From Candidatus Multivoradales bacterium (GTDB taxonomy: Bacteria; Acidobacteriota; Thermoanaerobaculia; Multivoradales; JAHEKO01): a stretch of DNA of 64,000 nucleotides. This document shows, piece by piece, positions 1 to 64,000 of the stretch. Below the pieces are notes generated by a model. The model worked only from the letters and a program-made list of their open reading frames with translations, searched no databases and was not told the DNA's origin. How positions within the stretch are numbered: position 1 is the stretch's first letter; every line of letters begins with the position of its first letter. The position numbers and the translations under genes were made by a program. The stretch is from positions 384,001-448,000 of the forward strand of contig CBDCVR010000014.1 of NCBI GenBank assembly GCA_965223155.1, in the 5' to 3' direction.

Positions 1-550
1 ACGCGTCAAGGAGACGCTTGCGCTCTTTGTCGGACAGGAATCTCACCCTTCCCCTTGCTTCCTTGAGCCTGCGAACCCGCCGAACCGGGTTGTGTTCTAT
101 CCACTCCCACTCCCGAACAGCGACGGTGAAGGCGTGGCTCAGGGTTGCGAGGTAGCGATTGACTGTAGCCGGCGCTCGCTTCCCTCCCCTGGCCAGTTCA
201 TCCCGCCTACTCGCTATCAATCCTGGGGACACATCGGCCAGAACGAAGGCGCCGAGGGCTTCCTTCCAATACTCGAGGTGCCGCTCTTGCACCTTGGCTG
301 TCCGCGGGCTCTTCGTCGGAACCACCTCAGCCTGGTACCGATCAAGAAGGGCCTGAAGGGTGTGCTTCCTCGCTCTGCTGGCCTTGAAGTACCTTCCCTC
401 TCGAATTGCCGACTCAGTGTCCTGAGCCCAGCGCTTCGCGTCGGTCTTTCGACGGAAAGTCGCCGACTCCGGCGGGCGCCCCTTCAGCCGAACTAGCACG
501 CGGTAGCGGACCTTGCCCGACTGTGTGACTCTCCGCTCGATGGTAGCCAT
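1..550 (-). CDS. Tyrosine recombinase/phage integrase, N-terminal part (runs off the window edge)
   Basis: Manual minus-strand translation from ATG at 550: MATIERRVTQSGKVRYRVLVRLKGRPPESATFRRKTDAKRWAQDTE...APATVNRYLATLSHAFTVAVREWEWIEHNPVRRVRRLKEARGRVRFLSDKERKRLLDA. This fits integrase arm-binding and core-binding regions. It lies just 3' of a tRNA and is absent from the ORF track. Confidence 0.9.
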   Translation of the reverse strand, partial: MATIERRVTQSGKVRYRVLVRLKGRPPESATFRRKTDAKRWAQDTESAIREGRYFKASRARKHTLQALLDRYQAEVVPTKSPRTAKVQERHLEYWKEALGAFVLADVSPGLIASRRDELARGGKRAPATVNRYLATLSHAFTVAVREWEWIEHNPVRRVRRLKEARGRVRFLSDKERKRLLDA

Positions 551-662
551 ATCACTCGCGATCCAGTTCTCAACTGTACCACGAGTGCACCATCAGCCCT
601 TTTCGCCGTTGACCGGACCGGGGCCTGAGATATAGAAGTCTTTTTCTTTCAGTGCTTTACGA

Positions 663-738
663 TGGTGGGCCGTGAGGGAATCGAACCCCCGACCATCAGA
701 TTAAAAGTCTGCAGCTCTACCAACTGAGCTAACGGCCC
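663..738 (-). tRNA. tRNA-Lys (anticodon UUU)
   Basis: Reverse complement GGGCCGTTAGCTCAGTTGGTAGAGCTGCAGACTTTTAATCTGATGGTCGGGGGTTCGATTCCCTCACGGCCCACCA: 76 nt with D-loop, TTCGA T-loop, CTTTTAA anticodon loop and encoded CCA. Confidence 0.97.
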
Positions 739-777
739 GAGGCGCGGAGTATAGCGAAGGCCAGGGGCCTGAAACCG

Positions 778-1740
778 TCAGCCGGCGGCGCTCGAAAGGT
801 GCTGGTCGCGGTACCAGGCGTAGGTGGTTTCGATGCCGTCGCGGAGGTCGATGCTGTGGCGCCAGCCGAGGTCGTGGAGGCGGGAGACGTCGAGGAGTTT
901 CTGCGGCATGCCGTCGGGTTTCGACGGGTCGAAGACGATCTCGAGGCCGGGGGCGACGACATCGCGCAGGGTCTCGGCCAGCTCGCGGATGGTGAGGTCG
1001 GAGCCGGTGCCGACGTTGACGTGGAGATCGTCGTCGTAGCGACGCATGAGAAAGAGGCAAGCGTCGGCCAGGTCGTCAACGTGCAAGAACTCGCGCCTCG
1101 GGGTGCCGCTTCCCCAGACGACGACCTCGGAGCGCCCGGCTTCGCGCGCTTCGTGGAACTTCCGCATCAGGGCCGGCAAGACGTGGGCTTCCTCGAGGTC
1201 GAAATTGTCGCCCGGGCCGTAGAGGTTGGTGGGCATGGCCGAGATGAAGTCGCAGCCGTACTGCCGGCGGTAGGCCTGGCAGAGCTTGATGCCAGCGATC
1301 TTGGCGACGGCGTAGGGCTCGTTGGTGGGCTCGAGCGGACCGGTCAGGAGCACGCCTTCGGACATCGGCTGCGGGCTCTCCCGCGGATAGATGCAGGAGC
1401 TCCCCAGGTAGAGCAAGCGCTTGACCGGATGAGCGTGGGCGGCATGAACCACGGTGGCATGGATCATCAGGTTGTCGTACAGGAACTCGGCGGGGCGCGT
1501 TGAGTTGGCCAGGATGCCGCCGACCGTGCCCGCCGCCAGGAAGACGTAGTCGGGCCGGTTGGCCCGGAACCAGGCGTTGACCGCAGCCTGGTCGCGGAGA
1601 TCCAGCTCGTCGCGACCGGCCGTCAAGAGGCTGGTGAAGCCCTCGGCCTCGAGGCGGCGCACGATGGCCGAGCCCACCAGGCCTCGGTGTCCGGCGACGT
1701 AGATCTTGGAGTCCGGTTCCGGAACCGGGATCGGTGCCAT
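778..1740 (-). CDS. fcl: GDP-L-fucose synthase
   Basis: GHRGLVGS Rossmann motif, [13 protein letters not shown] catalytic motif, [26 protein letters not shown]. Confidence 0.95.
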
Positions 1741-1897
1741 GTGGCGATTCTACTCGCCGCCTCGGGCATCCAGTGCTCCGGGGGCCGTTTGGATTGGGGT
1801 GGATCCGGGCCAGGTCCGAGTCAGGCCCGCGCCAGATCCGAGTCAAACCCAGCCCGGCCCGATCCAGTCGGCTTCGCTTCACCGGCTGCTCGGCCGG

Positions 1898-3199
1898 CTA
1901 GAGACGGGGCGCGAGCTCGGCCAGCCGCCCCCCGGGCCGAACGATGGTCTCTTCGCGCTTGGGGCCGGTCGAGAGGATGCCGATCTCGGTGCCGAGGGCC
2001 TCTTCCACGAACTCGACGTAGCGCCGGGCGTTCTCGGGCAGGTCCTCGTAGCCGAGACAGCCCACGGTGTCCTGGCGCCAGCCGGGCAGCGTCCGGTAGA
2101 CCGGCTGCGCGCTCGCCAGGCGGTCCAGACGGGCCGGCACTTCGGTGACCTCGTAGCCATCGATCTCGTAGCCAACGCAAACGTCGATGGTTTCGAAGGT
2201 GTCGAGGACGTCGAGTTTGGTGAGCGCGATCGAGTCCACCCCGTTGACCAGGCAGGCGTAGCGGGCGACGACCAGGTCGAGCCAGCCGCAGCGGCGCGGC
2301 CGGCCGGTGGTGGTGCCGAACTCGTTGCCGCGTTTCCGCAGAAACTCACCGGCTTCGTCTTCGAGCTCGGTGGGGAACGGCCCCTCCCCGACCCGCGTGG
2401 TGTAGGCCTTGAGAACGCCGATCGAGCCGTCGATCTTGGACGGCGGCACGCCGGAGCCGGTTGCGGCCCCGCCGGCGGTGGCGTTGGAGCTGGTGACGTA
2501 GGGATAGGTGCCGTGATCGACGTCCAGGAGCACGCCCTGGGCGCCTTCGAAAAGAACGCTCTTGCCTTCCCGAATCCAGTCGTCCAGCCGGTAGGCGGTG
2601 TTGGCGGTGAAGGGCTGGAGCCGCTCGCCCCAAGCGCGGCAAGCCGCGACCAGCCGGTCGAGCTCCTCGGTGGCCAGGGGTCTGCCGACCAGGGCGCGGC
2701 CGGCGGCGAGCTTGTCCGCGAGGTCGGGAGCTTCGAGGTCGGCAACGCGAATGCCCCGGCGGGCGACCTTGGCCTCGTAGGCCGGGCCAATGCCCTTGGC
2801 TGTGGTGCCGATCTTGCGCTCGCCGCGGGCGGCTTCCCGCTCGCGATCGCTCTCGGCATGACCGGGCAAGAGCACCTGGGCGCGGTCGGAGACCCAGAGC
2901 CGGCCGTCCGGGCGCACGCCGGCCTCGGCCAGCCGCTCGAGCTCCGCAAAGAGCGCCTCCGGGGCGATGACCATGCCGTTGCCCAGGACGCAGTGCATGT
3001 CCGGCCTCAGAATGCCCGAGGGAATCAGATGGAGCGCGAAGTGGCGCTCGCCGGTGCCGTCGGCGAACTTGACCGTGTGGCCGGCGTTGTTGCCACCCTG
3101 GAAGCGCACCACCGCGTCGAAGGCCGGACAGAGCAGATCGACGACCTTGCCCTTGCCCTCATCGCCCCACTGCATTCCGGTGACGACGACGTTGGCCAT
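1898..3199 (-). CDS. purA: Adenylosuccinate synthetase
   Basis: QWGDEGKGK, GGNNAGHT, GIGPAYE, EGAQG, EFGTTTGRPRRCGWLD motifs. Start placed at MANVVVTG (3199). Confidence 0.97.
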   Translation of the reverse strand: MANVVVTGMQWGDEGKGKVVDLLCPAFDAVVRFQGGNNAGHTVKFADGTGERHFALHLIPSGILRPDMHCVLGNGMVIAPEALFAELERLAEAGVRPDGRLWVSDRAQVLLPGHAESDREREAARGERKIGTTAKGIGPAYEAKVARRGIRVADLEAPDLADKLAAGRALVGRPLATEELDRLVAACRAWGERLQPFTANTAYRLDDWIREGKSVLFEGAQGVLLDVDHGTYPYVTSSNATAGGAATGSGVPPSKIDGSIGVLKAYTTRVGEGPFPTELEDEAGEFLRKRGNEFGTTTGRPRRCGWLDLVVARYACLVNGVDSIALTKLDVLDTFETIDVCVGYEIDGYEVTEVPARLDRLASAQPVYRTLPGWRQDTVGCLGYEDLPENARRYVEFVEEALGTEIGILSTGPKREETIVRPGGRLAELAPRL

Positions 3200-3392
3200 G
3201 AGAAGTTCCTTGGTATCGCTCGGGTCGGTGGGCGGTGGTTTCGAAACCGCGCACAAGCACCGACGGGCAATCGACTCGGATCGGTCTGGAGCCGGCGCGA
3301 TGCCGGGCCGGAACCGGCAGGCTAGCAGAGGCGAGGGGCCGGACGAAACCTGTCCCGATTCGTGGCGTAGAGTGAGATGGGAGGGTCAAGCC

Positions 3393-4091
3393 ATGAACCG
3401 ACTCGCTATTCGATCCACGATTCTTTTTTCGCCTCGCTTCGCCGCGGCTCTCGCGGCCGCGTTGACCGCCTGCGGCCTCGCCGCCCTCGCCGCGAACCCG
3501 GCCTGGGGCGCCGAACGGCGGGACATCGAACAGACCTACGACGCCAAGGAATTGACGCTGTTGCGCGTCGAGATCCCGGTGGTCGAGGTCCGCTTCACCG
3601 GCGGCTCGTCCCGCGAGGTCGAGGTCGCGATCGACGCCCGCTGCCGGCGCTCGTCCAACGACTGCGAACGCGCTCTGGAGGACTTGCACCTCGAAGAGCG
3701 GCGGCGCGGCGATCGGCTGACCCTCGAGCTCGACGGCTATCCCAAGTGGGGCAAGGGCCGCCTCGAGATCGAGGCCACGATCGCCGTTCCGGCCACAGTC
3801 GACCTGGATCTCGACGTCGGCGTGGGCGAGGTCGAGGTCGAAGGCATGCTCGGCGACATCGACGTCGAGCTGGGCGTCGGCGAGCTCGAGATCTTCACCG
3901 GCACCGAGCATCTACGCTCGATCGATCTGGACGTGGGCGTGGGCGAGGCCGAGATCTACGGCAACGCCCGTCACGTCGAGGGTCGACGCTCCTTCCTGGT
4001 AGGCAGCGAGGTCTACTGGTCGGAAGGCGAGGGCGAAAAGCGGATCACCGCCGACGTGGGCGTTGGCGAAGCCACGGTCCGCGTGGACTAG
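3393..4091 (+). CDS. Secreted beta-strand repeat protein (DUF4097/adhesin-like)
   Basis: Signal peptide (..AANPAWG-AE) and repeated DLDVGVGE / DVELGVGE / ADVGVGE motifs. Confidence 0.6.
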   Translation: MNRLAIRSTILFSPRFAAALAAALTACGLAALAANPAWGAERRDIEQTYDAKELTLLRVEIPVVEVRFTGGSSREVEVAIDARCRRSSNDCERALEDLHLEERRRGDRLTLELDGYPKWGKGRLEIEATIAVPATVDLDLDVGVGEVEVEGMLGDIDVELGVGELEIFTGTEHLRSIDLDVGVGEAEIYGNARHVEGRRSFLVGSEVYWSEGEGEKRITADVGVGEATVRVD

Positions 4092-4169
4092 TTCCGCCGC
4101 ACCGGGCGCAGCAGAAACCGGGCGGGGCCACCGGCTGAGCCGGCGACCCCGCCCTCCCCCACCCACGCT

Positions 4170-7100
4170 TCAATTCGCCAACGGGTCGGTGCACCCTGAG
4201 TACACCGAGTCGAACGCCTGGAGGAACTCGGGGCCCCCACCGATGCCCCGCCAAAATCGCTCCCAGGTGGCATACGCGTGTGGCATGACCTGAGGGCTGT
4301 CGCACACCACCGAATCGGCGAATGCGTGCGAGAAGTTGGCGTCGTTCCACGCCAGGCTGCTGGCCTGCGAGATATGGCAGGTCCGGCACGACTTGGCGAT
4401 GATGTTCTTGTAGTAGAGCTCGTTGTCGGCCTGGGTGTGGGAACTTGTGGCCTGTTCCCAGCCGGGCACGACGAAGCCGACCGCTTGATTCCCGGGGAAT
4501 CCGGCGTCGGGATTGGCCGCTAGCGCCGGGTACATCTCTTCGATGGTCTCGGTGGTGGCGCTGTTGGCCGTGGTGATTGAGGTCCGGAGCACGATCTTGT
4601 TGAGCTCGAAGAAGTTCGGCTCCTGCCCGGCGCGGTCGAGCCCCAGGCTCTGGACCGTGCGCGGCACGACCTCATTGATGTCGGCGAAATCGATCGCGTT
4701 GTCGTTGTTGGCGTCGACGTAGGTGATGATCGCGCCGTCATCAACGAAGGTGAAGCTCTCGAGATCGAATGGAATGAAGCGCGCCCCCGGCGTGCCCAGG
4801 CGCGCGTCGGCGAAGCGCTGGACCGTGCCCGAAGTCAGGTCGGTCGGAATCTCGAAGGCGTACTTCTGGAGGTTCGCGGGCACCGGATCCGGGAGCTGGG
4901 CCACGCTGCCGCCGTGGCAGACGGTGCAGAGCTGCGGCACGGCGCGCTCACCGAAGCCATCCAGGTTGACGCCGGTGTTGACGACCAGGTTGCCGGCTCC
5001 GTCGTAGACGTAGAACTTGACGAGCCGATCGCCCGAGGACGTGCAGCCGGCCGCCGGATTGGCCGGATCCACGAGTTCGTCGAAGGGCGTGTACTCCATC
5101 GCCACGGTCGCGATGACGCCAGGATCGGGCACGCCCGAGAGCCCCGGATCGGCCTTCAGCAGGGCGTGGATCTCGAGACCGGTCGCGGCCCGCAAGAAGT
5201 CGTCGTTGTCGGGCGTCGGGCTGTTGGAACCGCCATTGTTGTAGCCACCCTGGCCGTAGTTGCTGACGTAGCAGGCGACGTCGCAAGCCACGTCCCCGGC
5301 TAGACCGCCGTCGCAGTTGGACTTGCGGCAGTACATCTCCCGGCCGAAGCCCAGGTCCACGGTGTTGGCGTAGACAGCGCGGACGACGCCCCCCGAGGCA
5401 AAGCCGTTGGCGTTGCGAAACTCGGTCAGAGTGGCGCGCTCGTCGCAGGGATCGATGGTCTCGTAGTAGGCGGCCTGCGACTGCTGGAAGCTGCTCTTGA
5501 TGGTCTGGTCGGCCTCGTAGGGAACGTCGGTGCTGCCGACCGAGCTGGCGCCGAAGAGCCCCGGCCAGGCGCTCAGGAACGCGTTGTCGTCGGCTCGGTC
5601 GGGCATGTCGATCACCTTGGGCTGGACGGCCTGGCCGCAGGCCGGATAGCCCTGGGCCTCCTGGGCCTCGAGGGCGGCGTTCGAGATGCCGTAGGGCGCG
5701 CCGGTGTTGGCCTCGTAGGTGCCGACCAGCAGACCCGGATCGAGCGTGTTGCCGCCGAGCTCGGTAATCGAGTTGTCGTAGATACGAATCTCGACCTGCT
5801 CGTTGGGCGGCAGATTGTAGAGGGCGTGAAGCGTGGACGGGGAGTTCTGGATCGTCGAGGGGATCGGCGTCAGCACCTCGCTACTCGAGAGCACCGTCAT
5901 CTCCAGGGTGAAGACGTCGGGCATCTCCGAGGCGTCGATGGCGATGCACGCGGGATCGGACTTGTACTCGTCCATGTTGACCGCGCTGAAGTGACTGACC
6001 TTGGCCTGGTACTGGTTCCCGACCAGGTCGGCCATGAGCTGCTGCCCGCCCGCGGTCTGGTAACCGCGCCACAGGCCGCTCGACGGCTCGTAGCTCAGCA
6101 CCGGGATCTTGGTCTGCGGCTGGAAGGCCGGTCCCTGGCGGTCCGGAGGAATCGGAATCTCGATGGTCGCCGCCGAGCCGGCACTGAGCTGCGCCGGCTT
6201 GCCGCCCGAGGAGAGCTCCACGTAGCCGGCGCCGAAGCTCTGCATGAATCTCTCGGCGCCGGTCACGGTCGCGGCGGTGTAATCGCCGGGCATGGCGTCC
6301 GGCGCTCCCAGATCGACGGTACCGATCGCGATCTGAATCGTCGCGTTGGGACCGAGCGCCGAGCCGTCGGCCAGAACCACCCCCATCGGCGGGATCTCGA
6401 CGGTGATACCGGGGCCACAGTCCTTGGGATAGCGCTTCGAAGGCACGTGGCTTCGCGTCGGGTCCTCGGTCTGGCGCGGCCGGATCACCCGGCCCTGGCG
6501 ATCGAAGCCCACTCGGGTCGCCCGCAGTGCCGTCCGTTTGGCACCCAGGATCTCGGTCATGGCGCGCCAGTCGATTCTCGCGCTGGGCGGGCCCAGGCAG
6601 TCCTCGGGCCGGCGCTCGTGGGTGATCCTGATGCCATCCTCGTGCGGGAAGGTCGCGACCTGGGCCCGCGCCAGCGTCCATCGGCCGTCGGTGACGGCGT
6701 CGGTATAGACCCGCGAAACCGGCGCGTATCCTGGATGGTGAATGTTGAGCACGTAGCGGCCGCGCTCGGGGACGTTCAGCCGGAAGCGCCCTCCGGCCAG
6801 AGCGACGGTCTCTTGTCCGGCGACCGAGACGCGGGCACCGCCGAGCAAGGCGCCATCGTTCCCCCGCACCAGGCCGGAGAAGGTCACGCCGTCCCCGGTC
6901 GTCGAGACCACGACCTCGTGGCTCTTGTAGCCGCCGAACCCATCGTGGGCCAGAACGGTTACCCAGTGGCGCCCGGGCGTTGCCGGAAGCTTCCACTCGA
7001 CGGCGGGACCGGTGGCCGCGGACAGCGTGCCGCCGCCAGCCGAGACCCGCCAGTGGTAGGTAAGCGGGTGACCGTCAAGGTCGTTGGCGACGGCCTCGAG

Positions 7101-7934
7101 CTCCAGTACGTCGCCCGACGTTCCGGTCCGCACCACCTCGCCCGCCGCGTTGCGGGCGGCAAGCGGTGCCAGCGTCGGCTCGTGGTTGGCGAGAACGAGA
7201 TCGACGCGGCTCGGGAAGTGGTCTGTCGCAAGCGCTGGCGGGACCGCCACGCTGGTGCTCGTCTTCTCGATCGAGCCAACCAGAGTCGGGATCCCCAACG
7301 GAACTTTCGGTAAGAGATACCAACCGAAGTTGTCGACGAAGGCCGAGTTGCCACTCGGATCCGCGACCACGCCCAGAGCGTTGACCTCGAAGAACGGCAA
7401 GAGCGTGCGCACGGTCCCGCCGTCGGCGAAGCGGACTTTGCCGAAGAAGGCCTTGAAGCCGTCTTCCCGAGCCAGCCGGATCGGAACCTGTCCAAGATGG
7501 ACCCGTTCGCCACTGACGGTGAACGCCTTGCCGCAGCCCGGGATGAAGCCGTCCCGCTTCCAGCAGAGCTGGTAGGTGCCCGGCACCTGCGCGGGGAAGT
7601 GGAAGCGACCGCTCAAGTCCGTCCGCACGGGGTCGGAGTCAGCCTGGGTGGCCATGTTCTGCAGCCAGGCGTCAACGTCCGGCACGTGGAGCTGGACGCC
7701 GCCGGGCGCGCCCACGTCGTCGAAGCTCGGGGTCACGACCAGGTAGCCCTTGACCTCGACCGGGGTCAAGGCCAGCGGAACGAGAGCTCCGCCGGGTCCG
7801 TCGGGCGGCAGGATCTCTTTCGGTCCGCACGCTATGGCAGCCAGGACCGCCGCGGCGGCCAGCCCGACCACCAGCGGGACGCCAACGAAGTAGGAGAACC
7901 ATTGACGTGTATTTCGGGGCAATGGACGGCGCAT
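4170..7934 (-). CDS. Large lipoprotein: carboxypeptidase-regulatory-like and PKD/Ig-like domains plus C-terminal di-heme cytochrome c domain
   Basis: GGAGGA RBS before ATG 7934. Hydrophobic segment ending LAAIAC (lipobox-like), DLDGHPLTYHW PKD-like motif, CTVCH and CRTCH heme motifs, EF-hand-like DANNDNAIDFAD. Confidence 0.75.
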   Translation of the reverse strand: MRRPLPRNTRQWFSYFVGVPLVVGLAAAAVLAAIACGPKEILPPDGPGGALVPLALTPVEVKGYLVVTPSFDDVGAPGGVQLHVPDVDAWLQNMATQADSDPVRTDLSGRFHFPAQVPGTYQLCWKRDGFIPGCGKAFTVSGERVHLGQVPIRLAREDGFKAFFGKVRFADGGTVRTLLPFFEVNALGVVADPSGNSAFVDNFGWYLLPKVPLGIPTLVGSIEKTSTSVAVPPALATDHFPSRVDLVLANHEPTLAPLAARNAAGEVVRTGTSGDVLELEAVANDLDGHPLTYHWRVSAGGGTLSAATGPAVEWKLPATPGRHWVTVLAHDGFGGYKSHEVVVSTTGDGVTFSGLVRGNDGALLGGARVSVAGQETVALAGGRFRLNVPERGRYVLNIHHPGYAPVSRVYTDAVTDGRWTLARAQVATFPHEDGIRITHERRPEDCLGPPSARIDWRAMTEILGAKRTALRATRVGFDRQGRVIRPRQTEDPTRSHVPSKRYPKDCGPGITVEIPPMGVVLADGSALGPNATIQIAIGTVDLGAPDAMPGDYTAATVTGAERFMQSFGAGYVELSSGGKPAQLSAGSAATIEIPIPPDRQGPAFQPQTKIPVLSYEPSSGLWRGYQTAGGQQLMADLVGNQYQAKVSHFSAVNMDEYKSDPACIAIDASEMPDVFTLEMTVLSSSEVLTPIPSTIQNSPSTLHALYNLPPNEQVEIRIYDNSITELGGNTLDPGLLVGTYEANTGAPYGISNAALEAQEAQGYPACGQAVQPKVIDMPDRADDNAFLSAWPGLFGASSVGSTDVPYEADQTIKSSFQQSQAAYYETIDPCDERATLTEFRNANGFASGGVVRAVYANTVDLGFGREMYCRKSNCDGGLAGDVACDVACYVSNYGQGGYNNGGSNSPTPDNDDFLRAATGLEIHALLKADPGLSGVPDPGVIATVAMEYTPFDELVDPANPAAGCTSSGDRLVKFYVYDGAGNLVVNTGVNLDGFGERAVPQLCTVCHGGSVAQLPDPVPANLQKYAFEIPTDLTSGTVQRFADARLGTPGARFIPFDLESFTFVDDGAIITYVDANNDNAIDFADINEVVPRTVQSLGLDRAGQEPNFFELNKIVLRTSITTANSATTETIEEMYPALAANPDAGFPGNQAVGFVVPGWEQATSSHTQADNELYYKNIIAKSCRTCHISQASSLAWNDANFSHAFADSVVCDSPQVMPHAYATWERFWRGIGGGPEFLQAFDSVYSGCTDPLAN

Positions 7935-8233
7935 GGGGTCTCCTCCGTGAGCTTGGTGGTTCGAGATTGCGGGTACCAGCGATGTCGGTTGGGCGATGTC
8001 GTCGGTCTCGGGACTCGGTTTCGTCGTTGCATCGAGGGTGGGCCTCGAGGGGCTGTCTCGACGGTGCCAGGACATCAGGTCGCCGGCCTCCGCGTCTTCA
8101 AACGCCGGTCAAAGAACTCTCAAAGCGGCGTCCGAGGCCGCGGCCGGCGCTTTGGTATCCTGCCCATGGACCAGACGGCGGGCCTGACCCGCGAGCCCGG
8201 CCGTTCCGGCCTTGCACAACCGCCCGCGAGCCC

Positions 8234-9610
8234 ATGACACTCGGCGCCCCAACCGAACGACGCCGCCGGGCCGTCGGGGTGAAAGCGCTGGCCGCGGGTC
8301 TCGCCACGATCTTGGGGCTGGGACTGGCCGAGATCGCGGTCCGGATCGTCCAACCGGCCTCGCGCCTGGTGATTCAGCCGGGCGGCCTCTACGAACCGGA
8401 TCCGCCGGGACGCTACCGGCTCCGCCCGGGCTACAGCGGGCGCATGACCCGCGCCCGGGAGTTCGATATTGATGTCCACATCAATCAACTTGGCGTGCGT
8501 GGTCCGGAGGTCGGCACCTCTCTTGGAACTTTTCCGGCTGAAGCTTCTCCGGGTACCTCGAAGGCCCAAACCCTCCAGGCGCGAGGTGTCCAGACAGAAG
8601 CCGTGCGCCTCCTGGCCTTGGGGGATTCCTTCACCTTTGGAGTCGGAGTCGAGGACTCGGAGACGTTTTCGACCCTCGCCGCGGCCGCGCTTGCAGAAAC
8701 CGGCCGGCCGGCCCTGGCGCTCAATGCCGGCATCCCGGCCTTCGGCGTGCCGGACGCGGTGGGATGGCTAGCGCGGCATGGAGTCGAGCTCGAACCCGAC
8801 CTGGTGCTGCTGTCGATCTTCCTGGGCAACGATCTGGTGGACGCGTCACCGAACCGCGAGGAGATTCTCGTCGTCGATGGCCTGTTGGCGCCCAAGGAGT
8901 CACCGCGCGGCCCCGGGGCCTGGCTGCACAGGAATTCCCATCTCTACGTGCTGGTCAAGGGCTTCAGCGAGGGTCCGCTGGTCCGGCCGCTGCGGGCGAA
9001 GCTGGGCCTGGGCGAGCCCTGGAGGGTGCGGGTCTTACGCGAAGAGCTCGCGATCTACGACCGGGAAGCGGTCTCGAAGCTGGCTCCGGCGGCGGCCGCC
9101 ACCGACGGGGCCTTGGGGCGGCTTGCGGAACTCGCAGCCGAGGGTGGATTCACCGTTCTCGTCCAGCTCATTCCGAGCGATCTCGAGGTGGATCCAGGAC
9201 GTTGGGGCCGGGTGCTCGCGGAGCTGGATCTCGACCCGAAGCGCTACGACGCGGCCGTCCCGAGACACCTGGTGACCGAGCTGCTTGCAAATCGGGGAAT
9301 CGACTGGGTGGATCCGTCCGCGGCTCTCGCCGAGGGGATCGCGGCGGGGAGAAGGCTCTACTTTCCCGAAGACCGGCACTGGACCGCCGAGGCGCATGCT
9401 CTGGCGGCGGACCTCCTGGCGCCGGCCATCGAACAGGCGCTCGCCGGACGGGTCGGCGGAGGGGTCAGCCAAGAAACCGGCCAGTCCCGGGACGCTGGCC
9501 CGGATCTGGAGCCGCTGGAGCCTGACTTGGAGCTGGACGAAGGGGTTGACGACGGGCTCGGCACAAAGCCGAATCCAGGCCAGGACCGGAGCTCCGAGAG
9601 TTCGCTGTGA
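8234..9610 (+). CDS. SGNH/GDSL hydrolase (AlgJ/AlgX-like), membrane-anchored
   Basis: N-terminal TM helix, LGDSFTFG, FLGND and DRHWT motifs. Confidence 0.8.
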   Translation: MTLGAPTERRRRAVGVKALAAGLATILGLGLAEIAVRIVQPASRLVIQPGGLYEPDPPGRYRLRPGYSGRMTRAREFDIDVHINQLGVRGPEVGTSLGTFPAEASPGTSKAQTLQARGVQTEAVRLLALGDSFTFGVGVEDSETFSTLAAAALAETGRPALALNAGIPAFGVPDAVGWLARHGVELEPDLVLLSIFLGNDLVDASPNREEILVVDGLLAPKESPRGPGAWLHRNSHLYVLVKGFSEGPLVRPLRAKLGLGEPWRVRVLREELAIYDREAVSKLAPAAAATDGALGRLAELAAEGGFTVLVQLIPSDLEVDPGRWGRVLAELDLDPKRYDAAVPRHLVTELLANRGIDWVDPSAALAEGIAAGRRLYFPEDRHWTAEAHALAADLLAPAIEQALAGRVGGGVSQETGQSRDAGPDLEPLEPDLELDEGVDDGLGTKPNPGQDRSSESSL

Positions 9611-9646
9611 GACAATTGCCCGGCGGGATCCGACTCGCCCAACACC

Positions 9647-11389
9647 ATGCCTTCCGCTCCGACCGCGCCAGCCGAATCGTCGCTGGACCGGGCAGCCGAT
9701 CCGGAGTCGGGCACGTCCGCTAAGCCGTTGGCTCCGCCCACGGCCGCCGGCGAGTCGGCCTTCGAGGTCTACGTCGAGACCAAGCCGCCGGGAATCGTCC
9801 GGCGCCTGGCGGCGACCCATCGCCACCTGACCGGCCTTCTTTTCGGCGGCCTGGGCGCCTGGGTCCGGGACCGGCCCCGAGCCGGCAAGCGCGGCCTCAG
9901 GTACCGTGCGGCCCAGCTCGCGAGCGGCGTTGCCCGGCCCTTTCTGAGCCGGAAGTTCCGCGACCTGCCTCTTCCGCAGCAGCTACGCCGCCGGCTCGAG
10001 GCCCTGGGCCCAACCTACATCAAGCTCGGCCAGATCCTGAGCCTGCGCGAGGACATCCTGCCGCGGCCAGTGACCGACGAGCTCAAGAACCTTCTGAGCC
10101 GCCTGCCGGCGATTCCGTACCGCCGGTTCGAGGAGCTTCTGGAGGGGGAGATCGGCCGTCCGCCCTCGGAGGCGTTCGCCCACGTGGAGCCCGAGCCGGT
10201 GGGGTCGGCGTCGATCGGACAGACCCATTTCGCGCAAACGGTGGACGGCGACCGGGTCATCTTGAAGATGGTCAAGCCGGGCATCCGGCGAACCATTCAG
10301 CGCGACGTTCTGCTCCTGCGCTTCTTCGGACGGGTGCTTCAGGTGTTCCTGTCCCGGTTCCAGCCCAAGCGGGTGATCCACGAGTTCTGCGACTACACCC
10401 TGCGCGAGGTGGACCTGCGGCGCGAGGCCGACAATGCCGAGACGTTTGCCGCCAACTTTCGGGACGCCAAAGACATCGTCTTCCCAGCGATCTACCGGGA
10501 GTACACCACCCAGAACCTCTTGTGCATGGAGTTCCTGGAGGGTCCCACGCCCGACTCTGGAGCTGCCCAGAACCTGCCCCAGGAGGATCGAGACAGGCTG
10601 GTGGACCTCGGCGCCGAGGCCATCATCCGGATGCTCTACAAGGATGGCTTCTTCCACGCCGATCTCCATCCCGGCAATCTGATCCTCCTCGACGGCCCGC
10701 GCGCCGGGTTCATCGATCTGGGGATGGTCGGCCGCTTCGACGACGAGATCCGCCGCACGCTTCTCTACTACTACTACTGCCTGGTCATGGGCGATTCTCA
10801 CAACGCGGCCCGGTATCTGGCGGCACTGGCCGATCCGACGCCCGGATCGGATCCGCGCGGCTTCCGGCGCGAGGTCGAGGAGATCTCGGGCCGCTGGCAC
10901 CGCACGCCCAACTTCGAGGACTACTCGCTGGGGCAGCTCATCCTGGAGTCGGTCTCGCTGGGCGGGCGCTATCGGATGTACTTTCCGGTCGAGTTGGTGC
11001 TGATGGTCAAGGCGCTGGTGACCTTCGAGGGCGTCGGCCAGATCTTGAATCCGGGGTTCAACGTGGTCGAGGTCTCTCAGCGCCATATCAATTCGATCTT
11101 CTTGCACCAGTTCTCGCCGCTCCGCATCGCCAAGGAGAGCTTGCGTGGAGCGCCCGAGCTGGTGGACGCGCTGGTCAAAGCGCCAATGCTGGTCACCGAG
11201 GGCCTGCGGGTGCTCGAACAGGCCACGCGCCAGCCCGCGGAGAACCCCTTCACCGGCATCCGGGGCACGGTGTTCTCCGGCTTTTGTATCGTCGCCGGCG
11301 CGATCGTGGCCGCGGTCCAGGGCCCGTGGCCGCTGTGGGCCGCCCTGTTCCTGATCGGGCTGGTAATCGCGCTACGCCGTAGCGGCTAG
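9647..11389 (+). CDS. ABC1/UbiB/AarF atypical kinase
   Basis: LGPTYIKLGQ, SASIGQ, FFHADLHPGN, IDLGMVG motifs and C-terminal TM pair. Confidence 0.9.
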   Translation: MPSAPTAPAESSLDRAADPESGTSAKPLAPPTAAGESAFEVYVETKPPGIVRRLAATHRHLTGLLFGGLGAWVRDRPRAGKRGLRYRAAQLASGVARPFLSRKFRDLPLPQQLRRRLEALGPTYIKLGQILSLREDILPRPVTDELKNLLSRLPAIPYRRFEELLEGEIGRPPSEAFAHVEPEPVGSASIGQTHFAQTVDGDRVILKMVKPGIRRTIQRDVLLLRFFGRVLQVFLSRFQPKRVIHEFCDYTLREVDLRREADNAETFAANFRDAKDIVFPAIYREYTTQNLLCMEFLEGPTPDSGAAQNLPQEDRDRLVDLGAEAIIRMLYKDGFFHADLHPGNLILLDGPRAGFIDLGMVGRFDDEIRRTLLYYYYCLVMGDSHNAARYLAALADPTPGSDPRGFRREVEEISGRWHRTPNFEDYSLGQLILESVSLGGRYRMYFPVELVLMVKALVTFEGVGQILNPGFNVVEVSQRHINSIFLHQFSPLRIAKESLRGAPELVDALVKAPMLVTEGLRVLEQATRQPAENPFTGIRGTVFSGFCIVAGAIVAAVQGPWPLWAALFLIGLVIALRRSG

Positions 11390-11418
11390 CAGCCCGGTTT
11401 TTTCTCCGGAAAACGGGC

Positions 11419-11521
11419 GCGAAGCCGCAAGTGCCCGACGGGGCCGGCGCATCTTGGCGAAGGGCCGAGGGCGCGGCGTAGACGCACCTCAAGCGCCAGC
11501 GCCAGGCGCTTGCGACTTCGC
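11419..11521. repeat. REP-like imperfect inverted repeat between convergent genes
   Basis: gcgaagccgcaagtgcc (11419-11435) and ggcgcttgcgacttcgc (11505-11521) are complementary at 15/17 positions. Confidence 0.5.
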
Positions 11522-11534
11522 AACGAGACGGCGT

Positions 11535-11852
11535 TTAGTCCTTGGCCAGCTCGAAGAGGCTCTTCAGGGCCACGACCAGCACCGCCGCGCTCACGAACGC
11601 GATGACGTTGGCGATGATCTGGGTCAAGGCCCCACCGACATACGGCAAGCCACCGACCGCGTTGGCCGCAACAATGAGCGCGATCGCCGCCAGCAGGAAG
11701 CGAAAGCTCTCCTTGCCGGCGATGTTCATGAAGCCCACGACCAGACCGAGGACGGCCAGAACCCAGCCGAACCAGGACTGCGTGAAACCCAGACCGCCGA
11801 TGATGGCGATAACCAGGCCAAGTACGAAAGCCCACTTACCGAGTTGTTCCAT
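11535..11852 (-). CDS. Small 4-TM membrane protein of unknown function
   Basis: 105 aa, four hydrophobic segments, purine-rich RBS upstream. Confidence 0.8.
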   Translation of the reverse strand: MEQLGKWAFVLGLVIAIIGGLGFTQSWFGWVLAVLGLVVGFMNIAGKESFRFLLAAIALIVAANAVGGLPYVGGALTQIIANVIAFVSAAVLVVALKSLFELAKD

Positions 11853-11915
11853 AGTTCCCCCCTTGTTTGGAACAGCAGTTGACTGTGTAGGCCGAGTATA
11901 TCAGCCCGACTCGGT

Positions 11916-13196
11916 TCAACGGGGTGTGGCGAGCTGCCGTTCGAGGCGGTCGAGAGCGGAGTCGAGGTCGTCAAGGACCTCACGGGGACGGGCTTCCCGG
12001 CCCCGCTCTCGCCCCTGGTTCTTGATCGCTCGCTCGCCGGCTTGCACTCGGAGCTCGGGCAGGCCGACGCTGGTCCAGACGTCGCGTTCTTCCTCGAGAC
12101 GATCGACGCGAAAGACGATGCCGCGGCGGTCGAAGAGCTCGGTGAGCTCCTCGCGCCGATCGTAGAGTTCGCGGCGGGTCGCCCGGTAGGCATGCTCGCA
12201 AATCCAGCGTCGGGACGAGAAGCTGAAGGTGTTGCTGAAGAACATCCGGTAGTCGTCCCTCTTAGGCTCGATCAGCACCACTTGAGCACCTTCGTAGAGA
12301 TCCTCGTAGCGAGACAACCCGACCTCGAGACGCGAGTGGATGAGCGTTCGGAAGGTCTGAGATAGCACCGTGGGCAGGCCCCGGTTGATGAGCCGGCCGC
12401 GCTTCATCACGCCCTTCTCGACCGCCGTCCGGGTGTCGACCGGCACGATCGGGTTAAGGCAAATGAGGAGATTGGCACCGGCGTCAAGCGCCACGGAGCC
12501 GTGCAGGGTCTTCTTGAGGACGCCGTCAACGTAGTGGCGGCCGTCGATCTCGACCGGCGGATAGAGACCGGGCAGCGCGGTCGAAGCCTGAACGGCGCGG
12601 GAGATCGGTACGTGGTCGAAGCCGGGCTCTCCAAAGCGTACGGCCTTGCCCCTGTCGAGATCGACGGCGACAACGTAGAGCTGCTTTCCCAGGCGGCGAA
12701 AGTCGTCGGTGCGGCCCCGAATCGTGTAAATCTTTTCGAGATACTGCCGGATGGGCTCGTTGTCGAAGAGCCCGACTGGCAGTGCCCGGGCCACCCGGGT
12801 CAGGGAATCAAAGAGGCTCTTGTCGTCGGGGTGGAGCAGGTAGTCGGTGAATGCCTGCCACAGGAGTCCCGGCACCGAAGCTCCCCGGCGCAGCATCTCG
12901 TGGAAGGCCGGGCGCAGAAAGTTCTCGGCCACGAACGGATGCTCGCCGGGCTCGCTCTTGACGATAGCCCGGCACATCTGCGCCGTGGTCAGATCGTTGG
13001 CCAGGTTGGCCGTCAGGAAGGCGCCGGCGCTAACCCCGACGTAGACGTGCAGATCGGTGAAGTCCACGCCTTCCAGGACTTCGTCAATGGCTCGGAGGGC
13101 GCCGATCTCGTACACGGCGCCCTCCGGCCCCCCACCGGCGAGAGCCAGCCCGATCTTGGTGGCTGGCCCCGCCGCTCGCTTTCCCCCGCGCCTCAC
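11916..13196 (-). CDS. Patatin-like phospholipase/esterase (possible PHA/lipid depolymerase)
   Basis: LAGGGPEG oxyanion motif, GVSAG nucleophile motif, YVDGV. Confidence 0.88.
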   Translation of the reverse strand: MRRGGKRAAGPATKIGLALAGGGPEGAVYEIGALRAIDEVLEGVDFTDLHVYVGVSAGAFLTANLANDLTTAQMCRAIVKSEPGEHPFVAENFLRPAFHEMLRRGASVPGLLWQAFTDYLLHPDDKSLFDSLTRVARALPVGLFDNEPIRQYLEKIYTIRGRTDDFRRLGKQLYVVAVDLDRGKAVRFGEPGFDHVPISRAVQASTALPGLYPPVEIDGRHYVDGVLKKTLHGSVALDAGANLLICLNPIVPVDTRTAVEKGVMKRGRLINRGLPTVLSQTFRTLIHSRLEVGLSRYEDLYEGAQVVLIEPKRDDYRMFFSNTFSFSSRRWICEHAYRATRRELYDRREELTELFDRRGIVFRVDRLEEERDVWTSVGLPELRVQAGERAIKNQGRERGREARPREVLDDLDSALDRLERQLATPR

Positions 13197-13202
13197 GAAC
13201 GG

Positions 13203-13649
13203 TTAGGCGCTCTTGCGGGCTCGCGACCTGGTGGTCTTCTTGGCCGTCTTCTTGGCGGCCTTCTTGGCCGAACGGACGGGCTTGCGACCAGCCTCCTCGA
13301 CCTTCTTGGTGAGCTGCTCGACCCGGCGGGTCAGCTTCTGGATCTCCATCCGGCTGGGCACGCCCAAACGGTTGAGGGTGTCGGCCACGCGGGCGTCAAA
13401 GCCCTTGCCGAGCTTGCCGAAGGCCGACTCGGCCTTGTCCATGGCATCACCGACCTGGTCCTCGACCACTCCCTGGACCTTCTCGATCTTCTTCTTGCCA
13501 CGCTTTTCGAACGACTCGCCCTTCTTGACCAGGTTCTTGAAAAGCTTCGAGCCTTCATCTTCGGCCATGGAGAGCGCGCCGAGGCCGGCGAGCCATATCT
13601 TGTGGGCAGATTCCTTCACGTCGGACTGAACTTTCTTCTTCTTTGTCAT
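13203..13649 (-). CDS. Phasin (PhaF/PhaI-like PHA granule-associated protein)
   Basis: IWLAGLGA...EGSKLFKNLVKKGE...LNRLGVPSR..I..L motif and Lys/Ala-rich tail. Confidence 0.88.
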   Translation of the reverse strand: MTKKKKVQSDVKESAHKIWLAGLGALSMAEDEGSKLFKNLVKKGESFEKRGKKKIEKVQGVVEDQVGDAMDKAESAFGKLGKGFDARVADTLNRLGVPSRMEIQKLTRRVEQLTKKVEEAGRKPVRSAKKAAKKTAKKTTRSRARKSA

Positions 13650-13707
13650 GGTTCCTTCTCCTATCGAGGATGCGTTCCGTCGCGCGGTACGCGGTTCTTG
13701 AATCGCT

Positions 13708-14263
13708 CTAGGGCTTCTTGGTACGCCGCTTCCTGGTGGAAGCCGACTTTTTCTTGGTTTTCGTCTTGGCCTTGGCCTTGGCTCGGGTCTTCCGAGGCTT
13801 GGCCTTGGTCTTCTTGGGGGCCGCGGTACTCCGGGACTGGGACTTGTCGCGATCGGCCACCTCGAGCCGCGCCAGAGAGCTTTCCAGCTCTTCGAGCCGG
13901 TCCCGTAGATGGCCCATCTCCTGGCGCGCCTGCTTGACCGGACTGATCCGGTCCATCGAGACCTCCAGAATCCGGTCGACCCCGTGCTGCACCTGCTGGA
14001 CGCCGCTATGCAGAGCCCGTTCTCCCGCGCGCAGTAATGTCGTGCAGGAACTCGGTCGAAACCGGGCTCTTGCCATTGCGCCCTTCTTCCAGAATGACCT
14101 GGGTCAGCATCTGGGCGGTCACGTCCTCTTGGCTCGAGTTGTCGATGACACGGATCTGCTGCCCTCGACGAACGAACGTGGCGATCTCGTCGAGCGAGAC
14201 GTACCGGCTCTCCTCGGTGTCGTAGAGCTTGCGGCTCTCGTAGCGCTTGATCAGGCGAACCAT
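13708..14263 (-). pseudogene. phaR: PHA synthesis regulator PhaR-like, split by a single-base frameshift near 14038
   Basis: N-terminal MVRLIKRYESRKLYDTEESRYVSLDEI is the PHB-accumulation DNA-binding motif. At TTC CTG CAC GAC A TTA CTG CGC one extra base shifts the frame away from the coiled-coil and Lys-rich tail (ORF 13708..14076). Confidence 0.8.
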
Positions 14264-14379
14264 GGTGCGTTTCCTTTGGGCTGGGCCTTCGTTCTTGCCG
14301 CCCTGCGGCAACTCGTTCTCACTTTATACCGCACTGCGGCATTCCGGTCAAGCCCTTTTTGCCGCGACGCGGCAAAGAT

Positions 14380-15537
14380 TCAGCGCGGCGCCCAGAGCTC
14401 GTCGAGAGCCTGAGCGAACCGAGCGAGGCTCGCGAGATCGGCAGGGGACTCAGTCAGCAGTGGAATCCGAACTACCGGAACCGAGGTGCCGGCAAGGGAT
14501 TCGAGCTCCGCCGCTACCCGCCGATCCCGCTCGGCCAGCCAGCACAAGAGCTCGAGACCAGGCGGGCCGGCCTCGACTCCGGTATTGCCTCGCTCCTGCC
14601 GTCCCCGCCGCCGGCTGCGTCGCTGCAAAGGATGCATGCGGTTGACCACCAGCCGGTCAAGACGCTGGCCGCGCTCCGACAGGCCGCGAGCGAAGAACAT
14701 CGTGTCGGCGACCGCTCCCGCCGACGGCGCGGTCACCAAGACAAAGCCGGTCTCCTCGGCGGCAAGCAGCCGCCGAACCTCATCGGCCCGCGAGCGGAAG
14801 CCGTCGAATAGCGGCGCGAAGGCGCGAAAGAATTCGGTCATGTCGCGCAAGAGATCCAGCCCGACCAACTCGTCCAGGAAACGGTCGAGCCGGGCGCCCA
14901 AGCCCGGCAGAACCGCCGCGGCCCGGAGCCGGCCGGAAGCATCGAACCAATCGCGCGTCGCGAAGCGCACGGCGCCGCTGTCCAAGAACGAGACGATGCG
15001 CTCAGGAGCATCCAGAAAGGCGAGGGCCTCACCGATCGGCGGCGTGTCCAGGACGATTCGATCGTAGCCGCCGTCGGTCACCGCTTCGTACAGCCGCTCC
15101 ACCGCCATGTATTCGAGAATGCCCGCCAACCGGCCCGCCAGGCGGTCGAAATAGGGATTCCGCAGAATGCGTTCGCGCGAGTCACGATCGGGCGCGTAGC
15201 GCTCGACCAGGGAGACGAAGGTCGCGCGGGCATCGAGCAGATGCGCCCACAGCTCGCCGGTGCCCTTGCCCGACCTGGGAAGGGCCACCGGCACGGCCCC
15301 GGTGCCAGTTCCGTGGCCGGTTCCGGGCCCGGTTCCGGAGCCGGCACTTCCCGCTGGATCGTCCACGGCCAGCCCCAACGCCTCCCGCAGACGCCAGGAC
15401 GGGTCAAAGGTCATGACCAGAGTGCGGGCGCCTTCCCGCGCATGGCGGAGCGCGGTAGCCGCCGCCAGAGTGGTCTTGCCGACACCGCCGCCGCCGACGA
15501 AGACGAGCCGTTCCGGAAGCTCGCGCGGCGCGGTCAT
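14380..15537 (-). CDS. ArsA/GET3-family ATPase, subunit lacking the signature Lys
   Basis: GGGGVGKTT Walker A, TFDP, VLDTPP, VVNR. Confidence 0.85.
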   Translation of the reverse strand: MTAPRELPERLVFVGGGGVGKTTLAAATALRHAREGARTLVMTFDPSWRLREALGLAVDDPAGSAGSGTGPGTGHGTGTGAVPVALPRSGKGTGELWAHLLDARATFVSLVERYAPDRDSRERILRNPYFDRLAGRLAGILEYMAVERLYEAVTDGGYDRIVLDTPPIGEALAFLDAPERIVSFLDSGAVRFATRDWFDASGRLRAAAVLPGLGARLDRFLDELVGLDLLRDMTEFFRAFAPLFDGFRSRADEVRRLLAAEETGFVLVTAPSAGAVADTMFFARGLSERGQRLDRLVVNRMHPLQRRSRRRGRQERGNTGVEAGPPGLELLCWLAERDRRVAAELESLAGTSVPVVRIPLLTESPADLASLARFAQALDELWAPR

Positions 15538-16466
15538 GTCCCGTCCCCACTCTCAGGCTGAGTCTCAGGGTCTCCCGCCAGGCCTCGGGCCAGCGCCGCG
15601 ACGAGCTTCTGGCCCTCGTCCAGAGCCAACAGGGGCAACTCGCTCAGCGGCACGGGAACCGCCCGGGCCAGACGCTCGAGCTCGGATTCCTGGATCCCGC
15701 GGCGGGCGCGCCAGAGGCGCGCCGCTTGCGAGCGGCCCGTGTACCCGGTCGGCACCGGCGGATAGAGCTTGTTGGCGACGACGAAGTCGAGGCCGATCCG
15801 TGTCTCGGACGCGAGCCGTTCCGCCAGCTCGACCGTCTCAGACACCGGCAGCTCCTCGCCCAGAGTCACCGCCACCACCGCCGTAGTGTCCGCGCCCACC
15901 CAGCCCGCCACCTCGGCAGCAAGCCGCGCCACCGGGCCGGCCTGAATGGCCTCTGCCACGAGCTCTGGAGCGCTGAGCAGGCTGAGCGCATGTCCGGTCG
16001 CGGGCGAATCCAGGACGACGAGCGGTCGTGTCGACGGCGCCCCGGCGGGATCGATCGTGCGGCCGGGCGGAGGGGCCGCCTCGCCGCTGGCCGCGAAGGC
16101 ATAGCGCAGGGTCGCCAATTCCTTCAACCCGGGACAGCCCTCCACGAAGTGCCGGTAGACCGGACTCCGGAAAAGCCGGCGGGCCAATCCGGGCAGCGGC
16201 AGCCGTTCGGCGACGAGCTCGTCGATCACCCGCTCGGGGCGCAGGTTGACGAGCTCGAGTCGGGGCGAGACCTGGATCCGCTCGCCCCCGGAGGGCGCGG
16301 TCTGCAGGAAGCGATGGGCGCTCTCGCGCGGATCGGCCTCGATGAGCAGGGTCGGGCGCTTCCGCGCCAGCGCGGTCGCGAGCGCGGTGGCGACCGCGGT
16401 CTTGCCCACCCCGCCCTTGCCGGTGACGAGAACGAGCTCCTTGGCGGCCAGGTGTTCGAGCAGCAT
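15534..16466 (-). CDS. ArsA/GET3-family ATPase
   Basis: TGKGGVGKT deviant Walker A, PGLKEL, LDSPATGH, VANK. Overlaps the next gene by 4 bp. Confidence 0.85.
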   Translation of the reverse strand: MLLEHLAAKELVLVTGKGGVGKTAVATALATALARKRPTLLIEADPRESAHRFLQTAPSGGERIQVSPRLELVNLRPERVIDELVAERLPLPGLARRLFRSPVYRHFVEGCPGLKELATLRYAFAASGEAAPPPGRTIDPAGAPSTRPLVVLDSPATGHALSLLSAPELVAEAIQAGPVARLAAEVAGWVGADTTAVVAVTLGEELPVSETVELAERLASETRIGLDFVVANKLYPPVPTGYTGRSQAARLWRARRGIQESELERLARAVPVPLSELPLLALDEGQKLVAALARGLAGDPETQPESGDGT

Positions 16467-16597
16467 GATCGAGTTGCGGGAAGTTTCGGCAAAGCCCGGA
16501 GAGACCAGGGAGCGACCTCGAGCCTCCAAGCCTGAGGTGAGAGGGTATTCGAAAAGAAGGCGCACGACACCGGCCGGCCGAGTATCCTTGGTGCGCC

Positions 16598-16951
16598 GTG
16601 ACCTTCGTCATCACCGAGCCCTGCCGGAACGAGAAGGACCGCTCGTGCGTCGAGGTCTGTCCGGAGGACTGCATCTACGACGCCGAGGGCTGGGACACGC
16701 TCCGCATCCATCCCGGCGAGTGCACTGACTGCACCTTGTGCGTCGAGGCCTGTCCCGTCCAGGCGATCTATCCGGAGGCCGAAGTGCCGGTGTGGTGGCG
16801 CGACTGGATTGCGGTCAACTACCGGAGTTTCGGCTTGGAGCCACCGGCGCCCACCGGAGTCTCGAAGCAAGCGATTGGAGCGATCGGAGCCAGCCCGGCC
16901 AGATCGGCCGACTCAGGCAACTCAGGTAGCTCAGAAGCCGCCGATGGGTGA
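16598..16951 (+). CDS. Ferredoxin (7Fe FdxA-type)
   Basis: MTFVITEPC...SCVEVCPEDCI...ECTDCTLCVEACPVQAI. Confidence 0.9.
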   Translation: MTFVITEPCRNEKDRSCVEVCPEDCIYDAEGWDTLRIHPGECTDCTLCVEACPVQAIYPEAEVPVWWRDWIAVNYRSFGLEPPAPTGVSKQAIGAIGASPARSADSGNSGSSEAADG

Positions 16952-17759
16952 CGATCCGGCGGTGCGCAAGGCGGTGATTCCCGCGGCCGGACACGGCACG
17001 CGCATGCACCCGGTGAGCAAGACCGTGCCCAAGGAGCTCTTGCCCATCGGCTCGAAGCCCGCCGTCCACTGGGTGGTCGAGGAAGCCGCCGCCGCCGGCC
17101 TGACCGAGATCGCGGTGGTCTTGAGCCCGGCCAAGCGTCTGCTCTTCGAGTACCTGGCTTCGAGCGGGCTGGACCGCGAGCTGGGCGTGCGCTTCGAGTA
17201 CGTCGACCAGGACGTCCAGCGGGGTCTGGCCGACGCAATGTGGCGCTGCCGGGACTTCTGCGACGGCGAGCCCTTCGCGTTGCTGCTGCCCGACAACGTC
17301 GTGCTGGCTCCCGAGTACCGCCTCGAGGGCATGATCGACGTCTACCGGGACACCGGCCTCGACGTTGTCGGCGTGCTCGAGCTGGACGTGAGCCACAGCG
17401 GGCTCTACGGCAACTGCGGTCGAATCCGCTCCGGCGAGGCGAGGGGTCGAGCCTTGCCGATCCACGAGCTTTCGGGCAAGGAGCCGGGCCGGCTCGTGAT
17501 CGAACCGGGTACCACCGTGCGCCGCACCTGCGGCCGCTACGTCTGCCGGCCCCATGTTTTCGAGTACATGGAGCCGCTGCGCGAATCCACCAACGGCGCG
17601 CCCGGCGAGCTCGACGAGGTGCCCGTCTATCAGGCCATCATCCGCGACCACGGAGCCATGGGCTGGATCGTGCCGCCGCCGCTCTTCGATGTCGGCTATC
17701 CCCTGGGCTTCGCCGCCGCCAACGGCTACTTCGCCGAGACGCTGGCCCCAGGGCGCTGA
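16944..17759 (+). CDS. Sugar-phosphate nucleotidyltransferase (GalU-like)
   Basis: KAVIPAAGHGTRMHP, PKELLP, LLLPDN, FDVG motifs. Confidence 0.85.
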   Translation: MGDDPAVRKAVIPAAGHGTRMHPVSKTVPKELLPIGSKPAVHWVVEEAAAAGLTEIAVVLSPAKRLLFEYLASSGLDRELGVRFEYVDQDVQRGLADAMWRCRDFCDGEPFALLLPDNVVLAPEYRLEGMIDVYRDTGLDVVGVLELDVSHSGLYGNCGRIRSGEARGRALPIHELSGKEPGRLVIEPGTTVRRTCGRYVCRPHVFEYMEPLRESTNGAPGELDEVPVYQAIIRDHGAMGWIVPPPLFDVGYPLGFAAANGYFAETLAPGR

Positions 17760-17833
17760 CGCCGAGTCCGAACGACGCCTCGCGCTCGAAAATCGGCGCG
17801 CCCGGCCCAGGATCGATGGGACGAGCAGGCTAG

Positions 17834-18017
17834 CTAGCCTGGCTTTCTCACAGGCGTTTGAATCAGAAGGTCTCAAGTGTTTGGAGATGCAAGGCTTGCG
17901 ACCGAGGGCGACGCAGGCGTAGCTGTAGCTACGTCGAGGAGCCTGAGTGGAGCGTAACGCCGCAGATCCAGACACTCGCGGCTTTCTGGACGAAGGCTTG
18001 TGAGAAAGCCAGGCTAG
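17834..18017. mobile_element. MITE/REP-like 184-bp palindromic element
   Basis: Perfect 19-bp terminal inverted repeats ctagcctggctttctcaca (17834-17852 and 17999-18017), longer imperfect arms, central cgtagc-tgta-gctacg hairpin. No coding capacity. Confidence 0.75.
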
Positions 18018-19204
18018 ACAGGCTCGACTTCGGCGCCCGCGCCGATCCGCGCGCAGAAGCTCGGTGCGGAACGGCCGAAGGCGCGCTCGAAGTCGCGGCT
18101 CATCCGGGCCGCCACCGCCTCGGCCGCCGCCGCCTTGATCAGAGCAACGACGCAACCGCCGAAACCGGCGCCGCTCAGGCGCGCGCCGTAGCAGCCCGAA
18201 GCCGACGCCGCCGAGTGGGCCAGAAGATCGAGCTCCGGAAGCGAAACCTCATAGAGATCGCGCGAGCTCGCGTGCGAAGCGTTCATGAGCTCGCCCACCA
18301 CCCGTACCTTGCCCTGACGAAGCGCCTCGGCGCCCTGCCGCACCCGCTCGCACTCCTCCACCACGTGCCGAGCGCGCTTGTGGAGAGCCGGCGTGAGGAC
18401 TCCGGCGTGCTCGGCCAGGTCCGCAGACGAAAGATCGCGGAGCGACTCGAGGCCCGGGACGACGAGCGCGAGCGCGGCCGTGGCCTGGCGACACTCTTCC
18501 GGGCGCCGGTTGTAGTCGGATTCAGCGAGCCGGCGGCGCACACCGCTGTCGGCGACGAGCACGGCCAGATCCGAGGGTAGCGGCACCCGGTCGAAGTCCA
18601 GACTCCGGCAGTCCAGCAGAAGCAGGCTGTCGGCAGCCCCGTGGATCGAAGTGAACTGGTCCATGACGCCGGAGCTCACTCCTAGGTACTCGTTCTCCAC
18701 CCGGCGGCCGATCTCGGACCGCCGGCGCCCGGAGAGCTCGAAGCCGCCAGCCGCCTCACAGGCGAGCAGCAAGGCCACTTCCACCGCCGCTGACGAGCTC
18801 ACGCCGGCGCCGATGGGTAGGTCGCCGCCGAGAACGGCGTCGATCGGAGCGACCGCATACCCGGCGCGGGCGAGGGCCCAGAAGACACCGCGCGCGAGCT
18901 CGTCCCAGCCGGCCAGGTCATCGCCTCCGCCGCGCCGTTCGGGCACCGGCGGCGGCAACCAGCGACCGTCGATCTCTGTCGTGTCCTCGTAGTCCAAGGC
19001 CAGGATGCGAGCCTTGTCCGAGCTTGCCGGACGGGCCGCCAGCCAGAGGCTCCGGTCGATCGCTCCGGCCAAGACCCAGCCCTGGTTGTAGTCGACGTGG
19101 GCGCCAAGGACACAGACGCGGCCTGGCGCACGGATCATCCACTGGGGCTCGTCACCGAAGGCCTCGGCGAAGGCTTGGAGGACGCGCTGGCGACCGCTCA
19201 CCAC
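18014..19204 (-). CDS. galK: Galactokinase
   Basis: APGRV..GAHVDYNQG, PIGAGVSSSAA, GVMDQ, GARLSGAGFGG GHMP motifs. Confidence 0.9.
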   Translation of the reverse strand: MVSGRQRVLQAFAEAFGDEPQWMIRAPGRVCVLGAHVDYNQGWVLAGAIDRSLWLAARPASSDKARILALDYEDTTEIDGRWLPPPVPERRGGGDDLAGWDELARGVFWALARAGYAVAPIDAVLGGDLPIGAGVSSSAAVEVALLLACEAAGGFELSGRRRSEIGRRVENEYLGVSSGVMDQFTSIHGAADSLLLLDCRSLDFDRVPLPSDLAVLVADSGVRRRLAESDYNRRPEECRQATAALALVVPGLESLRDLSSADLAEHAGVLTPALHKRARHVVEECERVRQGAEALRQGKVRVVGELMNASHASSRDLYEVSLPELDLLAHSAASASGCYGARLSGAGFGGCVVALIKAAAAEAVAARMSRDFERAFGRSAPSFCARIGAGAEVEPV

Positions 19205-19246
19205 GGGGCCTCCCCAACGAGCACGGCCCGGTATGATCGCGGCCCG

Positions 19247-19780
19247 ATGCCGGAAGCAGCGACCGAAGGTTCGGAGGCCGATCCGGGCGGCCTCCTCCCC
19301 CGGGTAGCGGCCGTGCTGGGCGCTCTGGCCGCGGCTCTCCTAGGGCTCGTCGCGCTCATCGCGGCCTTCGACCTCGTGTCCTGGATCGCACTGAAGCGAT
19401 CTTACGCGGCCCTGGACGAGTTTGTCGCGGTGCTGATGGTCTGGTTTGGCCTGATCTCCGCCGCCTTCGCCCTGGCCGAGGGATCCCACGTGGCCGTCGC
19501 TCTTCTCGCCGACCGCCTGTCGGGAGCCGGCCGCCGCGCCGTCGAGCGCTGCGCCGATCTGGCGGTCGCGGGCTTTGGCCTCTTGCTGGCGGTGTTCGGC
19601 CGCGAGCTGACGGCGGCGGCGACCAATACCCTCCCCGGCACGGGATGGCCGGCCGCGGTCCAGTACCAGCCGACGGTCTGGTGCGGCGCGCTCCTGGCCG
19701 TCCTGGGCCTGGCCGCCGCCTTCGTGCCCAGAACCGGAACACGAGCCGCATCCGGCGCCAGGCGAGGCGGCCGGGCGTGA
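19247..19780 (+). CDS. TRAP transporter small permease (DctQ)
   Basis: Four TMs, DE..LMVW..SHVAV motif, directly upstream of DctM. Confidence 0.8.
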   Translation: MPEAATEGSEADPGGLLPRVAAVLGALAAALLGLVALIAAFDLVSWIALKRSYAALDEFVAVLMVWFGLISAAFALAEGSHVAVALLADRLSGAGRRAVERCADLAVAGFGLLLAVFGRELTAAATNTLPGTGWPAAVQYQPTVWCGALLAVLGLAAAFVPRTGTRAASGARRGGRA

Positions 19781-21078
19781 CCGAAGCGGCGCTCATCGGC
19801 CTCGTCGTCGGCACCTTCGCGGTGCTCTTGGTTTTGCGGGTCCCGGTCGCCTTTGCCTTGGGCCTGGCCGCCTTTTCGTACTTCTTCGCCACCGGCCGGC
19901 CGGCGCTTTCGGTCGCCCAGAAGATCGCTTCGCAGATGGCCGAGCCCACGCTGCTCGCCATTCCGTTTTTCATCCTCTGCGGCGAGATCATGAGCTCGGG
20001 CGGCATGGCGGCCCGGCTGGTGGCGGTCGCCAACATCTGCGTCGGCTTCGTCCGCGGTGGCCTCGCCATGGTCAACGTCGTGGCCTCGATGTTCTTCGGA
20101 GGCATCTCGGGGTCGAGCGTGGCGGACACCGCTTCGATCGGTCCTGTCCTGATCCCGCCGATGGTGCGCGCCGGCTACGACCGGGACTTCGCGGTCGCGG
20201 TGACGGTGGCCTCCTCGACCCAGGGCATCATCCTGCCGCCGTCCCACAACGCGATCCTCTACTCCCTGGCGGCCGGGGGCACGGTTTCGATCCAGGCACT
20301 GTTTCTGGCCGGCTACCTGCCGGGCGTGCTGATCGCCTTGGTTCTCATGGCGCTGTGCGGCCTGCTGGCGCGTAGGCGCGACTACCCGGCGGAGCACCGA
20401 ATCCCCATGCGCGAGGCTCTGGGCACGGTCGTCCGGGCGCTGCCGGCGCTGGCAACGCCGTTCCTCATCATCGTGCCTCTGGTGCTGGGCTGGGCGCCCG
20501 CGCACCACGCCGCGATCCTGGCGGTGATGTGGTCGCTGGTTGTCTCGATATTCGGCTACCGATCGCTGCCGGCGGCCGCCCTCGGCGGCGTGCTTCGAGC
20601 CGCCGCCCGGACCTCGGGCATGGTCATGATCCTGATCGGAACAGCGGCCGCCTTCGGCGAGGTCCTGACCTATCTGCACGTCCCGGCCAGGCTGGCGGCG
20701 ACGCTGACCGAGCTGCCGCTGGGACGGGTCGGCGCCCTGCTGCTGGTGAATCTAGCGGTGCTCTTGCTCGGCACGGTCATGGACATGGCCGCGCTCATCG
20801 TCATCCTGACGCCGATCCTGCTGCCGGTCGCCGAGGGACTGGGGCTCGACCCGGTGCACTTTGGCATCGTCTTGCTCTTGAATCTGGGAATCGGGCTCTG
20901 CACTCCCCCGGTCGGCACCACCCTATTCGTGGGCTGCGCCGTGGGCGGGATCTCTCTCGAGGCCGCTTCCCGGGCGCTGGTACCCTTCTATCTGGCGATG
21001 CTCGCCGTGCTTCTCCTGGTGACCTTCATCCCCGAACTCTCCCTGTGGCTTCCCGAGCTCATCGATTCCTTGCGCTAG
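19777..21078 (+). CDS. TRAP transporter large permease (DctM)
   Basis: LLAIPFFIL, GISGSSVAD, IILPPS, DPVHFG, TPPVG motifs. Confidence 0.93.
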   Translation: MTEAALIGLVVGTFAVLLVLRVPVAFALGLAAFSYFFATGRPALSVAQKIASQMAEPTLLAIPFFILCGEIMSSGGMAARLVAVANICVGFVRGGLAMVNVVASMFFGGISGSSVADTASIGPVLIPPMVRAGYDRDFAVAVTVASSTQGIILPPSHNAILYSLAAGGTVSIQALFLAGYLPGVLIALVLMALCGLLARRRDYPAEHRIPMREALGTVVRALPALATPFLIIVPLVLGWAPAHHAAILAVMWSLVVSIFGYRSLPAAALGGVLRAAARTSGMVMILIGTAAAFGEVLTYLHVPARLAATLTELPLGRVGALLLVNLAVLLLGTVMDMAALIVILTPILLPVAEGLGLDPVHFGIVLLLNLGIGLCTPPVGTTLFVGCAVGGISLEAASRALVPFYLAMLAVLLLVTFIPELSLWLPELIDSLR

Positions 21079-22091
21079 CGACGGCCTGCCTTGCAGGGCT
21101 CGCCGGCTGTGCCGAGCCCAGGGGCGCTCCGGGAACGAACGGTCCGGCGAGCTGGGTCGCGACCAACGTCCACGTCGAGACCTATCCCACCGCGCAGGGC
21201 CTCACCGACTTGGCCCGGCGCGTCGCCGAGGATCCGGCTCTGGGGTCCCGGATCCGGCTGGATCTTCAGCTCGGCGGCGTCCTCGGCAACGAGAAGGAGA
21301 CGCTCGAGAAGCTCCGCTTTGGCGCCATCCAGATGGCTTGCACCTCGACCGCGCCGCTGGCCGAGTTCGCTCCGGCGGTCGGCGTTCTGTCCCTGCCCTT
21401 CCTTTTCGACGACGCCGAGCACCTGTGGCGCACCCTCGACGGCCCGATCGGCGAGCGGCTCACGGCCGAGCTCGAGGCCGCCGGTTTCGTGGCTTTGGCC
21501 TGGTACGACGCCGGCGCCCGCTCCTTCTATACCAACCGGCGGGCGATCCGGACCGTCTCGGACATGCGCGGCCTGCGCATCCGAGTCCAGCGCTCCGAGA
21601 TCATGCGGGACATGGTCGCCGCGCTCGGCGCCGCGCCGGTCGCCCTGGGGTTCAAGGAAGTCTACACCGCCCTCCACACGGCAGCCATCGACGGCGCCGA
21701 GAACAACGTGCCGTCGTACCTGTCCGAGAGGCACTTCGAAGCAGCTCCCTTCTACTCCTTGGATCGCCACGCCATGATCCCGGACATCGTGCTGGTCGCC
21801 ACCCGTGCCTGGGCCGCGCTCGGACCTGAAGAGCAGACGGCCCTGCGCCAGGCGGCGCGAGCCTCCGCCGAACGCCAGCGCGAGCTCTGGGCCAACTACC
21901 GGCGCGAGGCCATCGCCCGGCTGCGCGAGGCGGGTTCGACCTTGACCGAGGTGGACGAGCCGGCCTCGTTCCGCCGAGCCGTGGCGCCGGTGTACGAGAA
22001 GCACGGCGGTGACTACGCCGAGCTCGTCGCCGGCATTCGAGCCGGATCGGCGATGGCGAGATCCAAATCCTTGACGCCAATCCAGGAATGA
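21045..22091 (+). CDS. TRAP substrate-binding lipoprotein (DctP)
   Basis: LAGC lipobox, QLGGVLG.E, GLRIRV, DGAEN motifs. Confidence 0.88.
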   Translation: MASRAHRFLALATACLAGLAGCAEPRGAPGTNGPASWVATNVHVETYPTAQGLTDLARRVAEDPALGSRIRLDLQLGGVLGNEKETLEKLRFGAIQMACTSTAPLAEFAPAVGVLSLPFLFDDAEHLWRTLDGPIGERLTAELEAAGFVALAWYDAGARSFYTNRRAIRTVSDMRGLRIRVQRSEIMRDMVAALGAAPVALGFKEVYTALHTAAIDGAENNVPSYLSERHFEAAPFYSLDRHAMIPDIVLVATRAWAALGPEEQTALRQAARASAERQRELWANYRREAIARLREAGSTLTEVDEPASFRRAVAPVYEKHGGDYAELVAGIRAGSAMARSKSLTPIQE

Positions 22092-22116
22092 ATCGGCGGC
22101 CCGGCGCGTTCCCATA

Positions 22117-22137
22117 CTTGAGGGCTTCGGACTAAGA
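22117..22137. promoter_or_regulatory. HAIR-like (HspR-type) operator upstream of cbpA-clpB
   Basis: CTTGAGG-N7-ACTAAGA versus HAIR consensus CTTGAGT-N7-ACTCAAG. Confidence 0.55.
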
Positions 22138-22214
22138 TCTGGAGCGCAGCCCCGCGGGGATGGTCCGACGGCCCATCCGGCCGGCGCAGTCGGGCTGGCA
22201 AGGAGAACTTCGCT

Positions 22215-23177
22215 TTGAACTATCGGGATTACTACAAGACGCTCGGCGTCGCCAAGACCGCCTCCAAGGACGAGATCCAGAAGGCCTACCGGAAGCTCGC
22301 CCGCAAGTACCACCCCGACATCAACAAGGACGAGGGTGCCGAGGTCAAGTTCAAGGAGATCAACGAGGCCTACGAAGTGCTCAAGGATCCCGAAAAGCGC
22401 AAGAAGTATGACCAGTTCGGCTCCGCCTGGAAGCAAGCACAACACACCGGCGCGCCGCCCCCGGGTTTCGAGGAGATCTTCTCGCAGTTCGGTTTCGGGC
22501 CCGGCGGCCGGGTCGAGTTCGACTTCGGCACCGGCCGCTCCGGCGGTGGCGGCTTCAGCTCCTTTTTCGAGACGCTGTTCGGCGGCGGACGTGCCGGAGG
22601 ACAGGCGTGGCCGGGCCAGCGAGCGCAAGCTCGCCAAGCGCGCCGCGGCCGTGATCATGAAGCGCGGATCTCGATGTCGATCGAGGAAGCCGGGCGCGGA
22701 GGCAAGCGGGAGATCACGCTCACCGACCCCGAAACCAGAGAGCAGCGCACTCTCCGCATCACGATTCCCAAGGGGATCAGGCCCGGGCAGCGCATCCGGC
22801 TCGCCGGCCAGGGCGGCAAGAGCGGCGACGGCCAGCGTGGCGACCTCTATCTGACGGTGGACATCCTGCCTCACCCCAGCTTCCGGCTCGAGAACTCAGA
22901 CCTCCATACCGTGATCGCGGTCGCGCCCTGGGAAGCGGCCCTCGGCGGCACCGCACCGATCAAGACCCTGGACGGCGAGGTCACGGTCAAGATCCCGGCC
23001 GGCTCGTCTTCGGGTACCCGCGTCCGGCTGCGGGAGAAGGGCTATCCGAGCAAGAACGGAAAGAACGGCGACCTCTTCGCCGAAATTCGCATCGTCGTGC
23101 CGAAGGAGCTGTCCGACCGGGACCGCGAGCTCTTCGAGGCGCTCGCCGAGGACTCGGAGTTTCAGCCCCGCGGCTGA
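22215..23177 (+). CDS. cbpA: DnaJ class B / curved DNA-binding protein (CbpA-like)
   Basis: J-domain with HPD, G/F-rich region, DnaJ C-terminal domain, no zinc finger. Confidence 0.88.
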
Positions 23178-23187
23178 GGAGACCACC

Positions 23188-25821
<2,634 letters not shown>

Positions 25822-25876
25822 TAGGTCCCTCCGGGTCCGGCTTGCGCTCCCCCGAGCGCCCGCCCGGCGAGCCTCC

Positions 25877-26572
25877 ATGATCCCGCTTCGCGACACTATC
25901 CAGAGCCGCAGCACGCCCTGGGTGACCCGGGCATTGATCGTGGCCAACGTCGTCGCCTTCGGCTACGAGCTGTCGCTACCCACCGAAGCCTTGGACCGGC
26001 TGTTCGCGACCTTCGGGATCGTGCCGGCGGCGGTCACCGCCGGCGCCGTACCCCTGCCCTGGATCCTGCGCCCCTTCCTGGGCAGCCTCTTTCTACACGG
26101 TGGGCTCTTCCATCTCCTCGCCAACATGTGGACCCTGTGGATCTTCGGCGACAACGTCGAGGACCGGCTCGGATCCGGCCGCTTCCTGCTCTTCTACCTG
26201 GCCTCGGGCCTGTCGGCGGGCGCCGTGCACCTCGTGACCAATCCGGGCTCGGCGGTGCCCACGATCGGCGCCTCCGGAGCCATTGCCGGCGTCCTCGGAG
26301 CCTATTTCGTGCTCTACCCCTTCGCCCGCATCGTCACCTTGATTCCAATCGTCTTCTGGCCGGTCTTCGTCGAGCTGCCGGCCTTTCTCTATCTTGGCTT
26401 TTGGTTCGTATCCCAGCTCGCAAGCGGCGGTGCCTCCGCTGCCGCCGGCACCGCCGGAGGCATCGCTTGGTGGGCCCACGTCGGCGGGTTTCTGGCCGGA
26501 TTGATCCTCCTTCGGGCCTTTGGCGGGCCTCTCCGGCGCGATTCTTCAGTTGATCTTAGTCAAGTCAACTAA
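25877..26572 (+). CDS. Rhomboid intramembrane serine protease
   Basis: HLLANM, GASG, AHVGG motifs. Confidence 0.92.
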   Translation: MIPLRDTIQSRSTPWVTRALIVANVVAFGYELSLPTEALDRLFATFGIVPAAVTAGAVPLPWILRPFLGSLFLHGGLFHLLANMWTLWIFGDNVEDRLGSGRFLLFYLASGLSAGAVHLVTNPGSAVPTIGASGAIAGVLGAYFVLYPFARIVTLIPIVFWPVFVELPAFLYLGFWFVSQLASGGASAAAGTAGGIAWWAHVGGFLAGLILLRAFGGPLRRDSSVDLSQVN

Positions 26573-26575
26573 GAT
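26553..26575. promoter_or_regulatory. HAIR-like operator upstream of hsp20
   Basis: Perfect ATCTTAGT-N7-ACTAAGAT inverted repeat. A degenerate copy ATCTGAGT-N7-AATAAGGA lies at 26605-26627. Confidence 0.6.
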
Positions 26576-26683
26576 TCTCTGTTGCCTCCGGAATATCCCC
26601 GTAGATCTGAGTGTTTCCCAATAAGGATGGCCCGGAAGAGGGCCGTTCCTGGAAACGCAACGACCTACCAAGGAGGAGACACC

Positions 26684-27139
26684 ATGAGAAAAGCCTACTT
26701 GACGCGACGGCCGTCCGAAGTCTTCGGCGATCCCTTCTTCCGGGGCTTCGACGAGCTCTTCAAGGACGAGCTTCTGCCCCGCAGCTTCTTCGGCCGCGCG
26801 GGCAACGGCGACGGCGGCTTCGTGCCTGCGGTCGACGTCCGCGAGGGCGAAAACGAGTTCGTCTTCACCGCCGAGCTTCCTGGCCTCACCAGCGAGGACG
26901 TCTCGATCACGCTCGACGACAACGTGCTGACCCTGGCCGGCGAGCGCAAGCTCGAGAACGAGGAGAACCGGGAGCAGTTCCACCGCATCGAGCGCCGCTA
27001 CGGAAGCTTCACCCGGAGCTTCACCCTGCCCCACGAAGTCGACGATGAGCAGGTCGCGGCCACCTTCACGAACGGCGTGCTGACCATCACGGTGCCCAAG
27101 ACCGAGAAGGCCAAGCCCCGCCAGATCGAGATCGGCTAA
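26684..27139 (+). CDS. Small heat shock protein (Hsp20)
   Basis: PAVDV, AELPG, ERRYGSFTRSFTLP, NGVLTITVPK, IEI tail; AGGAGG RBS. Confidence 0.93.
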   Translation: MRKAYLTRRPSEVFGDPFFRGFDELFKDELLPRSFFGRAGNGDGGFVPAVDVREGENEFVFTAELPGLTSEDVSITLDDNVLTLAGERKLENEENREQFHRIERRYGSFTRSFTLPHEVDDEQVAATFTNGVLTITVPKTEKAKPRQIEIG

Positions 27140-27184
27140 CGCGGCCCGGCGCTTCCCGGCGCCCGAGCAAGCATCGATCCATCG

Positions 27185-27216
27185 GCCCGCCTCCGATCTC
27201 GGGGGCGGGCTCTTTT
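27185..27216 (+). terminator. Rho-independent terminator after hsp20
   Basis: gcccgcctccga-tc-tcgggggcgggc stem followed by tctttt. Confidence 0.6.
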
Positions 27217-27271
27217 CGTCCCGGCGACTCCAGTCTCGAGATCCGCGGAAAGCGGATCGCCGGCGCGCCGC

Positions 27272-29368
27272 CTACCAGCGCGGCCGGCTTTGGATCAGCC
27301 GGCCGGCGCGCTCGCCGTCCAGTGGCTTCGAAAAAAAGAAGCCCTGGCCGTACTCGCACTTCAGGCTCCGCAAGCGCTGGAACTGATCCGGGGTCTCCAG
27401 GCCTTCGGCCGCCACCTCCATCCCCAGGCTGCGGGCCAGCGAGACGATGGTCTCGACGATCTCGTCGCGGCCGCCGTTGCCGTTCATGCGCCGCACGAAC
27501 GACCGGTCGATCTTGACCGTGTGAGTCGGCAGCTTGTGCAGGTAGCTGAGCGAGGAATAACCGGTGCCGAAGTCGTCAAGATGGATCTTGCAGCCCAGCG
27601 CGCGGAGCTGGGAGAGCTTCTCGATGGCGCCCTCGGCGTCATCCATGATCAGGCTCTCGATGATCTCGATACGCAGCTTGCCCGGATCCAGGCCGGTCTC
27701 GTCCAGGATCGAGGTGAGCTGCTCGACCAGGTCACCTTGACTGAACTGACGAGCCGACAGATTAACGCTCAAGGCCAGCTCGGTGCCGCCGGGGACGCCG
27801 TTCCAGCTCACCATCTGCCGGCAGGCCTCACGCAGCACCACCCAGCCGATGGGCACGATCATTCCGGTCTCTTCGGCCACCGGGATGAAATCCCGAGGCA
27901 TCACCAGGCCGCGTTCGGGATGCTGCCAGCGCACCAGGGCTTCGACGCCCTCCATCGTGCCCCTGGCCAAGTCCACGATCGGCTGGTAGTGGACCACGAA
28001 CTCCTGGGCGTCGATGGCTTTGCGCAAATCGGTCTCGAGCTTCAGGAGCTCGACCGCGCGCTGGTGCATGGACTCGTCGAAGACCGCGTAGCCCGCCTTG
28101 CCGTTGCCCTTGGCCCGGTACATGGCGATGTCGGCGTCGCGCAGGACGTCCTGGGGACTCGCGTACCCGGTCGTACTGAGCGCGATGCCGATGCTGGCTC
28201 CGGTGAAGACCTGATGTTGGCCCAGGTCGAACGACCGGTTCAGCTCCTGCTGGATTCTCTCGGCAATGCGAGTTGCGTCGGCGGCCTCTTCGATATCGGT
28301 CGCCAGAATGGCGAACTCGTCGCCGCCCAGGCGCGCGACGGTGTCCCCCGGCCGCAAGAACGACAACAGCCGCTCGCCGATCGCGACCAGCAGCCGGTCG
28401 CCCATCTCGTGTCCGAGGCTGTCGTTGATGACCTTGAAGCGGTCCAGGTCGAAGAAGAGAACGGCGAACTTGTAGTCCGAATCGCGCCGGGCGCGGGCGA
28501 TCGCGACGGTCAGCCTGTCGATAAAGAGAGTCGCGTTGGGAAGCTGGGTCAGGCCGTCGTGGAGAGCGTCGTGTACCAACTGCTCTTCGGCCATCTTGCG
28601 CGGGTGGATGTCGGTTAGCGATCCCGCCAGCCGTACGGCGTCTCCCCGCTCGTTGGCTACCGCCAGTCCGCGCGCCAGAACCCAGCGGTAGGCGCCGCCG
28701 GCGTCCATCAAGCGGTGCTCGCACTCGAAGTGTCCGGTGTCGCCCTCGAGGTGCTGGTCGAGGTCGCCGCGGAGGCCGGGAAGGTCGTTGGGGTGAACCC
28801 TCGAGAACCAGGCGTCGGGGGGCACGGCGCCGCCGTCAGGATCCAGGCCCACGATCTCGCACCACCGGTCCGAGAGATAGATGGTGTCGGCCTGGAGATC
28901 CCAGTCCCAGATCCCGTCGTTGGCCCCGGTCACAGCCAGCGAGTAGCGTTCCTCGGACACCCGAAGCTGTTCCTCGACCCGCTTGCGCTCGATCGCGTAG
29001 CGGATGGAGCGCACCAGAACGTCGGCATCGACCCGGTCCTTGACCAGGTAGTCCTGGGCGCCATCCCGCATTGCCGCAAGCGCCGTACGGTCGTCGTCCT
29101 GACCGGTCATGACCACGACCGGCACCTGGCCGGCGTCCGACAGCACGCGGTCGAAGGTCACCTCGGCATTGCTATCAGGTAGGGACAAATCCAGAAGCAC
29201 GACGTCCAGCCCACCCTCGCGCAGGCGCCGCCGGCCGGTCCCTACCCGATTCGCCCACTCCAGTTCGAACGAGGCGTCCGGCACCGGTTCTTCCAGGTAC
29301 CGCTGCACCAGGGTGGCATCTGCCGGATTGTCCTCGATGAGAAGGACCTTGATCGGGTTGTGCTGCAT
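27272..29368 (-). CDS. REC-PAS-GGDEF-EAL c-di-GMP turnover protein
   Basis: IEDN/LLDLSLPD receiver domain, PAS, intact RLGGDEF, EAL and DDFGTGYSS motifs. Confidence 0.93.
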   Translation of the reverse strand: MQHNPIKVLLIEDNPADATLVQRYLEEPVPDASFELEWANRVGTGRRRLREGGLDVVLLDLSLPDSNAEVTFDRVLSDAGQVPVVVMTGQDDDRTALAAMRDGAQDYLVKDRVDADVLVRSIRYAIERKRVEEQLRVSEERYSLAVTGANDGIWDWDLQADTIYLSDRWCEIVGLDPDGGAVPPDAWFSRVHPNDLPGLRGDLDQHLEGDTGHFECEHRLMDAGGAYRWVLARGLAVANERGDAVRLAGSLTDIHPRKMAEEQLVHDALHDGLTQLPNATLFIDRLTVAIARARRDSDYKFAVLFFDLDRFKVINDSLGHEMGDRLLVAIGERLLSFLRPGDTVARLGGDEFAILATDIEEAADATRIAERIQQELNRSFDLGQHQVFTGASIGIALSTTGYASPQDVLRDADIAMYRAKGNGKAGYAVFDESMHQRAVELLKLETDLRKAIDAQEFVVHYQPIVDLARGTMEGVEALVRWQHPERGLVMPRDFIPVAEETGMIVPIGWVVLREACRQMVSWNGVPGGTELALSVNLSARQFSQGDLVEQLTSILDETGLDPGKLRIEIIESLIMDDAEGAIEKLSQLRALGCKIHLDDFGTGYSSLSYLHKLPTHTVKIDRSFVRRMNGNGGRDEIVETIVSLARSLGMEVAAEGLETPDQFQRLRSLKCEYGQGFFFSKPLDGERAGRLIQSRPRW

Positions 29369-30939
29369 CAAGTTTCGGCGGCACCCGGCCGCACTTCAAC
29401 CGGAGTACGCGTCTCGTCCTCGCTAACTGCGATGGTAAAAGAAAAATTTGCTCCCCTACCGGGAGTGGATTCTACCCAAATGCGGCCGCCGTGTCTCTCC
29501 ACGATGCGCTGGCACAGCGCCAAGCCGATGCCGCTTCCGGGCCGCTCGGGGTGCAGCCGGCCGAAAATCTTGAAGATCTTGTCGGAGTCGCGCGGATCCA
29601 TACCGATGCCGTTGTCCTGGACCGAGAAGAGCCAGTGGTCTTCGTCCCGGCGGGCGCTAATCGCTACGACCGGCGGCTCGTCGGACCGGAACTTGAGAGC
29701 GTTCGAGATGAGGTTCTGGAAGACTTGCTCGAGCTCGCCGGCGTCGGCGAGGACGGTCGGCAAGCCCTCCCGGCGAACGGTGGCGCCGTTTTCCTCGATC
29801 AGGGCGCTCAGGTTGCGAATCGCGCCATCGACCAGCGTGTTGCAGTCGCACGCCTCGAACCCCTGCCATCCCGTGCTCAGGCGCGAGAACTCGAGAAGGT
29901 CGGCGACCAACCCCTGCATCCTCTCCACGGCCTCCCGGATATAGGTCAACGACTCGCGCGAGCGCTTGTCGAGCGTCTCCTGGAGGTCTTGCTCCAAGAA
30001 CTCGCTGTACTTGCCCACCGCCCGCAACGGCTCCTTGAGCTCGTGCGAGGCCACCGAAGCAAACGTCAGGAGATCCTGGTTCGAGCGCTCGAGCTCGCGC
30101 ATGCGCTCGTCAAGATCGGCGTCCGCCGAACGCAGGTGGGAGATGTCCTGCATCAGGATGTCGACGACGATGTCGCCGTCCACGTCCAACAGGAGGATCT
30201 CGGTCAGGTTGAGCCAGGCCTGGGTTCCATCGGGCCGTTCGATCTCGACTACCCGGGCCTGGAGCTCCCCTTCGCTGCTCAGCCGCTGCAAGAGATCGGC
30301 CTTGCCTTCCGAATTGGCGTGAAAGTGGGTCGGCAGATCCAGCTTGAGCGCTTCGCTGACCGACTGGACGCCCAAGAGCCGGAGCACCGCAGGATTGGCT
30401 TCCACGAGCCGGCCGTCGAGAGAGGAACGGAAGACACCGACGTTGGCCCGATCCAGGAGGGTCTGGAGCCAGGGCTCGGAGCGGGCGATCTGCTGATCCC
30501 GCTCGGCTGCCTCGAGTGCCCGGCGCAGGGACGGCGCCAGCCGAAGAAATCCCTTGGAGGACTTGAGAATGTAGTCTGCCGCTCCATCCCGCATCGCCCG
30601 CACAGCCTCTTCCACGTCGTCGGCCCGGGTGAAGGCCAGTACCGGAGTACCGGGCTTCGCCCGCTGCACGGTCTCGAGCACCTCCCGGCCGGACGACCAG
30701 GAGAGCTCGAAATCCACGATCACCGCGTCGAAGGCGGCGCCCGCAAGAGCGCGGGCAAAGGCCGTGGCGTCGGGCACCTCGACCAGCTTGGGACGGTCGA
30801 GATCCCGCGCCAAGACCACCGCGGCCAGGGAACGATCTTGCTCGTCCTCGTCGATGAGCAGAATTCTCGGCTCGGTTGGCAGGTGCTCCCCCGGATAGCT
30901 CAGACGATCGCCGGCCGGCGAATCACCCAAACGTCCCAC
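29368..30939 (-). CDS. REC-PAS sensor histidine kinase (start uncertain)
   Basis: N-terminal receiver domain, SHELKEPL H-box, NLISNA N-box, DNGIG and GIGL G-boxes. Confidence 0.9.
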   Translation of the reverse strand: MGRLGDSPAGDRLSYPGEHLPTEPRILLIDEDEQDRSLAAVVLARDLDRPKLVEVPDATAFARALAGAAFDAVIVDFELSWSSGREVLETVQRAKPGTPVLAFTRADDVEEAVRAMRDGAADYILKSSKGFLRLAPSLRRALEAAERDQQIARSEPWLQTLLDRANVGVFRSSLDGRLVEANPAVLRLLGVQSVSEALKLDLPTHFHANSEGKADLLQRLSSEGELQARVVEIERPDGTQAWLNLTEILLLDVDGDIVVDILMQDISHLRSADADLDERMRELERSNQDLLTFASVASHELKEPLRAVGKYSEFLEQDLQETLDKRSRESLTYIREAVERMQGLVADLLEFSRLSTGWQGFEACDCNTLVDGAIRNLSALIEENGATVRREGLPTVLADAGELEQVFQNLISNALKFRSDEPPVVAISARRDEDHWLFSVQDNGIGMDPRDSDKIFKIFGRLHPERPGSGIGLALCQRIVERHGGRIWVESTPGRGANFSFTIAVSEDETRTPVEVRPGAAET

Positions 30940-31035
30940 AATCGGTGCGTTTTGACAAATCGCGATCTATCGATCGGCCCAGACCGAGCCGGGCGGGTAC
31001 TTGCATCCGGGGAGCCGATTCAGTAAGTCTCGGGA

Positions 31036-31443
31036 ATGCTCGTTCGGCGCCAGATACCGACCCGGGGCAAGGGCCTGGTCGGAATCACCCATGTGCTGGA
31101 GGAAGTCATCGCCGAATCGGGCCTGCGGGAGGGGTTGTGCACGGTCTTCATCCGGCACACTTCGGCCAGCCTGACCATTCAGGAGAACGCCGACCCCGCG
31201 GTGCTGGCCGATCTCCAGGCCTGGCTCGAACGGCTGGTGCCCGAGCACGACGCTCTCTACACCCACACCGAAGAAGGCCCCGACGATATGCCCTCTCACG
31301 TCAAGGCGGCCCTGACGTCCACCTCGATCGGCATTCCGATCGTTGACGGCCGGGCGGCCCTGGGGACTTGGCAGGGGCTCTTCTTGTGGGAGCACCGAAG
31401 CGCGCCCAAGAGCCGCAGCCTCATCTTCCACCTCGCGCCCTAG
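31036..31443 (+). CDS. yjbQ: YjbQ family protein
   Basis: HTSASLTIQENAD, EGPDDMPSH, LGTWQG motifs. Confidence 0.9.
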   Translation: MLVRRQIPTRGKGLVGITHVLEEVIAESGLREGLCTVFIRHTSASLTIQENADPAVLADLQAWLERLVPEHDALYTHTEEGPDDMPSHVKAALTSTSIGIPIVDGRAALGTWQGLFLWEHRSAPKSRSLIFHLAP

Positions 31444-31452
31444 CAGCCCGGC

Positions 31453-32043
31453 ATGCCCAAGGTCTCCGAAGAGTATCTGGAAGCTCGCCGGCGGGGGATT
31501 CTGGTAGCAGCCCAGCGCTGCGTCAGCCGCAAGGGCATCCAGGGGACAACCATGCGGGACATCTGCCGGGCCGCCAACCTCAGCCCGGGCGCCGTCTACC
31601 GCTACTTTCCCAGCAAGGACGAGATCCTAGGCGCGCTCGCCGAGCTCCGGCTGGAGCAGATCCGAGCCTTCTTCCGTTCCCTGCGACGCCCGCTCGCAGC
31701 CGACGAGCTGGCTCGCGCGGTGGCCCAGCTCGCCGGCACGCTGGACGATCCGGCGGCACTCGACGGGCTGCGTCTGGACGTCAGCCTGTGGAGCCGCGCG
31801 CTGCAGTCCGATGAGGTCTCCCGCACCCTGGTTCCGGGGCTCGACGCGGCGATCGAGTCGGTCGAAGCGGGCCTCGACGGCTCGAACGCTCCCGGTACGG
31901 CACGCATCGTCGTGGCCTTGCTCCAGGGCTTGGCCCTGCAGAAGGCCCTCGATCCGGATCTGGACCTCGCCACCCTCGACGACGCGCTCCGCTTTTTCCT
32001 CGTACCCACGGTGGGCCCAAACGAGCTACCCCCTGTTCGGTAG
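31453..32043 (+). CDS. TetR family regulator
   Basis: HTH TTMRDICRAANLSPGAVYRYFPSK. Confidence 0.9.
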   Translation: MPKVSEEYLEARRRGILVAAQRCVSRKGIQGTTMRDICRAANLSPGAVYRYFPSKDEILGALAELRLEQIRAFFRSLRRPLAADELARAVAQLAGTLDDPAALDGLRLDVSLWSRALQSDEVSRTLVPGLDAAIESVEAGLDGSNAPGTARIVVALLQGLALQKALDPDLDLATLDDALRFFLVPTVGPNELPPVR

Positions 32044-32377
32044 GGCGTTGAGCCGTTGCGGGGAGTTCGAAATCGAGGCTATGCCTAGAGGCTCCTCACA
32101 TCGGTGGCCCAAGGGCGCAAGACAAGCCTTCGTATTCAGCAGTGGCTGCCGATTTCAATCAGCTAGAGACAGGAACGCGAGGCGACACCTTCCCGAGACC
32201 GCTGGTGGTGGCATCAGGCTCGCAATAGGGAACAGCAGAATCGAAGGGACGCCTAGAGATGACAAATAAAGTAACTCGACTGTTGCCTTGCTCTATAGCT
32301 CATACTGTAGTTGACAGCCGCCCTCTGGGTGATACCCTAATGCCGCTCCAAGTACAAGTCGAGGTTTGGAGGAAGAA

Positions 32378-32437
32378 ATGAACGCCACCACTACGCTCCG
32401 AGAGGCCTGTATCCTGTCGAAAGAGTACGGTACCTAG
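32378..32437 (+). CDS. Candidate 19-aa small protein MNATTTLREACILSKEYGT
   Basis: GGAGGA RBS at 32368-32373. Upstream TTGACA (32311), 16-bp spacer, extended -10 TGATACCCT. Confidence 0.3.
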   Translation: MNATTTLREACILSKEYGT

Positions 32438-32469
32438 CCTGTAAGGCCAGGCGGCTTTGAGCCGACTGG

Positions 32470-33335
32470 CTACCGGGGTTTCCACCAAATCGCATACGCG
32501 AAAGCCGGCTCTGGGTCTTCGACCCTGAGGACGGCCGTCCTCTTGCTTTCTTCCGTGGCAAAGCTGTCCTGGATGAGCTTCCGCTCGGCCTCGACCTGGC
32601 TTTCAGACTTGCGGTGAAAGACGGCGCAGTCTACGAACCACTGTTCTAGGACTCGATCATAAGGCGAAGCTTGTCAACAGGGTAGTCGACGCCCACCGCC
32701 AAGTACTCGTGTGGAAACGGATCGTTCCTGTAGCTGTTGTATTGCTCCCGGGTGAGGGCTACGGAGTCACGAGCTCCGAGCACAAGAGAGAAGTCCAGCG
32801 GGGCCTCGCCGTACGCCAGCCCGCCCTGATCGATGGTGATGTCGTAGAGAAGCCGGTTGGAGGAGTCCGCATTGAAGTCTCCTTTTACGTCTATCCCCAG
32901 CGTCTTCCTGTGCTTGGGAACGGTCGCAAACCTGGGCACATCCTTGAAGCAGCCCCGCCCGGAAGGGCCACTAATCGTGTGTTCTTGGCGAATCCTTTCA
33001 ACTCGTTCGCCCTTATTCACGACCTTGAATCCAGACCAGCTGCTTATACGTTCTGTTGAGCAGTCGCCGTTAACTCGGTAGCTCACTTCGAGTTCGTGGC
33101 CGACAGCGCCAAACCTCTCGCCCCGCGAGAGCGATTCGTGCGTCTGTTTGTTCGCCTCTCCTTCGCTTCTCTTGGGCTCCCTCCCAACACTGTCGGCTCC
33201 ATTCCTAGCCGCAGCTTGTTTCTTGATCTTCGTGTCGATCTTTGTCTTCTTCTTGGTCTTCTTTTGGGCCTGCCACAACGCAACTGCGATAGTGGCTGCC
33301 GCCGTGATGACTGCTGCAATGATCGCTGGATCCAT
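32470..33335 (-). pseudogene. Membrane-anchored hypothetical protein, apparently frameshifted near 32650
   Basis: N-terminal TM and Lys-rich linker. The ORF stops at ...LRLMIES, but a shifted frame continues LEQWFVDCAVF...AVLRVEDPEPAFAYAIWWKPR to TAG at 32470. Codon usage looks atypical by eye. Confidence 0.55.
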
Positions 33336-33505
33336 TTCCCACTCCTTGAGTCAGCCTACTCGGCAGTTGACTCGGCCATGAATTCCTCCTCCACGAGAAA
33401 GCGTCGATGACAATTGTAGCCCACGCGTGGCTGCCCTCTAGCCTTCCAATACTTGGCCCGCCCTCCCGGCAGCAGTGGACCATCCCCAGAAGACAGCTGC
33501 ATCCG

Positions 33506-33552
33506 TTGACGGGACCGCCGTCTTTCGTTAGATTTGAACGATGGTTCAAATC
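33506..33552 (+). promoter_or_regulatory. Sigma70-type promoter with overlapping palindromic operator
   Basis: TTGACG (33506), 17 bp, TAGATT (33529). Perfect inverted repeat gatttgaac-gatg-gttcaaatc at 33531-33552. Confidence 0.7.
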
Positions 33553-34191
33553 GCTGCTGAGGCCGGCCTCCGAACCAGTTGCGTGGATGGCCCCCGCGCC
33601 CAGGACCGCCGCCGGGAGATTCTGCGCGCCGCGGCCAGGGTCTTCCGAAGCAGGGGCCTTCACGCCGCCGGCATGCGCGACATCGCGGCCGAAGCCGGCA
33701 TGCACGCCGGCAACCTGTACTACTACTTCCAGAGCAAGGAAGAACTCCTGGCCTATTGCCAGCGCGACGCCCTGGACGGCCTCGCCGAGTTGGTCGCCGA
33801 GGTGCGCGCCTCGGGGGCGCCGCCCGACGAACGGCTCCGAACCCTGATCGCCGGCCATGTCGAGCTTCTGAACGAGCGCACCCCCGGCTCGCTCGCCCAC
33901 CTCGAGGTCGAAGCCCTCTCCGAAGAGTGGCGCTCCGAGCTTCAGGCCCGCCGGGATCGATACGAACGTTCGATCCGAACGCTGGTCCGCGAGGCGATCG
34001 ACAGCGGCGCCTTCCGGCAGGTTGATCCGGCGGCGGCCGCCCTCGCAATCCTGGGCGCGGCCAACTGGACGGTCAAATGGTTCCGCGACTCGGGCTCGAA
34101 GTCGGCGCGCGAGGTGGGCCTGGAGTTCGCGGATCTCCTGGTCGGCGGCCTGGCCTCCGACACAGGAAACCTCGTGGAGGCCAAGCGATGA
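33541..34191 (+). CDS. TetR family regulator (KstR2/PaaR-like), probably leaderless
   Basis: HTH MRDIAAEAGMHAGNLYYYFQSKE and C-terminal NWTVKWF. Confidence 0.9.
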   Translation: MVQIAAEAGLRTSCVDGPRAQDRRREILRAAARVFRSRGLHAAGMRDIAAEAGMHAGNLYYYFQSKEELLAYCQRDALDGLAELVAEVRASGAPPDERLRTLIAGHVELLNERTPGSLAHLEVEALSEEWRSELQARRDRYERSIRTLVREAIDSGAFRQVDPAAAALAILGAANWTVKWFRDSGSKSAREVGLEFADLLVGGLASDTGNLVEAKR

Positions 34192-34784
34192 GCGCCACCG
34201 GCGGGATCACGAGAACCCTTGACCTCGAGATCAACGGCGAGCGCCGGACGGTCGCCTTTCCCGTCCATCACACTCTGCTGGAAGTGCTGCGCGAAGAGTG
34301 CGCCCTGACCGGCACCAAGCACGGCTGCGAGCTGGGCGAGTGCGGCGCTTGCGCCGTACTGGTGGACGGCAAGCCGGTGCTGTCGTGCCTGGTACTGGCT
34401 GCCGACATGGAGGGAAAGCGAATCGAGACCATCGAAGGCATGGCCGACGGACCCGAGCTGGATCCGCTCCAAGCCGCTCTCGCCGACCTGGGCGCGGCCC
34501 AGTGCGGCTACTGCACGCCCGGTATCTTGCTCACCTCCAAGGCGCTCCTGGCCGAACATCCCCGACCCGACCGGCGCCAGGTCGAGGAGGCCCTGGCCGG
34601 CAACCTGTGCCGCTGCACCGGGTACCACAAGATCGTCGAGGGCGTCTTGGTGGCCGCGGACCCCAAGCTTAGCGCGAGTCTCGAAGACGCCGAGGCCCGG
34701 CCGGAGATCCTCTACGGCGCCGCCGAGCCGGCCGCCGAGCTGCCCGGCGATCCGGGCGCCGACCCGAAGCCCCGGAGACCCTGA
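34188..34784 (+). CDS. Xanthine dehydrogenase family 2Fe-2S subunit (HcrC-like)
   Basis: GCELGECGAC...SC, QCGYCTPG, NLCRCTGY. Confidence 0.92.
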   Translation: MSATGGITRTLDLEINGERRTVAFPVHHTLLEVLREECALTGTKHGCELGECGACAVLVDGKPVLSCLVLAADMEGKRIETIEGMADGPELDPLQAALADLGAAQCGYCTPGILLTSKALLAEHPRPDRRQVEEALAGNLCRCTGYHKIVEGVLVAADPKLSASLEDAEARPEILYGAAEPAAELPGDPGADPKPRRP

Positions 34785-34786
34785 CC

Positions 34787-37357
34787 GTGGCCGAGCCGAT
34801 CCAGACGCCGCCGGACGACCTCCCTTCCGAGGAGGCGGCCCGGGACCGCGAGACGCTCCACGTCGGCCGGCCCTTCCGCAGGGTGGACGGTCACGCCAAG
34901 GTCACCGGCCGCACCCAATTCGCCGACGACTTGTCCTTCCCGCGCATGGCCTACATGCGGCTGGTGCGCTCGACCGTGCCCCACGCCCGGATCCGGTCCA
35001 TCGACTTCACCGGCGCCCGCGAGATCGACGGCTTTCTCGGCTGCCTCACCGGCGAGGACACGCCCAACTCGTTCGGCATCCTGCCGGTCTCAGAGGACGA
35101 GCACGCGCTTTGCCAGGGAATCGCGCGCATGGTCGGAGACCCGGTCGCCGCGGTCGCCGCGGCAACCGAGGACGCCGCGATCGAAGCGGCCCTGGCGGTC
35201 GAGGTCGACTACGAAGCGCTGACCACGATCTCCGGCATCGAGGAGGCCCTGGCGACGCCGGAGCCCAGAATTCACGACTACAGCCGGGAGGGCGGCAACG
35301 TCCACAAGCGGGTCTCGCTCGAGTTTGGCCCGATGGCGGAGGCCTTGGACGGCGCCGACCTCGTCCTGGAAGACACGTTCTTCTATGAGGGCAACACCCA
35401 CCTTCCGATGGAGCAGCACGCCGCGGTGGCGGTGCCGGAAGAGGCCGGCCGGATCACACTCTATTCCTCGACCCAGACACCGCACTACGTACACCGCGCG
35501 CTGGCCAAGGTGCTGGCGATTCCGCCCTCCCGCATCCGAGTCGTGGCGTGCCCCAACGGCGGCGGCTTCGGCGGCAAGAGCGATCCCTTCCCCCACGAGA
35601 TGGCGGTGGCGATCATGGCCCTGCGGCTGGGCCGGCCGGTCAAGATCACGCTCACCCGGGAGGAGGTCTTCTACTGCCACCGCGGGCGCCATCCCGTGCT
35701 GATGGCGCTCGAGACCGGATTCGACGAGGACGGGACCATCCGCGGACAGCATCTGCGGACCGCCCTCGACGGCGGCTCCTACGGCAGCTACGGAGTCGCC
35801 TCGACCTACTACACCGGGGCGCTCCAGACGGTCACCTACAAACTGCCCGCCTACCGCTTCGACGGCATCCGCGTCTACACCAACAAGCCGCCGTGCGGGC
35901 CCAAGCGCGGGCACGGCACGCCTCAGCCCCGCTTCGGCTGGGAGGTCCAGCTCGACAAGGCGGCGCACGCCCTCGGCATCGACCCGGCCGAGCTGCGGCT
36001 TCGCAACCTGGAGGATCCAGGCACGATCACGGCCAACTGGCTCGAGCTCGGCACCATCCAACTGGAGCGCTGCATCCGGGCGGTAGTTTCCGGCAGCAAT
36101 TGGTACGAGCGCTACGGCAAGCTGCCCGAGGGACGGGGTCTGGGGCTTGCCTGCGGCGCCTATCTGTGTGGCGCGGGCCTGCCCATCTACTGGAATCACA
36201 TGCCGCAATCCGGCGTCCAGATCCTCCTCGACCGTTCCGGGTCGGTCGCGGTCTACTGCGGCGAGGCCGAGATCGGACAGGGCTCGGATTCGGTGCTGGC
36301 CGCGCTCGTGGCCGAGGTTCTGGGCGTGGAGCTGGGCGATGTCCGGCTGTGCGTGGGCGACACCGGCTTTACACCCGTGGACCTGGGCAGCTACTCCTCG
36401 CGGGTGACTCTGATGATGGGCAATGCCGCGATCGAAGCCGCCGAAAGTCTGCGCGAGCGGCTGGCCCGAGCCGTGGCCGAGGATCTCGACATCCCGGCCG
36501 AGCACCTGACCTTTGCCGGCAACCAGGTGTTCGACAGCGCCGAACCGGAGCGCGGCATCGGCTTCCGGGAGGCCTGCATCCTGGCCGAGGCGCGCTTCGG
36601 CACCCTGTCTTCGGTGGGCTCCTACACGCCGCCACGCTCGCCCGGGCGCTACCGGGGCGCCGGCGTCGGACCCTCCCCGACCTATTCGTACACGGCGGCG
36701 GTCCTCGAAGTCGAGGTGGACCCCGCAACCGGCCTCTACCGGCCCATCCACGTCTGGGTAGCGCACGACATCGGCCGGTCGCTCAACCCGGTGATGGTGC
36801 TGGGCCAGGTCGAGGGCTCGGTCTACATGGCCCTGGGCGAAGCGATGATGGAAGAGCAGGTCTTCCGGCGCCTGCCTCCCAAGCGCTCTGACGCCCTCGT
36901 CCACCGCAATCCGTCACTCCTTGAATACAAGAGCCCGACGTTCGTGGACATGCCTCCGGTCACCAGCTATCTGATCGAAGAACCGGACGCCAAGGGTCCC
37001 TTTGGCGCCAAGGAGGTGGGCCAGGGTCCGCTGTTGCCGATCCTGCCGGCGCTCGCCAACGCCATTTTCGACGCCGTTGGCGTGCGGATCGACCAGGTGC
37101 CGATCCAGCCGCACATGATCCTGCGCGCCCTGGCCTCGAAAGACCGCGGTCAGCCCGCCCGCTTCGGCCCCTCGGGCTTTCCGCTTTGCGACTTCGGGGA
37201 GACGCTAATCGTGCCGACTCCCGCCCAAGGCGGCGATGGCCGGGCCACCAACGACGCCAAGAGCAAGCTCCGCTCTTCAGGCCTGCGTGCCGCCACCGGC
37301 ACCATGAGTGAACGTGACGAGGCGCTGAAACAGCACGGCCCCCTAACTACCGAATAG
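34787..37357 (+). CDS. Xanthine dehydrogenase family molybdopterin subunit (4-hydroxybenzoyl-CoA reductase alpha-like)
   Basis: GGGFGGK, RGHG, EIGQG, GSYSSR, GQVEG, GPFGAKE motifs. Confidence 0.85.
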   Translation: MAEPIQTPPDDLPSEEAARDRETLHVGRPFRRVDGHAKVTGRTQFADDLSFPRMAYMRLVRSTVPHARIRSIDFTGAREIDGFLGCLTGEDTPNSFGILPVSEDEHALCQGIARMVGDPVAAVAAATEDAAIEAALAVEVDYEALTTISGIEEALATPEPRIHDYSREGGNVHKRVSLEFGPMAEALDGADLVLEDTFFYEGNTHLPMEQHAAVAVPEEAGRITLYSSTQTPHYVHRALAKVLAIPPSRIRVVACPNGGGFGGKSDPFPHEMAVAIMALRLGRPVKITLTREEVFYCHRGRHPVLMALETGFDEDGTIRGQHLRTALDGGSYGSYGVASTYYTGALQTVTYKLPAYRFDGIRVYTNKPPCGPKRGHGTPQPRFGWEVQLDKAAHALGIDPAELRLRNLEDPGTITANWLELGTIQLERCIRAVVSGSNWYERYGKLPEGRGLGLACGAYLCGAGLPIYWNHMPQSGVQILLDRSGSVAVYCGEAEIGQGSDSVLAALVAEVLGVELGDVRLCVGDTGFTPVDLGSYSSRVTLMMGNAAIEAAESLRERLARAVAEDLDIPAEHLTFAGNQVFDSAEPERGIGFREACILAEARFGTLSSVGSYTPPRSPGRYRGAGVGPSPTYSYTAAVLEVEVDPATGLYRPIHVWVAHDIGRSLNPVMVLGQVEGSVYMALGEAMMEEQVFRRLPPKRSDALVHRNPSLLEYKSPTFVDMPPVTSYLIEEPDAKGPFGAKEVGQGPLLPILPALANAIFDAVGVRIDQVPIQPHMILRALASKDRGQPARFGPSGFPLCDFGETLIVPTPAQGGDGRATNDAKSKLRSSGLRAATGTMSERDEALKQHGPLTTE

Positions 37358-37381
37358 CTATCGACCGACGGCCAACCGATC

Positions 37382-38371
37382 ATGCTGCGCCTACCCTCCT
37401 TTCGCTATCACCAGCCGGCTTCACTCGACGAAGCGCTCTCTCTCCTGGCGGCTTCGGGACCATCGACACGCGTGGTCGCGGGCGGCACCGATCTCTGGCC
37501 CAACATGAAACGGCGCCACCAGTCGGCCGAGACCGTGATCTCGCTGATGCAGATTCCCGAGCTCGCCGGCATCCAAGTGCGCGACGACGCCTATGTCGTC
37601 GGCGCCACGACTCTGCTCGACGACCTGACCCGATCCGAGCTCGTCCGCCGCGAGCTGCCGGCGCTGGCCGAAGCCGCCGAAGCGGTCTCCTCGCCGCCGC
37701 TCCGCAACATGGCCACCCTAGGCGGCAACCTGTGCGTCGATACGCGCTGCACCTACTACAACCAGACCGAGGAATGGCGGCGCTCGATCGACTACTGCAT
37801 GAAGGAGGCGGGCACCGTCTGCTGGGTGGCTCCCGGCTCCTCGGTGTGCTGGGCGCACTCGGCCTCGGACACCGCCCCAATGCTGGCGGCTCTGGGCGCT
37901 CGGGTGGTCCTGCGCTCGGCCCAAGGCGACCGCACCGTGGCAATCGACGAGCTCTTCCGCAACGATGGCATTCGCTATCTGGCGATCCAGCCGGGAGAGG
38001 TGCTGACCGCAGTCGAGATTTCCCGCTCGAGCGCCGCCAACCACTGCCGCACGGTTTTTCGCAAGCTCCGGCGCCGTGGCTCGATCGACTTCGCGGTGCT
38101 GACCGTGGCGGCCGCGGTCTGGCCCTCGACCGGGTCGGAGGTCGAGCGGGCGCGGCTGGTGCTGGGCTCGGTCGCCTCGCGTCCGCTGAGGGTCCCCGAC
38201 GCGGAAGCGGCGATCCAGGAAGGAGGCCTAGCCGCCGAGTCCATCGAAGCCGCGGCAAAGGCCGCGCGGCGGGCCGCGACTCCGATGGACAACACCGACT
38301 TCAAGACGCAGTGGCGCGGCCTCATGGCCGAGCGCTGGACGCGGGCCGCGCTCGAGGAACTCGCTGAGTAG
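37382..38371 (+). CDS. FAD-binding subunit with 4Fe-4S insertion (HcrB-like)
   Basis: AGGTDL, RNMATLGGNLC and Cys-rich insert RCTYYNQ...YCMK...VC...VC. Confidence 0.88.
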   Translation: MLRLPSFRYHQPASLDEALSLLAASGPSTRVVAGGTDLWPNMKRRHQSAETVISLMQIPELAGIQVRDDAYVVGATTLLDDLTRSELVRRELPALAEAAEAVSSPPLRNMATLGGNLCVDTRCTYYNQTEEWRRSIDYCMKEAGTVCWVAPGSSVCWAHSASDTAPMLAALGARVVLRSAQGDRTVAIDELFRNDGIRYLAIQPGEVLTAVEISRSSAANHCRTVFRKLRRRGSIDFAVLTVAAAVWPSTGSEVERARLVLGSVASRPLRVPDAEAAIQEGGLAAESIEAAAKAARRAATPMDNTDFKTQWRGLMAERWTRAALEELAE

Positions 38372-38491
38372 GGGCGGTGCCGGATCCCGCGCCCGGCGCC
38401 TTGCCGGTGCGGAGCCCACTTCAGCCCGTCCCGCAACGATGCAGCAACGACCTATTCAGGCTATGATCCCCGCTTCGCGAGGCTCGATCCG

Positions 38492-39556
38492 ATGACCTAT
38501 CCCGAACGCAACGGCAAGAAGGCGCTGATCACTGGCGTGACCGGACAGGACGGGTCCTACCTGGCCGAGTTCCTGCTCGCCAAGGGCTACGACGTCTGGG
38601 GCATCGTGCGCCGGTCCTCATCGCTCAACACCTCGCGCATCGACCACCTCTACGAGGATCCCCAGGCCAGCGACGTGCGGTTCCGGCTGGTGTTCGGTGA
38701 CTTGAATGACGCCTCGTCGCTCAACCAGATCCTGAAGACCGTTCGACCGGACGAGATCTACAACCTGGGCGCCCAATCCCACGTCAAGGTCTCGTTCGAC
38801 ATCCCGGAATACACCGCCGAGGTAACCGGCGTGGGCGTGGTGCGGCTGTTGGAAGGCATGCGCGAGCTGGATCTCAAGGCGCGCTTCTATCAAGCCTCCT
38901 CCTCGGAGATGTTCGGCAAAGTCGCCGAGACGCCCCAGAATGAGACCACGCCGTTTCACCCGCAGAGCCCGTACGCGGCCGCCAAGGTCTTCGCCTACCA
39001 CATCGTGCGGAACTATCGGGAAGCCTACGGCATGTTCGGGGTCAACGGCATACTCTTCAACCACGAGTCGCCCCGACGAGGCGAAACGTTCGTGACCCGG
39101 AAGATCACCCTGGCGGCCGCCAACATCAAGCACGGCAGCCAGGACTGCCTCTACCTGGGCAATCTGGACGCCAAGCGCGATTGGGGCTTCGCCGGCGACT
39201 ACGTCGACGCTATGTGGCGCATGCTCCAGTGCGACGAGCCTCGGGACTTCGTCGTCGCCACCGGCGAGACCCATACCGTACGCGAGTTCTGTGAGAAGGC
39301 CTTCGCCCGCGTCGACCTGCCGCTCAACTGGGAGGGCGAGGGGCTGCACGAGCGCGGTATCGACCCGGAGGGCCGGACCCTTGTGCAGATCGATCCCCGC
39401 TACTTCCGTCCAGCCGAAGTGGACCTGCTGCTCGGCGACGCGAGCCTCGCCCACGAGGTCCTGGAGTGGTCCCCGCAGGTGACCTTCGAGGGACTGGTCA
39501 ACCTGATGGTTGACGCCGATCTTGAGCTGGTCCAGTCAACGGCCGGCAGCGGCTAG
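38492..39556 (+). CDS. gmd: GDP-mannose 4,6-dehydratase
   Basis: [37 protein letters not shown]. Confidence 0.97.
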
Positions 39557-39625
39557 GCCGACTGAAGACGTTCCGCGCCGCGAGAGACCGAGCGCTCGCA
39601 CGGAAGCAGCGGCCGCGTCCGACCG

Positions 39626-40108
39626 CTACTCCCCTGCCCGGAAGATCCAGCCCGGCGCCTTCTCGATGCTCTGGCGCAGGTGCAGGTTCAACTGTGCGGC
39701 GCCGTGTTGCACGTGGCGCAGGTTGTAGAGATGGAGCTCGCCGATGGTCAAGCCTAGCCGGTCGAAGCCGCAGGGTGACGCGGCATGCCGGTCGGTGATG
39801 TCGCCTACGGTGCTGCGACATTTCTCCCGACAATGCGCGAGATAGGCCAGCAACTCGTCCCGGCTGTACATACGCTCGGGCAGCACACCCTCGGGATCCA
39901 GCTCGCCCAGCGTGAAAGGGTGCGGAGGTTCGAAAGCGTCGGGCCTCTCGGACAGATAGCAGTCCAACCAGAAGAGCGTGTGATAGGCCAGGTACCAGAC
40001 CTCTTGGCGCCGCCAAACGTCGTCCGGGAACAGCTCGATAGCGGCCTTCAAGGCATCAATCGCAGCCCCGAACTGGCTCCAGAGAGTTCTGCCCCACTGG
40101 GTGGTCAT
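39626..40108 (-). CDS. DinB family protein
   Basis: WYLAYH and NLRHVQHG metal-binding His pattern. Confidence 0.8.
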   Translation of the reverse strand: MTTQWGRTLWSQFGAAIDALKAAIELFPDDVWRRQEVWYLAYHTLFWLDCYLSERPDAFEPPHPFTLGELDPEGVLPERMYSRDELLAYLAHCREKCRSTVGDITDRHAASPCGFDRLGLTIGELHLYNLRHVQHGAAQLNLHLRQSIEKAPGWIFRAGE

Positions 40109-40171
40109 CCTATTCGCCGAAACTCCGTTCCATCCGTTGGATGCTGCCGCGATCGGGTGGGCGCGGACAGG

Positions 40172-40846
40172 CTAGCGCGGGCGCCCTGAGACCATGAGCT
40201 CGTCGCGCCCGGCCTCGACCCGCTCGACCAAAATTCCCTCGACCTCGAAGACCAGCTCCGAGGCGATCCCGTCGGTCGAAACTCCCAGCCTCTCCCCCAT
40301 GTCGTCGAGCGGTAGGGAAAGGAAACCGACCTTCATCTCCGGGTCTCCGCCCAGGGCCACCTCCCCGTCGCGGGCCTCGGGCGTGCCGGCAACAGCCACA
40401 TAGAGGTCTCGCCCCCGAAGGAACGGCAGCATGTCGAGCACGCGCTCGACCGCGCGCCGGTCGTCTTCCGGCAGGTCGCTCGCCTCGACCGCCGCCAAAT
40501 CTAGCGTCAGGCCCACTTCCAGAGAATCGGGCTCGACGTCCACGTCCACCGAGCGGGAGATCTCCAGAACCTGGCGGCCCCGCTCGTGCCTGGAAGCGGC
40601 GACGACGAACAGCGCCTCGAGCTCCTCCTCGGTAAGCCGCTGCTCGATCGCCGCCCCGGCGTCGCGCCCGGCCTCCCGTACGCGCTCGTCCAGCTCCTCG
40701 ACCAGCTCGCGGGCGCTCTCGAAATCCACGACCTCGCCGCCGTCGCGACCCGAGCCCCCCGACCCGGACGCGCGCCAGAGCAGAAAGCCCAGCGTAGCCA
40801 CGACTCCGATCAGGAACACGATGACGCAGGCAAGACAGGTCTTCAT
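40172..40846 (-). CDS. Hypothetical membrane-anchored protein
   Basis: N-terminal TM followed by an acidic soluble domain. Confidence 0.65.
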   Translation of the reverse strand: MKTCLACVIVFLIGVVATLGFLLWRASGSGGSGRDGGEVVDFESARELVEELDERVREAGRDAGAAIEQRLTEEELEALFVVAASRHERGRQVLEISRSVDVDVEPDSLEVGLTLDLAAVEASDLPEDDRRAVERVLDMLPFLRGRDLYVAVAGTPEARDGEVALGGDPEMKVGFLSLPLDDMGERLGVSTDGIASELVFEVEGILVERVEAGRDELMVSGRPR

Positions 40847-40863
40847 GGGGCTAGAATCCTACC

Positions 40864-41772
40864 GTGTCCGCCACCACCAACTCGCCCGCACCGGCCTTGC
40901 GCCATCTGGTCGCCTGCGCGGCCTGTCACCGCCAGTACGAAGCCGGCGGTCTGGAGCCGGGAGACAGGTTCCATTGCTCGTGCGGGCACGTGATCGAGGT
41001 CCAAACGCCCAGGCCGCACGAGTCGGCCGTCGTTCGCTGCTCCGCCTGCGGCGGTCCTCGCCTGGAGGGAGCCGCGAGCTGCCGCTTCTGCAATTCGGAC
41101 TTCACGCTGCACGAGCGCGACCTCGACACGATCTGTCCGGGTTGCGCGACCCGCATCAGCCGCCGAGCCCGCTTCTGCCATGCCTGTGCGCTGCCGATCG
41201 ACCCCCACCCAACCGGAGCCGAGCCTTCGGGCCAAGCCTGTCCCGCTTGCGCGGCGGACTCCGAGCTGGTCAGCCGGCCCCTCGGCGGCGAGATTCTGAC
41301 GGTTCTAGAATGTCCGCAGTGCGCCGGCCTCTGGCTGGGAACGGAGTCCTTTCGGCTGCTTGAGGATCGCGCCAAGGAACGAAGTCCTGGCTGGATGCCC
41401 GCTCCGCCGCCCGCCGCCGAATCGGCCGAAGCCACCGGAGGCACCGAAGGCCGTATGTACCGGCCCTGTCCGGCCTGCGGCAAGCTCATGCACCGAAGAA
41501 ACTACGGCAAGCGCAGCGGCACGATCTTGGACGTTTGCGCCGAACACGGCTTGTGGTTCGACGCCGGCGAGCTCGAGCACGTCCTGCGCTGGATTCGGGA
41601 CGGCGGCTTGGCGCGCTCTCAGCAGCGGGACGCCGAGGACGCCGCCCAGGCCGTACGCAAGGCCGCGACCGCCGGCCTGCCGCCGGTCACGCGGCCATCG
41701 GGCTCGGCCCTCGGAGGATTTCTGGAGCTGATCCTGGACTGGATCGCCCGAACCCGCCCCGGCTCGAGTTAG
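40864..41772 (+). CDS. Multi zinc-ribbon protein (zf-TFIIB-like)
   Basis: About ten CxxC/CxC/CxxH motifs, including CPQCAGLWL and CAEHGLWFDAGEL. Confidence 0.8.
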   Translation: MSATTNSPAPALRHLVACAACHRQYEAGGLEPGDRFHCSCGHVIEVQTPRPHESAVVRCSACGGPRLEGAASCRFCNSDFTLHERDLDTICPGCATRISRRARFCHACALPIDPHPTGAEPSGQACPACAADSELVSRPLGGEILTVLECPQCAGLWLGTESFRLLEDRAKERSPGWMPAPPPAAESAEATGGTEGRMYRPCPACGKLMHRRNYGKRSGTILDVCAEHGLWFDAGELEHVLRWIRDGGLARSQQRDAEDAAQAVRKAATAGLPPVTRPSGSALGGFLELILDWIARTRPGSS

Positions 41773-42446
41773 CCTTCCGCAGAAGCCGGGCTCTCCGCGA
41801 CTTCCTCGGCAGGAACCTCGTCAGCGGATTCCTGAGTGGCGCCGCCGTCTGCCGCGGAGCCTTTTTCGTCCTCGATCTCCTCTTCGAGCGGCCTCTGTTT
41901 CTCGGGAGGCAGGGGCGCCAGTACCATGATCATGCGCCTGGACTCGAGCTTGCTCCGGGATTCCACCACGCCCAGGCCCTCGACTTCCCTGGTCAGCTTG
42001 TCCAGGATCTCGGCACCCAGCTCCGGACGCCGGAGCTGCCGGTAGCGGAAGAACACCGTCACCTTGACCTTCTTGCCCTTGCGCAAGAACTGCTTGGCGC
42101 GGTCGGTCTTGCGCTCCATGTCGTGCTTGTCGATGTTGGGCCGGTACTTGACCTCTTTGACCTCGATGGTGTGGGTCTTCTTGCGAGCCTCGCGGGCCTG
42201 CTTCTCACGCTCGTACTTGAGCTTGCCGTAGTCCAGGATCCGGACCACGGGCGGATCGGCATTGGCGCCGACTTCGACGAGATCCAGCCCCGCTTCCTCG
42301 GCCTTGCGCCGAGCCTCTTCGACCGGCACCACGCCGATCTGCGTGCCATCTTGATCGATCAGTCGCACCGGGCTCTTGCGGATGGCATCGTTGACCCGTG
42401 TGCGATCCACGGGTCTGCGCGGTGGTCGATAAAATCTCCTAGGTAT
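41769..42446 (-). CDS. infC: Translation initiation factor IF-3 with non-canonical ATA start
   Basis: RVNDAI, DLVEV, PPVVRILDYGK, EVKEVK motifs. AAAGGAG RBS lies 7 nt before an in-frame ATA at 42446. Confidence 0.92.
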   Translation of the reverse strand: MPRRFYRPPRRPVDRTRVNDAIRKSPVRLIDQDGTQIGVVPVEEARRKAEEAGLDLVEVGANADPPVVRILDYGKLKYEREKQAREARKKTHTIEVKEVKYRPNIDKHDMERKTDRAKQFLRKGKKVKVTVFFRYRQLRRPELGAEILDKLTREVEGLGVVESRSKLESRRMIMVLAPLPPEKQRPLEEEIEDEKGSAADGGATQESADEVPAEEVAESPASAEG

Positions 42447-42561
42447 TTTCGGGCTCCTTTCGGGCGCTCGGACGAACGGACGGGCTCAGGGTGCTCACGG
42501 AACCGGCTTCCTAACCGGACCGGGCACGGGCCCCGGCAGCCGGAGCGCGATGAAAACGGTT

Positions 42562-42766
42562 GCCGTCCTCGAGACGGCCGCTCACGATCGATAGTCGGCG
42601 ACTAGCTGCATGCGCCAGCTTCGTAGGCTCGAAGCGATCGTGTGGAAGAGTGCGTGGTAATGATGACGCTCGACTTGAAAACTCGCTGGAATGGGCGGCA
42701 AGCCACCGACAAGCTCGGCCTCTTGCACTGCCCGCAACACGGTGACGAAGCGTAGCACAAGAGACC
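42562..42766. ncRNA. Candidate structured RNA upstream of infC
   Basis: Hairpins at 42717-42766 and 42562-42578, plus a long rod with internal bubble at 42594-42710. Confidence 0.35.
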
Positions 42767-42789
42767 GCTGTGCTAGCCTGCCGCACTTC

Positions 42790-43851
42790 ATGAAGCGTGC
42801 CGCCAGCGCCCTGCCGCCGATCCGCTTCGAGCCCGTCCTCAAGGACTATCTCTGGGGCGGTACCGCTCTGCGCGACCTTTTCGGCCGGGAGCTTCCGAGT
42901 GCGACCGCGGCCGAGAGCTGGGAGGTGTCGGATCACCCCCACGGCCCCACCCCGGTGCGCGAAGGCGAGCTTCAAGGGGCGACCCTGAATGAGCTCATCG
43001 CGGAGCACGGCACCGAGCTCCTGGGCACGCGCTACGTCGACGCGGCCGCGGCCGGGCGCTTCCCGCTCTTGATCAAGATCCTGGACGCGCGCCGCTGGCT
43101 GTCGGTCCAGGTCCATCCCGGAGACGCCTACGCCCGCGAGCGCGAGGGAGATTCCGGCAAGACCGAGATGTGGATCGTGCTCGACGCCGACCCGGAAGCC
43201 GAGATCATCCTGGGTTTTGCGGAAGCGCTCACCGCCGGCGAATTCAACGAAGCCGTCGCCGCCGATCGCCTGGACGAGGTTCTGCAGCGGCTGCCGGCCA
43301 GGGCCGGAGACGCCTTCTTCGTTCGCTCCGGCTTGATCCATGCGATCGGGCCGGGTCTGGTCATCGCCGAGATCCAGCAATCGAGCGACACCACCTACCG
43401 GGTCCACGACTGGGGCCGTCACGACCGGGACGGCCGGCCGCGCGAGCTCCACTTGCAGCAGGCTCGAGACGTGCTGGACTTCTCCGCCATCCGGCCGGCG
43501 GCCGTGTCTCCGGAGCCGCTCGACTTGCCAGGCGGCGAACTCCTGGTGGATTGTCCCGACTTCCGGGTCGAGCGATACCGCCTGGGCGCCTCGCCCGAAG
43601 ACGAGCGGGCGGTGCTTGCCCGCCGCTACGAGGGTCGCTGCGCCGGCGCCACCTTCGAGATCTGGGGAGTGCTGGACGGCTCCGCGACCCTCGAGTGGGA
43701 CGGCGGCCGGCTCGACCTGGAAGCGGTGGACTGGGTGCTGCTACCGGCGACTCTCGGCGCCTTCGCGATTTCGGCCGAAGGTTCGGACACCGAGGATCGC
43801 GACAGCCCCGCAACGCTGGTTCGCGTCCTCAAGCCCGACGAATCGGGCTAG
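42790..43851 (+). CDS. manA: Type I mannose-6-phosphate isomerase
   Basis: YLWGG, ESWE, LSVQVHP, GKTEMW, HAIG, EIQQSSDTTYR. Confidence 0.9.
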   Translation: MKRAASALPPIRFEPVLKDYLWGGTALRDLFGRELPSATAAESWEVSDHPHGPTPVREGELQGATLNELIAEHGTELLGTRYVDAAAAGRFPLLIKILDARRWLSVQVHPGDAYAREREGDSGKTEMWIVLDADPEAEIILGFAEALTAGEFNEAVAADRLDEVLQRLPARAGDAFFVRSGLIHAIGPGLVIAEIQQSSDTTYRVHDWGRHDRDGRPRELHLQQARDVLDFSAIRPAAVSPEPLDLPGGELLVDCPDFRVERYRLGASPEDERAVLARRYEGRCAGATFEIWGVLDGSATLEWDGGRLDLEAVDWVLLPATLGAFAISAEGSDTEDRDSPATLVRVLKPDESG

Positions 43852-43964
43852 GTCGAGCCTTGCCGATTCCCGACAGCTTGGGCTGCTCCCCAACGCAGGG
43901 TGTCGGCGCCTGTCGGTCTCGAGGCTCAGAACCGCTTTGGCTGGCGTGAACCGGAGGACTTCGA

Positions 43965-44873
43965 GTGACCCAGCTGGCCGACGTGATTCTCTACTACCAT
44001 CGCCCTTCCTTCTTCTTGGACCCGGATTGGTCGCCGGTCCCAACCGGCAGGCGTTGCCGCTACACCGGAGACAAGGCGAGGTTCTTCGAGGCAAAAGCCG
44101 TCCTGTTCGACATCCCGACGCTGACGAGCGAGGAGACCGAGCACCTCGCCAAGATTCGGCTGGCCAAGCCCGAGGGACAGATCTGGGTCGCCTTCTCGCA
44201 AGAGAGCGACCAGTGCTTCCCGCTGCTGAACGACCCGGGTTTCATGGCCCTCTTCGACCTGGAGATGTCGTATCGGCAGACTGCCCAAGTCTGGACACCG
44301 TACGTCAACCAAGAGGTCGCGGCGAGAATCTCCTCCGCCCCGGTACTGCCCAAGCGCCATCTGTGTGCGGCCTTCATTTCCAGTCGAGTCAACCTGAGCC
44401 GGCGTCTCGAACTGCTGGAAGGGCTGATGCAGCACCTACCCATTCACTCGTTCGGCAGCCAACTGCAGAACTCCATCTTGGAAGAGGACCAGGGCAACCC
44501 CCAGTACTCGCAGGCCCGCTACCAGACCAAGCTCCGGACCCTCAGACGCTACCGATACACCATCGCCTTCGAAAACAGCTTGAGCGACGACTACGTCACC
44601 GAGAAGTTCTTCCACCCGCTCATGGCCGGCTCGATCCCCGTCTATCTCGGCGCGTCCAACGTAGCCGACTATGCGCCGGGGAAAGACGCCTTCATCAACG
44701 CAGCGAATTTTCCCCATCCCCGGGAACTCGCCGAGTTCCTACTGGAAGCCGAGGACGCCAAGTACCAGGAGTGGCGAAGCCGGCCCTTGGAGCAGTCCTT
44801 TCTCGACCTCGTGTCTCGAACCACCCAGGAGCCGTTCGACGAACTCTGCGATCTGGTGTTCGGCCGAAAGTAA
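43965..44873 (+). CDS. GT10 alpha-1,3/4-fucosyltransferase
   Basis: YRYTIAFENSLSDDYVTEKF...GSIPVYLG FucT signature. Confidence 0.88.
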   Translation: MTQLADVILYYHRPSFFLDPDWSPVPTGRRCRYTGDKARFFEAKAVLFDIPTLTSEETEHLAKIRLAKPEGQIWVAFSQESDQCFPLLNDPGFMALFDLEMSYRQTAQVWTPYVNQEVAARISSAPVLPKRHLCAAFISSRVNLSRRLELLEGLMQHLPIHSFGSQLQNSILEEDQGNPQYSQARYQTKLRTLRRYRYTIAFENSLSDDYVTEKFFHPLMAGSIPVYLGASNVADYAPGKDAFINAANFPHPRELAEFLLEAEDAKYQEWRSRPLEQSFLDLVSRTTQEPFDELCDLVFGRK

Positions 44874-44917
44874 CCGCGTCCGGCTGGCTCGAAGAGCTCG
44901 AGGCGCGCGCGCAAAGC

Positions 44918-46030
44918 CTATCGGCCCGGCCTGTTGCCAGCGGCACCGGCCTCGGCCAGGACTCGCTTGGCCCGGATTTCAACATTACCCGGGTTCGCGG
45001 CTTCGGCCTTCCGCAACCAGGACAGAGCTCGGCTCCAAGCGCCTTCGACCAAGAAGGTAGCGCCGTAGAGACCCCAGGCAAATTCCCCAAATAGCCTCTT
45101 GTCGTACCCCAGGCCGTGAACGGCCAGGCGCGGGACCTCTTCCGCCAGGAGTTGGTCCAGGAAGAATCGAGCCGCCGTCTGCCGGCCTTCCTCGGAGGCC
45201 AGGCGCGCACCCCACCAAAGCAGCAGGGGATCGCAAGGCGCTCGGTCCCAGCCTTCCCGCCAAAGGTCCGCGGCATCCACCAGTCGCGGACCCTCGGCGG
45301 AGAAGTGCAGATCCAGGAGATCCCCGAAGAGCAAGGCGTCCCCAGCCCGAACCGGCCTTGCCCGCAGGGCCTCCAACCCGCGCCGCCAGGCCGTTTCGCC
45401 TTCGGAATAGGCACCCAGTCCGACTCTGGCCTCCCCCAACGCGTGCCAAAGATAGACGCGCTCGGGATCCAGCTCTACGGCCTGGAGCAGCATCGGCAGG
45501 TTGCGCTCGTGCTTGGCCCGCAGGTCCCCTTCGTACCCGAGGTGCTGGATCGCCAGCGGGACGGGACGACAGCCGAGCTCCCCCGCGGCCATAATCCGCT
45601 CGAGGTCCGGAACCACGGTCTCATGAATGGGACTTCGGAACCGAAGGTCGTCTCGATTGCGAAACAGTCGGAACTCGAGATACGGAGTGAGTCGACTGGA
45701 GGCGGAGAATTCCACCAGGCCGGCGATAAGCGCGCGGTCGGCGAGAACCGGAGCCAGCTCACCGCACCGAATCACCCGCTCATCGGCGTCGAGGTAGAGG
45801 ATCCAATCCTCGGCAGCCTCGTCCAAACCCAGGTTCCGCGGCTTGGAGAAGTCATTCCGCCAGGGCTCGTGCACGACCCGGGCCCCGTGCTCCGCCGCGA
45901 CCTCCACGGAGCGGTCCCGCGAACCGGTATCTACGACGACGATCTCGTTGACAAGCTCCGCAACGGAGCGCAGGCACGCGGCAAGGTGCGCCTCCTCATC
46001 GCGAACGATGAGGACGGCGGAGATCCCCAA
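44918..46030 (-). CDS. GT2 glycosyltransferase with TPR repeats (SunS-like architecture)
   Basis: IVRDEE, VDTGSRD, DFSKPRN, LDADE, IHE, HLGY motifs and a C-terminal TPR-like region. Confidence 0.88.
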   Translation of the reverse strand: MGISAVLIVRDEEAHLAACLRSVAELVNEIVVVDTGSRDRSVEVAAEHGARVVHEPWRNDFSKPRNLGLDEAAEDWILYLDADERVIRCGELAPVLADRALIAGLVEFSASSRLTPYLEFRLFRNRDDLRFRSPIHETVVPDLERIMAAGELGCRPVPLAIQHLGYEGDLRAKHERNLPMLLQAVELDPERVYLWHALGEARVGLGAYSEGETAWRRGLEALRARPVRAGDALLFGDLLDLHFSAEGPRLVDAADLWREGWDRAPCDPLLLWWGARLASEEGRQTAARFFLDQLLAEEVPRLAVHGLGYDKRLFGEFAWGLYGATFLVEGAWSRALSWLRKAEAANPGNVEIRAKRVLAEAGAAGNRPGR

Positions 46031-46042
46031 GCGACGGGGACT

Positions 46043-46195
46043 CTAGGTCGTGTTCGGCTGCGCCGAAGCCGGTCGCGCCATCAAGCCCGACATCGTGAAG
46101 GAGGCCACGAGCGGGGCTACGAAACCGGCCCCAATCGCCTTGCGAATGAAACCGCGCCGCGACTCATCAATGGATTCGAGGATCTTCTCTTGCAT
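46043..46195 (-). CDS. 50-aa putative RiPP precursor with twin-arginine leader
   Basis: Manual translation MQEKILESIDESRRGFIRKAIGAGFVAPLVASFTMSGLMARPASAQPNTT. GAAGGAGGAA RBS 5 nt before ATG. Stop is 12 nt before the GT2-TPR start. Confidence 0.75.
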   Translation of the reverse strand: MQEKILESIDESRRGFIRKAIGAGFVAPLVASFTMSGLMARPASAQPNTT

Positions 46196-46255
46196 CGAAC
46201 TTCCTCCTTCTCCGGCCTGTCAGTCGGCACTCCGGGATATCCCTAGATTGAGCGG

Positions 46256-46285
46256 AGTATCGCAAACCGGTTTCGCGGCTGTCAA
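46256..46285 (-). promoter_or_regulatory. Putative dedicated promoter of the precursor gene, with palindrome in the spacer
   Basis: Minus strand TTGACA-18 bp-GATACT, with AAACCGGTTT palindrome at 46264-46273. Confidence 0.4.
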
Positions 46286-46325
46286 TCAGACGGTCACCCG
46301 GACGGAGCTGAGCCTTTCCGTCGGC

Positions 46326-47162
46326 CTAGCCCCGGGAACTATGGCTTCGGGAGGCATTCTCGAGAGAAGCAATCGCCTCGTCGATTCGGCCCAGAGTCAA
46401 CCGCCAGCCACCGCTTGCCCCCAGGAAGCTCGCCGCGGCCAGCAGGCTCTTTCGCGTCTCGCCCCAACGAAAGGAGTTCCTGAGGAGGTTCTCGATCAAG
46501 TGATGGGGCGGCGCGGGCTCCAACGAGCTCTTACCACCGTGATTCGGGGTGATCGATACCAGCCGATCGATCGGAGCTCGCTTGAGCCTCCACTGAGACC
46601 CAATCCTTCGGGGCGGGACACTCCAGACAACCTCGTCGCCGGAGCCCATGCGGGGCTGGCCGGCCAGAATCGCTCCGAGCCCGGGCACGACCTCGTCGCT
46701 TCCCTTCTTGAGTTGCAGACAACGTGGGAACGCAATCACCTCGCCCCCGGAAAAGAGTGCCAGCTCGTCGCCCTCGACCTCATGCCCCGCACTCAGCAAC
46801 GCGGCGGCCAGCGTCGACTTTCCGGCGTGCTTTGCGCCCAAGATCAGCAGGCGGCAGCCCGCCACCGTTGTCGTCACCCCGTGAAAGACGATCCAACCGG
46901 CCAGAGCCAGGCGCTCGATGGCTTGGCAGTAGGCCCGCTGGTAGAGAATGAAGAGTGCATCCCCGGCCGAAGGGGCGGAATCGCAAAGGTCTCCGGCGCG
47001 CAGGATCTCGAACGGGCCGTCGCCTCGCACCTCGAATCGCAGCAGCTTCTTGGGCTCAAGTGGCTGCTCGGCGACGGTTGCGGCATAGGCCAGGAGCGAC
47101 TCGAGCTCGCGGCTGGCGGTCTCGATCTCAACCTGGCAGCCGAGCAGTTGAAACGAAATCAA
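46326..47162 (-). CDS. HPr kinase-related P-loop kinase
   Basis: FHGV...LILGAKHAGKSTLAAALLSAGHEVEGDE. Overlaps the PqqD stop codon. Confidence 0.8.
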   Translation of the reverse strand: MISFQLLGCQVEIETASRELESLLAYAATVAEQPLEPKKLLRFEVRGDGPFEILRAGDLCDSAPSAGDALFILYQRAYCQAIERLALAGWIVFHGVTTTVAGCRLLILGAKHAGKSTLAAALLSAGHEVEGDELALFSGGEVIAFPRCLQLKKGSDEVVPGLGAILAGQPRMGSGDEVVWSVPPRRIGSQWRLKRAPIDRLVSITPNHGGKSSLEPAPPHHLIENLLRNSFRWGETRKSLLAAASFLGASGGWRLTLGRIDEAIASLENASRSHSSRG

Positions 47163-47458
47163 TCGGTTTCGGCCGGAACTTCGGACTCGACGGCGACCAG
47201 AATACTCTCGTCCATGAGCTGCTGGACTCCCGCACGGACCTCCTCGACCGGCGTCGCGTCCAACTGAAACAGGTCGGCGACGAGCTTAGGCAGGTCCGAG
47301 GTCGCGCGGGTTCCGTCGCACAGTTCGAAGAGGACCGCCGCGGTCTGGTTCAAGTGGTGAACCCGCTGCGTCTCCGGGAAGAAGATCACCAAGCCATCCT
47401 GGGCGTCATGCACCTCGATACCGTCGCAGCGGCGAAGAAACTCGGGGACGGCTGTCAT
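47159..47458 (-). CDS. PqqD-family RiPP recognition element (stand-alone)
   Basis: VHHLNQTAAVLFELCDG...EEVRAGVQQLMDESIL, a typical PqqD winged-helix pattern; 99 aa. Confidence 0.85.
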   Translation of the reverse strand: MTAVPEFLRRCDGIEVHDAQDGLVIFFPETQRVHHLNQTAAVLFELCDGTRATSDLPKLVADLFQLDATPVEEVRAGVQQLMDESILVAVESEVPAETD

Positions 47459-47471
47459 GCGTCTGCCGATC

Positions 47472-48758
47472 CTAGCACCCAGGCAAGGTGGTTCCCGCTC
47501 GGGCGGCAGCCACCACGGCGGCCAGCTTTTCGCTCACGACCGAGCGCTCGTGGTGGGCTCGAACCCAGCGAAGCGCTCGCTCCGCCTGACGCCGAGCCCC
47601 GTCGCCGCCGGCGATCAGCTCACCGGCGGCGCGCGCCAGGTCCTCGCTGGTAGCGCCGACCCGCGCAAACCGCCGGCCCGCCGGTCCGAGCCCAGCCGAG
47701 CCCTCGGGAGTGGTCACCACGGGAACACCCCAGGCGAAGGCCTCGAGAATCTTGACGTGACTCCCGCCGCCTGCTCGGGTGGGCACTACCGTCGCCGAAG
47801 CCCGTCGGTAGAAGGGAGCGAGATCAGCTACCCAGCCATGCGTCGAGACGCCAGGCGTTCGCGCCAACCGCTCGAGAGCTGCGCGCGGGCCCTTCCCCAC
47901 CAGGTCCACTTGGGTTTCCGGATGGTCCGCGCGAACCATCGGCAAGACAGCGTGGACGAGCCGCTCAGCCGCGTCCAGGTTTGGAAGGTAGTGGAAGTTG
48001 CCGAGCAGAAGCAGATTCTTACCACCCGGCGCACCCGGGTTCTGACTGTCGGCCGGTGGTATCGCGACCGCGTTTTCGATGGCTTCGACCGACTCCAGCC
48101 CGTGTCGGCTTGCGAGGCTCAGCGCGTCCCGTTCGCTAGCGGCAAGGACGCGATCGAACCACGGCAGCACCGCCGAGCCGAAATGTAGATAGGCTGCAGC
48201 GTCCGCGTCCAAGGACCCGGCAAGATCGTCTTCCGAGCGGTCTCTCGAGATGGCTGCAAGGCTCCGCAGGGTCGCGACGTCGTCGTCGTCGGCATCCAAG
48301 ATCCACACCGACGGCCCAGAATGCCGCTGCCGATCGGCCGCCGTGAACCCATCCAGCCCGACCAGCATGCCCGCGAGGTACAGCCTCAACACGTAGAGCG
48401 TGTCGAACCGGCGACCCAGCCGCTCGTCAATGGCGGCGCCCAGCTCCGGTGTGGCGCCTCTCGCCAACTCCGGCAGGGCGCCACAGCGTTCCAACAGCTC
48501 ACGGCTCGCCGGCCGCTCGAGCCAGGCGCGCACCGCTTCTCTGCCGGTCATGGGCTCGAACATCTCGACCCGATCGGCATATTCGGACAGCCAAGACGAG
48601 TCGAACCGATCCCGCCCGGGCTCGGCGACCGGGACGATACCGACCGTCAGACGGTGGGAGCGTGCCAGAGCCACCACGGCCAGAGCCGCCCGCATCGCCA
48701 ATCCGTTGCCGGAGAGGGCCGGGGTGATCGGGGTAAGCAGCAGCCCGCGCGGTGCTAT
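47472..48758 (-). CDS. GT4 glycosyltransferase (start at ATA 48758 or TTG 48701)
   Basis: LGNFHYLPNLDA, GGGSHVKILEAFAWGVPVVTT. Conserved-looking LLLTPITPALSGNGLAMR lies upstream of the ORF-track start. Confidence 0.82.
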   Translation of the reverse strand: MAPRGLLLTPITPALSGNGLAMRAALAVVALARSHRLTVGIVPVAEPGRDRFDSSWLSEYADRVEMFEPMTGREAVRAWLERPASRELLERCGALPELARGATPELGAAIDERLGRRFDTLYVLRLYLAGMLVGLDGFTAADRQRHSGPSVWILDADDDDVATLRSLAAISRDRSEDDLAGSLDADAAAYLHFGSAVLPWFDRVLAASERDALSLASRHGLESVEAIENAVAIPPADSQNPGAPGGKNLLLLGNFHYLPNLDAAERLVHAVLPMVRADHPETQVDLVGKGPRAALERLARTPGVSTHGWVADLAPFYRRASATVVPTRAGGGSHVKILEAFAWGVPVVTTPEGSAGLGPAGRRFARVGATSEDLARAAGELIAGGDGARRQAERALRWVRAHHERSVVSEKLAAVVAAARAGTTLPGC

Positions 48759-48787
48759 TCTTTGCCTCCTCTCCGAGCCCCGGAACC

Positions 48788-49654
48788 GTGGTCAGAATTC
48801 CTCGCCGTGCGCACTTCGTCTTTGGATTGAAGCGATCTCGGTCCCCGTTCCACTTCCTCCATTATGTTGCCATCGAATCCTGCCGGCAGGTGTTGCGACC
48901 GAACGAGATCTTCTTTCATTACCATCACCTGCCCTTCGGCGAGTTCTGGGACCTGGTTCGTCCCCATCTACACTTGCACAGGGTCCCTCTGGTCGATGAG
49001 GTCCTGGAAACAAACTACGACGAGCGGCTGGTGCCACCCGAGTATCGATACGCCCACCACGCAGATTTCGTCCGCTTGGACGCCTTGATCGAGCACGGCG
49101 GGGTTTACGCCGACATCGATACGGTCTTCGTCAACCCGTTCCCTGAGTCTCTATTCGAGGGGTCTTTCGTGATCGGCCGGGAGCGGCCGGTCCCGGACGA
49201 ACGCACCGGTGAGCTCAAGCCGTCGTTGTGCAATGCCCTGCTGATGGCCGAACCGGGCAGCAAGTTCGCGATCGAATGGCGACGCCGCATGGCCGGCGCT
49301 CTCAACGGCACCTGGAACAACCACGCATGCTTCTTGCCGGAGCGGCTGAGTCGCGAAATGCCTGGCGAGTTGGACGTCGAGCCCGAGGAATCCTTCTTCC
49401 CCGTGCCCTGCACGCAGGAGGGCCTCGAGCGCTTGCTCGAGGGCGGCTGGATCGAACTCGACCATAGCTACTCCGTCCATCTGTGGAGCCATGTCTGGTG
49501 GGATGCCGAGCGCCTGGACTTCAGCCCTCGGCACAGCGGAGACTTCACGTACCAGGCCGTGCGTGAAGGCGGCGGCGGGAGTGCGCTCGAGCGCTTGGCG
49601 CACGCCTACCTTCCGGACCTGGAGGTAGACGACCTGGGACCATCCGTCAGATGA
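48788..49654 (+). CDS. GT32-like DXD glycosyltransferase
   Basis: IPRRAHFVF, ADFVRLDALIEHGGVYADID, VHLW. Confidence 0.82.
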   Translation: MVRIPRRAHFVFGLKRSRSPFHFLHYVAIESCRQVLRPNEIFFHYHHLPFGEFWDLVRPHLHLHRVPLVDEVLETNYDERLVPPEYRYAHHADFVRLDALIEHGGVYADIDTVFVNPFPESLFEGSFVIGRERPVPDERTGELKPSLCNALLMAEPGSKFAIEWRRRMAGALNGTWNNHACFLPERLSREMPGELDVEPEESFFPVPCTQEGLERLLEGGWIELDHSYSVHLWSHVWWDAERLDFSPRHSGDFTYQAVREGGGGSALERLAHAYLPDLEVDDLGPSVR

Positions 49655-50859
49655 CGGACGCCTTCGGGCTCAAGCTCGTGACGACGACGCCCGGGGGAGG
49701 GTACGGCGATGCCGCCCTCGAATACCTTCGCGGCCTGACCGATCTGGGAATTCCGGTCACCTGGCAGGTAGTGCGGGACGGGCATTGGGGGGCCCCGGCG
49801 AGACGAGTCGACTTGCCGTTCGACCTTCGGCGGAACTCCGCCCGGCTCGCATCGCTCTTCGACCGTTCTATTCCCCACGACACCTTCTTGCTTTGTATCC
49901 CTCCGCCGGCCTGGCATCTACGTTGGCTCCAGCAGGAGGAGCACACGACGCCCTTTGCTGGCGCCACCTGGGAGGCGGATCGCCTGCCGGCGAGTTGGCC
50001 GCCAGTGCTCAACCACTTCAGCACCGTCGTCGTACCTTCCGAGTTCAACCGCTCGGTGTTCGTCGCCAGTGGCGTGCGAGTTCCCGTCGAAGTCGTCCCC
50101 TATTGCGCCCGCGAGGTCCAGCCCGTGCCGGGAGGCCCACCCTGGGGCAGGGTCGCGGACGACGACTTCGTCTTCTACACCCTGGGTTCCTGGACCGCCC
50201 GCAAGGCTATCGAGGAAACGATTCGCGCCTACCTCGGAACGTTCACCGGCGACGATAGGGTCGCGCTCATCGTCAAGACGGGGGCCATCGACTGGATCGC
50301 GATCAAAGGCATGACCGTGGAGGAGAGAACCGAAGGGCCACCCCACCTGGGCACGAGTTGGTGGCAGCTCGCCCAGATCGTGGGCGAGTACGAGAATCCG
50401 GCCAAGATTCACCTCGTCGCCGACAGGTTGCCTCTACGAGAAATCGATCGTCTTCATACCCGGGGGGACTGCTTTGTCTCCTTAACACGCGGCGAGGGTT
50501 GGGGCCTAGGACCCTTCGACGCCGGTCTTTTCGGCAATCCGTCGATCGTGACCGGATGGGGTGGGCAGCTCGACTTCCTGGGGAGCGACTACCCGTTTCT
50601 CGTTGACTACGAGCTCGAATCGACGGCCGACTCTCCCGCGAACGGTTACCTCGATCCACCGCGTCAGATCCGCTGGGCGAAGCCGGACGTCGGGCAGGCC
50701 AGCCGGCTCATGCGTCGGGTCTTCGACGAGCGCCGGCAGGCACGGGAGCTGGGCGCCGAGCTCGGCCGGCGGCTCCGGTCCCGCTACCGGCGGCAGACCG
50801 TCTGCCGCCGCTTGGCCGAGGTGATGAATCTCGCCGTCAGACAACCGGAGGCCCGGTGA
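49651..50859 (+). CDS. GT4-like glycosyltransferase
   Basis: GGYG, TWE, VPSEFN, RK, DCFVSLTRGEGWGL, VTGWGGQ. Confidence 0.82.
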   Translation: MTDAFGLKLVTTTPGGGYGDAALEYLRGLTDLGIPVTWQVVRDGHWGAPARRVDLPFDLRRNSARLASLFDRSIPHDTFLLCIPPPAWHLRWLQQEEHTTPFAGATWEADRLPASWPPVLNHFSTVVVPSEFNRSVFVASGVRVPVEVVPYCAREVQPVPGGPPWGRVADDDFVFYTLGSWTARKAIEETIRAYLGTFTGDDRVALIVKTGAIDWIAIKGMTVEERTEGPPHLGTSWWQLAQIVGEYENPAKIHLVADRLPLREIDRLHTRGDCFVSLTRGEGWGLGPFDAGLFGNPSIVTGWGGQLDFLGSDYPFLVDYELESTADSPANGYLDPPRQIRWAKPDVGQASRLMRRVFDERRQARELGAELGRRLRSRYRRQTVCRRLAEVMNLAVRQPEAR

Positions 50860-51650
50860 AGACCGTTCTGGTCAATTACGCAACGGGCCCGTTCGCCGGA
50901 TATAGGGCGCTGCTGACTCTGACCGGGCAGCGGGCCGGCTGCGACGATTGCTTGGAGTTCGGCCCCCAGGACCTGGACGCGGAGTTTCGTCGCAGGCACC
51001 GCGAGACCCTCGCCGCTCGCCGCGGCGCCGGCTACTTCCTATGGAAGCCCTACATCTTGGTCCGGGCCTTGCAACGCGTGGCACCCGGAGACGTCCTTTT
51101 CTATTGCGACGCCGGGATTCATTGCGTTCGACCGATCCAGCCGCTCCTCGACCTCCTCGAGGGCGGCTCTTCGGACCTCGTCATTCTGGACGGAGGCTTC
51201 CGCGAGTCACAATACACGAAACGGGATGCGTTCCTCCTGATGGGCTGTGACTCGAGCGAATTCGTCGAGACTCCCCAGAGCTTCGCCGGCGCGTTCTTGT
51301 TGCGCAAGACAGAGTGGGCCGAACGGTTTGCGCGCGAGTTTCTCGCCTATGCCTGCGATGACCGAGTCTTGACCGACCGAGCCAATGTGCTGGGAGAAGA
51401 CGACTACCCGGATTTCATCGAACATCGTCACGATCAATCGATTCTGAGCCTGCTGGCCAAGCGGTACGGCATCTCGTTCACCCCCAATCCGTTTCTGGGC
51501 CAGGGCCTAGTCGAAAGAACCGGCCCCCGCATTCTGAACCACACGCGCCAGGCCTACCCGCTCAAGGACGTGGTTCTCTACTTGCTGGCGCGCGGTGCGT
51601 TGCGGATCGAAGACCTCCCGAGCCTCGAGCGAGCGGTCGGCCATGAGTGA
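50856..51650 (+). CDS. Putative GT-A fold glycosyltransferase-like protein
   Basis: RGAGYFLWKPYI, YCDAG, HRHDQSILSLL; translationally coupled within the GT operon. Confidence 0.6.
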   Translation: MKTVLVNYATGPFAGYRALLTLTGQRAGCDDCLEFGPQDLDAEFRRRHRETLAARRGAGYFLWKPYILVRALQRVAPGDVLFYCDAGIHCVRPIQPLLDLLEGGSSDLVILDGGFRESQYTKRDAFLLMGCDSSEFVETPQSFAGAFLLRKTEWAERFAREFLAYACDDRVLTDRANVLGEDDYPDFIEHRHDQSILSLLAKRYGISFTPNPFLGQGLVERTGPRILNHTRQAYPLKDVVLYLLARGALRIEDLPSLERAVGHE

Positions 51651-51743
51651 TCATGGATCGGCAGTCGCCCTGAGAGAACCTTCCGAGCCGCCTTCCGCTG
51701 AGCTCCCGAGCCGGCTGGCCTCGGTCTCCTCCATGCTCTCTCG

Positions 51744-52952
51744 ATGCCCCGCCTCCTGAACCAAGACTCGAACGCCGCGGTCGAGTGGCTGGGGCGCGCC
51801 TGCGGACGGTTCTTGCAGGCGCGCGAAGGGGCGGCGCCACCCCTGGCTCTTGACGTTGGGGTCGACGCCCTGCAACCTCTAGCACCCGCGCACGGCCTCG
51901 AGCCGCTGCTGCATGGCTTGGTCGCGACCGGCGGCATCGCGCGCGAGACCGTTCCGGCCTCGCTCCGGGAGCGCTGGTTGGCGGACTATTGTCGAACGAC
52001 GGTGGCGAACCGGCGCGCGCTCTCGGAGCTGGAGCGCTTGCTGGACAGTTGCCGCCGGCAGTCCGTCGAGATACTCGTATTCAAGGGACTGGCACACGTC
52101 GCGGGGGTCTACCGGGATCCCGGCTTGCGGCCGATGGTGGACGTGGATCTGCTGTGCCGGCCAGCCGCTCTAGCGGCACTCGAACGGGCATTCGTCGAAG
52201 AGGGTTATGAGCCCGTCGACTGGTCGATCCATCACGCGACCTTCGCGACAAAGGCAGGTCTCCTACGGTTTGAGGTCCATCAGAGCCTCTGGGATTTGAT
52301 CGCAGAAGGTGGCCGTTTTCTCGATGAGGTCTGGCGGTCCCAGACGGTGGCCGAGGTGGACGGTTTTCGTTTCTGTGTTCCTTCGGTCGAGGTCAGCGTA
52401 GTCCTAGACACCGCCCATGCCCTGCAGCACGACCTCGGCCAGGGATTGCGGCAAGCCGTGGATCTCGTCGGCTCCCTGGCGACACCGGGCCTTTCGGTCC
52501 CCCGGCTGGACGCGTTGCTCGGCGAGACAGACCTAAAGCCGGAATTCGTCCGAGTCGCGGGTCTCTATCGCCAGTTTCTGGGCGACGGACTCTTCCCAGA
52601 GGCGCTCGCGATACCCGAGCCGCATCTCTCCGATCGAGAATTCGCGCAACAACGTTGGTCCAGCCTGGCCTTGGACTCCGGGGTTCGTTTCCTGGGAGAG
52701 CTCCGCGCCCGGACGGGCCCCGCCGGCAAGCTGAGACACCTGTGGCGTTTGCTGGTTCGGCCCACCGGCCTCGGCGGCATGGGCGGAATGGGCGGCAGGA
52801 AGATCAGGAATCTCGGCCGCTGGCGCCAGCACCTGGCCAACCTCGCGAAACGCGCTTGGCGCAAGAGCCTGGGCCGGTCTCGGAGCCGGAGCGCCCTGGT
52901 AGGCTCCTGGAAGGCCCAGGTCTACCGCCGACGCGGCCACTCTGGCAGATGA
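51744..52952 (+). CDS. Nucleotidyltransferase family protein (NTP_transf_5-like; start uncertain)
   Basis: FKGLAH..YRDPGLRPMVDVDLL and FEVH motifs. Confidence 0.8.
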   Translation: MPRLLNQDSNAAVEWLGRACGRFLQAREGAAPPLALDVGVDALQPLAPAHGLEPLLHGLVATGGIARETVPASLRERWLADYCRTTVANRRALSELERLLDSCRRQSVEILVFKGLAHVAGVYRDPGLRPMVDVDLLCRPAALAALERAFVEEGYEPVDWSIHHATFATKAGLLRFEVHQSLWDLIAEGGRFLDEVWRSQTVAEVDGFRFCVPSVEVSVVLDTAHALQHDLGQGLRQAVDLVGSLATPGLSVPRLDALLGETDLKPEFVRVAGLYRQFLGDGLFPEALAIPEPHLSDREFAQQRWSSLALDSGVRFLGELRARTGPAGKLRHLWRLLVRPTGLGGMGGMGGRKIRNLGRWRQHLANLAKRAWRKSLGRSRSRSALVGSWKAQVYRRRGHSGR

Positions 52953-53174
52953 TTCTGAGAGCCTCTCCGGAAGACCTGGGGGCCGGCGGTGGCGGCCTCC
53001 GGCGCCCATTCAGAGAGCCATCCAATCGGCGGCCGCGGCACGCCGCTCGCCCCCCATGCCAGACCGAATGCGGGGGCCTACTGGGGTTCCCTTTGGACCG
53101 GCACTTCGATATATTCCGCGCCGGCCGCGTTCCGCGGTCACACCCCCAAACATCAAGCAAGCGAGTCACGAACT

Positions 53175-54887
53175 ATGTCGAATGTTGCGACGCAGGACTT
53201 ACGTCCGCTTCTCGTCTCCCCCGATCAGGCCGAAGAGCTGAAATCCGAGGCAATACATCTCAAGTCCTGGGATCTGAACTTTCAGCAGATCTGGGACAGC
53301 GAGCTGCTCCTGAACGGAGCCTTCTCCCCTCTGGCCGGATACCACACCGAGGCCGACTATCGAGGCGTGCTGGACGGCATGCGCACCGCCGACGGAGCGC
53401 TCTGGCCGATGCCGATCACCCTCGACGTCACCGAAGAGTTCGCCGAAGGGCTGACCCAGGGCGAGCGCGTTGCCCTTCGCCACCCCGAAGGCATGGTCCT
53501 GGCGATCCTGACGGTCTCCGACATCTGGCGCCCGGACGCAGACGAGGAAGCCTCCAAGGTCTTCGGCACCACGAACCCGGACCATCCCGGGGTCTTTCAG
53601 CTCAAGCACGAGACCCATCCCGTGTACCTGGGCGGACGGCTCGAAGGCGTCGAGCTGCCTCCGCACCACACCTACCAGCGCCACCGGCACACGCCGGAGC
53701 AACTGCGGGCCGAGTTCGATCGGCTGGGCTGGAAGCGCATCGTGGCTTTCCAGACCCGGAATCCGATGCACCGCGCGCACGTCGAGCTGGTACAGCGCGC
53801 CGCGCTCGAAAACGACGCGAAGATCCTGATCCATCCGGTCGTCGGACGCACCAGCCCGGGCGACGTGGACTACTTTTCACGGGTGCGCTGCTACGAGGCG
53901 GTGGTCGACCAGCTGCCGCCGCAGGTTGCCAAGCTCAGCCTCTTGCCGCTGGCGATGCGCATGGGCGGTCCGCGCGAGGCACTCTGGCACGCCCTCATCC
54001 GGCGCAACTACGGCTGCACGCATTTCATCGTCGGACGCGACCACGCCGGTCCACGGGACCGGGACGGCAACTCGTTCTACGGCCCCTACGACGCCCAGGA
54101 GCTCGTCAAGCAACATGCCGACGAGACCGGCATCGAGCTGGTTCCCTTCCAGGAGGTCGTCTACTGCCAGGAGCGGGGCGAGTACATGGCCCGCTCGGAG
54201 GTCCCCGAGGACGCCACGATTCTGAATCTCTCGGGCACCGAGTTGCGCCGCCGGCTTCGCGAGGGCGCCGACATTCCCTCCTGGTTCTCGTTTCCGGAGG
54301 TCATCACCTCGTTGCGCCGCCGCTATCCGCCGCGCTCGCGCCAGGGCTACACCATCTTCTTTACCGGCCTTTCAGGGTCCGGCAAGTCCACGGTCGCCCA
54401 GATCCTGATCGCCAAGCTGATGGAGATCGACGATCGGCCGGTGACACTCCTGGACGGCGACATCGTGCGCAAGAACTTGTCGAGCGAGCTGGGCTTTTCG
54501 AAAGAGCACCGCGACCTCAACATCCAGCGCATCGGCTTCGTGGCCAGCGAGATCACCAAGAACCGAGGCGCCGCGGTATGCGCTCCAATCGCGCCCTACG
54601 AGAAGACTCGGCGCCAGGTCCGAGACCTGATCGAGCTCCACGGGGGCTTCGTCGAGGTCCACGTCTCGACACCGCTCGAGGTCTGTGAAGATCGCGACCG
54701 CAAGGGTCTGTACGCCAAGGCACGGGCCGGACTGATCAAGGAATTCACCGGCATCGATGACCCATACGAGGAGCCGGACACTCCCGAGGTCGTGATCGAC
54801 ACCTCGCTCCTGACCGCCGAACGCGCGGCTCTCAAGGTCGTCGACTTCCTGCGCCGGGAAGGCTTCCTCGAGCGCTCCCGCTCCTGA
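53175..54887 (+). CDS. sat/cysC: Bifunctional sulfate adenylyltransferase / adenylylsulfate kinase
   Basis: FQTRNPMHRAH, VGRDHAG, FTGLSGSGKST, LDGD, RDRKGLY. Confidence 0.95.
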   Translation: MSNVATQDLRPLLVSPDQAEELKSEAIHLKSWDLNFQQIWDSELLLNGAFSPLAGYHTEADYRGVLDGMRTADGALWPMPITLDVTEEFAEGLTQGERVALRHPEGMVLAILTVSDIWRPDADEEASKVFGTTNPDHPGVFQLKHETHPVYLGGRLEGVELPPHHTYQRHRHTPEQLRAEFDRLGWKRIVAFQTRNPMHRAHVELVQRAALENDAKILIHPVVGRTSPGDVDYFSRVRCYEAVVDQLPPQVAKLSLLPLAMRMGGPREALWHALIRRNYGCTHFIVGRDHAGPRDRDGNSFYGPYDAQELVKQHADETGIELVPFQEVVYCQERGEYMARSEVPEDATILNLSGTELRRRLREGADIPSWFSFPEVITSLRRRYPPRSRQGYTIFFTGLSGSGKSTVAQILIAKLMEIDDRPVTLLDGDIVRKNLSSELGFSKEHRDLNIQRIGFVASEITKNRGAAVCAPIAPYEKTRRQVRDLIELHGGFVEVHVSTPLEVCEDRDRKGLYAKARAGLIKEFTGIDDPYEEPDTPEVVIDTSLLTAERAALKVVDFLRREGFLERSRS

Positions 54888-54900
54888 CCCTTCCGACTCG

Positions 54901-55680
54901 ATGTACGAAGAGATCCTCGAGCGGATCGCGGAGTCGCTGGAAGCGGCACGCGAGGTCCTGGAGCAGTTCACGCCGGGCCGGATCGAAGCTCGGCACAAGG
55001 CCGGCGGTGATCCGGTCACTGAAGCCGACCTGGCGGTCAACGCCGTTCTGGAGCGCATCCTGCCCCGCTCCGGCGAGGCCTGGCTGTCCGAGGAAACCAA
55101 GGACGACCCGTCACGCCTCGAAGCCGAGCGCGTCTGGATCGTGGATCCGATCGACGGCACCAAGGAGTTTGTAACCGGGATTCCGGAGTGGTGCGTGTCG
55201 GTCGGCTACGTAGTCGGCGGCGAGGCTGTTGCCGGCGGCATTCTGAGTCCCTCGACCGACCAGTTGATCCTGGGCTCCCTGGAGTCGGGAGTGACCCTCA
55301 ACGGCGAACCGGTCCGGCCCCGGCCGACGAAAGACCTGGCCGACGCCGTGGTCCTCGCCAGCCGCAGCGAAATCCGGCGCGGCGAATGGGAGCAGTACGC
55401 GGAGAGCGCGTTCACCTTGCAGCCGATGGGCTCGGTGGCTTTCAAGATGGCCCTGGTCGCGGCCGGCGAGGTTGACGCCACCTGGACCCTGGTGCCCAAG
55501 AACGAATGGGACGTGGCGGCTTCCACGGCCCTGGTTCACGCCGCCGGCGGCAAGGTCTTCGTGCCGGGTGCCGGAGCGCCCAGCTTCAACCGGGCCGATC
55601 TGAAGTTTCCCGGCCTCGCCGCACTCGGGCCCGGCACCGAAGAGCTCTTCGGGGACGAGTCCTTCACTCTGCGCCGCTAG
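54901..55680 (+). CDS. cysQ: 3'(2'),5'-bisphosphate nucleotidase (CysQ/inositol monophosphatase family)
   Basis: DPVTEAD, SEE, VDPIDGT, EWDVAA; adjacent to sat/cysC. Confidence 0.85.
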   Translation: MYEEILERIAESLEAAREVLEQFTPGRIEARHKAGGDPVTEADLAVNAVLERILPRSGEAWLSEETKDDPSRLEAERVWIVDPIDGTKEFVTGIPEWCVSVGYVVGGEAVAGGILSPSTDQLILGSLESGVTLNGEPVRPRPTKDLADAVVLASRSEIRRGEWEQYAESAFTLQPMGSVAFKMALVAAGEVDATWTLVPKNEWDVAASTALVHAAGGKVFVPGAGAPSFNRADLKFPGLAALGPGTEELFGDESFTLRR

Positions 55681-55699
55681 CGGCACTCGGTAGACTGCC

Positions 55700-56029
55700 A
55701 TGCAGGTTCGTCTCTTCTACTACCGACCCTCCTGAACCAGCTCGATGAGCGCCCGGGCGGCGCTTGACGGCGCCGGATTGCCCGTGGAGCGCGAACGCTC
55801 CACCAGCCGCGAACCGCTGTCCGATGGCGACGCCGCCAAACTCCTCGGCCAGGTAGAGACGGTTCATCTCTGCCGGGGACGCAAGGTCGAGCGCCTGGAC
55901 GCGGCGGCCGTCGACGTCGACCGCCTCAAGGGACCGACCGGCAAGATCCGGGCGCCGCTTGTCTGGCTCGACGACGTCCTGCTGGTGGGCTACGGCCATG
56001 AGGCCCTCGCCGAGCTCCTGGCCTCCTAG
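55700..56029 (+). CDS. ArsC/Spx-like thioredoxin-fold selenoprotein (UxxS)
   Basis: ATG 55700 gives MQVRLFYYRPS-UGA(55733)-TSSMSARAALD..., in frame with ORF 55745..56029 (GPTGKIRAP). Hairpin GAGCGCC-CGGGC-GGCGCTT begins 11 nt after the UGA. Confidence 0.78.
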
Positions 56030-56034
56030 AGGCT

Positions 56035-56784
56035 TCAGCTCAGCTCGAAGTCGACGACCACCGGCAGATGGTCGCTCGCGACCTTGGAAGCCGCCAGCCG
56101 GCATCTGCGGGCGGCGATGCGCTTGAGCGATCCTCGGTAGTAGACACAATCGAGCGGCCCCCGGGGCGAGAACGAGGGATAGGTCTTGATCGCGGTCGAG
56201 GCCCCGTCCGAGGGGCTCTCGGTGGCGCAGGAAAATCCCGAGACGTTGAGGAAGAACGGCCGCAGGAGCGAGCGCCAGTCGTTGAAGTCGCCCGCGACCA
56301 GGCAGGCTTGGTCCGGAGCCAGGGCGGCAAACTCGTCCGAGCTCGCCAGCAGCCCGACTTGCTGACGCCGTTCGCGCGCCGACAGCCCCAGATGCAGATT
56401 GAAGACGTCGAGCCGATGGGGCGAGCCGCGCCGTTTTTCGATCCAGAGGGTCGTGTGCAAACAGCCGCGCCGCTTCTTGCGCCCCACCGTCAGATCGATG
56501 TTCCGGAACTGGTCGATCGGGTACCGGCTCAGGGTCGCGTTGCCGTACCGTCCCCTCCTGAGCGAGACGTTGTAGCCAGCGGCCCGGTAGCCAAATCCCA
56601 GCTCCTGAGCCAACTCCTCGGCCAGATCCAGGCGTCGAGAGCGAGGCACGCCTTGATCGACCTCCTGGAGCAGCACTACGTCGGCGTCATGGTGCTCGAT
56701 CACACCGGCCACTCGCTCGAGCCGGAAGGACCGATCGACACCGATGGCTCGGTGGATGTTGTAGGTGAGGATCCGGAGCTTCAC
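56035..56784 (-). CDS. Endonuclease/exonuclease/phosphatase family protein
   Basis: TYNIH, LQEVD, GDFN, SDHLP. Confidence 0.9.
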   Translation of the reverse strand: MKLRILTYNIHRAIGVDRSFRLERVAGVIEHHDADVVLLQEVDQGVPRSRRLDLAEELAQELGFGYRAAGYNVSLRRGRYGNATLSRYPIDQFRNIDLTVGRKKRRGCLHTTLWIEKRRGSPHRLDVFNLHLGLSARERRQQVGLLASSDEFAALAPDQACLVAGDFNDWRSLLRPFFLNVSGFSCATESPSDGASTAIKTYPSFSPRGPLDCVYYRGSLKRIAARRCRLAASKVASDHLPVVVDFELS

Positions 56785-57275
56785 CGCGCTGGATCCGTGG
56801 CCGTAGCTTCGCTGCCGGCGGCGCCGAACGCGGTCTCGATTCTGGCCGCCAGCTCGTCCCGCGCCACCCGAAAGGCTTCGAGACGCTCCTGCCGGTCCCC
56901 CTCGACGGCGGCGGGGTCGGCGATCGACCAGTGCAGCGAGCGCCGGGCGCTTGGAAACACCGGACAGGACTCGCGAGCGCCGTCACAGACGGTCACCACC
57001 GTCTCGATCGCCTCGTCCAGGAACCGCTCGTAGGTCTTGGAGGTCTGCTCCGAGATGTCGGCGCCCAGCTCGCGCAGGACCTCGATGGCTTCAGAACGAA
57101 CACGGGTGGCGAGGGTCCCGGCGCTGGCCACCTCCCGATGCGGATATTTGTGGCGGAACAGCCCTTCAGCCATCTGCGAGCGCGCGCTATTGTGGGTACA
57201 CAGAAACAGGATCTTGCCAGGCGTCAGGGGACCTCGACCTCCGTGGATCTTCCGGCTAGTAGACTTTCCGGCCAT
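56781..57275 (-). CDS. arsC: LMW-PTP-type arsenate reductase / phosphatase
   Basis: FLCTHNSARSQMAEG, VTVCD...CPVFP, WSIADP. Start uncertain. Confidence 0.85.
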   Translation of the reverse strand: MAGKSTSRKIHGGRGPLTPGKILFLCTHNSARSQMAEGLFRHKYPHREVASAGTLATRVRSEAIEVLRELGADISEQTSKTYERFLDEAIETVVTVCDGARESCPVFPSARRSLHWSIADPAAVEGDRQERLEAFRVARDELAARIETAFGAAGSEATATDPAR

Positions 57276-57413
57276 GCGCATTCTAGTCGACGGCCCTGGC
57301 GCGCGCCGGCCACGGCTCGGGCCCGCCCCGAGCCGGATCGGGCTCGACTTGATGCCAACCTTCAGAGCCCGCGCCTCGGCGGCGGCCCATGGCCCTCGGG
57401 AGGGGTCGGGCCG

Positions 57414-59699
57414 GTGATCCACGATCTCATCGGCATCGCGGCGGTTGTCGGAACCTTGCTGGCCCTGTGGCTGGTGCTTTCCCGGACCCGATCGCGCCTC
57501 GGCTCATGGGTCGAGGCCGTCTTGATGACGGCGACGGCGGCCGGCTGGATTGCCGTTGCCAGTTTCAACCTGCTGGCTCTGGCCGGCTGGTTCCGGCTTG
57601 GACCCGCCCTGGCCGTGGTTCTCGCGGGAACCGTGATCGCGCTTCGCGGCAAACACCATCTCGTCCCGCGAACGCCGGCCACGGACCGCAAGCTCGGCTC
57701 CAGACTGCCGCTGCCGCTGCCGGTTTTGGTCGCCGCCGTGCCTCTGGGCGTGGTGGTAACCCTGCGCGCGCTCAAGGGCCTGGTCTCGCCCCAGCTGGCC
57801 TGGGACTCGATGACCTACCACCTGCCCAAGATCGCCTTCTGGGTGCAGAGCGGGCGGCTCCGCCTGCCGGACTTCCCCGACGCCTGGACCTACTACCGCT
57901 ATTTTCCGCACGGTGCCGAAGCGATCTTCGCCTGGCCGGTCCTCATGACCCGCAGCGACGCCCTCTTGGGCCCGGCCGGCGTCCTCATCTGGGCTCTGGT
58001 CGTGACCGCCACCGCGGTGTTGGCCTCCGAACTCGCTGGGCTTTCTGGTTCTTCGGAGCCAGGCGAGCCAGCCGAGCAGAGCCAACGGGTCGAGCGGACG
58101 GACCGGGGCAGCGACCTCGGTGCCACCTGGGCCGTGGGCCTTGCGATTGGCGCCCTGCCGGCCCTGCTGGCCTTTGCGACGGCGACCTACTCCGACACCC
58201 TGCTCGGACTCGCGGTGGTCTTGGCGGTCCTCTACACGGTTCGATTTCTACGAGGCGGAAGGACCGCCGACTTCCTGGCGGCCGCCGCCCCGACCGGTCT
58301 CATGCTCGCCATCAAGATCTCCAGCGCTCCCACCGCCGGCTTGTTGCTCGCCTTGCTCGCGGCCGGCTGGATCCGTCATCGCGGAACGACGCTGGCCGCG
58401 GCCGCCGGAATCGTCCTCGCGGCCGGACCCAACCTTGGCTATCTGGAGGCCTGGCTTGCAGCCGGCTCGCCCTTCTACCCGTTCAAGGCCCCGTTGCTGG
58501 ACGGTCTCCCCTACCACGAGGCTCTGCACCGGATGCTCTCCGGCGCCTTCGACATGGGGGACCATGTGCCTCAGTCCGCATTCGAGATCGCCCGCGCGCT
58601 CTTCTGGGGCGCGCCCCCGGGCCCCGGCAACGCTCACCTCAACTTCGGCCTCGGCGGCTTGCTGCTGGCGGCTCTCGCCGTGGGAGGCGCCGTCCGGGGC
58701 CTCCTATGGCACCGATCCCCGGCTGAAGAGCGCGCAGCACCGAGCGCCCGCGGAGCGGTGATCCTGCTCTTCCTGGTCGCGGCCAGCGCGCTCCCGGCGT
58801 TTCTGGGCGAAGGCAGCCTGGGACTGCGAACCTTCTGGATCGACGTCATGGCGCGGGGACTGTTGGCGTTCTTCCTGCCGCTTCTGACGTGCGCGGCGCT
58901 GCTGCCGGCCGGCTGGCGCACCGGCGGTGTGACCCTGAGCCTCCTGGCCAGCGCGGTCCACTACCTGCCCCTTGGCTGGTCGCCGGCAATGACCGGGCCG
59001 GCGCTCGTGGTGGCGGTGGCGACGATCTTGGCCGTGTCTGTCTGGCTCGCACTACGCCGACGGCTCCGGGCCGGGCCATCTCGATTCGGCCCACTCGGTC
59101 TCGCCGCCGGGGTCCTGGCCGCGGGCGCCTTTCTCGCCGGCTGGCTGGTGCTTCGGGACCGCGTTCGGCATTCCATCCTGGCCGAGACCACGGCGGCCTC
59201 CCGGGCCTACGACGCCCATCTCATCGGCAACCACTTCGCTCTGATGGCCCCGGTCTGGCGCGCGCTCGACCGGCCGGAAGGTGGTCGAATCGCCGTGGTC
59301 GTGGCACCGGACAAGGCGGGGCACAATCAGTTCCTCTTTCCGCTCTTCGGAGCCCGCCTCCAGAACGAGCTCGTCTGGGTGCCGGTCACCGCTGCCAAGA
59401 GCGAGTCCAGCCTGGAGCCGGTCGATCGCTACCGCAACGCCCGACCCGATCTCTGGCTGGAGCGCCTTGCCCGTCTTCGAGTCGACGCAATCGTCGGTCT
59501 CTGGCCCGCGACGCCCGAGCGGGACTGGCTGACCCGGCAGCCGGAACGCTACGAGGTGCGAAGGCTCCACGCCTCGGGCGCCCCCTGGGTCGCGTACCCG
59601 CGCACAGCCGCTGGTCCGGGCGACCGACGGCACGGCAGGCCGTCTTCGGACGGCACGACCGCCGCGGCACCCGGCTCAGACGAGACGGCGACGCCGTGA
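57414..59699 (+). CDS. Polytopic membrane protein, GT-C (PMT/ArnT-like) candidate
   Basis: Many TM helices, WDSMTYHLP loop motif, GSPFYP. Confidence 0.6.
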   Translation: MIHDLIGIAAVVGTLLALWLVLSRTRSRLGSWVEAVLMTATAAGWIAVASFNLLALAGWFRLGPALAVVLAGTVIALRGKHHLVPRTPATDRKLGSRLPLPLPVLVAAVPLGVVVTLRALKGLVSPQLAWDSMTYHLPKIAFWVQSGRLRLPDFPDAWTYYRYFPHGAEAIFAWPVLMTRSDALLGPAGVLIWALVVTATAVLASELAGLSGSSEPGEPAEQSQRVERTDRGSDLGATWAVGLAIGALPALLAFATATYSDTLLGLAVVLAVLYTVRFLRGGRTADFLAAAAPTGLMLAIKISSAPTAGLLLALLAAGWIRHRGTTLAAAAGIVLAAGPNLGYLEAWLAAGSPFYPFKAPLLDGLPYHEALHRMLSGAFDMGDHVPQSAFEIARALFWGAPPGPGNAHLNFGLGGLLLAALAVGGAVRGLLWHRSPAEERAAPSARGAVILLFLVAASALPAFLGEGSLGLRTFWIDVMARGLLAFFLPLLTCAALLPAGWRTGGVTLSLLASAVHYLPLGWSPAMTGPALVVAVATILAVSVWLALRRRLRAGPSRFGPLGLAAGVLAAGAFLAGWLVLRDRVRHSILAETTAASRAYDAHLIGNHFALMAPVWRALDRPEGGRIAVVVAPDKAGHNQFLFPLFGARLQNELVWVPVTAAKSESSLEPVDRYRNARPDLWLERLARLRVDAIVGLWPATPERDWLTRQPERYEVRRLHASGAPWVAYPRTAAGPGDRRHGRPSSDGTTAAAPGSDETATP

Positions 59700-60112
59700 C
59701 TCGAAGTCTGCCCATCGTCCTTCTTGCCGAGACCTTCGCCGTGGTTCGGCTGCCGGCGGACGCGCCTACCCCCAACTGGGCCCGCGGTCCCGTGCTCTCG
59801 ATCACGCGAACTCCAGGGGAGCTCTCGATCGTCTGCGAAGAGCGCCACGTACCCGGGGAGGCTCAGGCCGAGCGCGGATGGCGCTGCCTCGGAGTCGCTC
59901 AGACCCTCGACTTCGGCATGGTCGGCGTCCTCAGCCGGCTGACAACGGCCCTTGCCGAGGCCGGGATCAGCCTCTTCGCCCTGTCCACCTTTGACACGGA
60001 CTATCTGCTGGTGCGGCAAGACGACGTCCAGCCAGCGCTCGCGGCCCTGGACCGGGCCGGGTTTCCGCGGGTCGAAGACGGCTCGGCGAATTCCGATCCT
60101 GGCCGACCCTAG
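59696..60112 (+). CDS. Tandem ACT-domain protein
   Basis: SITRTPGELSIVC, LDFGMVGVL, STFDTDYLLV. Confidence 0.85.
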   Translation: MTRSLPIVLLAETFAVVRLPADAPTPNWARGPVLSITRTPGELSIVCEERHVPGEAQAERGWRCLGVAQTLDFGMVGVLSRLTTALAEAGISLFALSTFDTDYLLVRQDDVQPALAALDRAGFPRVEDGSANSDPGRP

Positions 60113-60196
60113 CACCGGCGGGCGGTCGAGCTGGTTCCAAACGGGTCCGGACGAGTCCGGCCCGAATGCGCGGCCGGGTTGGTTTGAGTTGGGCCG

Positions 60197-60706
60197 CTAG
60201 GGCCGAGGGGCCTCGGAGTCTTCCTCGTCCTCGACCACGTGGTGCTCGAGCACGTGGTTGCCGATCCACTGGGCCATCACGTGCCTGGGCAGCGGCGCCA
60301 GAGTCACCGGAAGGGTGAGGACCTCTCCGGCCCTGCGCACCGTCAACCGCACCTTGTTCCCGGGCACCAGGGACTTCTTGACCTCTTTGTACATGGCCTC
60401 GTCCCCGGTCTTGGTCGAGACGCCGTTGAACGCCAGGATGACGTCGCCAATGGCGAGTCCAGCCTCTTCGGCGGGGCTATTCGAAACGACTTGGGTGAGT
60501 ACCTGGTCTCCGGACTCGCTGTTCCACTCGATCCCGATCCATCCGCGTCCCGAGAGCTCGGTCTTGAGCTTGTGCACGCACTCCGAAAGATCCGCGGAGC
60601 AGCGCTTCGGCTCTTCAGCTTGTTTCGCGTCATCCTCGCCGAAGGCGGGGAGCCCCAGCGAACCAACGGTCAGGGTTAGGGCCAAGATCAAGGTCAGGTT
60701 TTTCAT
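60197..60706 (-). CDS. Secreted PDZ-domain protein
   Basis: Signal peptide, GWIGI, SPAEEAGLAIGDVILAFNG. Confidence 0.85.
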   Translation of the reverse strand: MKNLTLILALTLTVGSLGLPAFGEDDAKQAEEPKRCSADLSECVHKLKTELSGRGWIGIEWNSESGDQVLTQVVSNSPAEEAGLAIGDVILAFNGVSTKTGDEAMYKEVKKSLVPGNKVRLTVRRAGEVLTLPVTLAPLPRHVMAQWIGNHVLEHHVVEDEEDSEAPRP

Positions 60707-60740
60707 GATGGAACTCCGTCGACTCGTCCTTCGAGTTGCA

Positions 60741-61040
60741 TTACAAGCACGCTCCGTACACGTCGTCGAACGGATCGCATGCCGCGGTGTGGGTCTGGAG
60801 GCCGAGACCCGGAAACGCTGGTCCAATGATGGTCAGCGGATCGTCTCCGGCGGGGCCCGTGCCCGGACCGGGGGCGCCACCCGAAGCACCCGTCCGGGGG
60901 CCTGACACGACTTCTTGATCTGCTGTGGTTGTCGTCAAATGGCTCTCCATCGCTCCTCCGGCTACCGCGCCATTCGGGGCTTGGCAGCCGATCAGGGCCA
61001 GGAGACCGATCGCGATCCATCCATACGAGAAACGGGTCAC
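60741..61040 (-). CDS. Small hypothetical lipoprotein
   Basis: LALIGC lipobox, Gly/Pro-rich linker, C-terminal CDPFDDVYGAC. Confidence 0.4.
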   Translation of the reverse strand: MTRFSYGWIAIGLLALIGCQAPNGAVAGGAMESHLTTTTADQEVVSGPRTGASGGAPGPGTGPAGDDPLTIIGPAFPGLGLQTHTAACDPFDDVYGACL

Positions 61041-61056
61041 ATGCGCCACCTGGCCC

Positions 61057-61890
61057 CTATTGTACGTCCTCGCCGGAGGTGGGGTTGCATGCGGCGGCAT
61101 GGACCAGCGTCGCCGCCACGATCCGGTCCATCTCATCGAGCAAGCGGTGGTCGCCGTCTTCGATGAGGTCGAGATGGGTACTTTCCGGCGTGGCCTCCGC
61201 GAAGCGTACGACCTCGCGCCAGGAAACCCGGTCGTCGCGACGTCCCTGGAAGACCTGGGTTGGACCGGAATGCAACGCCACCAGCCTGTCTGTCGGATAC
61301 CGCTCGAGATCGGCGACGAACTCCCAGCCCAGGTCGAAACTGCCGAGCTCGTTGGTCACCGTCAGCGAGCCCCGTTCCCGCCAGGAATCCAATCCCTCCG
61401 CACCCAGTTGCTCGGCCATGACTCGTTCGATACCCAGGGCCGGCGCGATCACGGTCAAGCCGGTGACCGGCAGGCTCGACGTGGCCGCATGCCAGAGGGC
61501 GACCAGGCCGCCGAACGAGGACCCGATAACGTAGACCGGCGTCCGCAACTCGTCAATCCCGGCGCGTGCCCGCTCCACGTCTCGCAGGCTACGCGACAGC
61601 GACAGACCGAGGACGTCGCCTCCGGAGCGTCCGTGCCCCTGAAAATCCAGGGCCACAAAGGAAAGACCGGCGTCCCGAGCGCGCCCGCGGAAGCGGTCCG
61701 CCTTCTCGCCGTCCTGACTCGAACCGAAACCGTGGAGGTAGAGCACGGCCCCGGCCGAGGTCGCCCCGGCCGCCGGCACGGCGACCGAAACCTCGAGCGC
61801 CGCATCGTCCGGCCCCGGGGGACGGCGCTTGGCCGGTATCCGAGACCGTCGCATCGCGGCAGGATAGACCAGCGACACGGAACCGTCCAC
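61057..61890 (-). CDS. Alpha/beta hydrolase (YqiA-like)
   Basis: YLHGFGS, GSSFGG, QGRRDD, GDH. Confidence 0.85.
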   Translation of the reverse strand: MDGSVSLVYPAAMRRSRIPAKRRPPGPDDAALEVSVAVPAAGATSAGAVLYLHGFGSSQDGEKADRFRGRARDAGLSFVALDFQGHGRSGGDVLGLSLSRSLRDVERARAGIDELRTPVYVIGSSFGGLVALWHAATSSLPVTGLTVIAPALGIERVMAEQLGAEGLDSWRERGSLTVTNELGSFDLGWEFVADLERYPTDRLVALHSGPTQVFQGRRDDRVSWREVVRFAEATPESTHLDLIEDGDHRLLDEMDRIVAATLVHAAACNPTSGEDVQ

Positions 61891-61979
61891 GCACGAGACT
61901 CAGGTCCCGTGACCCACCAAGCGCCGAGGCCCGGACGAGCACCCTGGACGGAACCGAGCGGTGTGGCAGGATTCCGGAG

Positions 61980-62921
61980 ATGCGCGATCGCCTCGAAGCC
62001 CGAATCCCAGCCCGGGTGACCTTTGCCGCCGGCGTGGCGCTCGCTCTAGGCGGCTGCGTGTCACTGGCGCCGGTGGCCGAGATCGCGCCGAAGAACGCCA
62101 CGTTCTTCGAGTTTCGTGGCCAGAGGATCCACTACGTCGAACGGGGAACCGGTCCGCTCGTCATCCTGGTCCACGGTTTCGGCGGGTCGACCGACAGCTG
62201 GCGGCACGTGATGCCGGCACTCGCGGCCGGCCATAGAGTCGTCGCGGTGGACCTCTTCGGCTTCGGCCTGAGCCCGAGACCTCGAGAGCGGCACTGGTAC
62301 TCCAGGACCTCCCAGACCGAGCTTCTGGCCGCAACGATCACCGCCCTCGGCGAGGACTCGGCCCACTTCGTGGGACACTCCTACGGCGGCGGGCTGGTCC
62401 AGACACTGGCCTGGTGGAAACCCGAGGCCGTGCGCTCGTTCATGCTCGTCAACAGCACTGCCGCCTACTACTCCGACGCGCGGCGCCATCCGCTCGCCCG
62501 TCCCCCGTTCTCACTCCTCTACGTTCGCGGCTTCCTCAGGCCCTGGCTGGTGCGCCGTTCGCTAGCGCGCTCGTTTTTCGATGATTCCAGGATCACGCCG
62601 GCCCTGGTCGAGCGCTACTTGGAGCGCCTGCGCATCCGGGGCGCGGCACGCGCCTATGCGGGTCTTACCGCTCCCTCCCCGCCCGACCCGCGCTTTGCCG
62701 GGTTCAAGCTCGAAGCCCTGAGCCAGCCGGCGTTGGTGATTTGGGGAGACGAGGACGACCTGATCTCCGCCGACCACGGCAAGAAAGCGGCCGACCGGCT
62801 ACTCAACGGGCGCTTCGTGACCCTTCCGGATTGCGGCCATATCCCGATGGAAGAAAAGCCGAGCGAACTCGTCCGAGTCATGACACAATTCCTTGCCGGC
62901 CGCGCCCGCCCCGCCCTCTAG
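61980..62921 (+). CDS. Alpha/beta hydrolase lipoprotein
   Basis: LGGC lipobox, VHGFGG, GHSYGG, WGDED, CGH. Confidence 0.88.
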   Translation: MRDRLEARIPARVTFAAGVALALGGCVSLAPVAEIAPKNATFFEFRGQRIHYVERGTGPLVILVHGFGGSTDSWRHVMPALAAGHRVVAVDLFGFGLSPRPRERHWYSRTSQTELLAATITALGEDSAHFVGHSYGGGLVQTLAWWKPEAVRSFMLVNSTAAYYSDARRHPLARPPFSLLYVRGFLRPWLVRRSLARSFFDDSRITPALVERYLERLRIRGAARAYAGLTAPSPPDPRFAGFKLEALSQPALVIWGDEDDLISADHGKKAADRLLNGRFVTLPDCGHIPMEEKPSELVRVMTQFLAGRARPAL

Positions 62922-62941
62922 TCCGTTCCCAAGCAAGCACC

Positions 62942-64000
62942 ATGTCCCAGATGTTTACCGGCGGAATTCCGCACGCCAGCTCGAATGCCGTCGAGCTCGA
63001 GTTCGCGGACCTCGGCCTCGACGACGCGCTTCTGGCCGTCCTCGAGGACATCAACTTCTTCCATCCGACGCCGATTCAGGCGGAGGCCATCCCGCTGGCG
63101 CTCGAAGGCCGGGATCTTTTCGGCCTGGCCGAAACCGGCTCGGGCAAGACCGCGGCGTTCTGCCTGCCGATGCTCCAGAGGCTCGCCGGAGGCGAGCCCA
63201 GCACTGGCTTGATCCTCTGCCCGACACGGGAGATCGCGCTTCAGACCAAGTCGTTTCTCGAGGCGGTCTCGCCGGCGATGAGCCTCAAGTCGGCGTGCCT
63301 CATCGGCGGCGTGCCGATGGACCCTCAGATCCAAAGTCTCAAAGCCGGAGCGCACATCATCGTGGCAACGCCCGGGCGTCTCCTGGATCACGTCGGCCGA
63401 CGCACGCTGTCCTTGAACAAGGTCCGCGAGGTCGTCCTGGACGAGGGCGACCACATGCTGGATCTCGGCTTCCTGCCGCAGATCCTGCGCGTCCTCGAGC
63501 TGGTGCCCGAGGACCGTCACACGATGATGTTCTCAGCCACCATGCCGTCCCCGATCGAGCGCATCGCCAAGCGCTTCATGCGCGAGACCGTGCGCGTCGA
63601 TCACCGGCCGTCGGGCCGCACCGCCCAGGGCATCGAGCACCGCCTGTACCTGGTGCAGCCCGAGGACATGCGCGCCTGTCTGGTGTCGCTCGTAGAGGAC
63701 CATCCGGGCAGCACGGTGGTCTTCCTTCGTCGGAAGATCGACGCGGAATGGGCGTATCGCCAGCTCGCCGCCGAAGACCAGAAGGTCGCTCGCATGCACT
63801 CGGACCGGAGTCAGCGGCAGCGTGTGGCCGCTCTCGACGGCCTGCGTAGCGGCAAGTACCGGATTCTCCTGGCCACCAACATCGCCGCGCGCGGCATCGA
63901 CATCCCGGCGATCGAGCACATCATCAACTACGGCACGCCGGACAACGTCGAAGAGTACGTTCACCGGGCCGGCCGGACCGCCCGCGGCGAGGCCAGCGGC
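62942..64000 (+). CDS. DEAD-box RNA helicase (partial; DEGD variant)
   Basis: Manual translation: Q-motif PTPIQ, AETGSGKT, PTRE, TPGR, LDEGD, SAT, ARGID, HRAGRTAR. Runs off the window edge. Confidence 0.93.
   Translation, partial: MSQMFTGGIPHASSNAVELEFADLGLDDALLAVLEDINFFHPTPIQAEAIPLALEGRDLFGLAETGSGKTAAFCLPMLQRLAGGEPSTGLILCPTREIALQTKSFLEAVSPAMSLKSACLIGGVPMDPQIQSLKAGAHIIVATPGRLLDHVGRRTLSLNKVREVVLDEGDHMLDLGFLPQILRVLELVPEDRHTMMFSATMPSPIERIAKRFMRETVRVDHRPSGRTAQGIEHRLYLVQPEDMRACLVSLVEDHPGSTVVFLRRKIDAEWAYRQLAAEDQKVARMHSDRSQRQRVAALDGLRSGKYRILLATNIAARGIDIPAIEHIINYGTPDNVEEYVHRAGRTARGEASG

Follow-up and report, generated by a model that had tools for sequence, protein, structure and literature searches.

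What might a bacterium make with a 50-residue peptide, a stand-alone PqqD-family domain (RRE), an HprK-like kinase, a nucleotidyltransferase and six glycosyltransferase-type genes placed side by side? The question is raised by one island in the window, that is, the whole 64,000-nucleotide stretch of DNA analysed here. Our answer, held with slightly more belief than doubt, is that the island makes a small linear phospho/glycopeptide, which would be assembled in the cytoplasm, leave it by way of Tat and lose its leader to signal peptidase I.

Gene content and limits of the island

An earlier sequence-only reading had listed the genes of the region, and ORF, Pfam and NCBIfam checks found every one of them at its given position (Table 1). 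The ORFs tile 43965-55680 completely, so there is no room for further genes.

Table 1. Features of the region 43965-55680, in order of position
Feature	Position	Strand	Matches	Remark
GT10 (fucosyl)transferase	43965-44873	+	PF00852 4.4e-25; PF17039 3.4e-12	left-most gene of the island
GT2 with C-terminal TPR	44918-46030	-	PF00535 3.2e-17; TPR matches	candidate peptide glycosyltransferase
Precursor peptide, 50 aa	46043-46195	-		translation MQEKILESIDESRRGFIRKAIGAGFVAPLVASFTMSGLMARPASAQPNTT
Sigma-70-like promoter consensus	46256-46285	-	TTGACA-18-GATACT with TG, 10/12 matches	
HprK-like P-loop kinase (predicted HprK/PEPCK fold)	46326-47162	-	TIGR04352 1.4e-9; PF07475 1.3e-4 (both sub-cut-off)	
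Stand-alone PqqD-family RRE	47159-47458	-	PF05402 4.9e-8, 33.6 bits vs cut-off 23.4	
GT4 (GT-B)	47472-48701	-	PF13692 6.7e-21	first gene of the peptide operon
GT32-type (DXD sugar-binding region)	48752-49654	+	PF04488 4.1e-8	first gene of the divergent operon
Second GT4-like	49651-50859	+	window copy: only sub-threshold GT4 matches	
264-aa protein	50856-51650	+	no Pfam or NCBIfam match	
NTP_transf_5 nucleotidyltransferase	51744-52952	+	PF14907 5.1e-35	right-most gene of the island
Sat/CysC fusion	52989-54887	+	NF004040, 888 bits	conserved chromosomal flank
CysQ-like phosphatase	54901-55680	+	PF00459	conserved chromosomal flank

Where does the unit end? The island lies between PMI/gmd and the PAPS genes. 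In the congeners G002 and G003, PMI and sat/cysC are neighbours without any block between them, GT10 included; thus GT10 through the nucleotidyltransferase is a 10-gene insertion of about 9 kb (43965-52952), and the PAPS genes belong to the conserved flank. Sat/cysC and cysQ show 76-77% DNA identity in four congeners. The kinase was found in none of 40 relatives at a threshold of 1e-10, nor in any of 400 genomes of the host class at 1e-35. Judged from these comparisons, 43965-52952 is a rare, self-contained cassette gained horizontally. PAPS synthesis, which the sequence-only reading had counted into the system, is therefore not co-inherited with it, as sat/cysC directly adjoins PMI in G002 and G003. 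The sulfated glycan suggested in the same reading fares no better: domain searches of the island's ORFs gave no sulfotransferase, and in this genome the unit does not include sulfation. Sulfotransferase genes are carried by the homologous locus L007.

The absence of a cyclase, noted before, was confirmed in that domains of lasso cyclases, radical SAM enzymes, YcaO proteins and B2 peptidases are unmatched in the ORFs of 43965-55680. In none of the 10 island products does the Kyte-Doolittle mean over 19 residues exceed 1.6, the threshold used for a hydrophobic segment. The host itself is an LpxC-bearing diderm, and its genome encodes TatC.

The precursor peptide and its leader

Is the 50-aa ORF a gene at all? 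It has 11 homologues, six of them proteins with 63-65% identity and five taken from fetched DNA, and the codon differences between copies number 22-31 at third positions versus 4-17 at other positions. Because homologues exist and third-position changes dominate, the ORF goes beyond chance and, on this comparative evidence, is a genuine conserved gene. A short syntenic ORF with the RRxF motif, the first thing to look for if the earlier proposal was right, is conserved in all five fetched homologous loci. In the window the sequence GGAGAAGGAGG stands 5' of the ATG, and the promoter consensus lies about 60 nt 5' of the peptide start, within the 130-bp gap between kinase and peptide; by consensus matching alone, two promoter-type sites were observed in 43800-49000 versus 0.3 expected from shuffles. 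The peptide has no Pfam match at 0.01.

A Tat signal combines a motif of the type S/T-R-R-x-F-L-K with an uncharged h-region of moderate hydrophobicity and an AxA site for cleavage. The window copy shows SRRGF at residues 12-16 and FVAPLV at 25-30. It also has the conserved segment SFTMSGLMARPASA and an AxA site whose last residue is A45, and its tail reads QPNTT. How general is this layout? The family set comprises the window copy and the 11 homologues (n=12, about eight distinct lineages, locus GC 0.53-0.74). All 12 members carry a twin-arginine motif [SED]RRxF[LIV][RQK][KNR] and an [AG]xA cleavage-type site, and in each an uncharged stretch spans 18-28 residues, its 13-residue Kyte-Doolittle mean peaking at 1.45-1.88. 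The family therefore has the motif, the h-region and the cleavage site of a Tat signal, as far as sequence features can tell. The Tat HMMs TIGR01409 and TIGR02811 match 8 of 11 peptides, all under the curated cut-offs (best E-values 0.025 and 0.0017, respectively; window copy 10.3 bits against 16.7 for TIGR01409). Among ESM Atlas clusters that bear a name, Tat-signal families lie nearest, at 0.89-0.91, which serves as a lead.

Two further features are invariant in the 12 members. One is [FY]xxPx[VIL], a motif of RRE-docking type as in lasso peptides and LPP (linear polyphosphorylated peptides) that had been overlooked in the Tat-like leader; it begins 12-13 residues past the first Arg, inside the hydrophobic region. 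The other is N-x-[ST], placed 35-37 residues past the first Arg. As the conserved feature it takes the place of the C-terminal Thr-Thr that had been proposed, since the family keeps N-x-S/T at a fixed distance from RR and not always at the end; up to 11 further residues follow it in some homologues. The best-conserved stretch of the peptide is SFTMSGLMARPASAQ, within the proposed leader. As it is conserved beyond what the c-region of a signal peptide needs, it may itself be a recognition or modification site.

The RRE, the kinase and the nucleotidyltransferase

The kinase keeps the Walker A motif GAKHAGKST, and its family profile matches HprK/P (2qmh and 1jb1) at 4.4e-5. In Foldseek its AF2 model (pLDDT 95.4) finds PEPCK and HprK/P C-domains with E-values of 4.5e-7 to 1.8e-5 and a TM to target of 0.51-0.56 for HprK/P, so that the modelled protein has an HprK/PEPCK fold. 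Membership in the HPr-rel-A system was considered and rejected, for the kinase reaches 37.4 of the 200 bits required by TIGR04352, and PqqD 17.1 of the 35 required by TIGR04353; by these profiles the two are only distant relatives of that system. In the nucleotidyltransferase the KG...DxD motif (K114, G115, D133, D135) is common to six relatives.

The PqqD gene shares 4 nt with the kinase start, a sign that the RRE may work for the kinase, and the PqqD orthologues adjoin the kinase in the homologous loci L007 and L010. Does PqqD hold the peptide? Co-folding of the pair, a check that the sequence-only reading had called for, passed weakly, with an ipSAE of 0.53 (runs 0.53, 0.54 and 0.53) against 0.00 for the best control, at least 94% of contacts in common between runs and a partner pLDDT of at least 67. 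Of 157 solved complexes 116 attain the mark for a pass, as do 2 of 215 mismatched pairs, and the range up to 0.60 holds only 18 of the 157 together with both mismatches. The models thus lend weak support to binding of the precursor by PqqD; since solved RRE-leader complexes exist, the pass may mirror likeness to them.

The glycosyltransferases and their linkage to the peptide

Are the glycosyltransferases part of the same unit? Three long loci (the window, L007 and L010) were compared. Each of them contains PqqD, the kinase, GT4, GT32, the second GT4 and NTP_transf_5; the L010 nucleotidyltransferase is a partial sub-threshold copy at a contig end (9.1e-4) and that of L007 matches PF14907 at 1.9e-29. 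Orthologues of the first GT4 show 39% identity in L007 and 33% in L010; those of the GT32-type protein 59% (1.1e-114) and 55% (2e-99); and those of the second GT4 44% (PF20706 at 3.1e-13) and 41%. GT10, whose gene is convergent with the peptide operon, and the 264-aa gene occur in two of the three, with L010 orthologues of 32% (1.1e-40) and 45% identity (4.6e-71). The 264-aa protein is modelled by AF2 at low quality (pLDDT 54.9), and there are leads to CMP-KDO synthetase and LgtC, weakly matched by Foldseek at TM 0.3-0.41, and to Glyco_transf_34, its nearest named ESM Atlas cluster at 0.96; it probably has a GT-A-like nucleotide-sugar fold. The expectation that the glycosyltransferases would accompany PqqD and the kinase was borne out in L007 and L010.

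The glycosyltransferases might nevertheless be ordinary makers of an LPS/EPS side chain, with the Tat peptide and the PqqD-kinase-nucleotidyltransferase genes as a regulatory or unrelated passenger. GT4 does resemble the glycosyltransferases of PEP-CTERM systems (103.9 bits versus a cut-off of 316), the island is flanked by PMI/gmd and PAPS genes, and the clusters for linear polyphosphorylated peptides (LPP) also sit inside capsule loci, according to the available part of their description (PMC13381572). We find such a polysaccharide island most improbable, because Wzx/Wzy, an ABC exporter, Wza and an initiating transferase are absent from the window island, L007 and L010, and because the same set of glycosyltransferases accompanies the peptide, PqqD and kinase in loci that span GC 0.53-0.69.

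Within the set, no enzyme is linked to the peptide as tightly as GT2-TPR, whose gene comes directly 3' of that of the peptide in 6 of 6 loci. The order kinase then peptide is kept in 5 of 6; in L007, PqqD and the kinase stand about 6 kb from the peptide/GT2-TPR pair. Could GT2-TPR then be the primary enzyme, in the manner of glycocins or GmaR? It would glycosylate the peptide directly, O-linked on Ser/Thr or N-linked on Asn, and the kinase and NTP_transf_5, instead of priming the peptide with phosphate, would come in afterwards, on the sugar or at a different residue. Its closest solved relatives by sequence, GmaR (22ao, 2.4e-18) and SunS (7msp, 6.2e-13; 7msk, 2.2e-10), glycosylate proteins or peptides directly, and the invariant Asn two residues ahead of Ser/Thr resembles a sequon. 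This route is unlikely in our view. The enzyme scores 51.8 bits with the SunS equivalog TIGR04195, whose cut-off is 350, the peptide is free of Cys, and there is neither a double-glycine leader nor a C39 transporter; we know of no GT2-TPR enzyme that N-glycosylates Asn. Moreover, the overlap of the PqqD and kinase genes suggests that the RRE goes with the kinase, and in LPP the kinase acts first, as described in the accessible portion of that work (PMC13381572).

Proposed route to the product

We return to the linear phospho/glycopeptide. From the gene identities, their conservation and synteny, the motifs, the insertion and enzymes without membrane segments we infer the chemical steps, the modified residue, the Tat export and the cleavage of the following scheme. 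The RRE would hold the precursor in the cytoplasm by docking on the putative site [F/Y]xxPx[VIL] within the twin-arginine leader, and would offer the short C-terminal tail to the kinase for phosphorylation of a hydroxyl, most likely that of the Ser/Thr conserved in N-x-S/T, which is Thr50 in the window copy. NTP_transf_5 and GT2-TPR may then begin a glycan, attached either to the phosphate or straight to the peptide, and the soluble GT4, GT32, second GT4, GT-A-like and GT10 enzymes would lengthen it, perhaps with fucose. As the cassette has neither exporter nor peptidase, the finished conjugate would pass through its leader to the Tat translocase of the host, and signal peptidase I would cut past the AxA at A45; the glycopeptide thereby released to the periplasm or further out would be some five residues long (QPNTT in the window copy). 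With an export signal that doubles as carrier of the docking motif, the product is probably a small exported peptide decorated with sugar and phosphate; such peptides are so far described solely in Gram-positive bacteria, in a different form.

How far might the leader be taken? TorD/DmsD-type proteins are Tat proofreading chaperones for redox enzymes. A bolder version is that the Tat signal is the RiPP leader itself: PqqD would dock on its FxxP as a proofreading-type chaperone, the kinase, the nucleotidyltransferase and the six soluble glycosyltransferases would build a phosphate-linked glycan on the five-residue tail in the cytoplasm, Tat would export it, and signal peptidase I would be the leader peptidase. 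The Tat pore accepts bulky folded cargo and would carry the finished conjugate. We offer this version tentatively, with more doubt than belief. If true, a glycan built in the cytoplasm crosses the inner membrane independently of lipid carrier and flippase, and a 9-kb mobile cassette requires only the Tat system and LepB of its host.

Might the peptide be decorated after export instead? It would leave unmodified by Tat, stay signal-anchored or be released, and serve as an N-x-S/T acceptor that is glycosylated beyond the cytoplasm, the glycosyltransferases having built a lipid-linked donor for this. The Tat-type leader and the sequon are compatible with this, an unclassified polytopic membrane protein lies 1.2 kb past cysQ in the window, and in L007 a DUF2142/PMT_2 protein of GT-C type adjoins the kinase, which fits periplasmic glycosylation better than the cytoplasmic route. 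Yet the GT-C gene is outside the inserted block, the membrane proteins of L007 and the window are unrelated, and the region of the latter matches DNA of congeners without the island. A priming phosphoglycosyl transferase, a flippase and an STT3/PglB-type enzyme are absent from all loci examined, and the cytoplasmic PqqD, kinase and NTP_transf_5 would be left without a role. We consider decoration after export very unlikely.

Comparison with known systems

Parts of the cytoplasmic route to a phospho/glycopeptide have precedents. In paeninodin and pseudomycoidin an HPr-kinase homologue (PadeK/PsmK) puts phosphate on the hydroxyl of a Ser in the linear precursor, with a preference of the lasso kinases for C-terminal Ser, and the pair PsmK/PsmN phosphoglycosylates the peptide, the nucleotidyltransferase putting hexoses on the phosphate, as the available part of the source reports (PMC8498205). 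Sulfotransferase genes, present in L007, are found in some lasso clusters too (PMC8498205, same part). The island differs in that its Ser/Thr is not always C-terminal, that it has several glycosyltransferases, and that it lacks an Asn-synthetase-like macrolactam cyclase, a transglutaminase-like B2 peptidase and an ABC exporter. With the glycocin enzymes SunS/ThuS and the Listeria flagellin enzyme GmaR it shares a GT2 domain followed by TPR-like repeats and a gene beside the substrate gene; it differs by a GT2-TPR under the SunS cut-off, a peptide without Cys or double-glycine leader, the lack of a C39-ABC exporter, and the presence of RRE, kinase and nucleotidyltransferase. The DUF2282 precursors with DUF2063 RREs also begin with a host-export signal, a general-secretion (Sec) one, so that host export replaces a dedicated transporter and peptidase; no specific RRE motif is given for them in the part of the source available (PMC12710340). 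The signal of the island is of Tat type and contains the RRE motif, and its modifying enzymes are unrelated.

The closest described system is the LPP family, published in May 2026 (Popov et al., Nat Commun, PMC13381572), and the comparison holds for the part of that paper on which it draws. In the LppA/K/B/S/D/N clusters, restricted to Bacillota, a linear peptide is the substrate on which an RRE, an HprK-like kinase and an NTP transferase work: the kinase goes first and polyphosphorylates Ser3 of the core, and an enzyme like signal peptidase I removes the leader (PMC13381572). In the sole LPP reconstitution LppN showed no activity, and the end product of LPP is not established there (PMC13381572), so the only precedent for the role of NTP_transf_5 is pseudomycoidin. 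A linear, cyclase-free phospho/glycopeptide, as the sequence-only reading proposed, agrees with this precedent. That glyco-RiPP proposal stands in its conserved ORF and co-inherited glycosyltransferases and falls in PAPS synthesis, the Thr-Thr terminus and the word undescribed, which is too strong now that LPP clusters are published, though from Bacillota only and with a different leader.

What do the two systems share, and where do they part? Both combine a stand-alone RRE with an HprK-like kinase (in the island by sub-cut-off HMMs plus fold) and a PF14907 NTP transferase; both have a leader motif of related type ([Y/W]xxPx[LVIFA] in LPP, [F/Y]xxPx[VIL] here), a leader cut of the type-I signal peptidase kind (predicted for the island), glycosyltransferase surroundings and a patchy, HGT-like distribution. 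The ORFs of the island, L007 and L010 have no SipW-like (archaeal-type) signal peptidase I or any peptidase domain, and the island has no MsbA-like ABC exporter, with neither an ABC domain nor a membrane segment. Its leader is of twin-arginine type (RRxF, uncharged stretch, AxA) and in place of YxxPxVLxHQxIxFETxxS its remainder reads A[ST]F[TSA]M[ST]GLMARPA[SA]AQ, after which the position is variable. The core has 4-21 residues, with N-x-S/T replacing the phosphorylated Ser3 of AQSNWK. Finally, the core genes of the island are inherited together with six glycosyltransferase-type genes, and its host is a diderm with LpxC rather than a member of the Bacillota.

Gene content and borders of the island

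The named open reading frames tile positions 43965-55680 of the window gap-free, and the gene list of the sequence-only reading is borne out, each gene lying where that reading had placed it. Among these tiled ORFs there is no Pfam or NCBIfam match to a cyclase, B2 peptidase, radical SAM or YcaO domain. For the 264-aa protein the AF2 model is poor (pLDDT 54.9), Foldseek weakly matches it to GT-A-type and sugar-nucleotidyl folds, and Glyco_transf_34 is its nearest named cluster in the ESM Atlas (0.96). These models hint at a GT-A-like fold; the likeness, weak as it is, points to GT-A rather than to a sulfotransferase.

Features of the island, its flanks and other parts of the window
Feature	Position	Strand	Family evidence
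Response-regulator-PAS-GGDEF-EAL protein and adjoining hybrid REC-PAS histidine kinase	27272-30939	-	
229-aa ORF	32646-33335	-	no family
GDP-mannose 4,6-dehydratase	38492-39556	+	
Type-I phosphomannose isomerase (PMI)	42691-43851	+	
GT10 fucosyltransferase-family gene	43965-44873	+	Pfam, NCBIfam
GT2 with TPR repeats (GT2-TPR)	44918-46030	-	Pfam, NCBIfam
50-aa ORF, putative precursor peptide	46043-46195	-	
P-loop protein, HprK-like kinase	46326-47162	-	sub-threshold HprK matches (Pfam, NCBIfam)
PqqD	47159-47458	-	exceeds Pfam cut-off
GT4	47472-48701	-	Pfam, NCBIfam
GT32-type DXD protein	48752-49654	+	Pfam, NCBIfam
GT4-like ORF	49651-50859	+	window copy sub-threshold; L007 orthologue PF20706 at 3.1e-13
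264-aa protein	50856-51650	+	none matched in window copy
NTP_transf_5 (NTase)	51744-52952	+	Pfam, NCBIfam
Sat/CysC fusion	52989-54887	+	Pfam, NCBIfam
CysQ-like phosphatase	54901-55680	+	Pfam, NCBIfam
Long membrane-protein ORF	56931-59699	+	no Pfam family

Is the whole region a single unit? In a DNA search of four congeners, the window is matched up to the end of the PMI gene (about 43765); matching resumes near 53183 and runs through sat/cysC, cysQ and beyond, with no match between these two points. The gene order in the congeners G002 and G003 is Zn-ribbon, infC, PMI, sat/cysC, cysQ. Since the segment is unmatched in the congeners and PMI adjoins sat/cysC in these two genomes, the ten genes from GT10 through NTase (43965-52952) are an insertion, and the PAPS genes (sat/cysC and cysQ) are old neighbours of its site. 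PAPS synthesis had been counted as part of the unit, which this adjacency does not bear out. Sulfation as part of the unit is likewise rejected for this genome, for the PAPS genes are a conserved flank and the sulfotransferase matches of the source genome, at least ten in number, all lie outside the window. One of them (C14:358306-358908) and a paralogous kinase (C14:356320-356556) are separated by 2 kb and precede the window by about 28 kb. Kinase and sulfotransferase matches with the same scores and spacing as at C14:356320-358908 occur on contig C7 (664-3258) of this 4.0-Mb genome; C7 probably duplicates that stretch or represents another assembly of it.

GC is slightly lower in the island (0.644-0.656) than in its left flank (0.666-0.685), and a GC3 > 0.78 filter is passed by two of the ten island genes and by most flanking genes. 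Direct repeats, an integrase and a tRNA were sought at the island ends, where only chance-level short repeats were found, and there is no mobility gene among the tiled ORFs. The kinase has no match in 40 relatives at 1e-10 or in 400 genomes of the class at 1e-35, and the 264-aa protein has none in 400 genomes of the phylum at 1e-6.

Some neighbours of the island should also be noted. Left of the insertion site, infC is flanked by the genes for GDP-mannose 4,6-dehydratase and PMI, the latter conserved in congeners; the two could supply GDP-fucose precursors for the island GT10. To the right, the product of the long ORF is a polytopic membrane protein that has about 12-14 hydrophobic segments and a weak LIC_10190-family match (0.0013); translation probably starts well inside the ORF and not at 56931. 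The protein was considered as a counterpart of the GT-C-type protein at the metagenome locus L007 and rejected, having no similarity to it, no family, and DNA matches in island-less congeners; as parts of the region match congener DNA, it lies outside the island. Farther left, positions 32001-34000 form a low-GC patch (0.599 vs about 0.67) that holds the 229-aa ORF between two TetR genes, and the GGDEF-EAL protein and histidine kinase, some 13 kb away from the island, form a pair for c-di-GMP signalling.

A conserved gene for a putative precursor, and its partners

The 50-aa ORF is a real, conserved gene. It translates to MQEKILESIDESRRGFIRKAIGAGFVAPLVASFTMSGLMARPASAQPNTT, with the sequence GGAGAAGGAGG upstream of the ATG. 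Among 5.8 billion proteins searched, six homologues turned up with 63-65% identity, and five more copies occur in the DNA of the loci L006-L010. A metagenome scan gave at least four relatives among the 597 stretches listed, and a pattern scan of genome contigs gave one locus among 396 pattern matches. When the six DNA copies are compared, 22-31 differences fall at third codon positions vs 4-17 elsewhere. Four of the six protein homologues are on contigs of 4725, 5120, 6620 and 21606, sizes that match those of the closest-kinase contigs; from the equal sizes only, these four and the four closest kinase homologues (53-55% identical) appear to share contigs.

What is conserved in the peptide? Twelve sequences from about eight lineages, with locus GC from 0.53 to 0.74, were compared for motifs. 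All twelve have [S/E/D]RRxF[LIV][RQK][KNR] followed by 18-28 uncharged residues, [F/Y]xxPx[VIL] starting 12-13 residues past the first Arg, a near-invariant A[ST]F[TSA]M[ST]GLMA-x-PA-x-A with an AxA-type site at its end, and N-x-[S/T] 35-37 residues past the first Arg, after which 0-11 residues remain. The C-terminal Thr-Thr proposed as the modified end is thus not the conserved feature; it is an Asn with a hydroxyl residue two positions on that is conserved instead.

The gene tied closest to the peptide is GT2-TPR, in six of six loci. Three short metagenome contigs (L006, L008 and L009) preserve the succession kinase, peptide, GT2-TPR. On a Hyphomicrobiaceae MAG contig (L010), a partial NTP_transf_5 (sub-threshold, 9.1e-4), an epimerase, a second GT32, the 264-aa gene, GT10, GT4 and GT32 are followed by a divergent run of GT4, PqqD, kinase, peptide and GT2-TPR. 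On L007, an 826-kb metagenome contig, the peptide and GT2-TPR are about 6 kb away from PqqD and the kinase, and orthologues of both GT4s and of GT32 are present together with an NTP_transf_5. The core set comprises the peptide, GT2-TPR, PqqD, kinase, GT4, GT32, GT4 and NTase. L007 has further genes of its own: a 791-aa arylsulfotransferase-like (ASST-like) protein just upstream of the peptide (261-2636), three genes for PAPS-type sulfotransferases immediately following GT2-TPR (4285-6743), and a DUF2142/PMT_2 (GT-C-type) membrane protein after the kinase. The product of that lineage may carry sulfate, and perhaps sugars added in the periplasm.

The HprK-like assignment of the kinase is strengthened by its family profile, which matches HprK/P structures at 4.4e-5, and by a confident AF2 model (pLDDT 95.4) similar to PEP carboxykinases and to the C-terminal domains of HprK/P, two groups of one fold class. 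Kinase representatives below 1e-30 number 77. The source genome has five HprK-like kinase matches and six NTP_transf_5 matches. Its paralogous kinase loci (L002-L005) have only the P-loop region in common with the island kinase, and no peptide copy was found at them. Elsewhere on C14, at about 968.9-971.2 kb (L034:1327-3600, plus strand), a 758-aa ORF has NTP_transf_5 fused with a P-loop segment at the C-terminus (GEKGAGKST...) similar to HprK-like kinases; such a fusion would be a functional tie between NTase and kinase. Two sulfotransferase matches lie just downstream of it (C14:971507-973119). For GT2-TPR, the closest solved relatives by sequence, GmaR (2.4e-18), SunS (6.2e-13) and 7msk (2.2e-10), are protein- or peptide-glycosylating enzymes.

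Does PqqD bind the peptide? Since the homologue search with PqqD returned the query alone, its alignment for the co-fold had 3 rows, and that of the peptide 11. The predicted complex scored ipSAE 0.53, 0.54 and 0.53 (best control 0.00), within the range of 0.60 or under where the mark is reached by 18 of 157 solved complexes and by both of the mismatches that reach it at all (overall 116 of 157 and 2 of 215). The runs agree in at least 94% of contacts, with partner pLDDT of at least 67. This model lends weak support to the pairing of PqqD with the precursor; as RRE-leader complexes exist in the PDB, the pass may also stem from likeness to them.

The Tat consensus consists of S/T-R-R-x-F-L-K, a mild h-region, often a basic c-region residue, and AxA. 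By motif, the leader agrees with it in all 12 sequences. The Tat HMMs match 8 of 11 peptides, in every case below threshold (best E 0.025 for TIGR01409 and 0.0017 for TIGR02811), and Tat-signal clusters are the nearest named families in the ESM Atlas (0.89-0.91), a proximity that serves as a lead only. Note that the same leader carries [F/Y]xxPx[VIL], which is of the motif type bound by discrete RREs, the PqqD-type leader-binding domains, of lasso peptides and of the linear polyphosphorylated peptides (LPP) of Bacillota, written [Y/W]xxPx[L/V/I/F/A] in PMC13381572. On sequence grounds, the two readings, Tat signal and RRE docking site, would coincide on one leader. Conservation of its 'c-region' is unusually high.

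Discussion

How might the island work? Gene content, motifs, synteny and the insertion are observed, and from them we infer each chemical and transport step. No hydrophobic segment was found in the ten island products, so all are probably soluble, and no transporter or peptidase is among the tiled ORFs of the island. The source genome encodes TatC and LpxC, and the host is thus a diderm with a Tat system. By analogy with the LPP family and pseudomycoidin, PqqD would dock on the FxxP of the leader, and the kinase would phosphorylate the sequon (N-x-S/T) Ser/Thr. A glycan may then be started by NTP_transf_5 and GT2-TPR and extended by the other glycosyltransferases. The conjugate would be exported via Tat, and signal peptidase I would cut after A45, leaving a predicted mature peptide of five residues. 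Against this scheme stand the weak co-fold support, the sub-threshold Tat HMM scores, the unusually conserved 'c-region', and a sequon Ser/Thr that is C-terminal in some homologues only; the GT-C-type protein of L007 would suit periplasmic glycosylation. Of the glyco/phospho-RiPP system proposed in the sequence-only reading, the peptide-centred and cyclase-free parts stand, while PAPS membership, the C-terminal Thr-Thr and a wholly undescribed status do not.

With ten genes and no dedicated exporter or peptidase, the island is a compact Gram-negative version of RRE-guided peptide modification that should be easier to work with experimentally, and modifications of a five-residue mature peptide should be readily legible by mass spectrometry. 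The island could therefore show what NTP_transf_5 makes together with the glycosyltransferases encoded beside it. Should the Tat-leader reading be true, Tat would join the exit routes of RiPPs and glycoconjugates, and a signal peptide would double as an enzyme-recruitment tag. A portable tag of this kind, with which cargo is glycosylated in the cytoplasm and then exported, would be of interest for glyco-engineering.

To what known systems can the island be compared? RRE-guided modification of linear peptides by a kinase and a nucleotidyltransferase was shown only in 2026 and only in Bacillota, to which the authors of PMC13381572 restrict the LPP family. There, the clusters are located in capsule loci, the kinase polyphosphorylates core Ser3, and the RRE presents the leader to a signal-peptidase-like enzyme; when reconstituted, the NTP transferase showed no activity, and neither the end product of the pathway nor its role in the cell has yet been established. 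In pseudomycoidin, a phosphoglycosylated lasso peptide, the C-terminal Ser is phosphorylated by a kinase and a nucleotidyltransferase puts one or two hexoses on the phosphate (PMC8498205). RiPP precursors with signal peptides are known, of the Sec type (PMC12710340). Compared with LPP clusters, the island has neither a dedicated SpI-like peptidase nor an MsbA exporter, and its precursor departs from the leader consensus; the island falls outside the definitions of lasso peptides and glycocins, and scores far below the HPr-rel-A equivalog cut-offs. In the openly accessible literature that was searched, a Tat-type leader is nowhere described in combination with PqqD, kinase, NTase and glycosyltransferases. 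Contrary to the earlier proposal, the system is not wholly undescribed: it would work like the tailoring set of LPP or of phosphoglycosylated lasso peptides, and the LPP family is its closest precedent.

Follow-up and report, generated by a model that had tools for sequence, protein, structure and literature searches.

Candidate precursor gene and the question it raises

The locus examined here raises the question of what is served by a gene whose product appears to be little more than an export signal. The gene lies in a glycan-building region of the 64,000-nucleotide stretch of DNA that we analysed (the window). A sequence-only reading of it had proposed that a twin-arginine (Tat) signal doubles as the leader bound by a RiPP recognition element (RRE), and that Tat export and signal peptidase replace a dedicated transporter and protease. 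Here we follow up this proposal by comparing homologues, gene neighborhoods and predicted structures. With somewhat better than even confidence, we interpret the peptide as a RiPP-like precursor in which the Tat signal acts as an RRE-binding leader and whose core would be glycosylated, phosphorylated or both in the cytoplasm, exported via Tat and released by signal peptidase.

The gene (P0001; 46043..46195, minus strand) starts at an ATG, ends at a TAG stop and encodes, in 50 codons, the peptide MQEKILESIDESRRGFIRKAIGAGFVAPLVASFTMSGLMARPASAQPNTT; according to a leader-family search, no other gene in the genome has this leader. All features that had been named for this Tat-signal ORF with a five-residue cargo are present on the minus strand: the twin-arginine motif SRRGFIRK (codons S12-K19, 46139..46162; located by translation and family column counts), a stretch of 21 residues without charge (A20-A40) followed by R41 in the c-region, the AxA signal-peptidase-type site ASA (A43-S44-A45, 46061..46069) and the predicted core QPNTT (Q46-T50, 46046..46060), which contains an Asn-x-Thr tag and has Thr as its last residue. 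In addition, the h-region contains FVAPLV (F25-V30, 46106..46123), which conforms to a [F/Y]xxPx[V/I/M] motif of the RRE-binding type.

The ribosome-binding site is as strong as had been claimed, with the Shine-Dalgarno sequence AAGGAGG (46203..46209, minus strand) placed 7 nt ahead of the ATG, and no alternative in-frame start lies upstream. The kinase and peptide genes are separated by 130 nt that contain a sigma-70-like promoter match (46256..46285, minus strand; a consensus match only) of the form TTGACA, 18 nt, TG-GATACT (10/12), while comparable sites averaged 0.0 in 50 shuffles. GC3 of the ORF (0.78) resembles that of the neighboring genes. A terminator-like site was not found, the 141 nt 5' of it fold no better than shuffles (z 0.92), and Rfam detected one tRNA and nothing else over the window. 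No RNA run contains the locus, and the four DNA runs that do stem from a single study.

A leader family with Tat-like features

A phmmer search of 1.84 billion (1.84e9) representative proteins gave 85 matches at E ≤ 1e-3. Two were rejected as spurious low-complexity repeats; the 83 judged genuine all have a leader of about 45 residues in common. The best representative matches are 55-67 residues long, a word-index search gave six relatives of 56-58 residues (E 9e-10 to 3.5e-12), and the nearest relatives, L013 and L014, have 54 residues each and span two phyla. Across the 89 aligned members, 35 have at most 70 residues and 20 have more than 120; the same leader also precedes cargos that may reach or exceed 200 residues, and some members are fused to pentapeptide repeats or DUF11. 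The relatives L017-L021 are His-rich. The sequence-only reading had allowed that the homologues might turn out to be long Tat proteins, making this gene a truncated remnant; because the nearest relatives are equally short and 14 of the 89 members end within three residues of their first Asn-x-Ser/Thr sequon, we do not consider it one. Among the differences in 31 aligned codons, synonymous-only ones exceed replacements between the window and L013 (11 vs 5), between the window and L014 (16 vs 9) and between L013 and L014 (18 vs 6). These comparisons show that the peptide gene is genuine and subject to purifying selection.

The twin arginine is retained in the homologues, with R14 in 89 of 89 aligned members and position 13 occupied by Arg in 80 and Lys in nine. 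P28 and F33 are as invariant as R14. Downstream of the arginine pair, F16 is found in 77, [LVI]17 in all 89, [RK]18 in 77 and [KR]19 in 78 members, and the [F/Y]xxPx[V/I/M] motif is maintained by F (82) or Y (5) at position 25, P28 in all 89 and V, I or M at position 30 in 87 of 89. A43 recurs in 67 and A45 in 70 members. Conservation extends to the n-region (L6, V9 and D10), leaving the leader far more conserved than ordinary signal peptides. Because of this degree of conservation, the main job of the leader could be enzyme recognition rather than export.

The Tat n-region consensus is S/T-R-R-x-F-L-K. The peptide fits it with S12-R13-R14-G-F-I-R-K, followed by the uncharged h-region and AxA. 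P0001 itself scored 10.3 bits with TIGR01409, under the cut-off of 16.7, and was not matched by Pfam TAT_signal (PF10518). Across the family, at E ≤ 1, TIGR02811 matched 32, TIGR01409 13 and Rieske SoxL2 eight of the 89 members, with all TIGR02811 and TIGR01409 matches under their cut-offs; families with Tat signals are the only curated ones matched by the leaders more than sporadically. Genes for TatC and two TatA/B proteins lie elsewhere in the genome. The earlier statement that the cluster lacks both a transporter and a protease also holds, as a scan of the window ORFs from 22 to 63 kb revealed neither a peptidase nor an exporter, and none recurs in nine genome loci. A RiPP-like pathway without its own protease and exporter would be explained if a general Tat signal were its leader.

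The same data bear on an alternative in which the leader is purely a RiPP-type recognition sequence, bound by the RRE, the kinase or the TPR domain, and the product remains intracellular or exits through an unlinked exporter. Its conservation over the full length, in contrast to generic signal peptides, and the failure to reach curated Tat-signal cut-offs would fit this idea. Glycocins leave by dedicated ABC-type exporters. So do the LPP and lasso relatives of the system, according to PMC13381572. Yet the most conserved stretch coincides at every residue with the Tat consensus S-R-R-x-F-[LIV]-[RK]-K and has a region without charge and AxA behind it, the repeated curated matches are all to Tat-signal families, and no exporter or peptidase recurs in the loci or the ORFs scanned. 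We therefore regard a recognition-only leader as unlikely and retain the reading of a Tat signal that doubles as an RRE-binding leader.

A conserved cassette around the peptide gene

Acidobacteriota, Alpha- and Gammaproteobacteria and soil metagenomes share the gene order GT1, PqqD-like RRE, HprK-like kinase, peptide, GT2/TPR. With local HMMs, we found the PqqD-like gene upstream of the peptide in 23 of the 24 loci that offer at least 1 kb of room (the exception being L002), including 14 of 14 metagenome loci outside the HMM seeds. The GT2/TPR gene follows the peptide directly in 20 of the 26 loci that offer at least 600 bp of room. These counts are not independent, because among the metagenome loci many are almost identical to one another; the distinct leader proteins number about two dozen. 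The six loci without a downstream GT2/TPR gene all bear pentapeptide-repeat cargo. Because they were gathered by a narrow alignment that admits only leaders with [VI]ASF[TS]MSGL, the collected loci represent one sub-branch of the family. Pfam independently confirmed the cassette families in the genome loci. Together, the retained twin arginine, the equally short nearest relatives, the invariant leader motif, the PqqD-like gene upstream in 23 of 24 loci and the lack of a peptidase or exporter among the ORFs scanned lend comparative and in silico support to the proposal that a Tat signal doubles as an RRE-binding leader.

In the window, the first gene of the cassette encodes a GT1/GT4-type glycosyltransferase (Glyco_trans_1_4; 47472..48701, minus strand) that resembles transferases of PEP-CTERM/XrtA systems (1e-29, under the cut-off). 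It is followed by the gene for the PqqD-like RRE (47159..47458, minus strand), assigned by profile scores and by homologues that pass Pfam PqqD; the protein itself scores 28.1 bits with TIGR03859, under the cut-off of 46, and the best PDB match of its profile is the lasso RRE TfuB1 (E 0.022). The next gene encodes an HprK-like P-loop kinase (46326..47162, minus strand) with invariant GxxGxGK[ST]TL and GDE motifs, 22 bits with Hpr_kinase_C (under the cut-off) and a predicted model that matches the PEPCK/HprK fold. Membership of both proteins in the HPr-rel-A system was considered and rejected, as the kinase reaches 37.4 bits with TIGR04352 (cut-off 200) and the PqqD-like protein 17.1 bits with TIGR04353 (cut-off 35), both under the equivalog cut-offs.

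A predicted complex of the PqqD-like protein with the peptide scored 0.51, compared with 0.01 for the best of three controls, which lends weak support to binding given that the mark it passes is attained by 58 of 80 solved complexes and two of 110 mismatched pairs, and that scores of 0.60 or below comprise seven of the 80 solved complexes and both passing mismatches. The prediction runs agree in at least 93% of contacts, with a partner pLDDT of at least 67. Since solved RRE-leader complexes exist (e.g. TfuB1), the pass may reflect likeness to them.

Twelve nucleotides past the peptide stop begins the gene for a GT2 and TPR glycosyltransferase of the SunS/ThuS/GmaR kind (44918..46030, minus strand). 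Its best PDB sequence matches are GmaR (2.5e-18) and SunS (6.3e-13), and it scores 51.7 bits with the SunS equivalog TIGR04195 (cut-off 350). In a Foldseek search with its AlphaFold model (pLDDT 87.2), SunS and ThuS provided the six best matches (E 1.9e-17 to 6.6e-16, about 378 columns); the next GT2 was TarS (2.2e-8). The modeled GT2/TPR protein thus matches SunS and ThuS, the peptide glycosyltransferases of glycocins, in structure over its full length. These enzymes modify Cys, Ser or Thr, and we know of no GT2 enzyme that glycosylates Asn. The sequence-only reading had overlooked the SunS/ThuS-like nature of this gene immediately downstream of the peptide.

Since members of the family lie among genes for a chaperone of peptides, a kinase and a sugar transferase of the peptide-modifying type, the peptide probably fills the long-vacant place of the substrate in a glycosylation pathway of the cytoplasm whose exit route is the general Tat exporter of the cell.

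An Asn-x-Ser/Thr tag behind the leader

Within 25 residues past the leader, Asn-x-[ST] occurs in 82 of 112 distinct sequences, compared with 31.3 ± 4.3 in shuffles (maximum 45 in 2000), and Asn as such in 108 of 112. In total, 5270 post-leader residues contain 116 sequons, compared with 56.9 ± 6.7 in shuffles, and 21 of the 89 members have at least two, for instance in the GNMT repeats of P0024. The expectation that homologues keep a terminal Ser or Thr was borne out in that a hydroxyl residue lies two positions past a near-invariant Asn, and many short family members stop exactly at this Ser/Thr. Neither candidate acceptor is universal; 30 of the 112 distinct sequences lack Asn-x-[ST], and the peptide of G068 ends in ...VPHGS, without Asn. 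The conserved, acceptor-like character of the tag had gone unnoticed in the sequence-only reading. As far as sequence comparison can tell, the leader family represents undescribed, widely scattered export-signal peptides, many of which carry a short Asn-x-Ser/Thr tag.

The surrounding glycan locus

The cassette is part of a glycan-building locus that has six or more transferase-like genes as well as sugar-nucleotide genes. On the plus strand, these include genes for a GDP-mannose 4,6-dehydratase (38492..39556; GDP-fucose/deoxyhexose supply), a mannose-6-phosphate isomerase (42691..43851; sugar supply) and a GT10 fucosyltransferase-like protein (43965..44873). A divergent operon, also on the plus strand, begins with a DXD sugar-binding glycosyltransferase (Gly_transf_sug; 48752..49654), followed by a 402-residue protein (49651..50859) with a weak GT4-like match under the cut-off (E 0.023) and a 264-residue protein (50856..51650) without a Pfam or NCBIfam match, for which atlas leads alone point to glycosyltransferase-like clusters and suggest a nucleotide-diphospho-sugar transferase-like protein. 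An NTP_transf_5 nucleotidyltransferase (PF14907, 121.7 bits; 51744..52952, plus strand) of the lasso/LPP 'N' enzyme family is encoded 5.5 kb from the peptide, on this other operon; such a gene is also found in L013 and L014, and the genome contains six in total. Next come genes for a bifunctional sulfate adenylyltransferase/APS kinase (52989..54887, plus strand; PAPS supply) and a CysQ/inositol-monophosphatase-family phosphatase (54901..55680, plus strand; under equivalog cut-offs), which might remove PAP. No sulfotransferase to pair with these PAPS genes was recognized in the locus. Among the window ORFs scanned, there was no Pfam or NCBIfam match to a lasso cyclase or a B2 leader protease, nor a lipid-carrier priming transferase, flippase or polymerase.

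This setting invites an alternative in which the same pathway operates but the Tat-like segment is not cleaved, serving instead as an N-in/C-out inner-membrane anchor whose tag is a tethered primer or anchor for a surface glycan or exopolysaccharide. The 21-residue uncharged stretch would suffice to span the membrane, the glycan-building neighborhood and the likeness of the GT1 to PEP-CTERM/XrtA-system transferases would fit, as would the missing priming transferase, flippase and polymerase among the ORFs scanned, and LPP clusters likewise lie inside capsular polysaccharide loci (PMC13381572). Nevertheless, the conservation of AxA right before the tag is hard to explain without cleavage, and the long-cargo members with pentapeptide repeats or DUF11 resemble soluble exported proteins. 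Moreover, the h-region is rich in Gly, Ser and Thr, as is typical of cleaved Tat signals. An uncleaved anchor thus seems improbable to us, and we continue to favor export followed by release.

Asn-x-Ser/Thr is also the classical acceptor of oligosaccharyltransferases, and with a locus rich in glycosyltransferases one could envisage that the peptide leaves in the usual way by Tat or Sec and is N-glycosylated only in the periplasm, where an oligosaccharyltransferase would transfer a lipid-linked glycan made by the neighboring transferases. Against this idea, a search of the 98.66%-complete genome for an STT3/PglB-type transferase (PF02516) gave no match at E ≤ 0.01, a priming transferase and flippase were not seen in the locus, and the conserved partners (RRE, P-loop kinase, SunS-like glycosyltransferase) are soluble proteins of the cytoplasmic type. 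We consider this route very unlikely; as the genome is without an STT3/PglB-type match, any Asn glycosylation would be cytoplasmic. Finally, that the ORF is a functionless chance ORF or the decayed remnant of a longer Tat-exported protein, as the long-cargo members and their pentapeptide-repeat or DUF11 fusions might suggest, is scarcely credible and largely refuted by the excess of synonymous over replacement changes and by the counts of short members and of members ending near their first sequon, with the identical gene order around the 54-residue relatives and the gene's own ribosome site and promoter-like site pointing the same way.

A proposed pathway

In the pathway that we favor, the first ~45 residues of the precursor would double as a RiPP leader and as a twin-arginine signal made up of SRRxF[LIV][RK]K, an h-region without charge and AxA. 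The PqqD-like RRE would bind this leader via [F/Y]xxPx[V/I/M] and present Q-P-N-T-T in the cytoplasm, where the SunS/ThuS-like GT2/TPR enzyme would add the first sugar, either to Asn48 of the Asn-x-Thr sequon or to Thr50, and the HprK-like kinase would phosphorylate a Thr hydroxyl. NTP_transf_5 may extend the Thr phosphate, comparable to phosphorylated lasso peptides and LPPs, while the GT1, GT10 and DXD glycosyltransferases would extend the first sugar with GDP-mannose and GDP-fucose supplied by adjacent genes. The bulky product would exit via the housekeeping Tat translocase, and signal peptidase I would cleave at ASA|Q, freeing a decorated pentapeptide. In this scheme we infer Tat export, ASA|Q cleavage and RRE binding, as well as the modified residue, its modification and the biological role.

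If correct, this would be the first case found of a general Tat signal that is also a RiPP leader. The peptide would offer a concrete, testable substrate for cassettes with an RRE, an HprK-like kinase and NTP_transf_5, which are common in Gram-negative genomes and hitherto seemed to be 'orphans', and a near-invariant Asn-x-Ser/Thr beside a SunS-like enzyme may point to a new cytoplasmic N- or O-glycosylation chemistry. Tat might represent an exit route for pre-glycosylated cargo, a prospect relevant to glycoengineering. With few members and clear limits set by leader HMM and cassette, the family lends itself readily to genome mining and heterologous expression.

A bolder version, possible but in our view rather doubtful, holds that several phyla build a complex glycan in the cytoplasm directly on a ribosomal tag of about five residues attached to a Tat signal and export it by Tat, with GT2/TPR acting as a new cytoplasmic Asn glycosyltransferase and the PqqD-like protein as both RRE and Tat proofreading chaperone. 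The glycan, possibly fucosylated, mannosylated, phosphorylated or sulfated, would then be exported without a lipid carrier, flippase or ABC exporter, and entire folded proteins (the pentapeptide-repeat, DUF11 and His-rich cargos) would be marked by this leader for like treatment.

Relation to known systems

Literature searches on Tat/RiPP leaders, SunS and N-linked modification, TIGR04352/PF14907 and Tat with cytoplasmic glycosylation, covering few subscription journals, returned no account of this system. Closest to the cassette among known systems are the linear polyphosphorylated peptide (LPP) clusters (Popov et al., Nat Commun 2026, PMC13381572), which are described as restricted to Bacillota. 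Both systems have an RRE gene near the precursor, an HprK-like kinase, a PF14907 NTP-transferase and a location in glycan loci, and both precursors combine a conserved N-terminal leader bearing an aromatic-xxPx-aliphatic motif, the type recognized by discrete lasso and LPP RREs, with a variable C-terminus and very different lengths. In both, with the cassette's share being predicted, an enzyme of the type-I-signal-peptidase kind removes the leader and the modified residue lies a few positions from the cleavage site. LPPs are poly-phosphorylated on Ser near the beginning of the core. The cassette is nonetheless a variant distinct from the LPP clusters. The latter encode a SipW-like peptidase and an MsbA-like exporter (PMC13381572), neither of which was found among the window ORFs scanned (22-63 kb) or in the nine genome loci. 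The leaders, YxxPxVLxHQxIxFETxxS in LPPs and SRRxFLKK with AxA here, have only [F/Y]xxPx[V/I/M] in common. Unlike the LPP clusters as portrayed there, the cassette has a SunS-like GT2/TPR gene fixed beside the peptide, Asn-x-Ser/Thr as the conserved core feature, and carriers among Acidobacteriota and Proteobacteria.

The lasso peptides paeninodin and pseudomycoidin share with the cassette a PqqD-type RRE, an HprK homologue and a PF14907-type nucleotidyltransferase, as reviewed in PMC8498205. There, the HprK homologue of the pseudomycoidin pathway phosphorylates a precursor Ser, and the NTP-transferase adds hexoses to the phosphate. The phosphorylated lasso peptides described in this review are modified at a C-terminal Ser, and in the present family a final Ser/Thr is common among the short peptides. 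The peptide here differs in being linear and in its export route.

Known SunS and ThuS enzymes act directly on a ribosomal peptide encoded next door. The acceptor core in glycocins is Cys-containing, disulfide-stapled and helical, and is preceded by a leader of the double-glycine type. P0001, by comparison, has no Cys, a five-residue core without a helix-loop-helix and a Tat-like leader, and an RRE and a kinase are added. SunS/ThuS (PDB 7msn, 7msp, 7msk) and the GT2/TPR protein are alike in having a GT2 domain followed by a helical/TPR-like domain, with a sequence similarity to SunS that is far under the equivalog cut-off (51.7 vs 350 bits).

The role proposed for the PqqD-like protein would be analogous to that of NapD, TorD and DmsD, small cytoplasmic proteins that each bind the twin-arginine signal of one substrate until its maturation ends. 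Those proteins serve cofactor insertion into large redox enzymes and have a fold unrelated to PqqD, whereas maturation here would consist of glycosylation or phosphorylation of a five-residue tail.

NGT belongs to GT41 and acts on large adhesins exported by type V secretion. NGT/HMW1C is a soluble cytoplasmic enzyme that glycosylates the Asn of Asn-x-Ser/Thr before export and without a lipid carrier, as set out in PMC5303269. Compared with NGT, the candidate enzyme here is a GT2/TPR protein, its substrate can be a pentapeptide and Asn is a putative acceptor.

A short Tat-like peptide belongs to a conserved leader family

The sequence-only reading had described a Tat-like signal with a five-residue cargo behind a strong ribosome-binding site, and all of these elements were borne out. 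The ORF occupies exactly 46043..46195 on the minus strand (ATG, 50 codons, TAG stop), and its product, MQEKILESIDESRRGFIRKAIGAGFVAPLVASFTMSGLMARPASAQPNTT, contains SRRGFIRK (residues 12–19), an uncharged stretch of 21 residues, a c-region with one basic residue and A-S-A, followed by QPNTT, the five residues to the chain end. AAGGAGG lies 7 nt 5' of the ATG, with no open in-frame alternative start upstream, and the GC3 of the ORF (0.78) is the same as that of its neighbours. The 130-nt gap from the kinase gene to the peptide ORF contains a sigma-70-like TTGACA, 18 nt, TG-GATACT arrangement (10/12, a consensus match only); such sites averaged 0.0 in 50 shuffles.

A word-index search confined to proteins of 27–88 aa yielded six relatives (56–58 aa, E 9e-10 to 3.5e-12), while phmmer without a length limit gave 85 matches at E≤1e-3 among 1.84 billion representatives; two of these (P0012 and P0016), internally repetitive and unrelated to the others, were removed. 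In an alignment of 89 family members (A2), conservation extends through the first ~45 residues, with the consensus [VIL]L-x-x-V-D-x-S-R-R-x-F-[LVI]-[RK]-K-x-x-G-x-x-F-x-x-P-x-V-A-S-F-S-M-x-G-L-x(4)-A-x-A. R14, P28 and F33 are invariant, and homologues keep the twin arginine (R13 as R in 80 and K in 9 of 89), a check that the sequence-only reading had proposed. Members span 50 to 254 aa (>120 aa in 20/89), and in some long ones pentapeptide repeats or a DUF11 domain are fused to the leader. No Pfam or NCBIfam model spans the leader; its recurrent sub-threshold matches (E≤1) are to Tat-signal families only (TIGR02811 in 32/89, TIGR01409 in 13/89, Rieske SoxL2 in 8/89), and it does not reach curated Tat HMM cut-offs.

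The leader is unusually conserved, which might reflect a role in enzyme recognition alone. The further alternative that the peptide is a truncated remnant of long Tat proteins was rejected, since its closest genome relatives are equally short (54 aa; 72% identity in L013, from an Acidobacteriota MAG, and 70% in L014, from a Halieaceae MAG), 35/89 members have ≤70 aa, and synonymous-only differences exceed replacements in the 31-codon stretch that starts at SRR (11:5, 16:9 and 18:6). Separately, 11/89 A2 leaders weakly match TIGR04117, a Cys-Xaa-Xaa-Xaa repeat radical-SAM target family, and other peptide-modification targets may therefore have similar Tat-like leaders.

The peptide gene lies in a recurrent cassette

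On the minus strand of the window, the peptide ORF follows genes for a GT1 glycosyltransferase (47472..48701), a PqqD-like protein (47159..47458) and an HprK-like kinase (46326..47162), and precedes a GT2/TPR gene (44918..46030) that starts 12 nt past the peptide stop codon. The cassette is flanked by a GT10 fucosyltransferase-like gene, manA and gmd; the divergent strand encodes a DXD glycosyltransferase together with two as yet uncharacterised proteins, one of them weakly similar to GT4. Further genes around it encode an NTP_transf_5 nucleotidyltransferase, which is not adjacent to the peptide and belongs to a set of six paralogues encoded by the genome, and a PAPS synthase and a CysQ-like phosphatase at the end of the divergent operon (52989-55680). 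No sulfotransferase was recognised to accompany these PAPS genes; either a novel kind of sulfotransferase is encoded by one of the unassigned ORFs (49651-50859, 50856-51650), or the PAPS genes have nothing to do with the cluster. The ORFs scanned from 22 to 63 kb of the window included no recognisable peptidase, ABC/MFS exporter, lasso cyclase, radical SAM enzyme, lipid-carrier priming transferase or flippase, in agreement with the earlier statement that the cluster lacks a transporter and a protease. A rhomboid gene is present 19 kb away.

Elsewhere, the genome carries three distant HprK-like paralogues and five more NTP_transf_5 genes (C14:350715-356556, C13:850899-851087, C7:664-897), one kinase/NTP_transf_5 pair being ~28-33 kb ahead of the window start; no leader-family peptide lies beside them. 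The window also holds a 922-aa ORF with coding-like GC3 (0.80) and no Pfam match (56931-59699) and, ~15 kb from the cluster, a response-regulator/PAS/GGDEF/EAL protein beside a hybrid histidine kinase (27272-30939).

The cassette order recurs in nine loci from species-representative genomes (four Acidobacteriota, two Korobacteraceae, one Halieaceae and two Alphaproteobacteria MAGs), their gene families confirmed by Pfam, and in 24 metagenome loci; many of the latter are near-identical, so that distinct leader proteins number only about two dozen. With local HMMs, a PqqD gene was found upstream in 23/24 loci with ≥1 kb of room (the exception being L002), including 14/14 metagenome loci outside the HMM seeds. 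GT2/TPR is directly downstream in 20/26 loci with ≥600 bp of room; the remaining six all have pentapeptide-repeat cargo in the order GT1-PqqD-cargo, with the kinase, plus GT2/TPR in L016, a few kb off.

Eukaryote-type transferases (Anp1, Mannosyl_trans3, GT10) are additionally encoded at several loci. Golgi-type mannosyltransferases (Anp1, Mannosyl_trans3) lie just upstream of the cassette in L016 (3934-5493), L017 (5068-7423), L019 (4673-5723), L020 (5049-6629) and L021 (5007-7421). In L015 (9530-10678), L016 (9842-10681) and L023-L030, the leader and Cys-Ser-Asn-x-Thr repeats are fused to pentapeptide-repeat proteins, with a PqqD gene directly upstream of the fusion; L015 also has a second PqqD domain, here joined to an FkbM-type methyltransferase, with four HprK-like paralogues 3-7 kb upstream.

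Cassette enzymes and the leader as a candidate RRE ligand

By sequence, the GT2/TPR protein matched GmaR (2.5e-18), SunS (6.3e-13, 1.2e-12) and ThuS (7msk, 2.3e-10) in the PDB, with a marginal match to mannosyl-3-phosphoglycerate synthase (0.008) and no further glycosyltransferases. The six best Foldseek matches of its AlphaFold model (pLDDT 87.2, pTM 0.81) were the glycocin S-glycosyltransferases SunS/ThuS (~378 columns, E 1.9e-17 to 6.6e-16), followed by the TarS family (2.2e-8), and its DxD motif is kept (D81-A-D83 invariant). These matches thus identify GT2/TPR, at the level of sequence and predicted structure, as related to cytoplasmic enzymes that attach sugars directly to polypeptides. 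In the kinase, the GxxGxGK[ST]TL loop and GDE are both invariant, and its model (pLDDT 87.8) matches PEP carboxykinases and HprK/P, which share a common fold. The PqqD-like protein shows 33-41% identity to homologues passing Pfam PqqD; the best PDB match of its profile (alignment A5) is the lasso RiPP recognition element (RRE) TfuB1 (E 0.022).

Around the invariant P28, F/Y at -3 and V/I/M at +2 define a leader motif, [F/Y]xxPx[V/I/M], placed within the h-region of the Tat-like signal. Discrete lasso RREs are described as recognising [Y/W]xxPx[L/V/I/F/A], and leaders of linear polyphosphorylated peptides (LPPs) as carrying YxxPxVL... (Popov et al., PMC13381572). A predicted complex of the PqqD-like protein and the peptide scored 0.51 vs 0.01 for the best of three controls, which is weak support; runs agreed in ≥93% of contacts, with partner pLDDT ≥67. 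The score mark is passed by 58/80 solved complexes and 2/110 mismatched pairs, and the passes at ≤0.60 comprise no more than 7 of the 80 solved complexes and both passing mismatches. As structures of RRE-leader complexes already exist, this pass may be due to resemblance and not to binding.

An Asn-x-Ser/Thr tag follows the leader

Asn occurs right after AxA in almost every member, usually within Asn-x-Ser/Thr. This sequon lies ≤25 residues past the leader in 82/112 distinct sequences, vs 31.3 ± 4.3 (max 45, 2000 trials) when these residues are shuffled; over whole post-leader regions, there are 116 sequons per 5270 residues vs 56.9 ± 6.7. The first mostly starts 9-11 residues beyond the leader's 'GL'; 21/89 members have ≥2, and P0024 has four GNMT repeats. 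The expected terminal Ser/Thr held in part: in 14/89 members the chain ends ≤3 residues from the first sequon, so that the C-terminus is ...N-x-S/T, while 30/112 lack a hydroxyl at +2. The Asn, present in 108/112 and absent from the G068 peptide (...VPHGS), is the most conserved tag residue and a candidate acceptor; to our knowledge, no GT2 enzyme glycosylates Asn. The +2 Ser/Thr, absent in about a quarter of members, is a candidate acceptor that would fit SunS/ThuS/GmaR and HprK chemistry.

In L017 (9950-10252), L018 (2775-3071), L019 (8263-8523), L021 (9968-10240) and likewise L037, L043, L044 and L046, the leader and an Asn-x-Thr tag precede a His-rich tail of 30-45 residues, almost all His with Lys/Asp/Glu (Korobacteraceae and other Acidobacteriota relatives). 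This arrangement suggests exported, glycosylated metal-binding peptides.

A possible pathway with housekeeping export

In lasso precursors, HprK homologues phosphorylate a Ser hydroxyl, and in pseudomycoidin a PF14907-type enzyme puts hexoses onto the precursor phosphate (PMC8498205). In LPPs, a kinase poly-phosphorylates core Ser3, leader removal by a SipW-like signal peptidase is assisted by the RRE, and export proceeds via an MsbA-like pump (PMC13381572). By analogy, the peptide most likely follows LPP/lasso logic but with housekeeping export: the RRE would hold the leader while the N-x-T tag is decorated in the cytoplasm by the SunS-like enzyme and the kinase, then by NTP_transf_5 and further transferases; Tat would export the decorated product, and signal peptidase I would cleave at ASA|Q. 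Tat takes bulky pre-assembled cargo, and the genome encodes TatC and two TatA/B. No STT3-type oligosaccharyltransferase was found in this 98.66%-complete genome, so any Asn modification would have to be cytoplasmic.

The system would thus resemble an LPP or phosphoglycosylated-lasso pathway plus a glycocin-type transferase. Unlike LPPs, it has no SipW-like peptidase or exporter among the ORFs scanned, and its leader differs; unlike lasso peptides, it has neither cyclase nor B2 protease among them; unlike glycocins, it has no Cys-stapled core, and the SunS model score is far under the cut-off. It therefore belongs to none of these three classes, and it misses the cut-offs of the TIGR04352/TIGR04353 system. 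LPPs and paeninodins are described as restricted to Bacillota, and the text of that article nowhere mentions twin-arginine, Acidobacteria or Pseudomonadota (PMC13381572). In the literature searched, of incomplete coverage, neither a Tat-type RiPP leader nor a GT1-PqqD-kinase-peptide-GT2/TPR cassette was described.

The family is rare and patchily distributed

The leader family is rare and patchy. Among 61 relatives, convincing E-values were confined to the window's own genome, where it is single-copy, and G040, the other matches (E≥0.002) being to generic Tat signals on long proteins; it was absent from the four same-genus genomes searched and present in at least 2/301 genomes sampled from the phylum (15 candidates scored per genome). 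GC3 of the cluster genes (44918-52952) is 0.77-0.80 vs 0.83-0.88 in flanking genes. Together with the patchy occurrence and ~70% identity to peptides from other phyla, this lower GC3 points to horizontal spread; the lower GC3 and the absence from same-genus genomes are both consistent with horizontal acquisition. In G040 (L002, 773-1656), the leader occurs on a DUF11 protein of 165 aa, after which come a 127-aa protein and the GT2/TPR gene; the C-terminus of the 127-aa protein resembles an IPTL-CTERM sorting signal (20.1 bits, just below the cut-off of 20.5), an arrangement that hints at some connection with surface sorting of the exosortase type.
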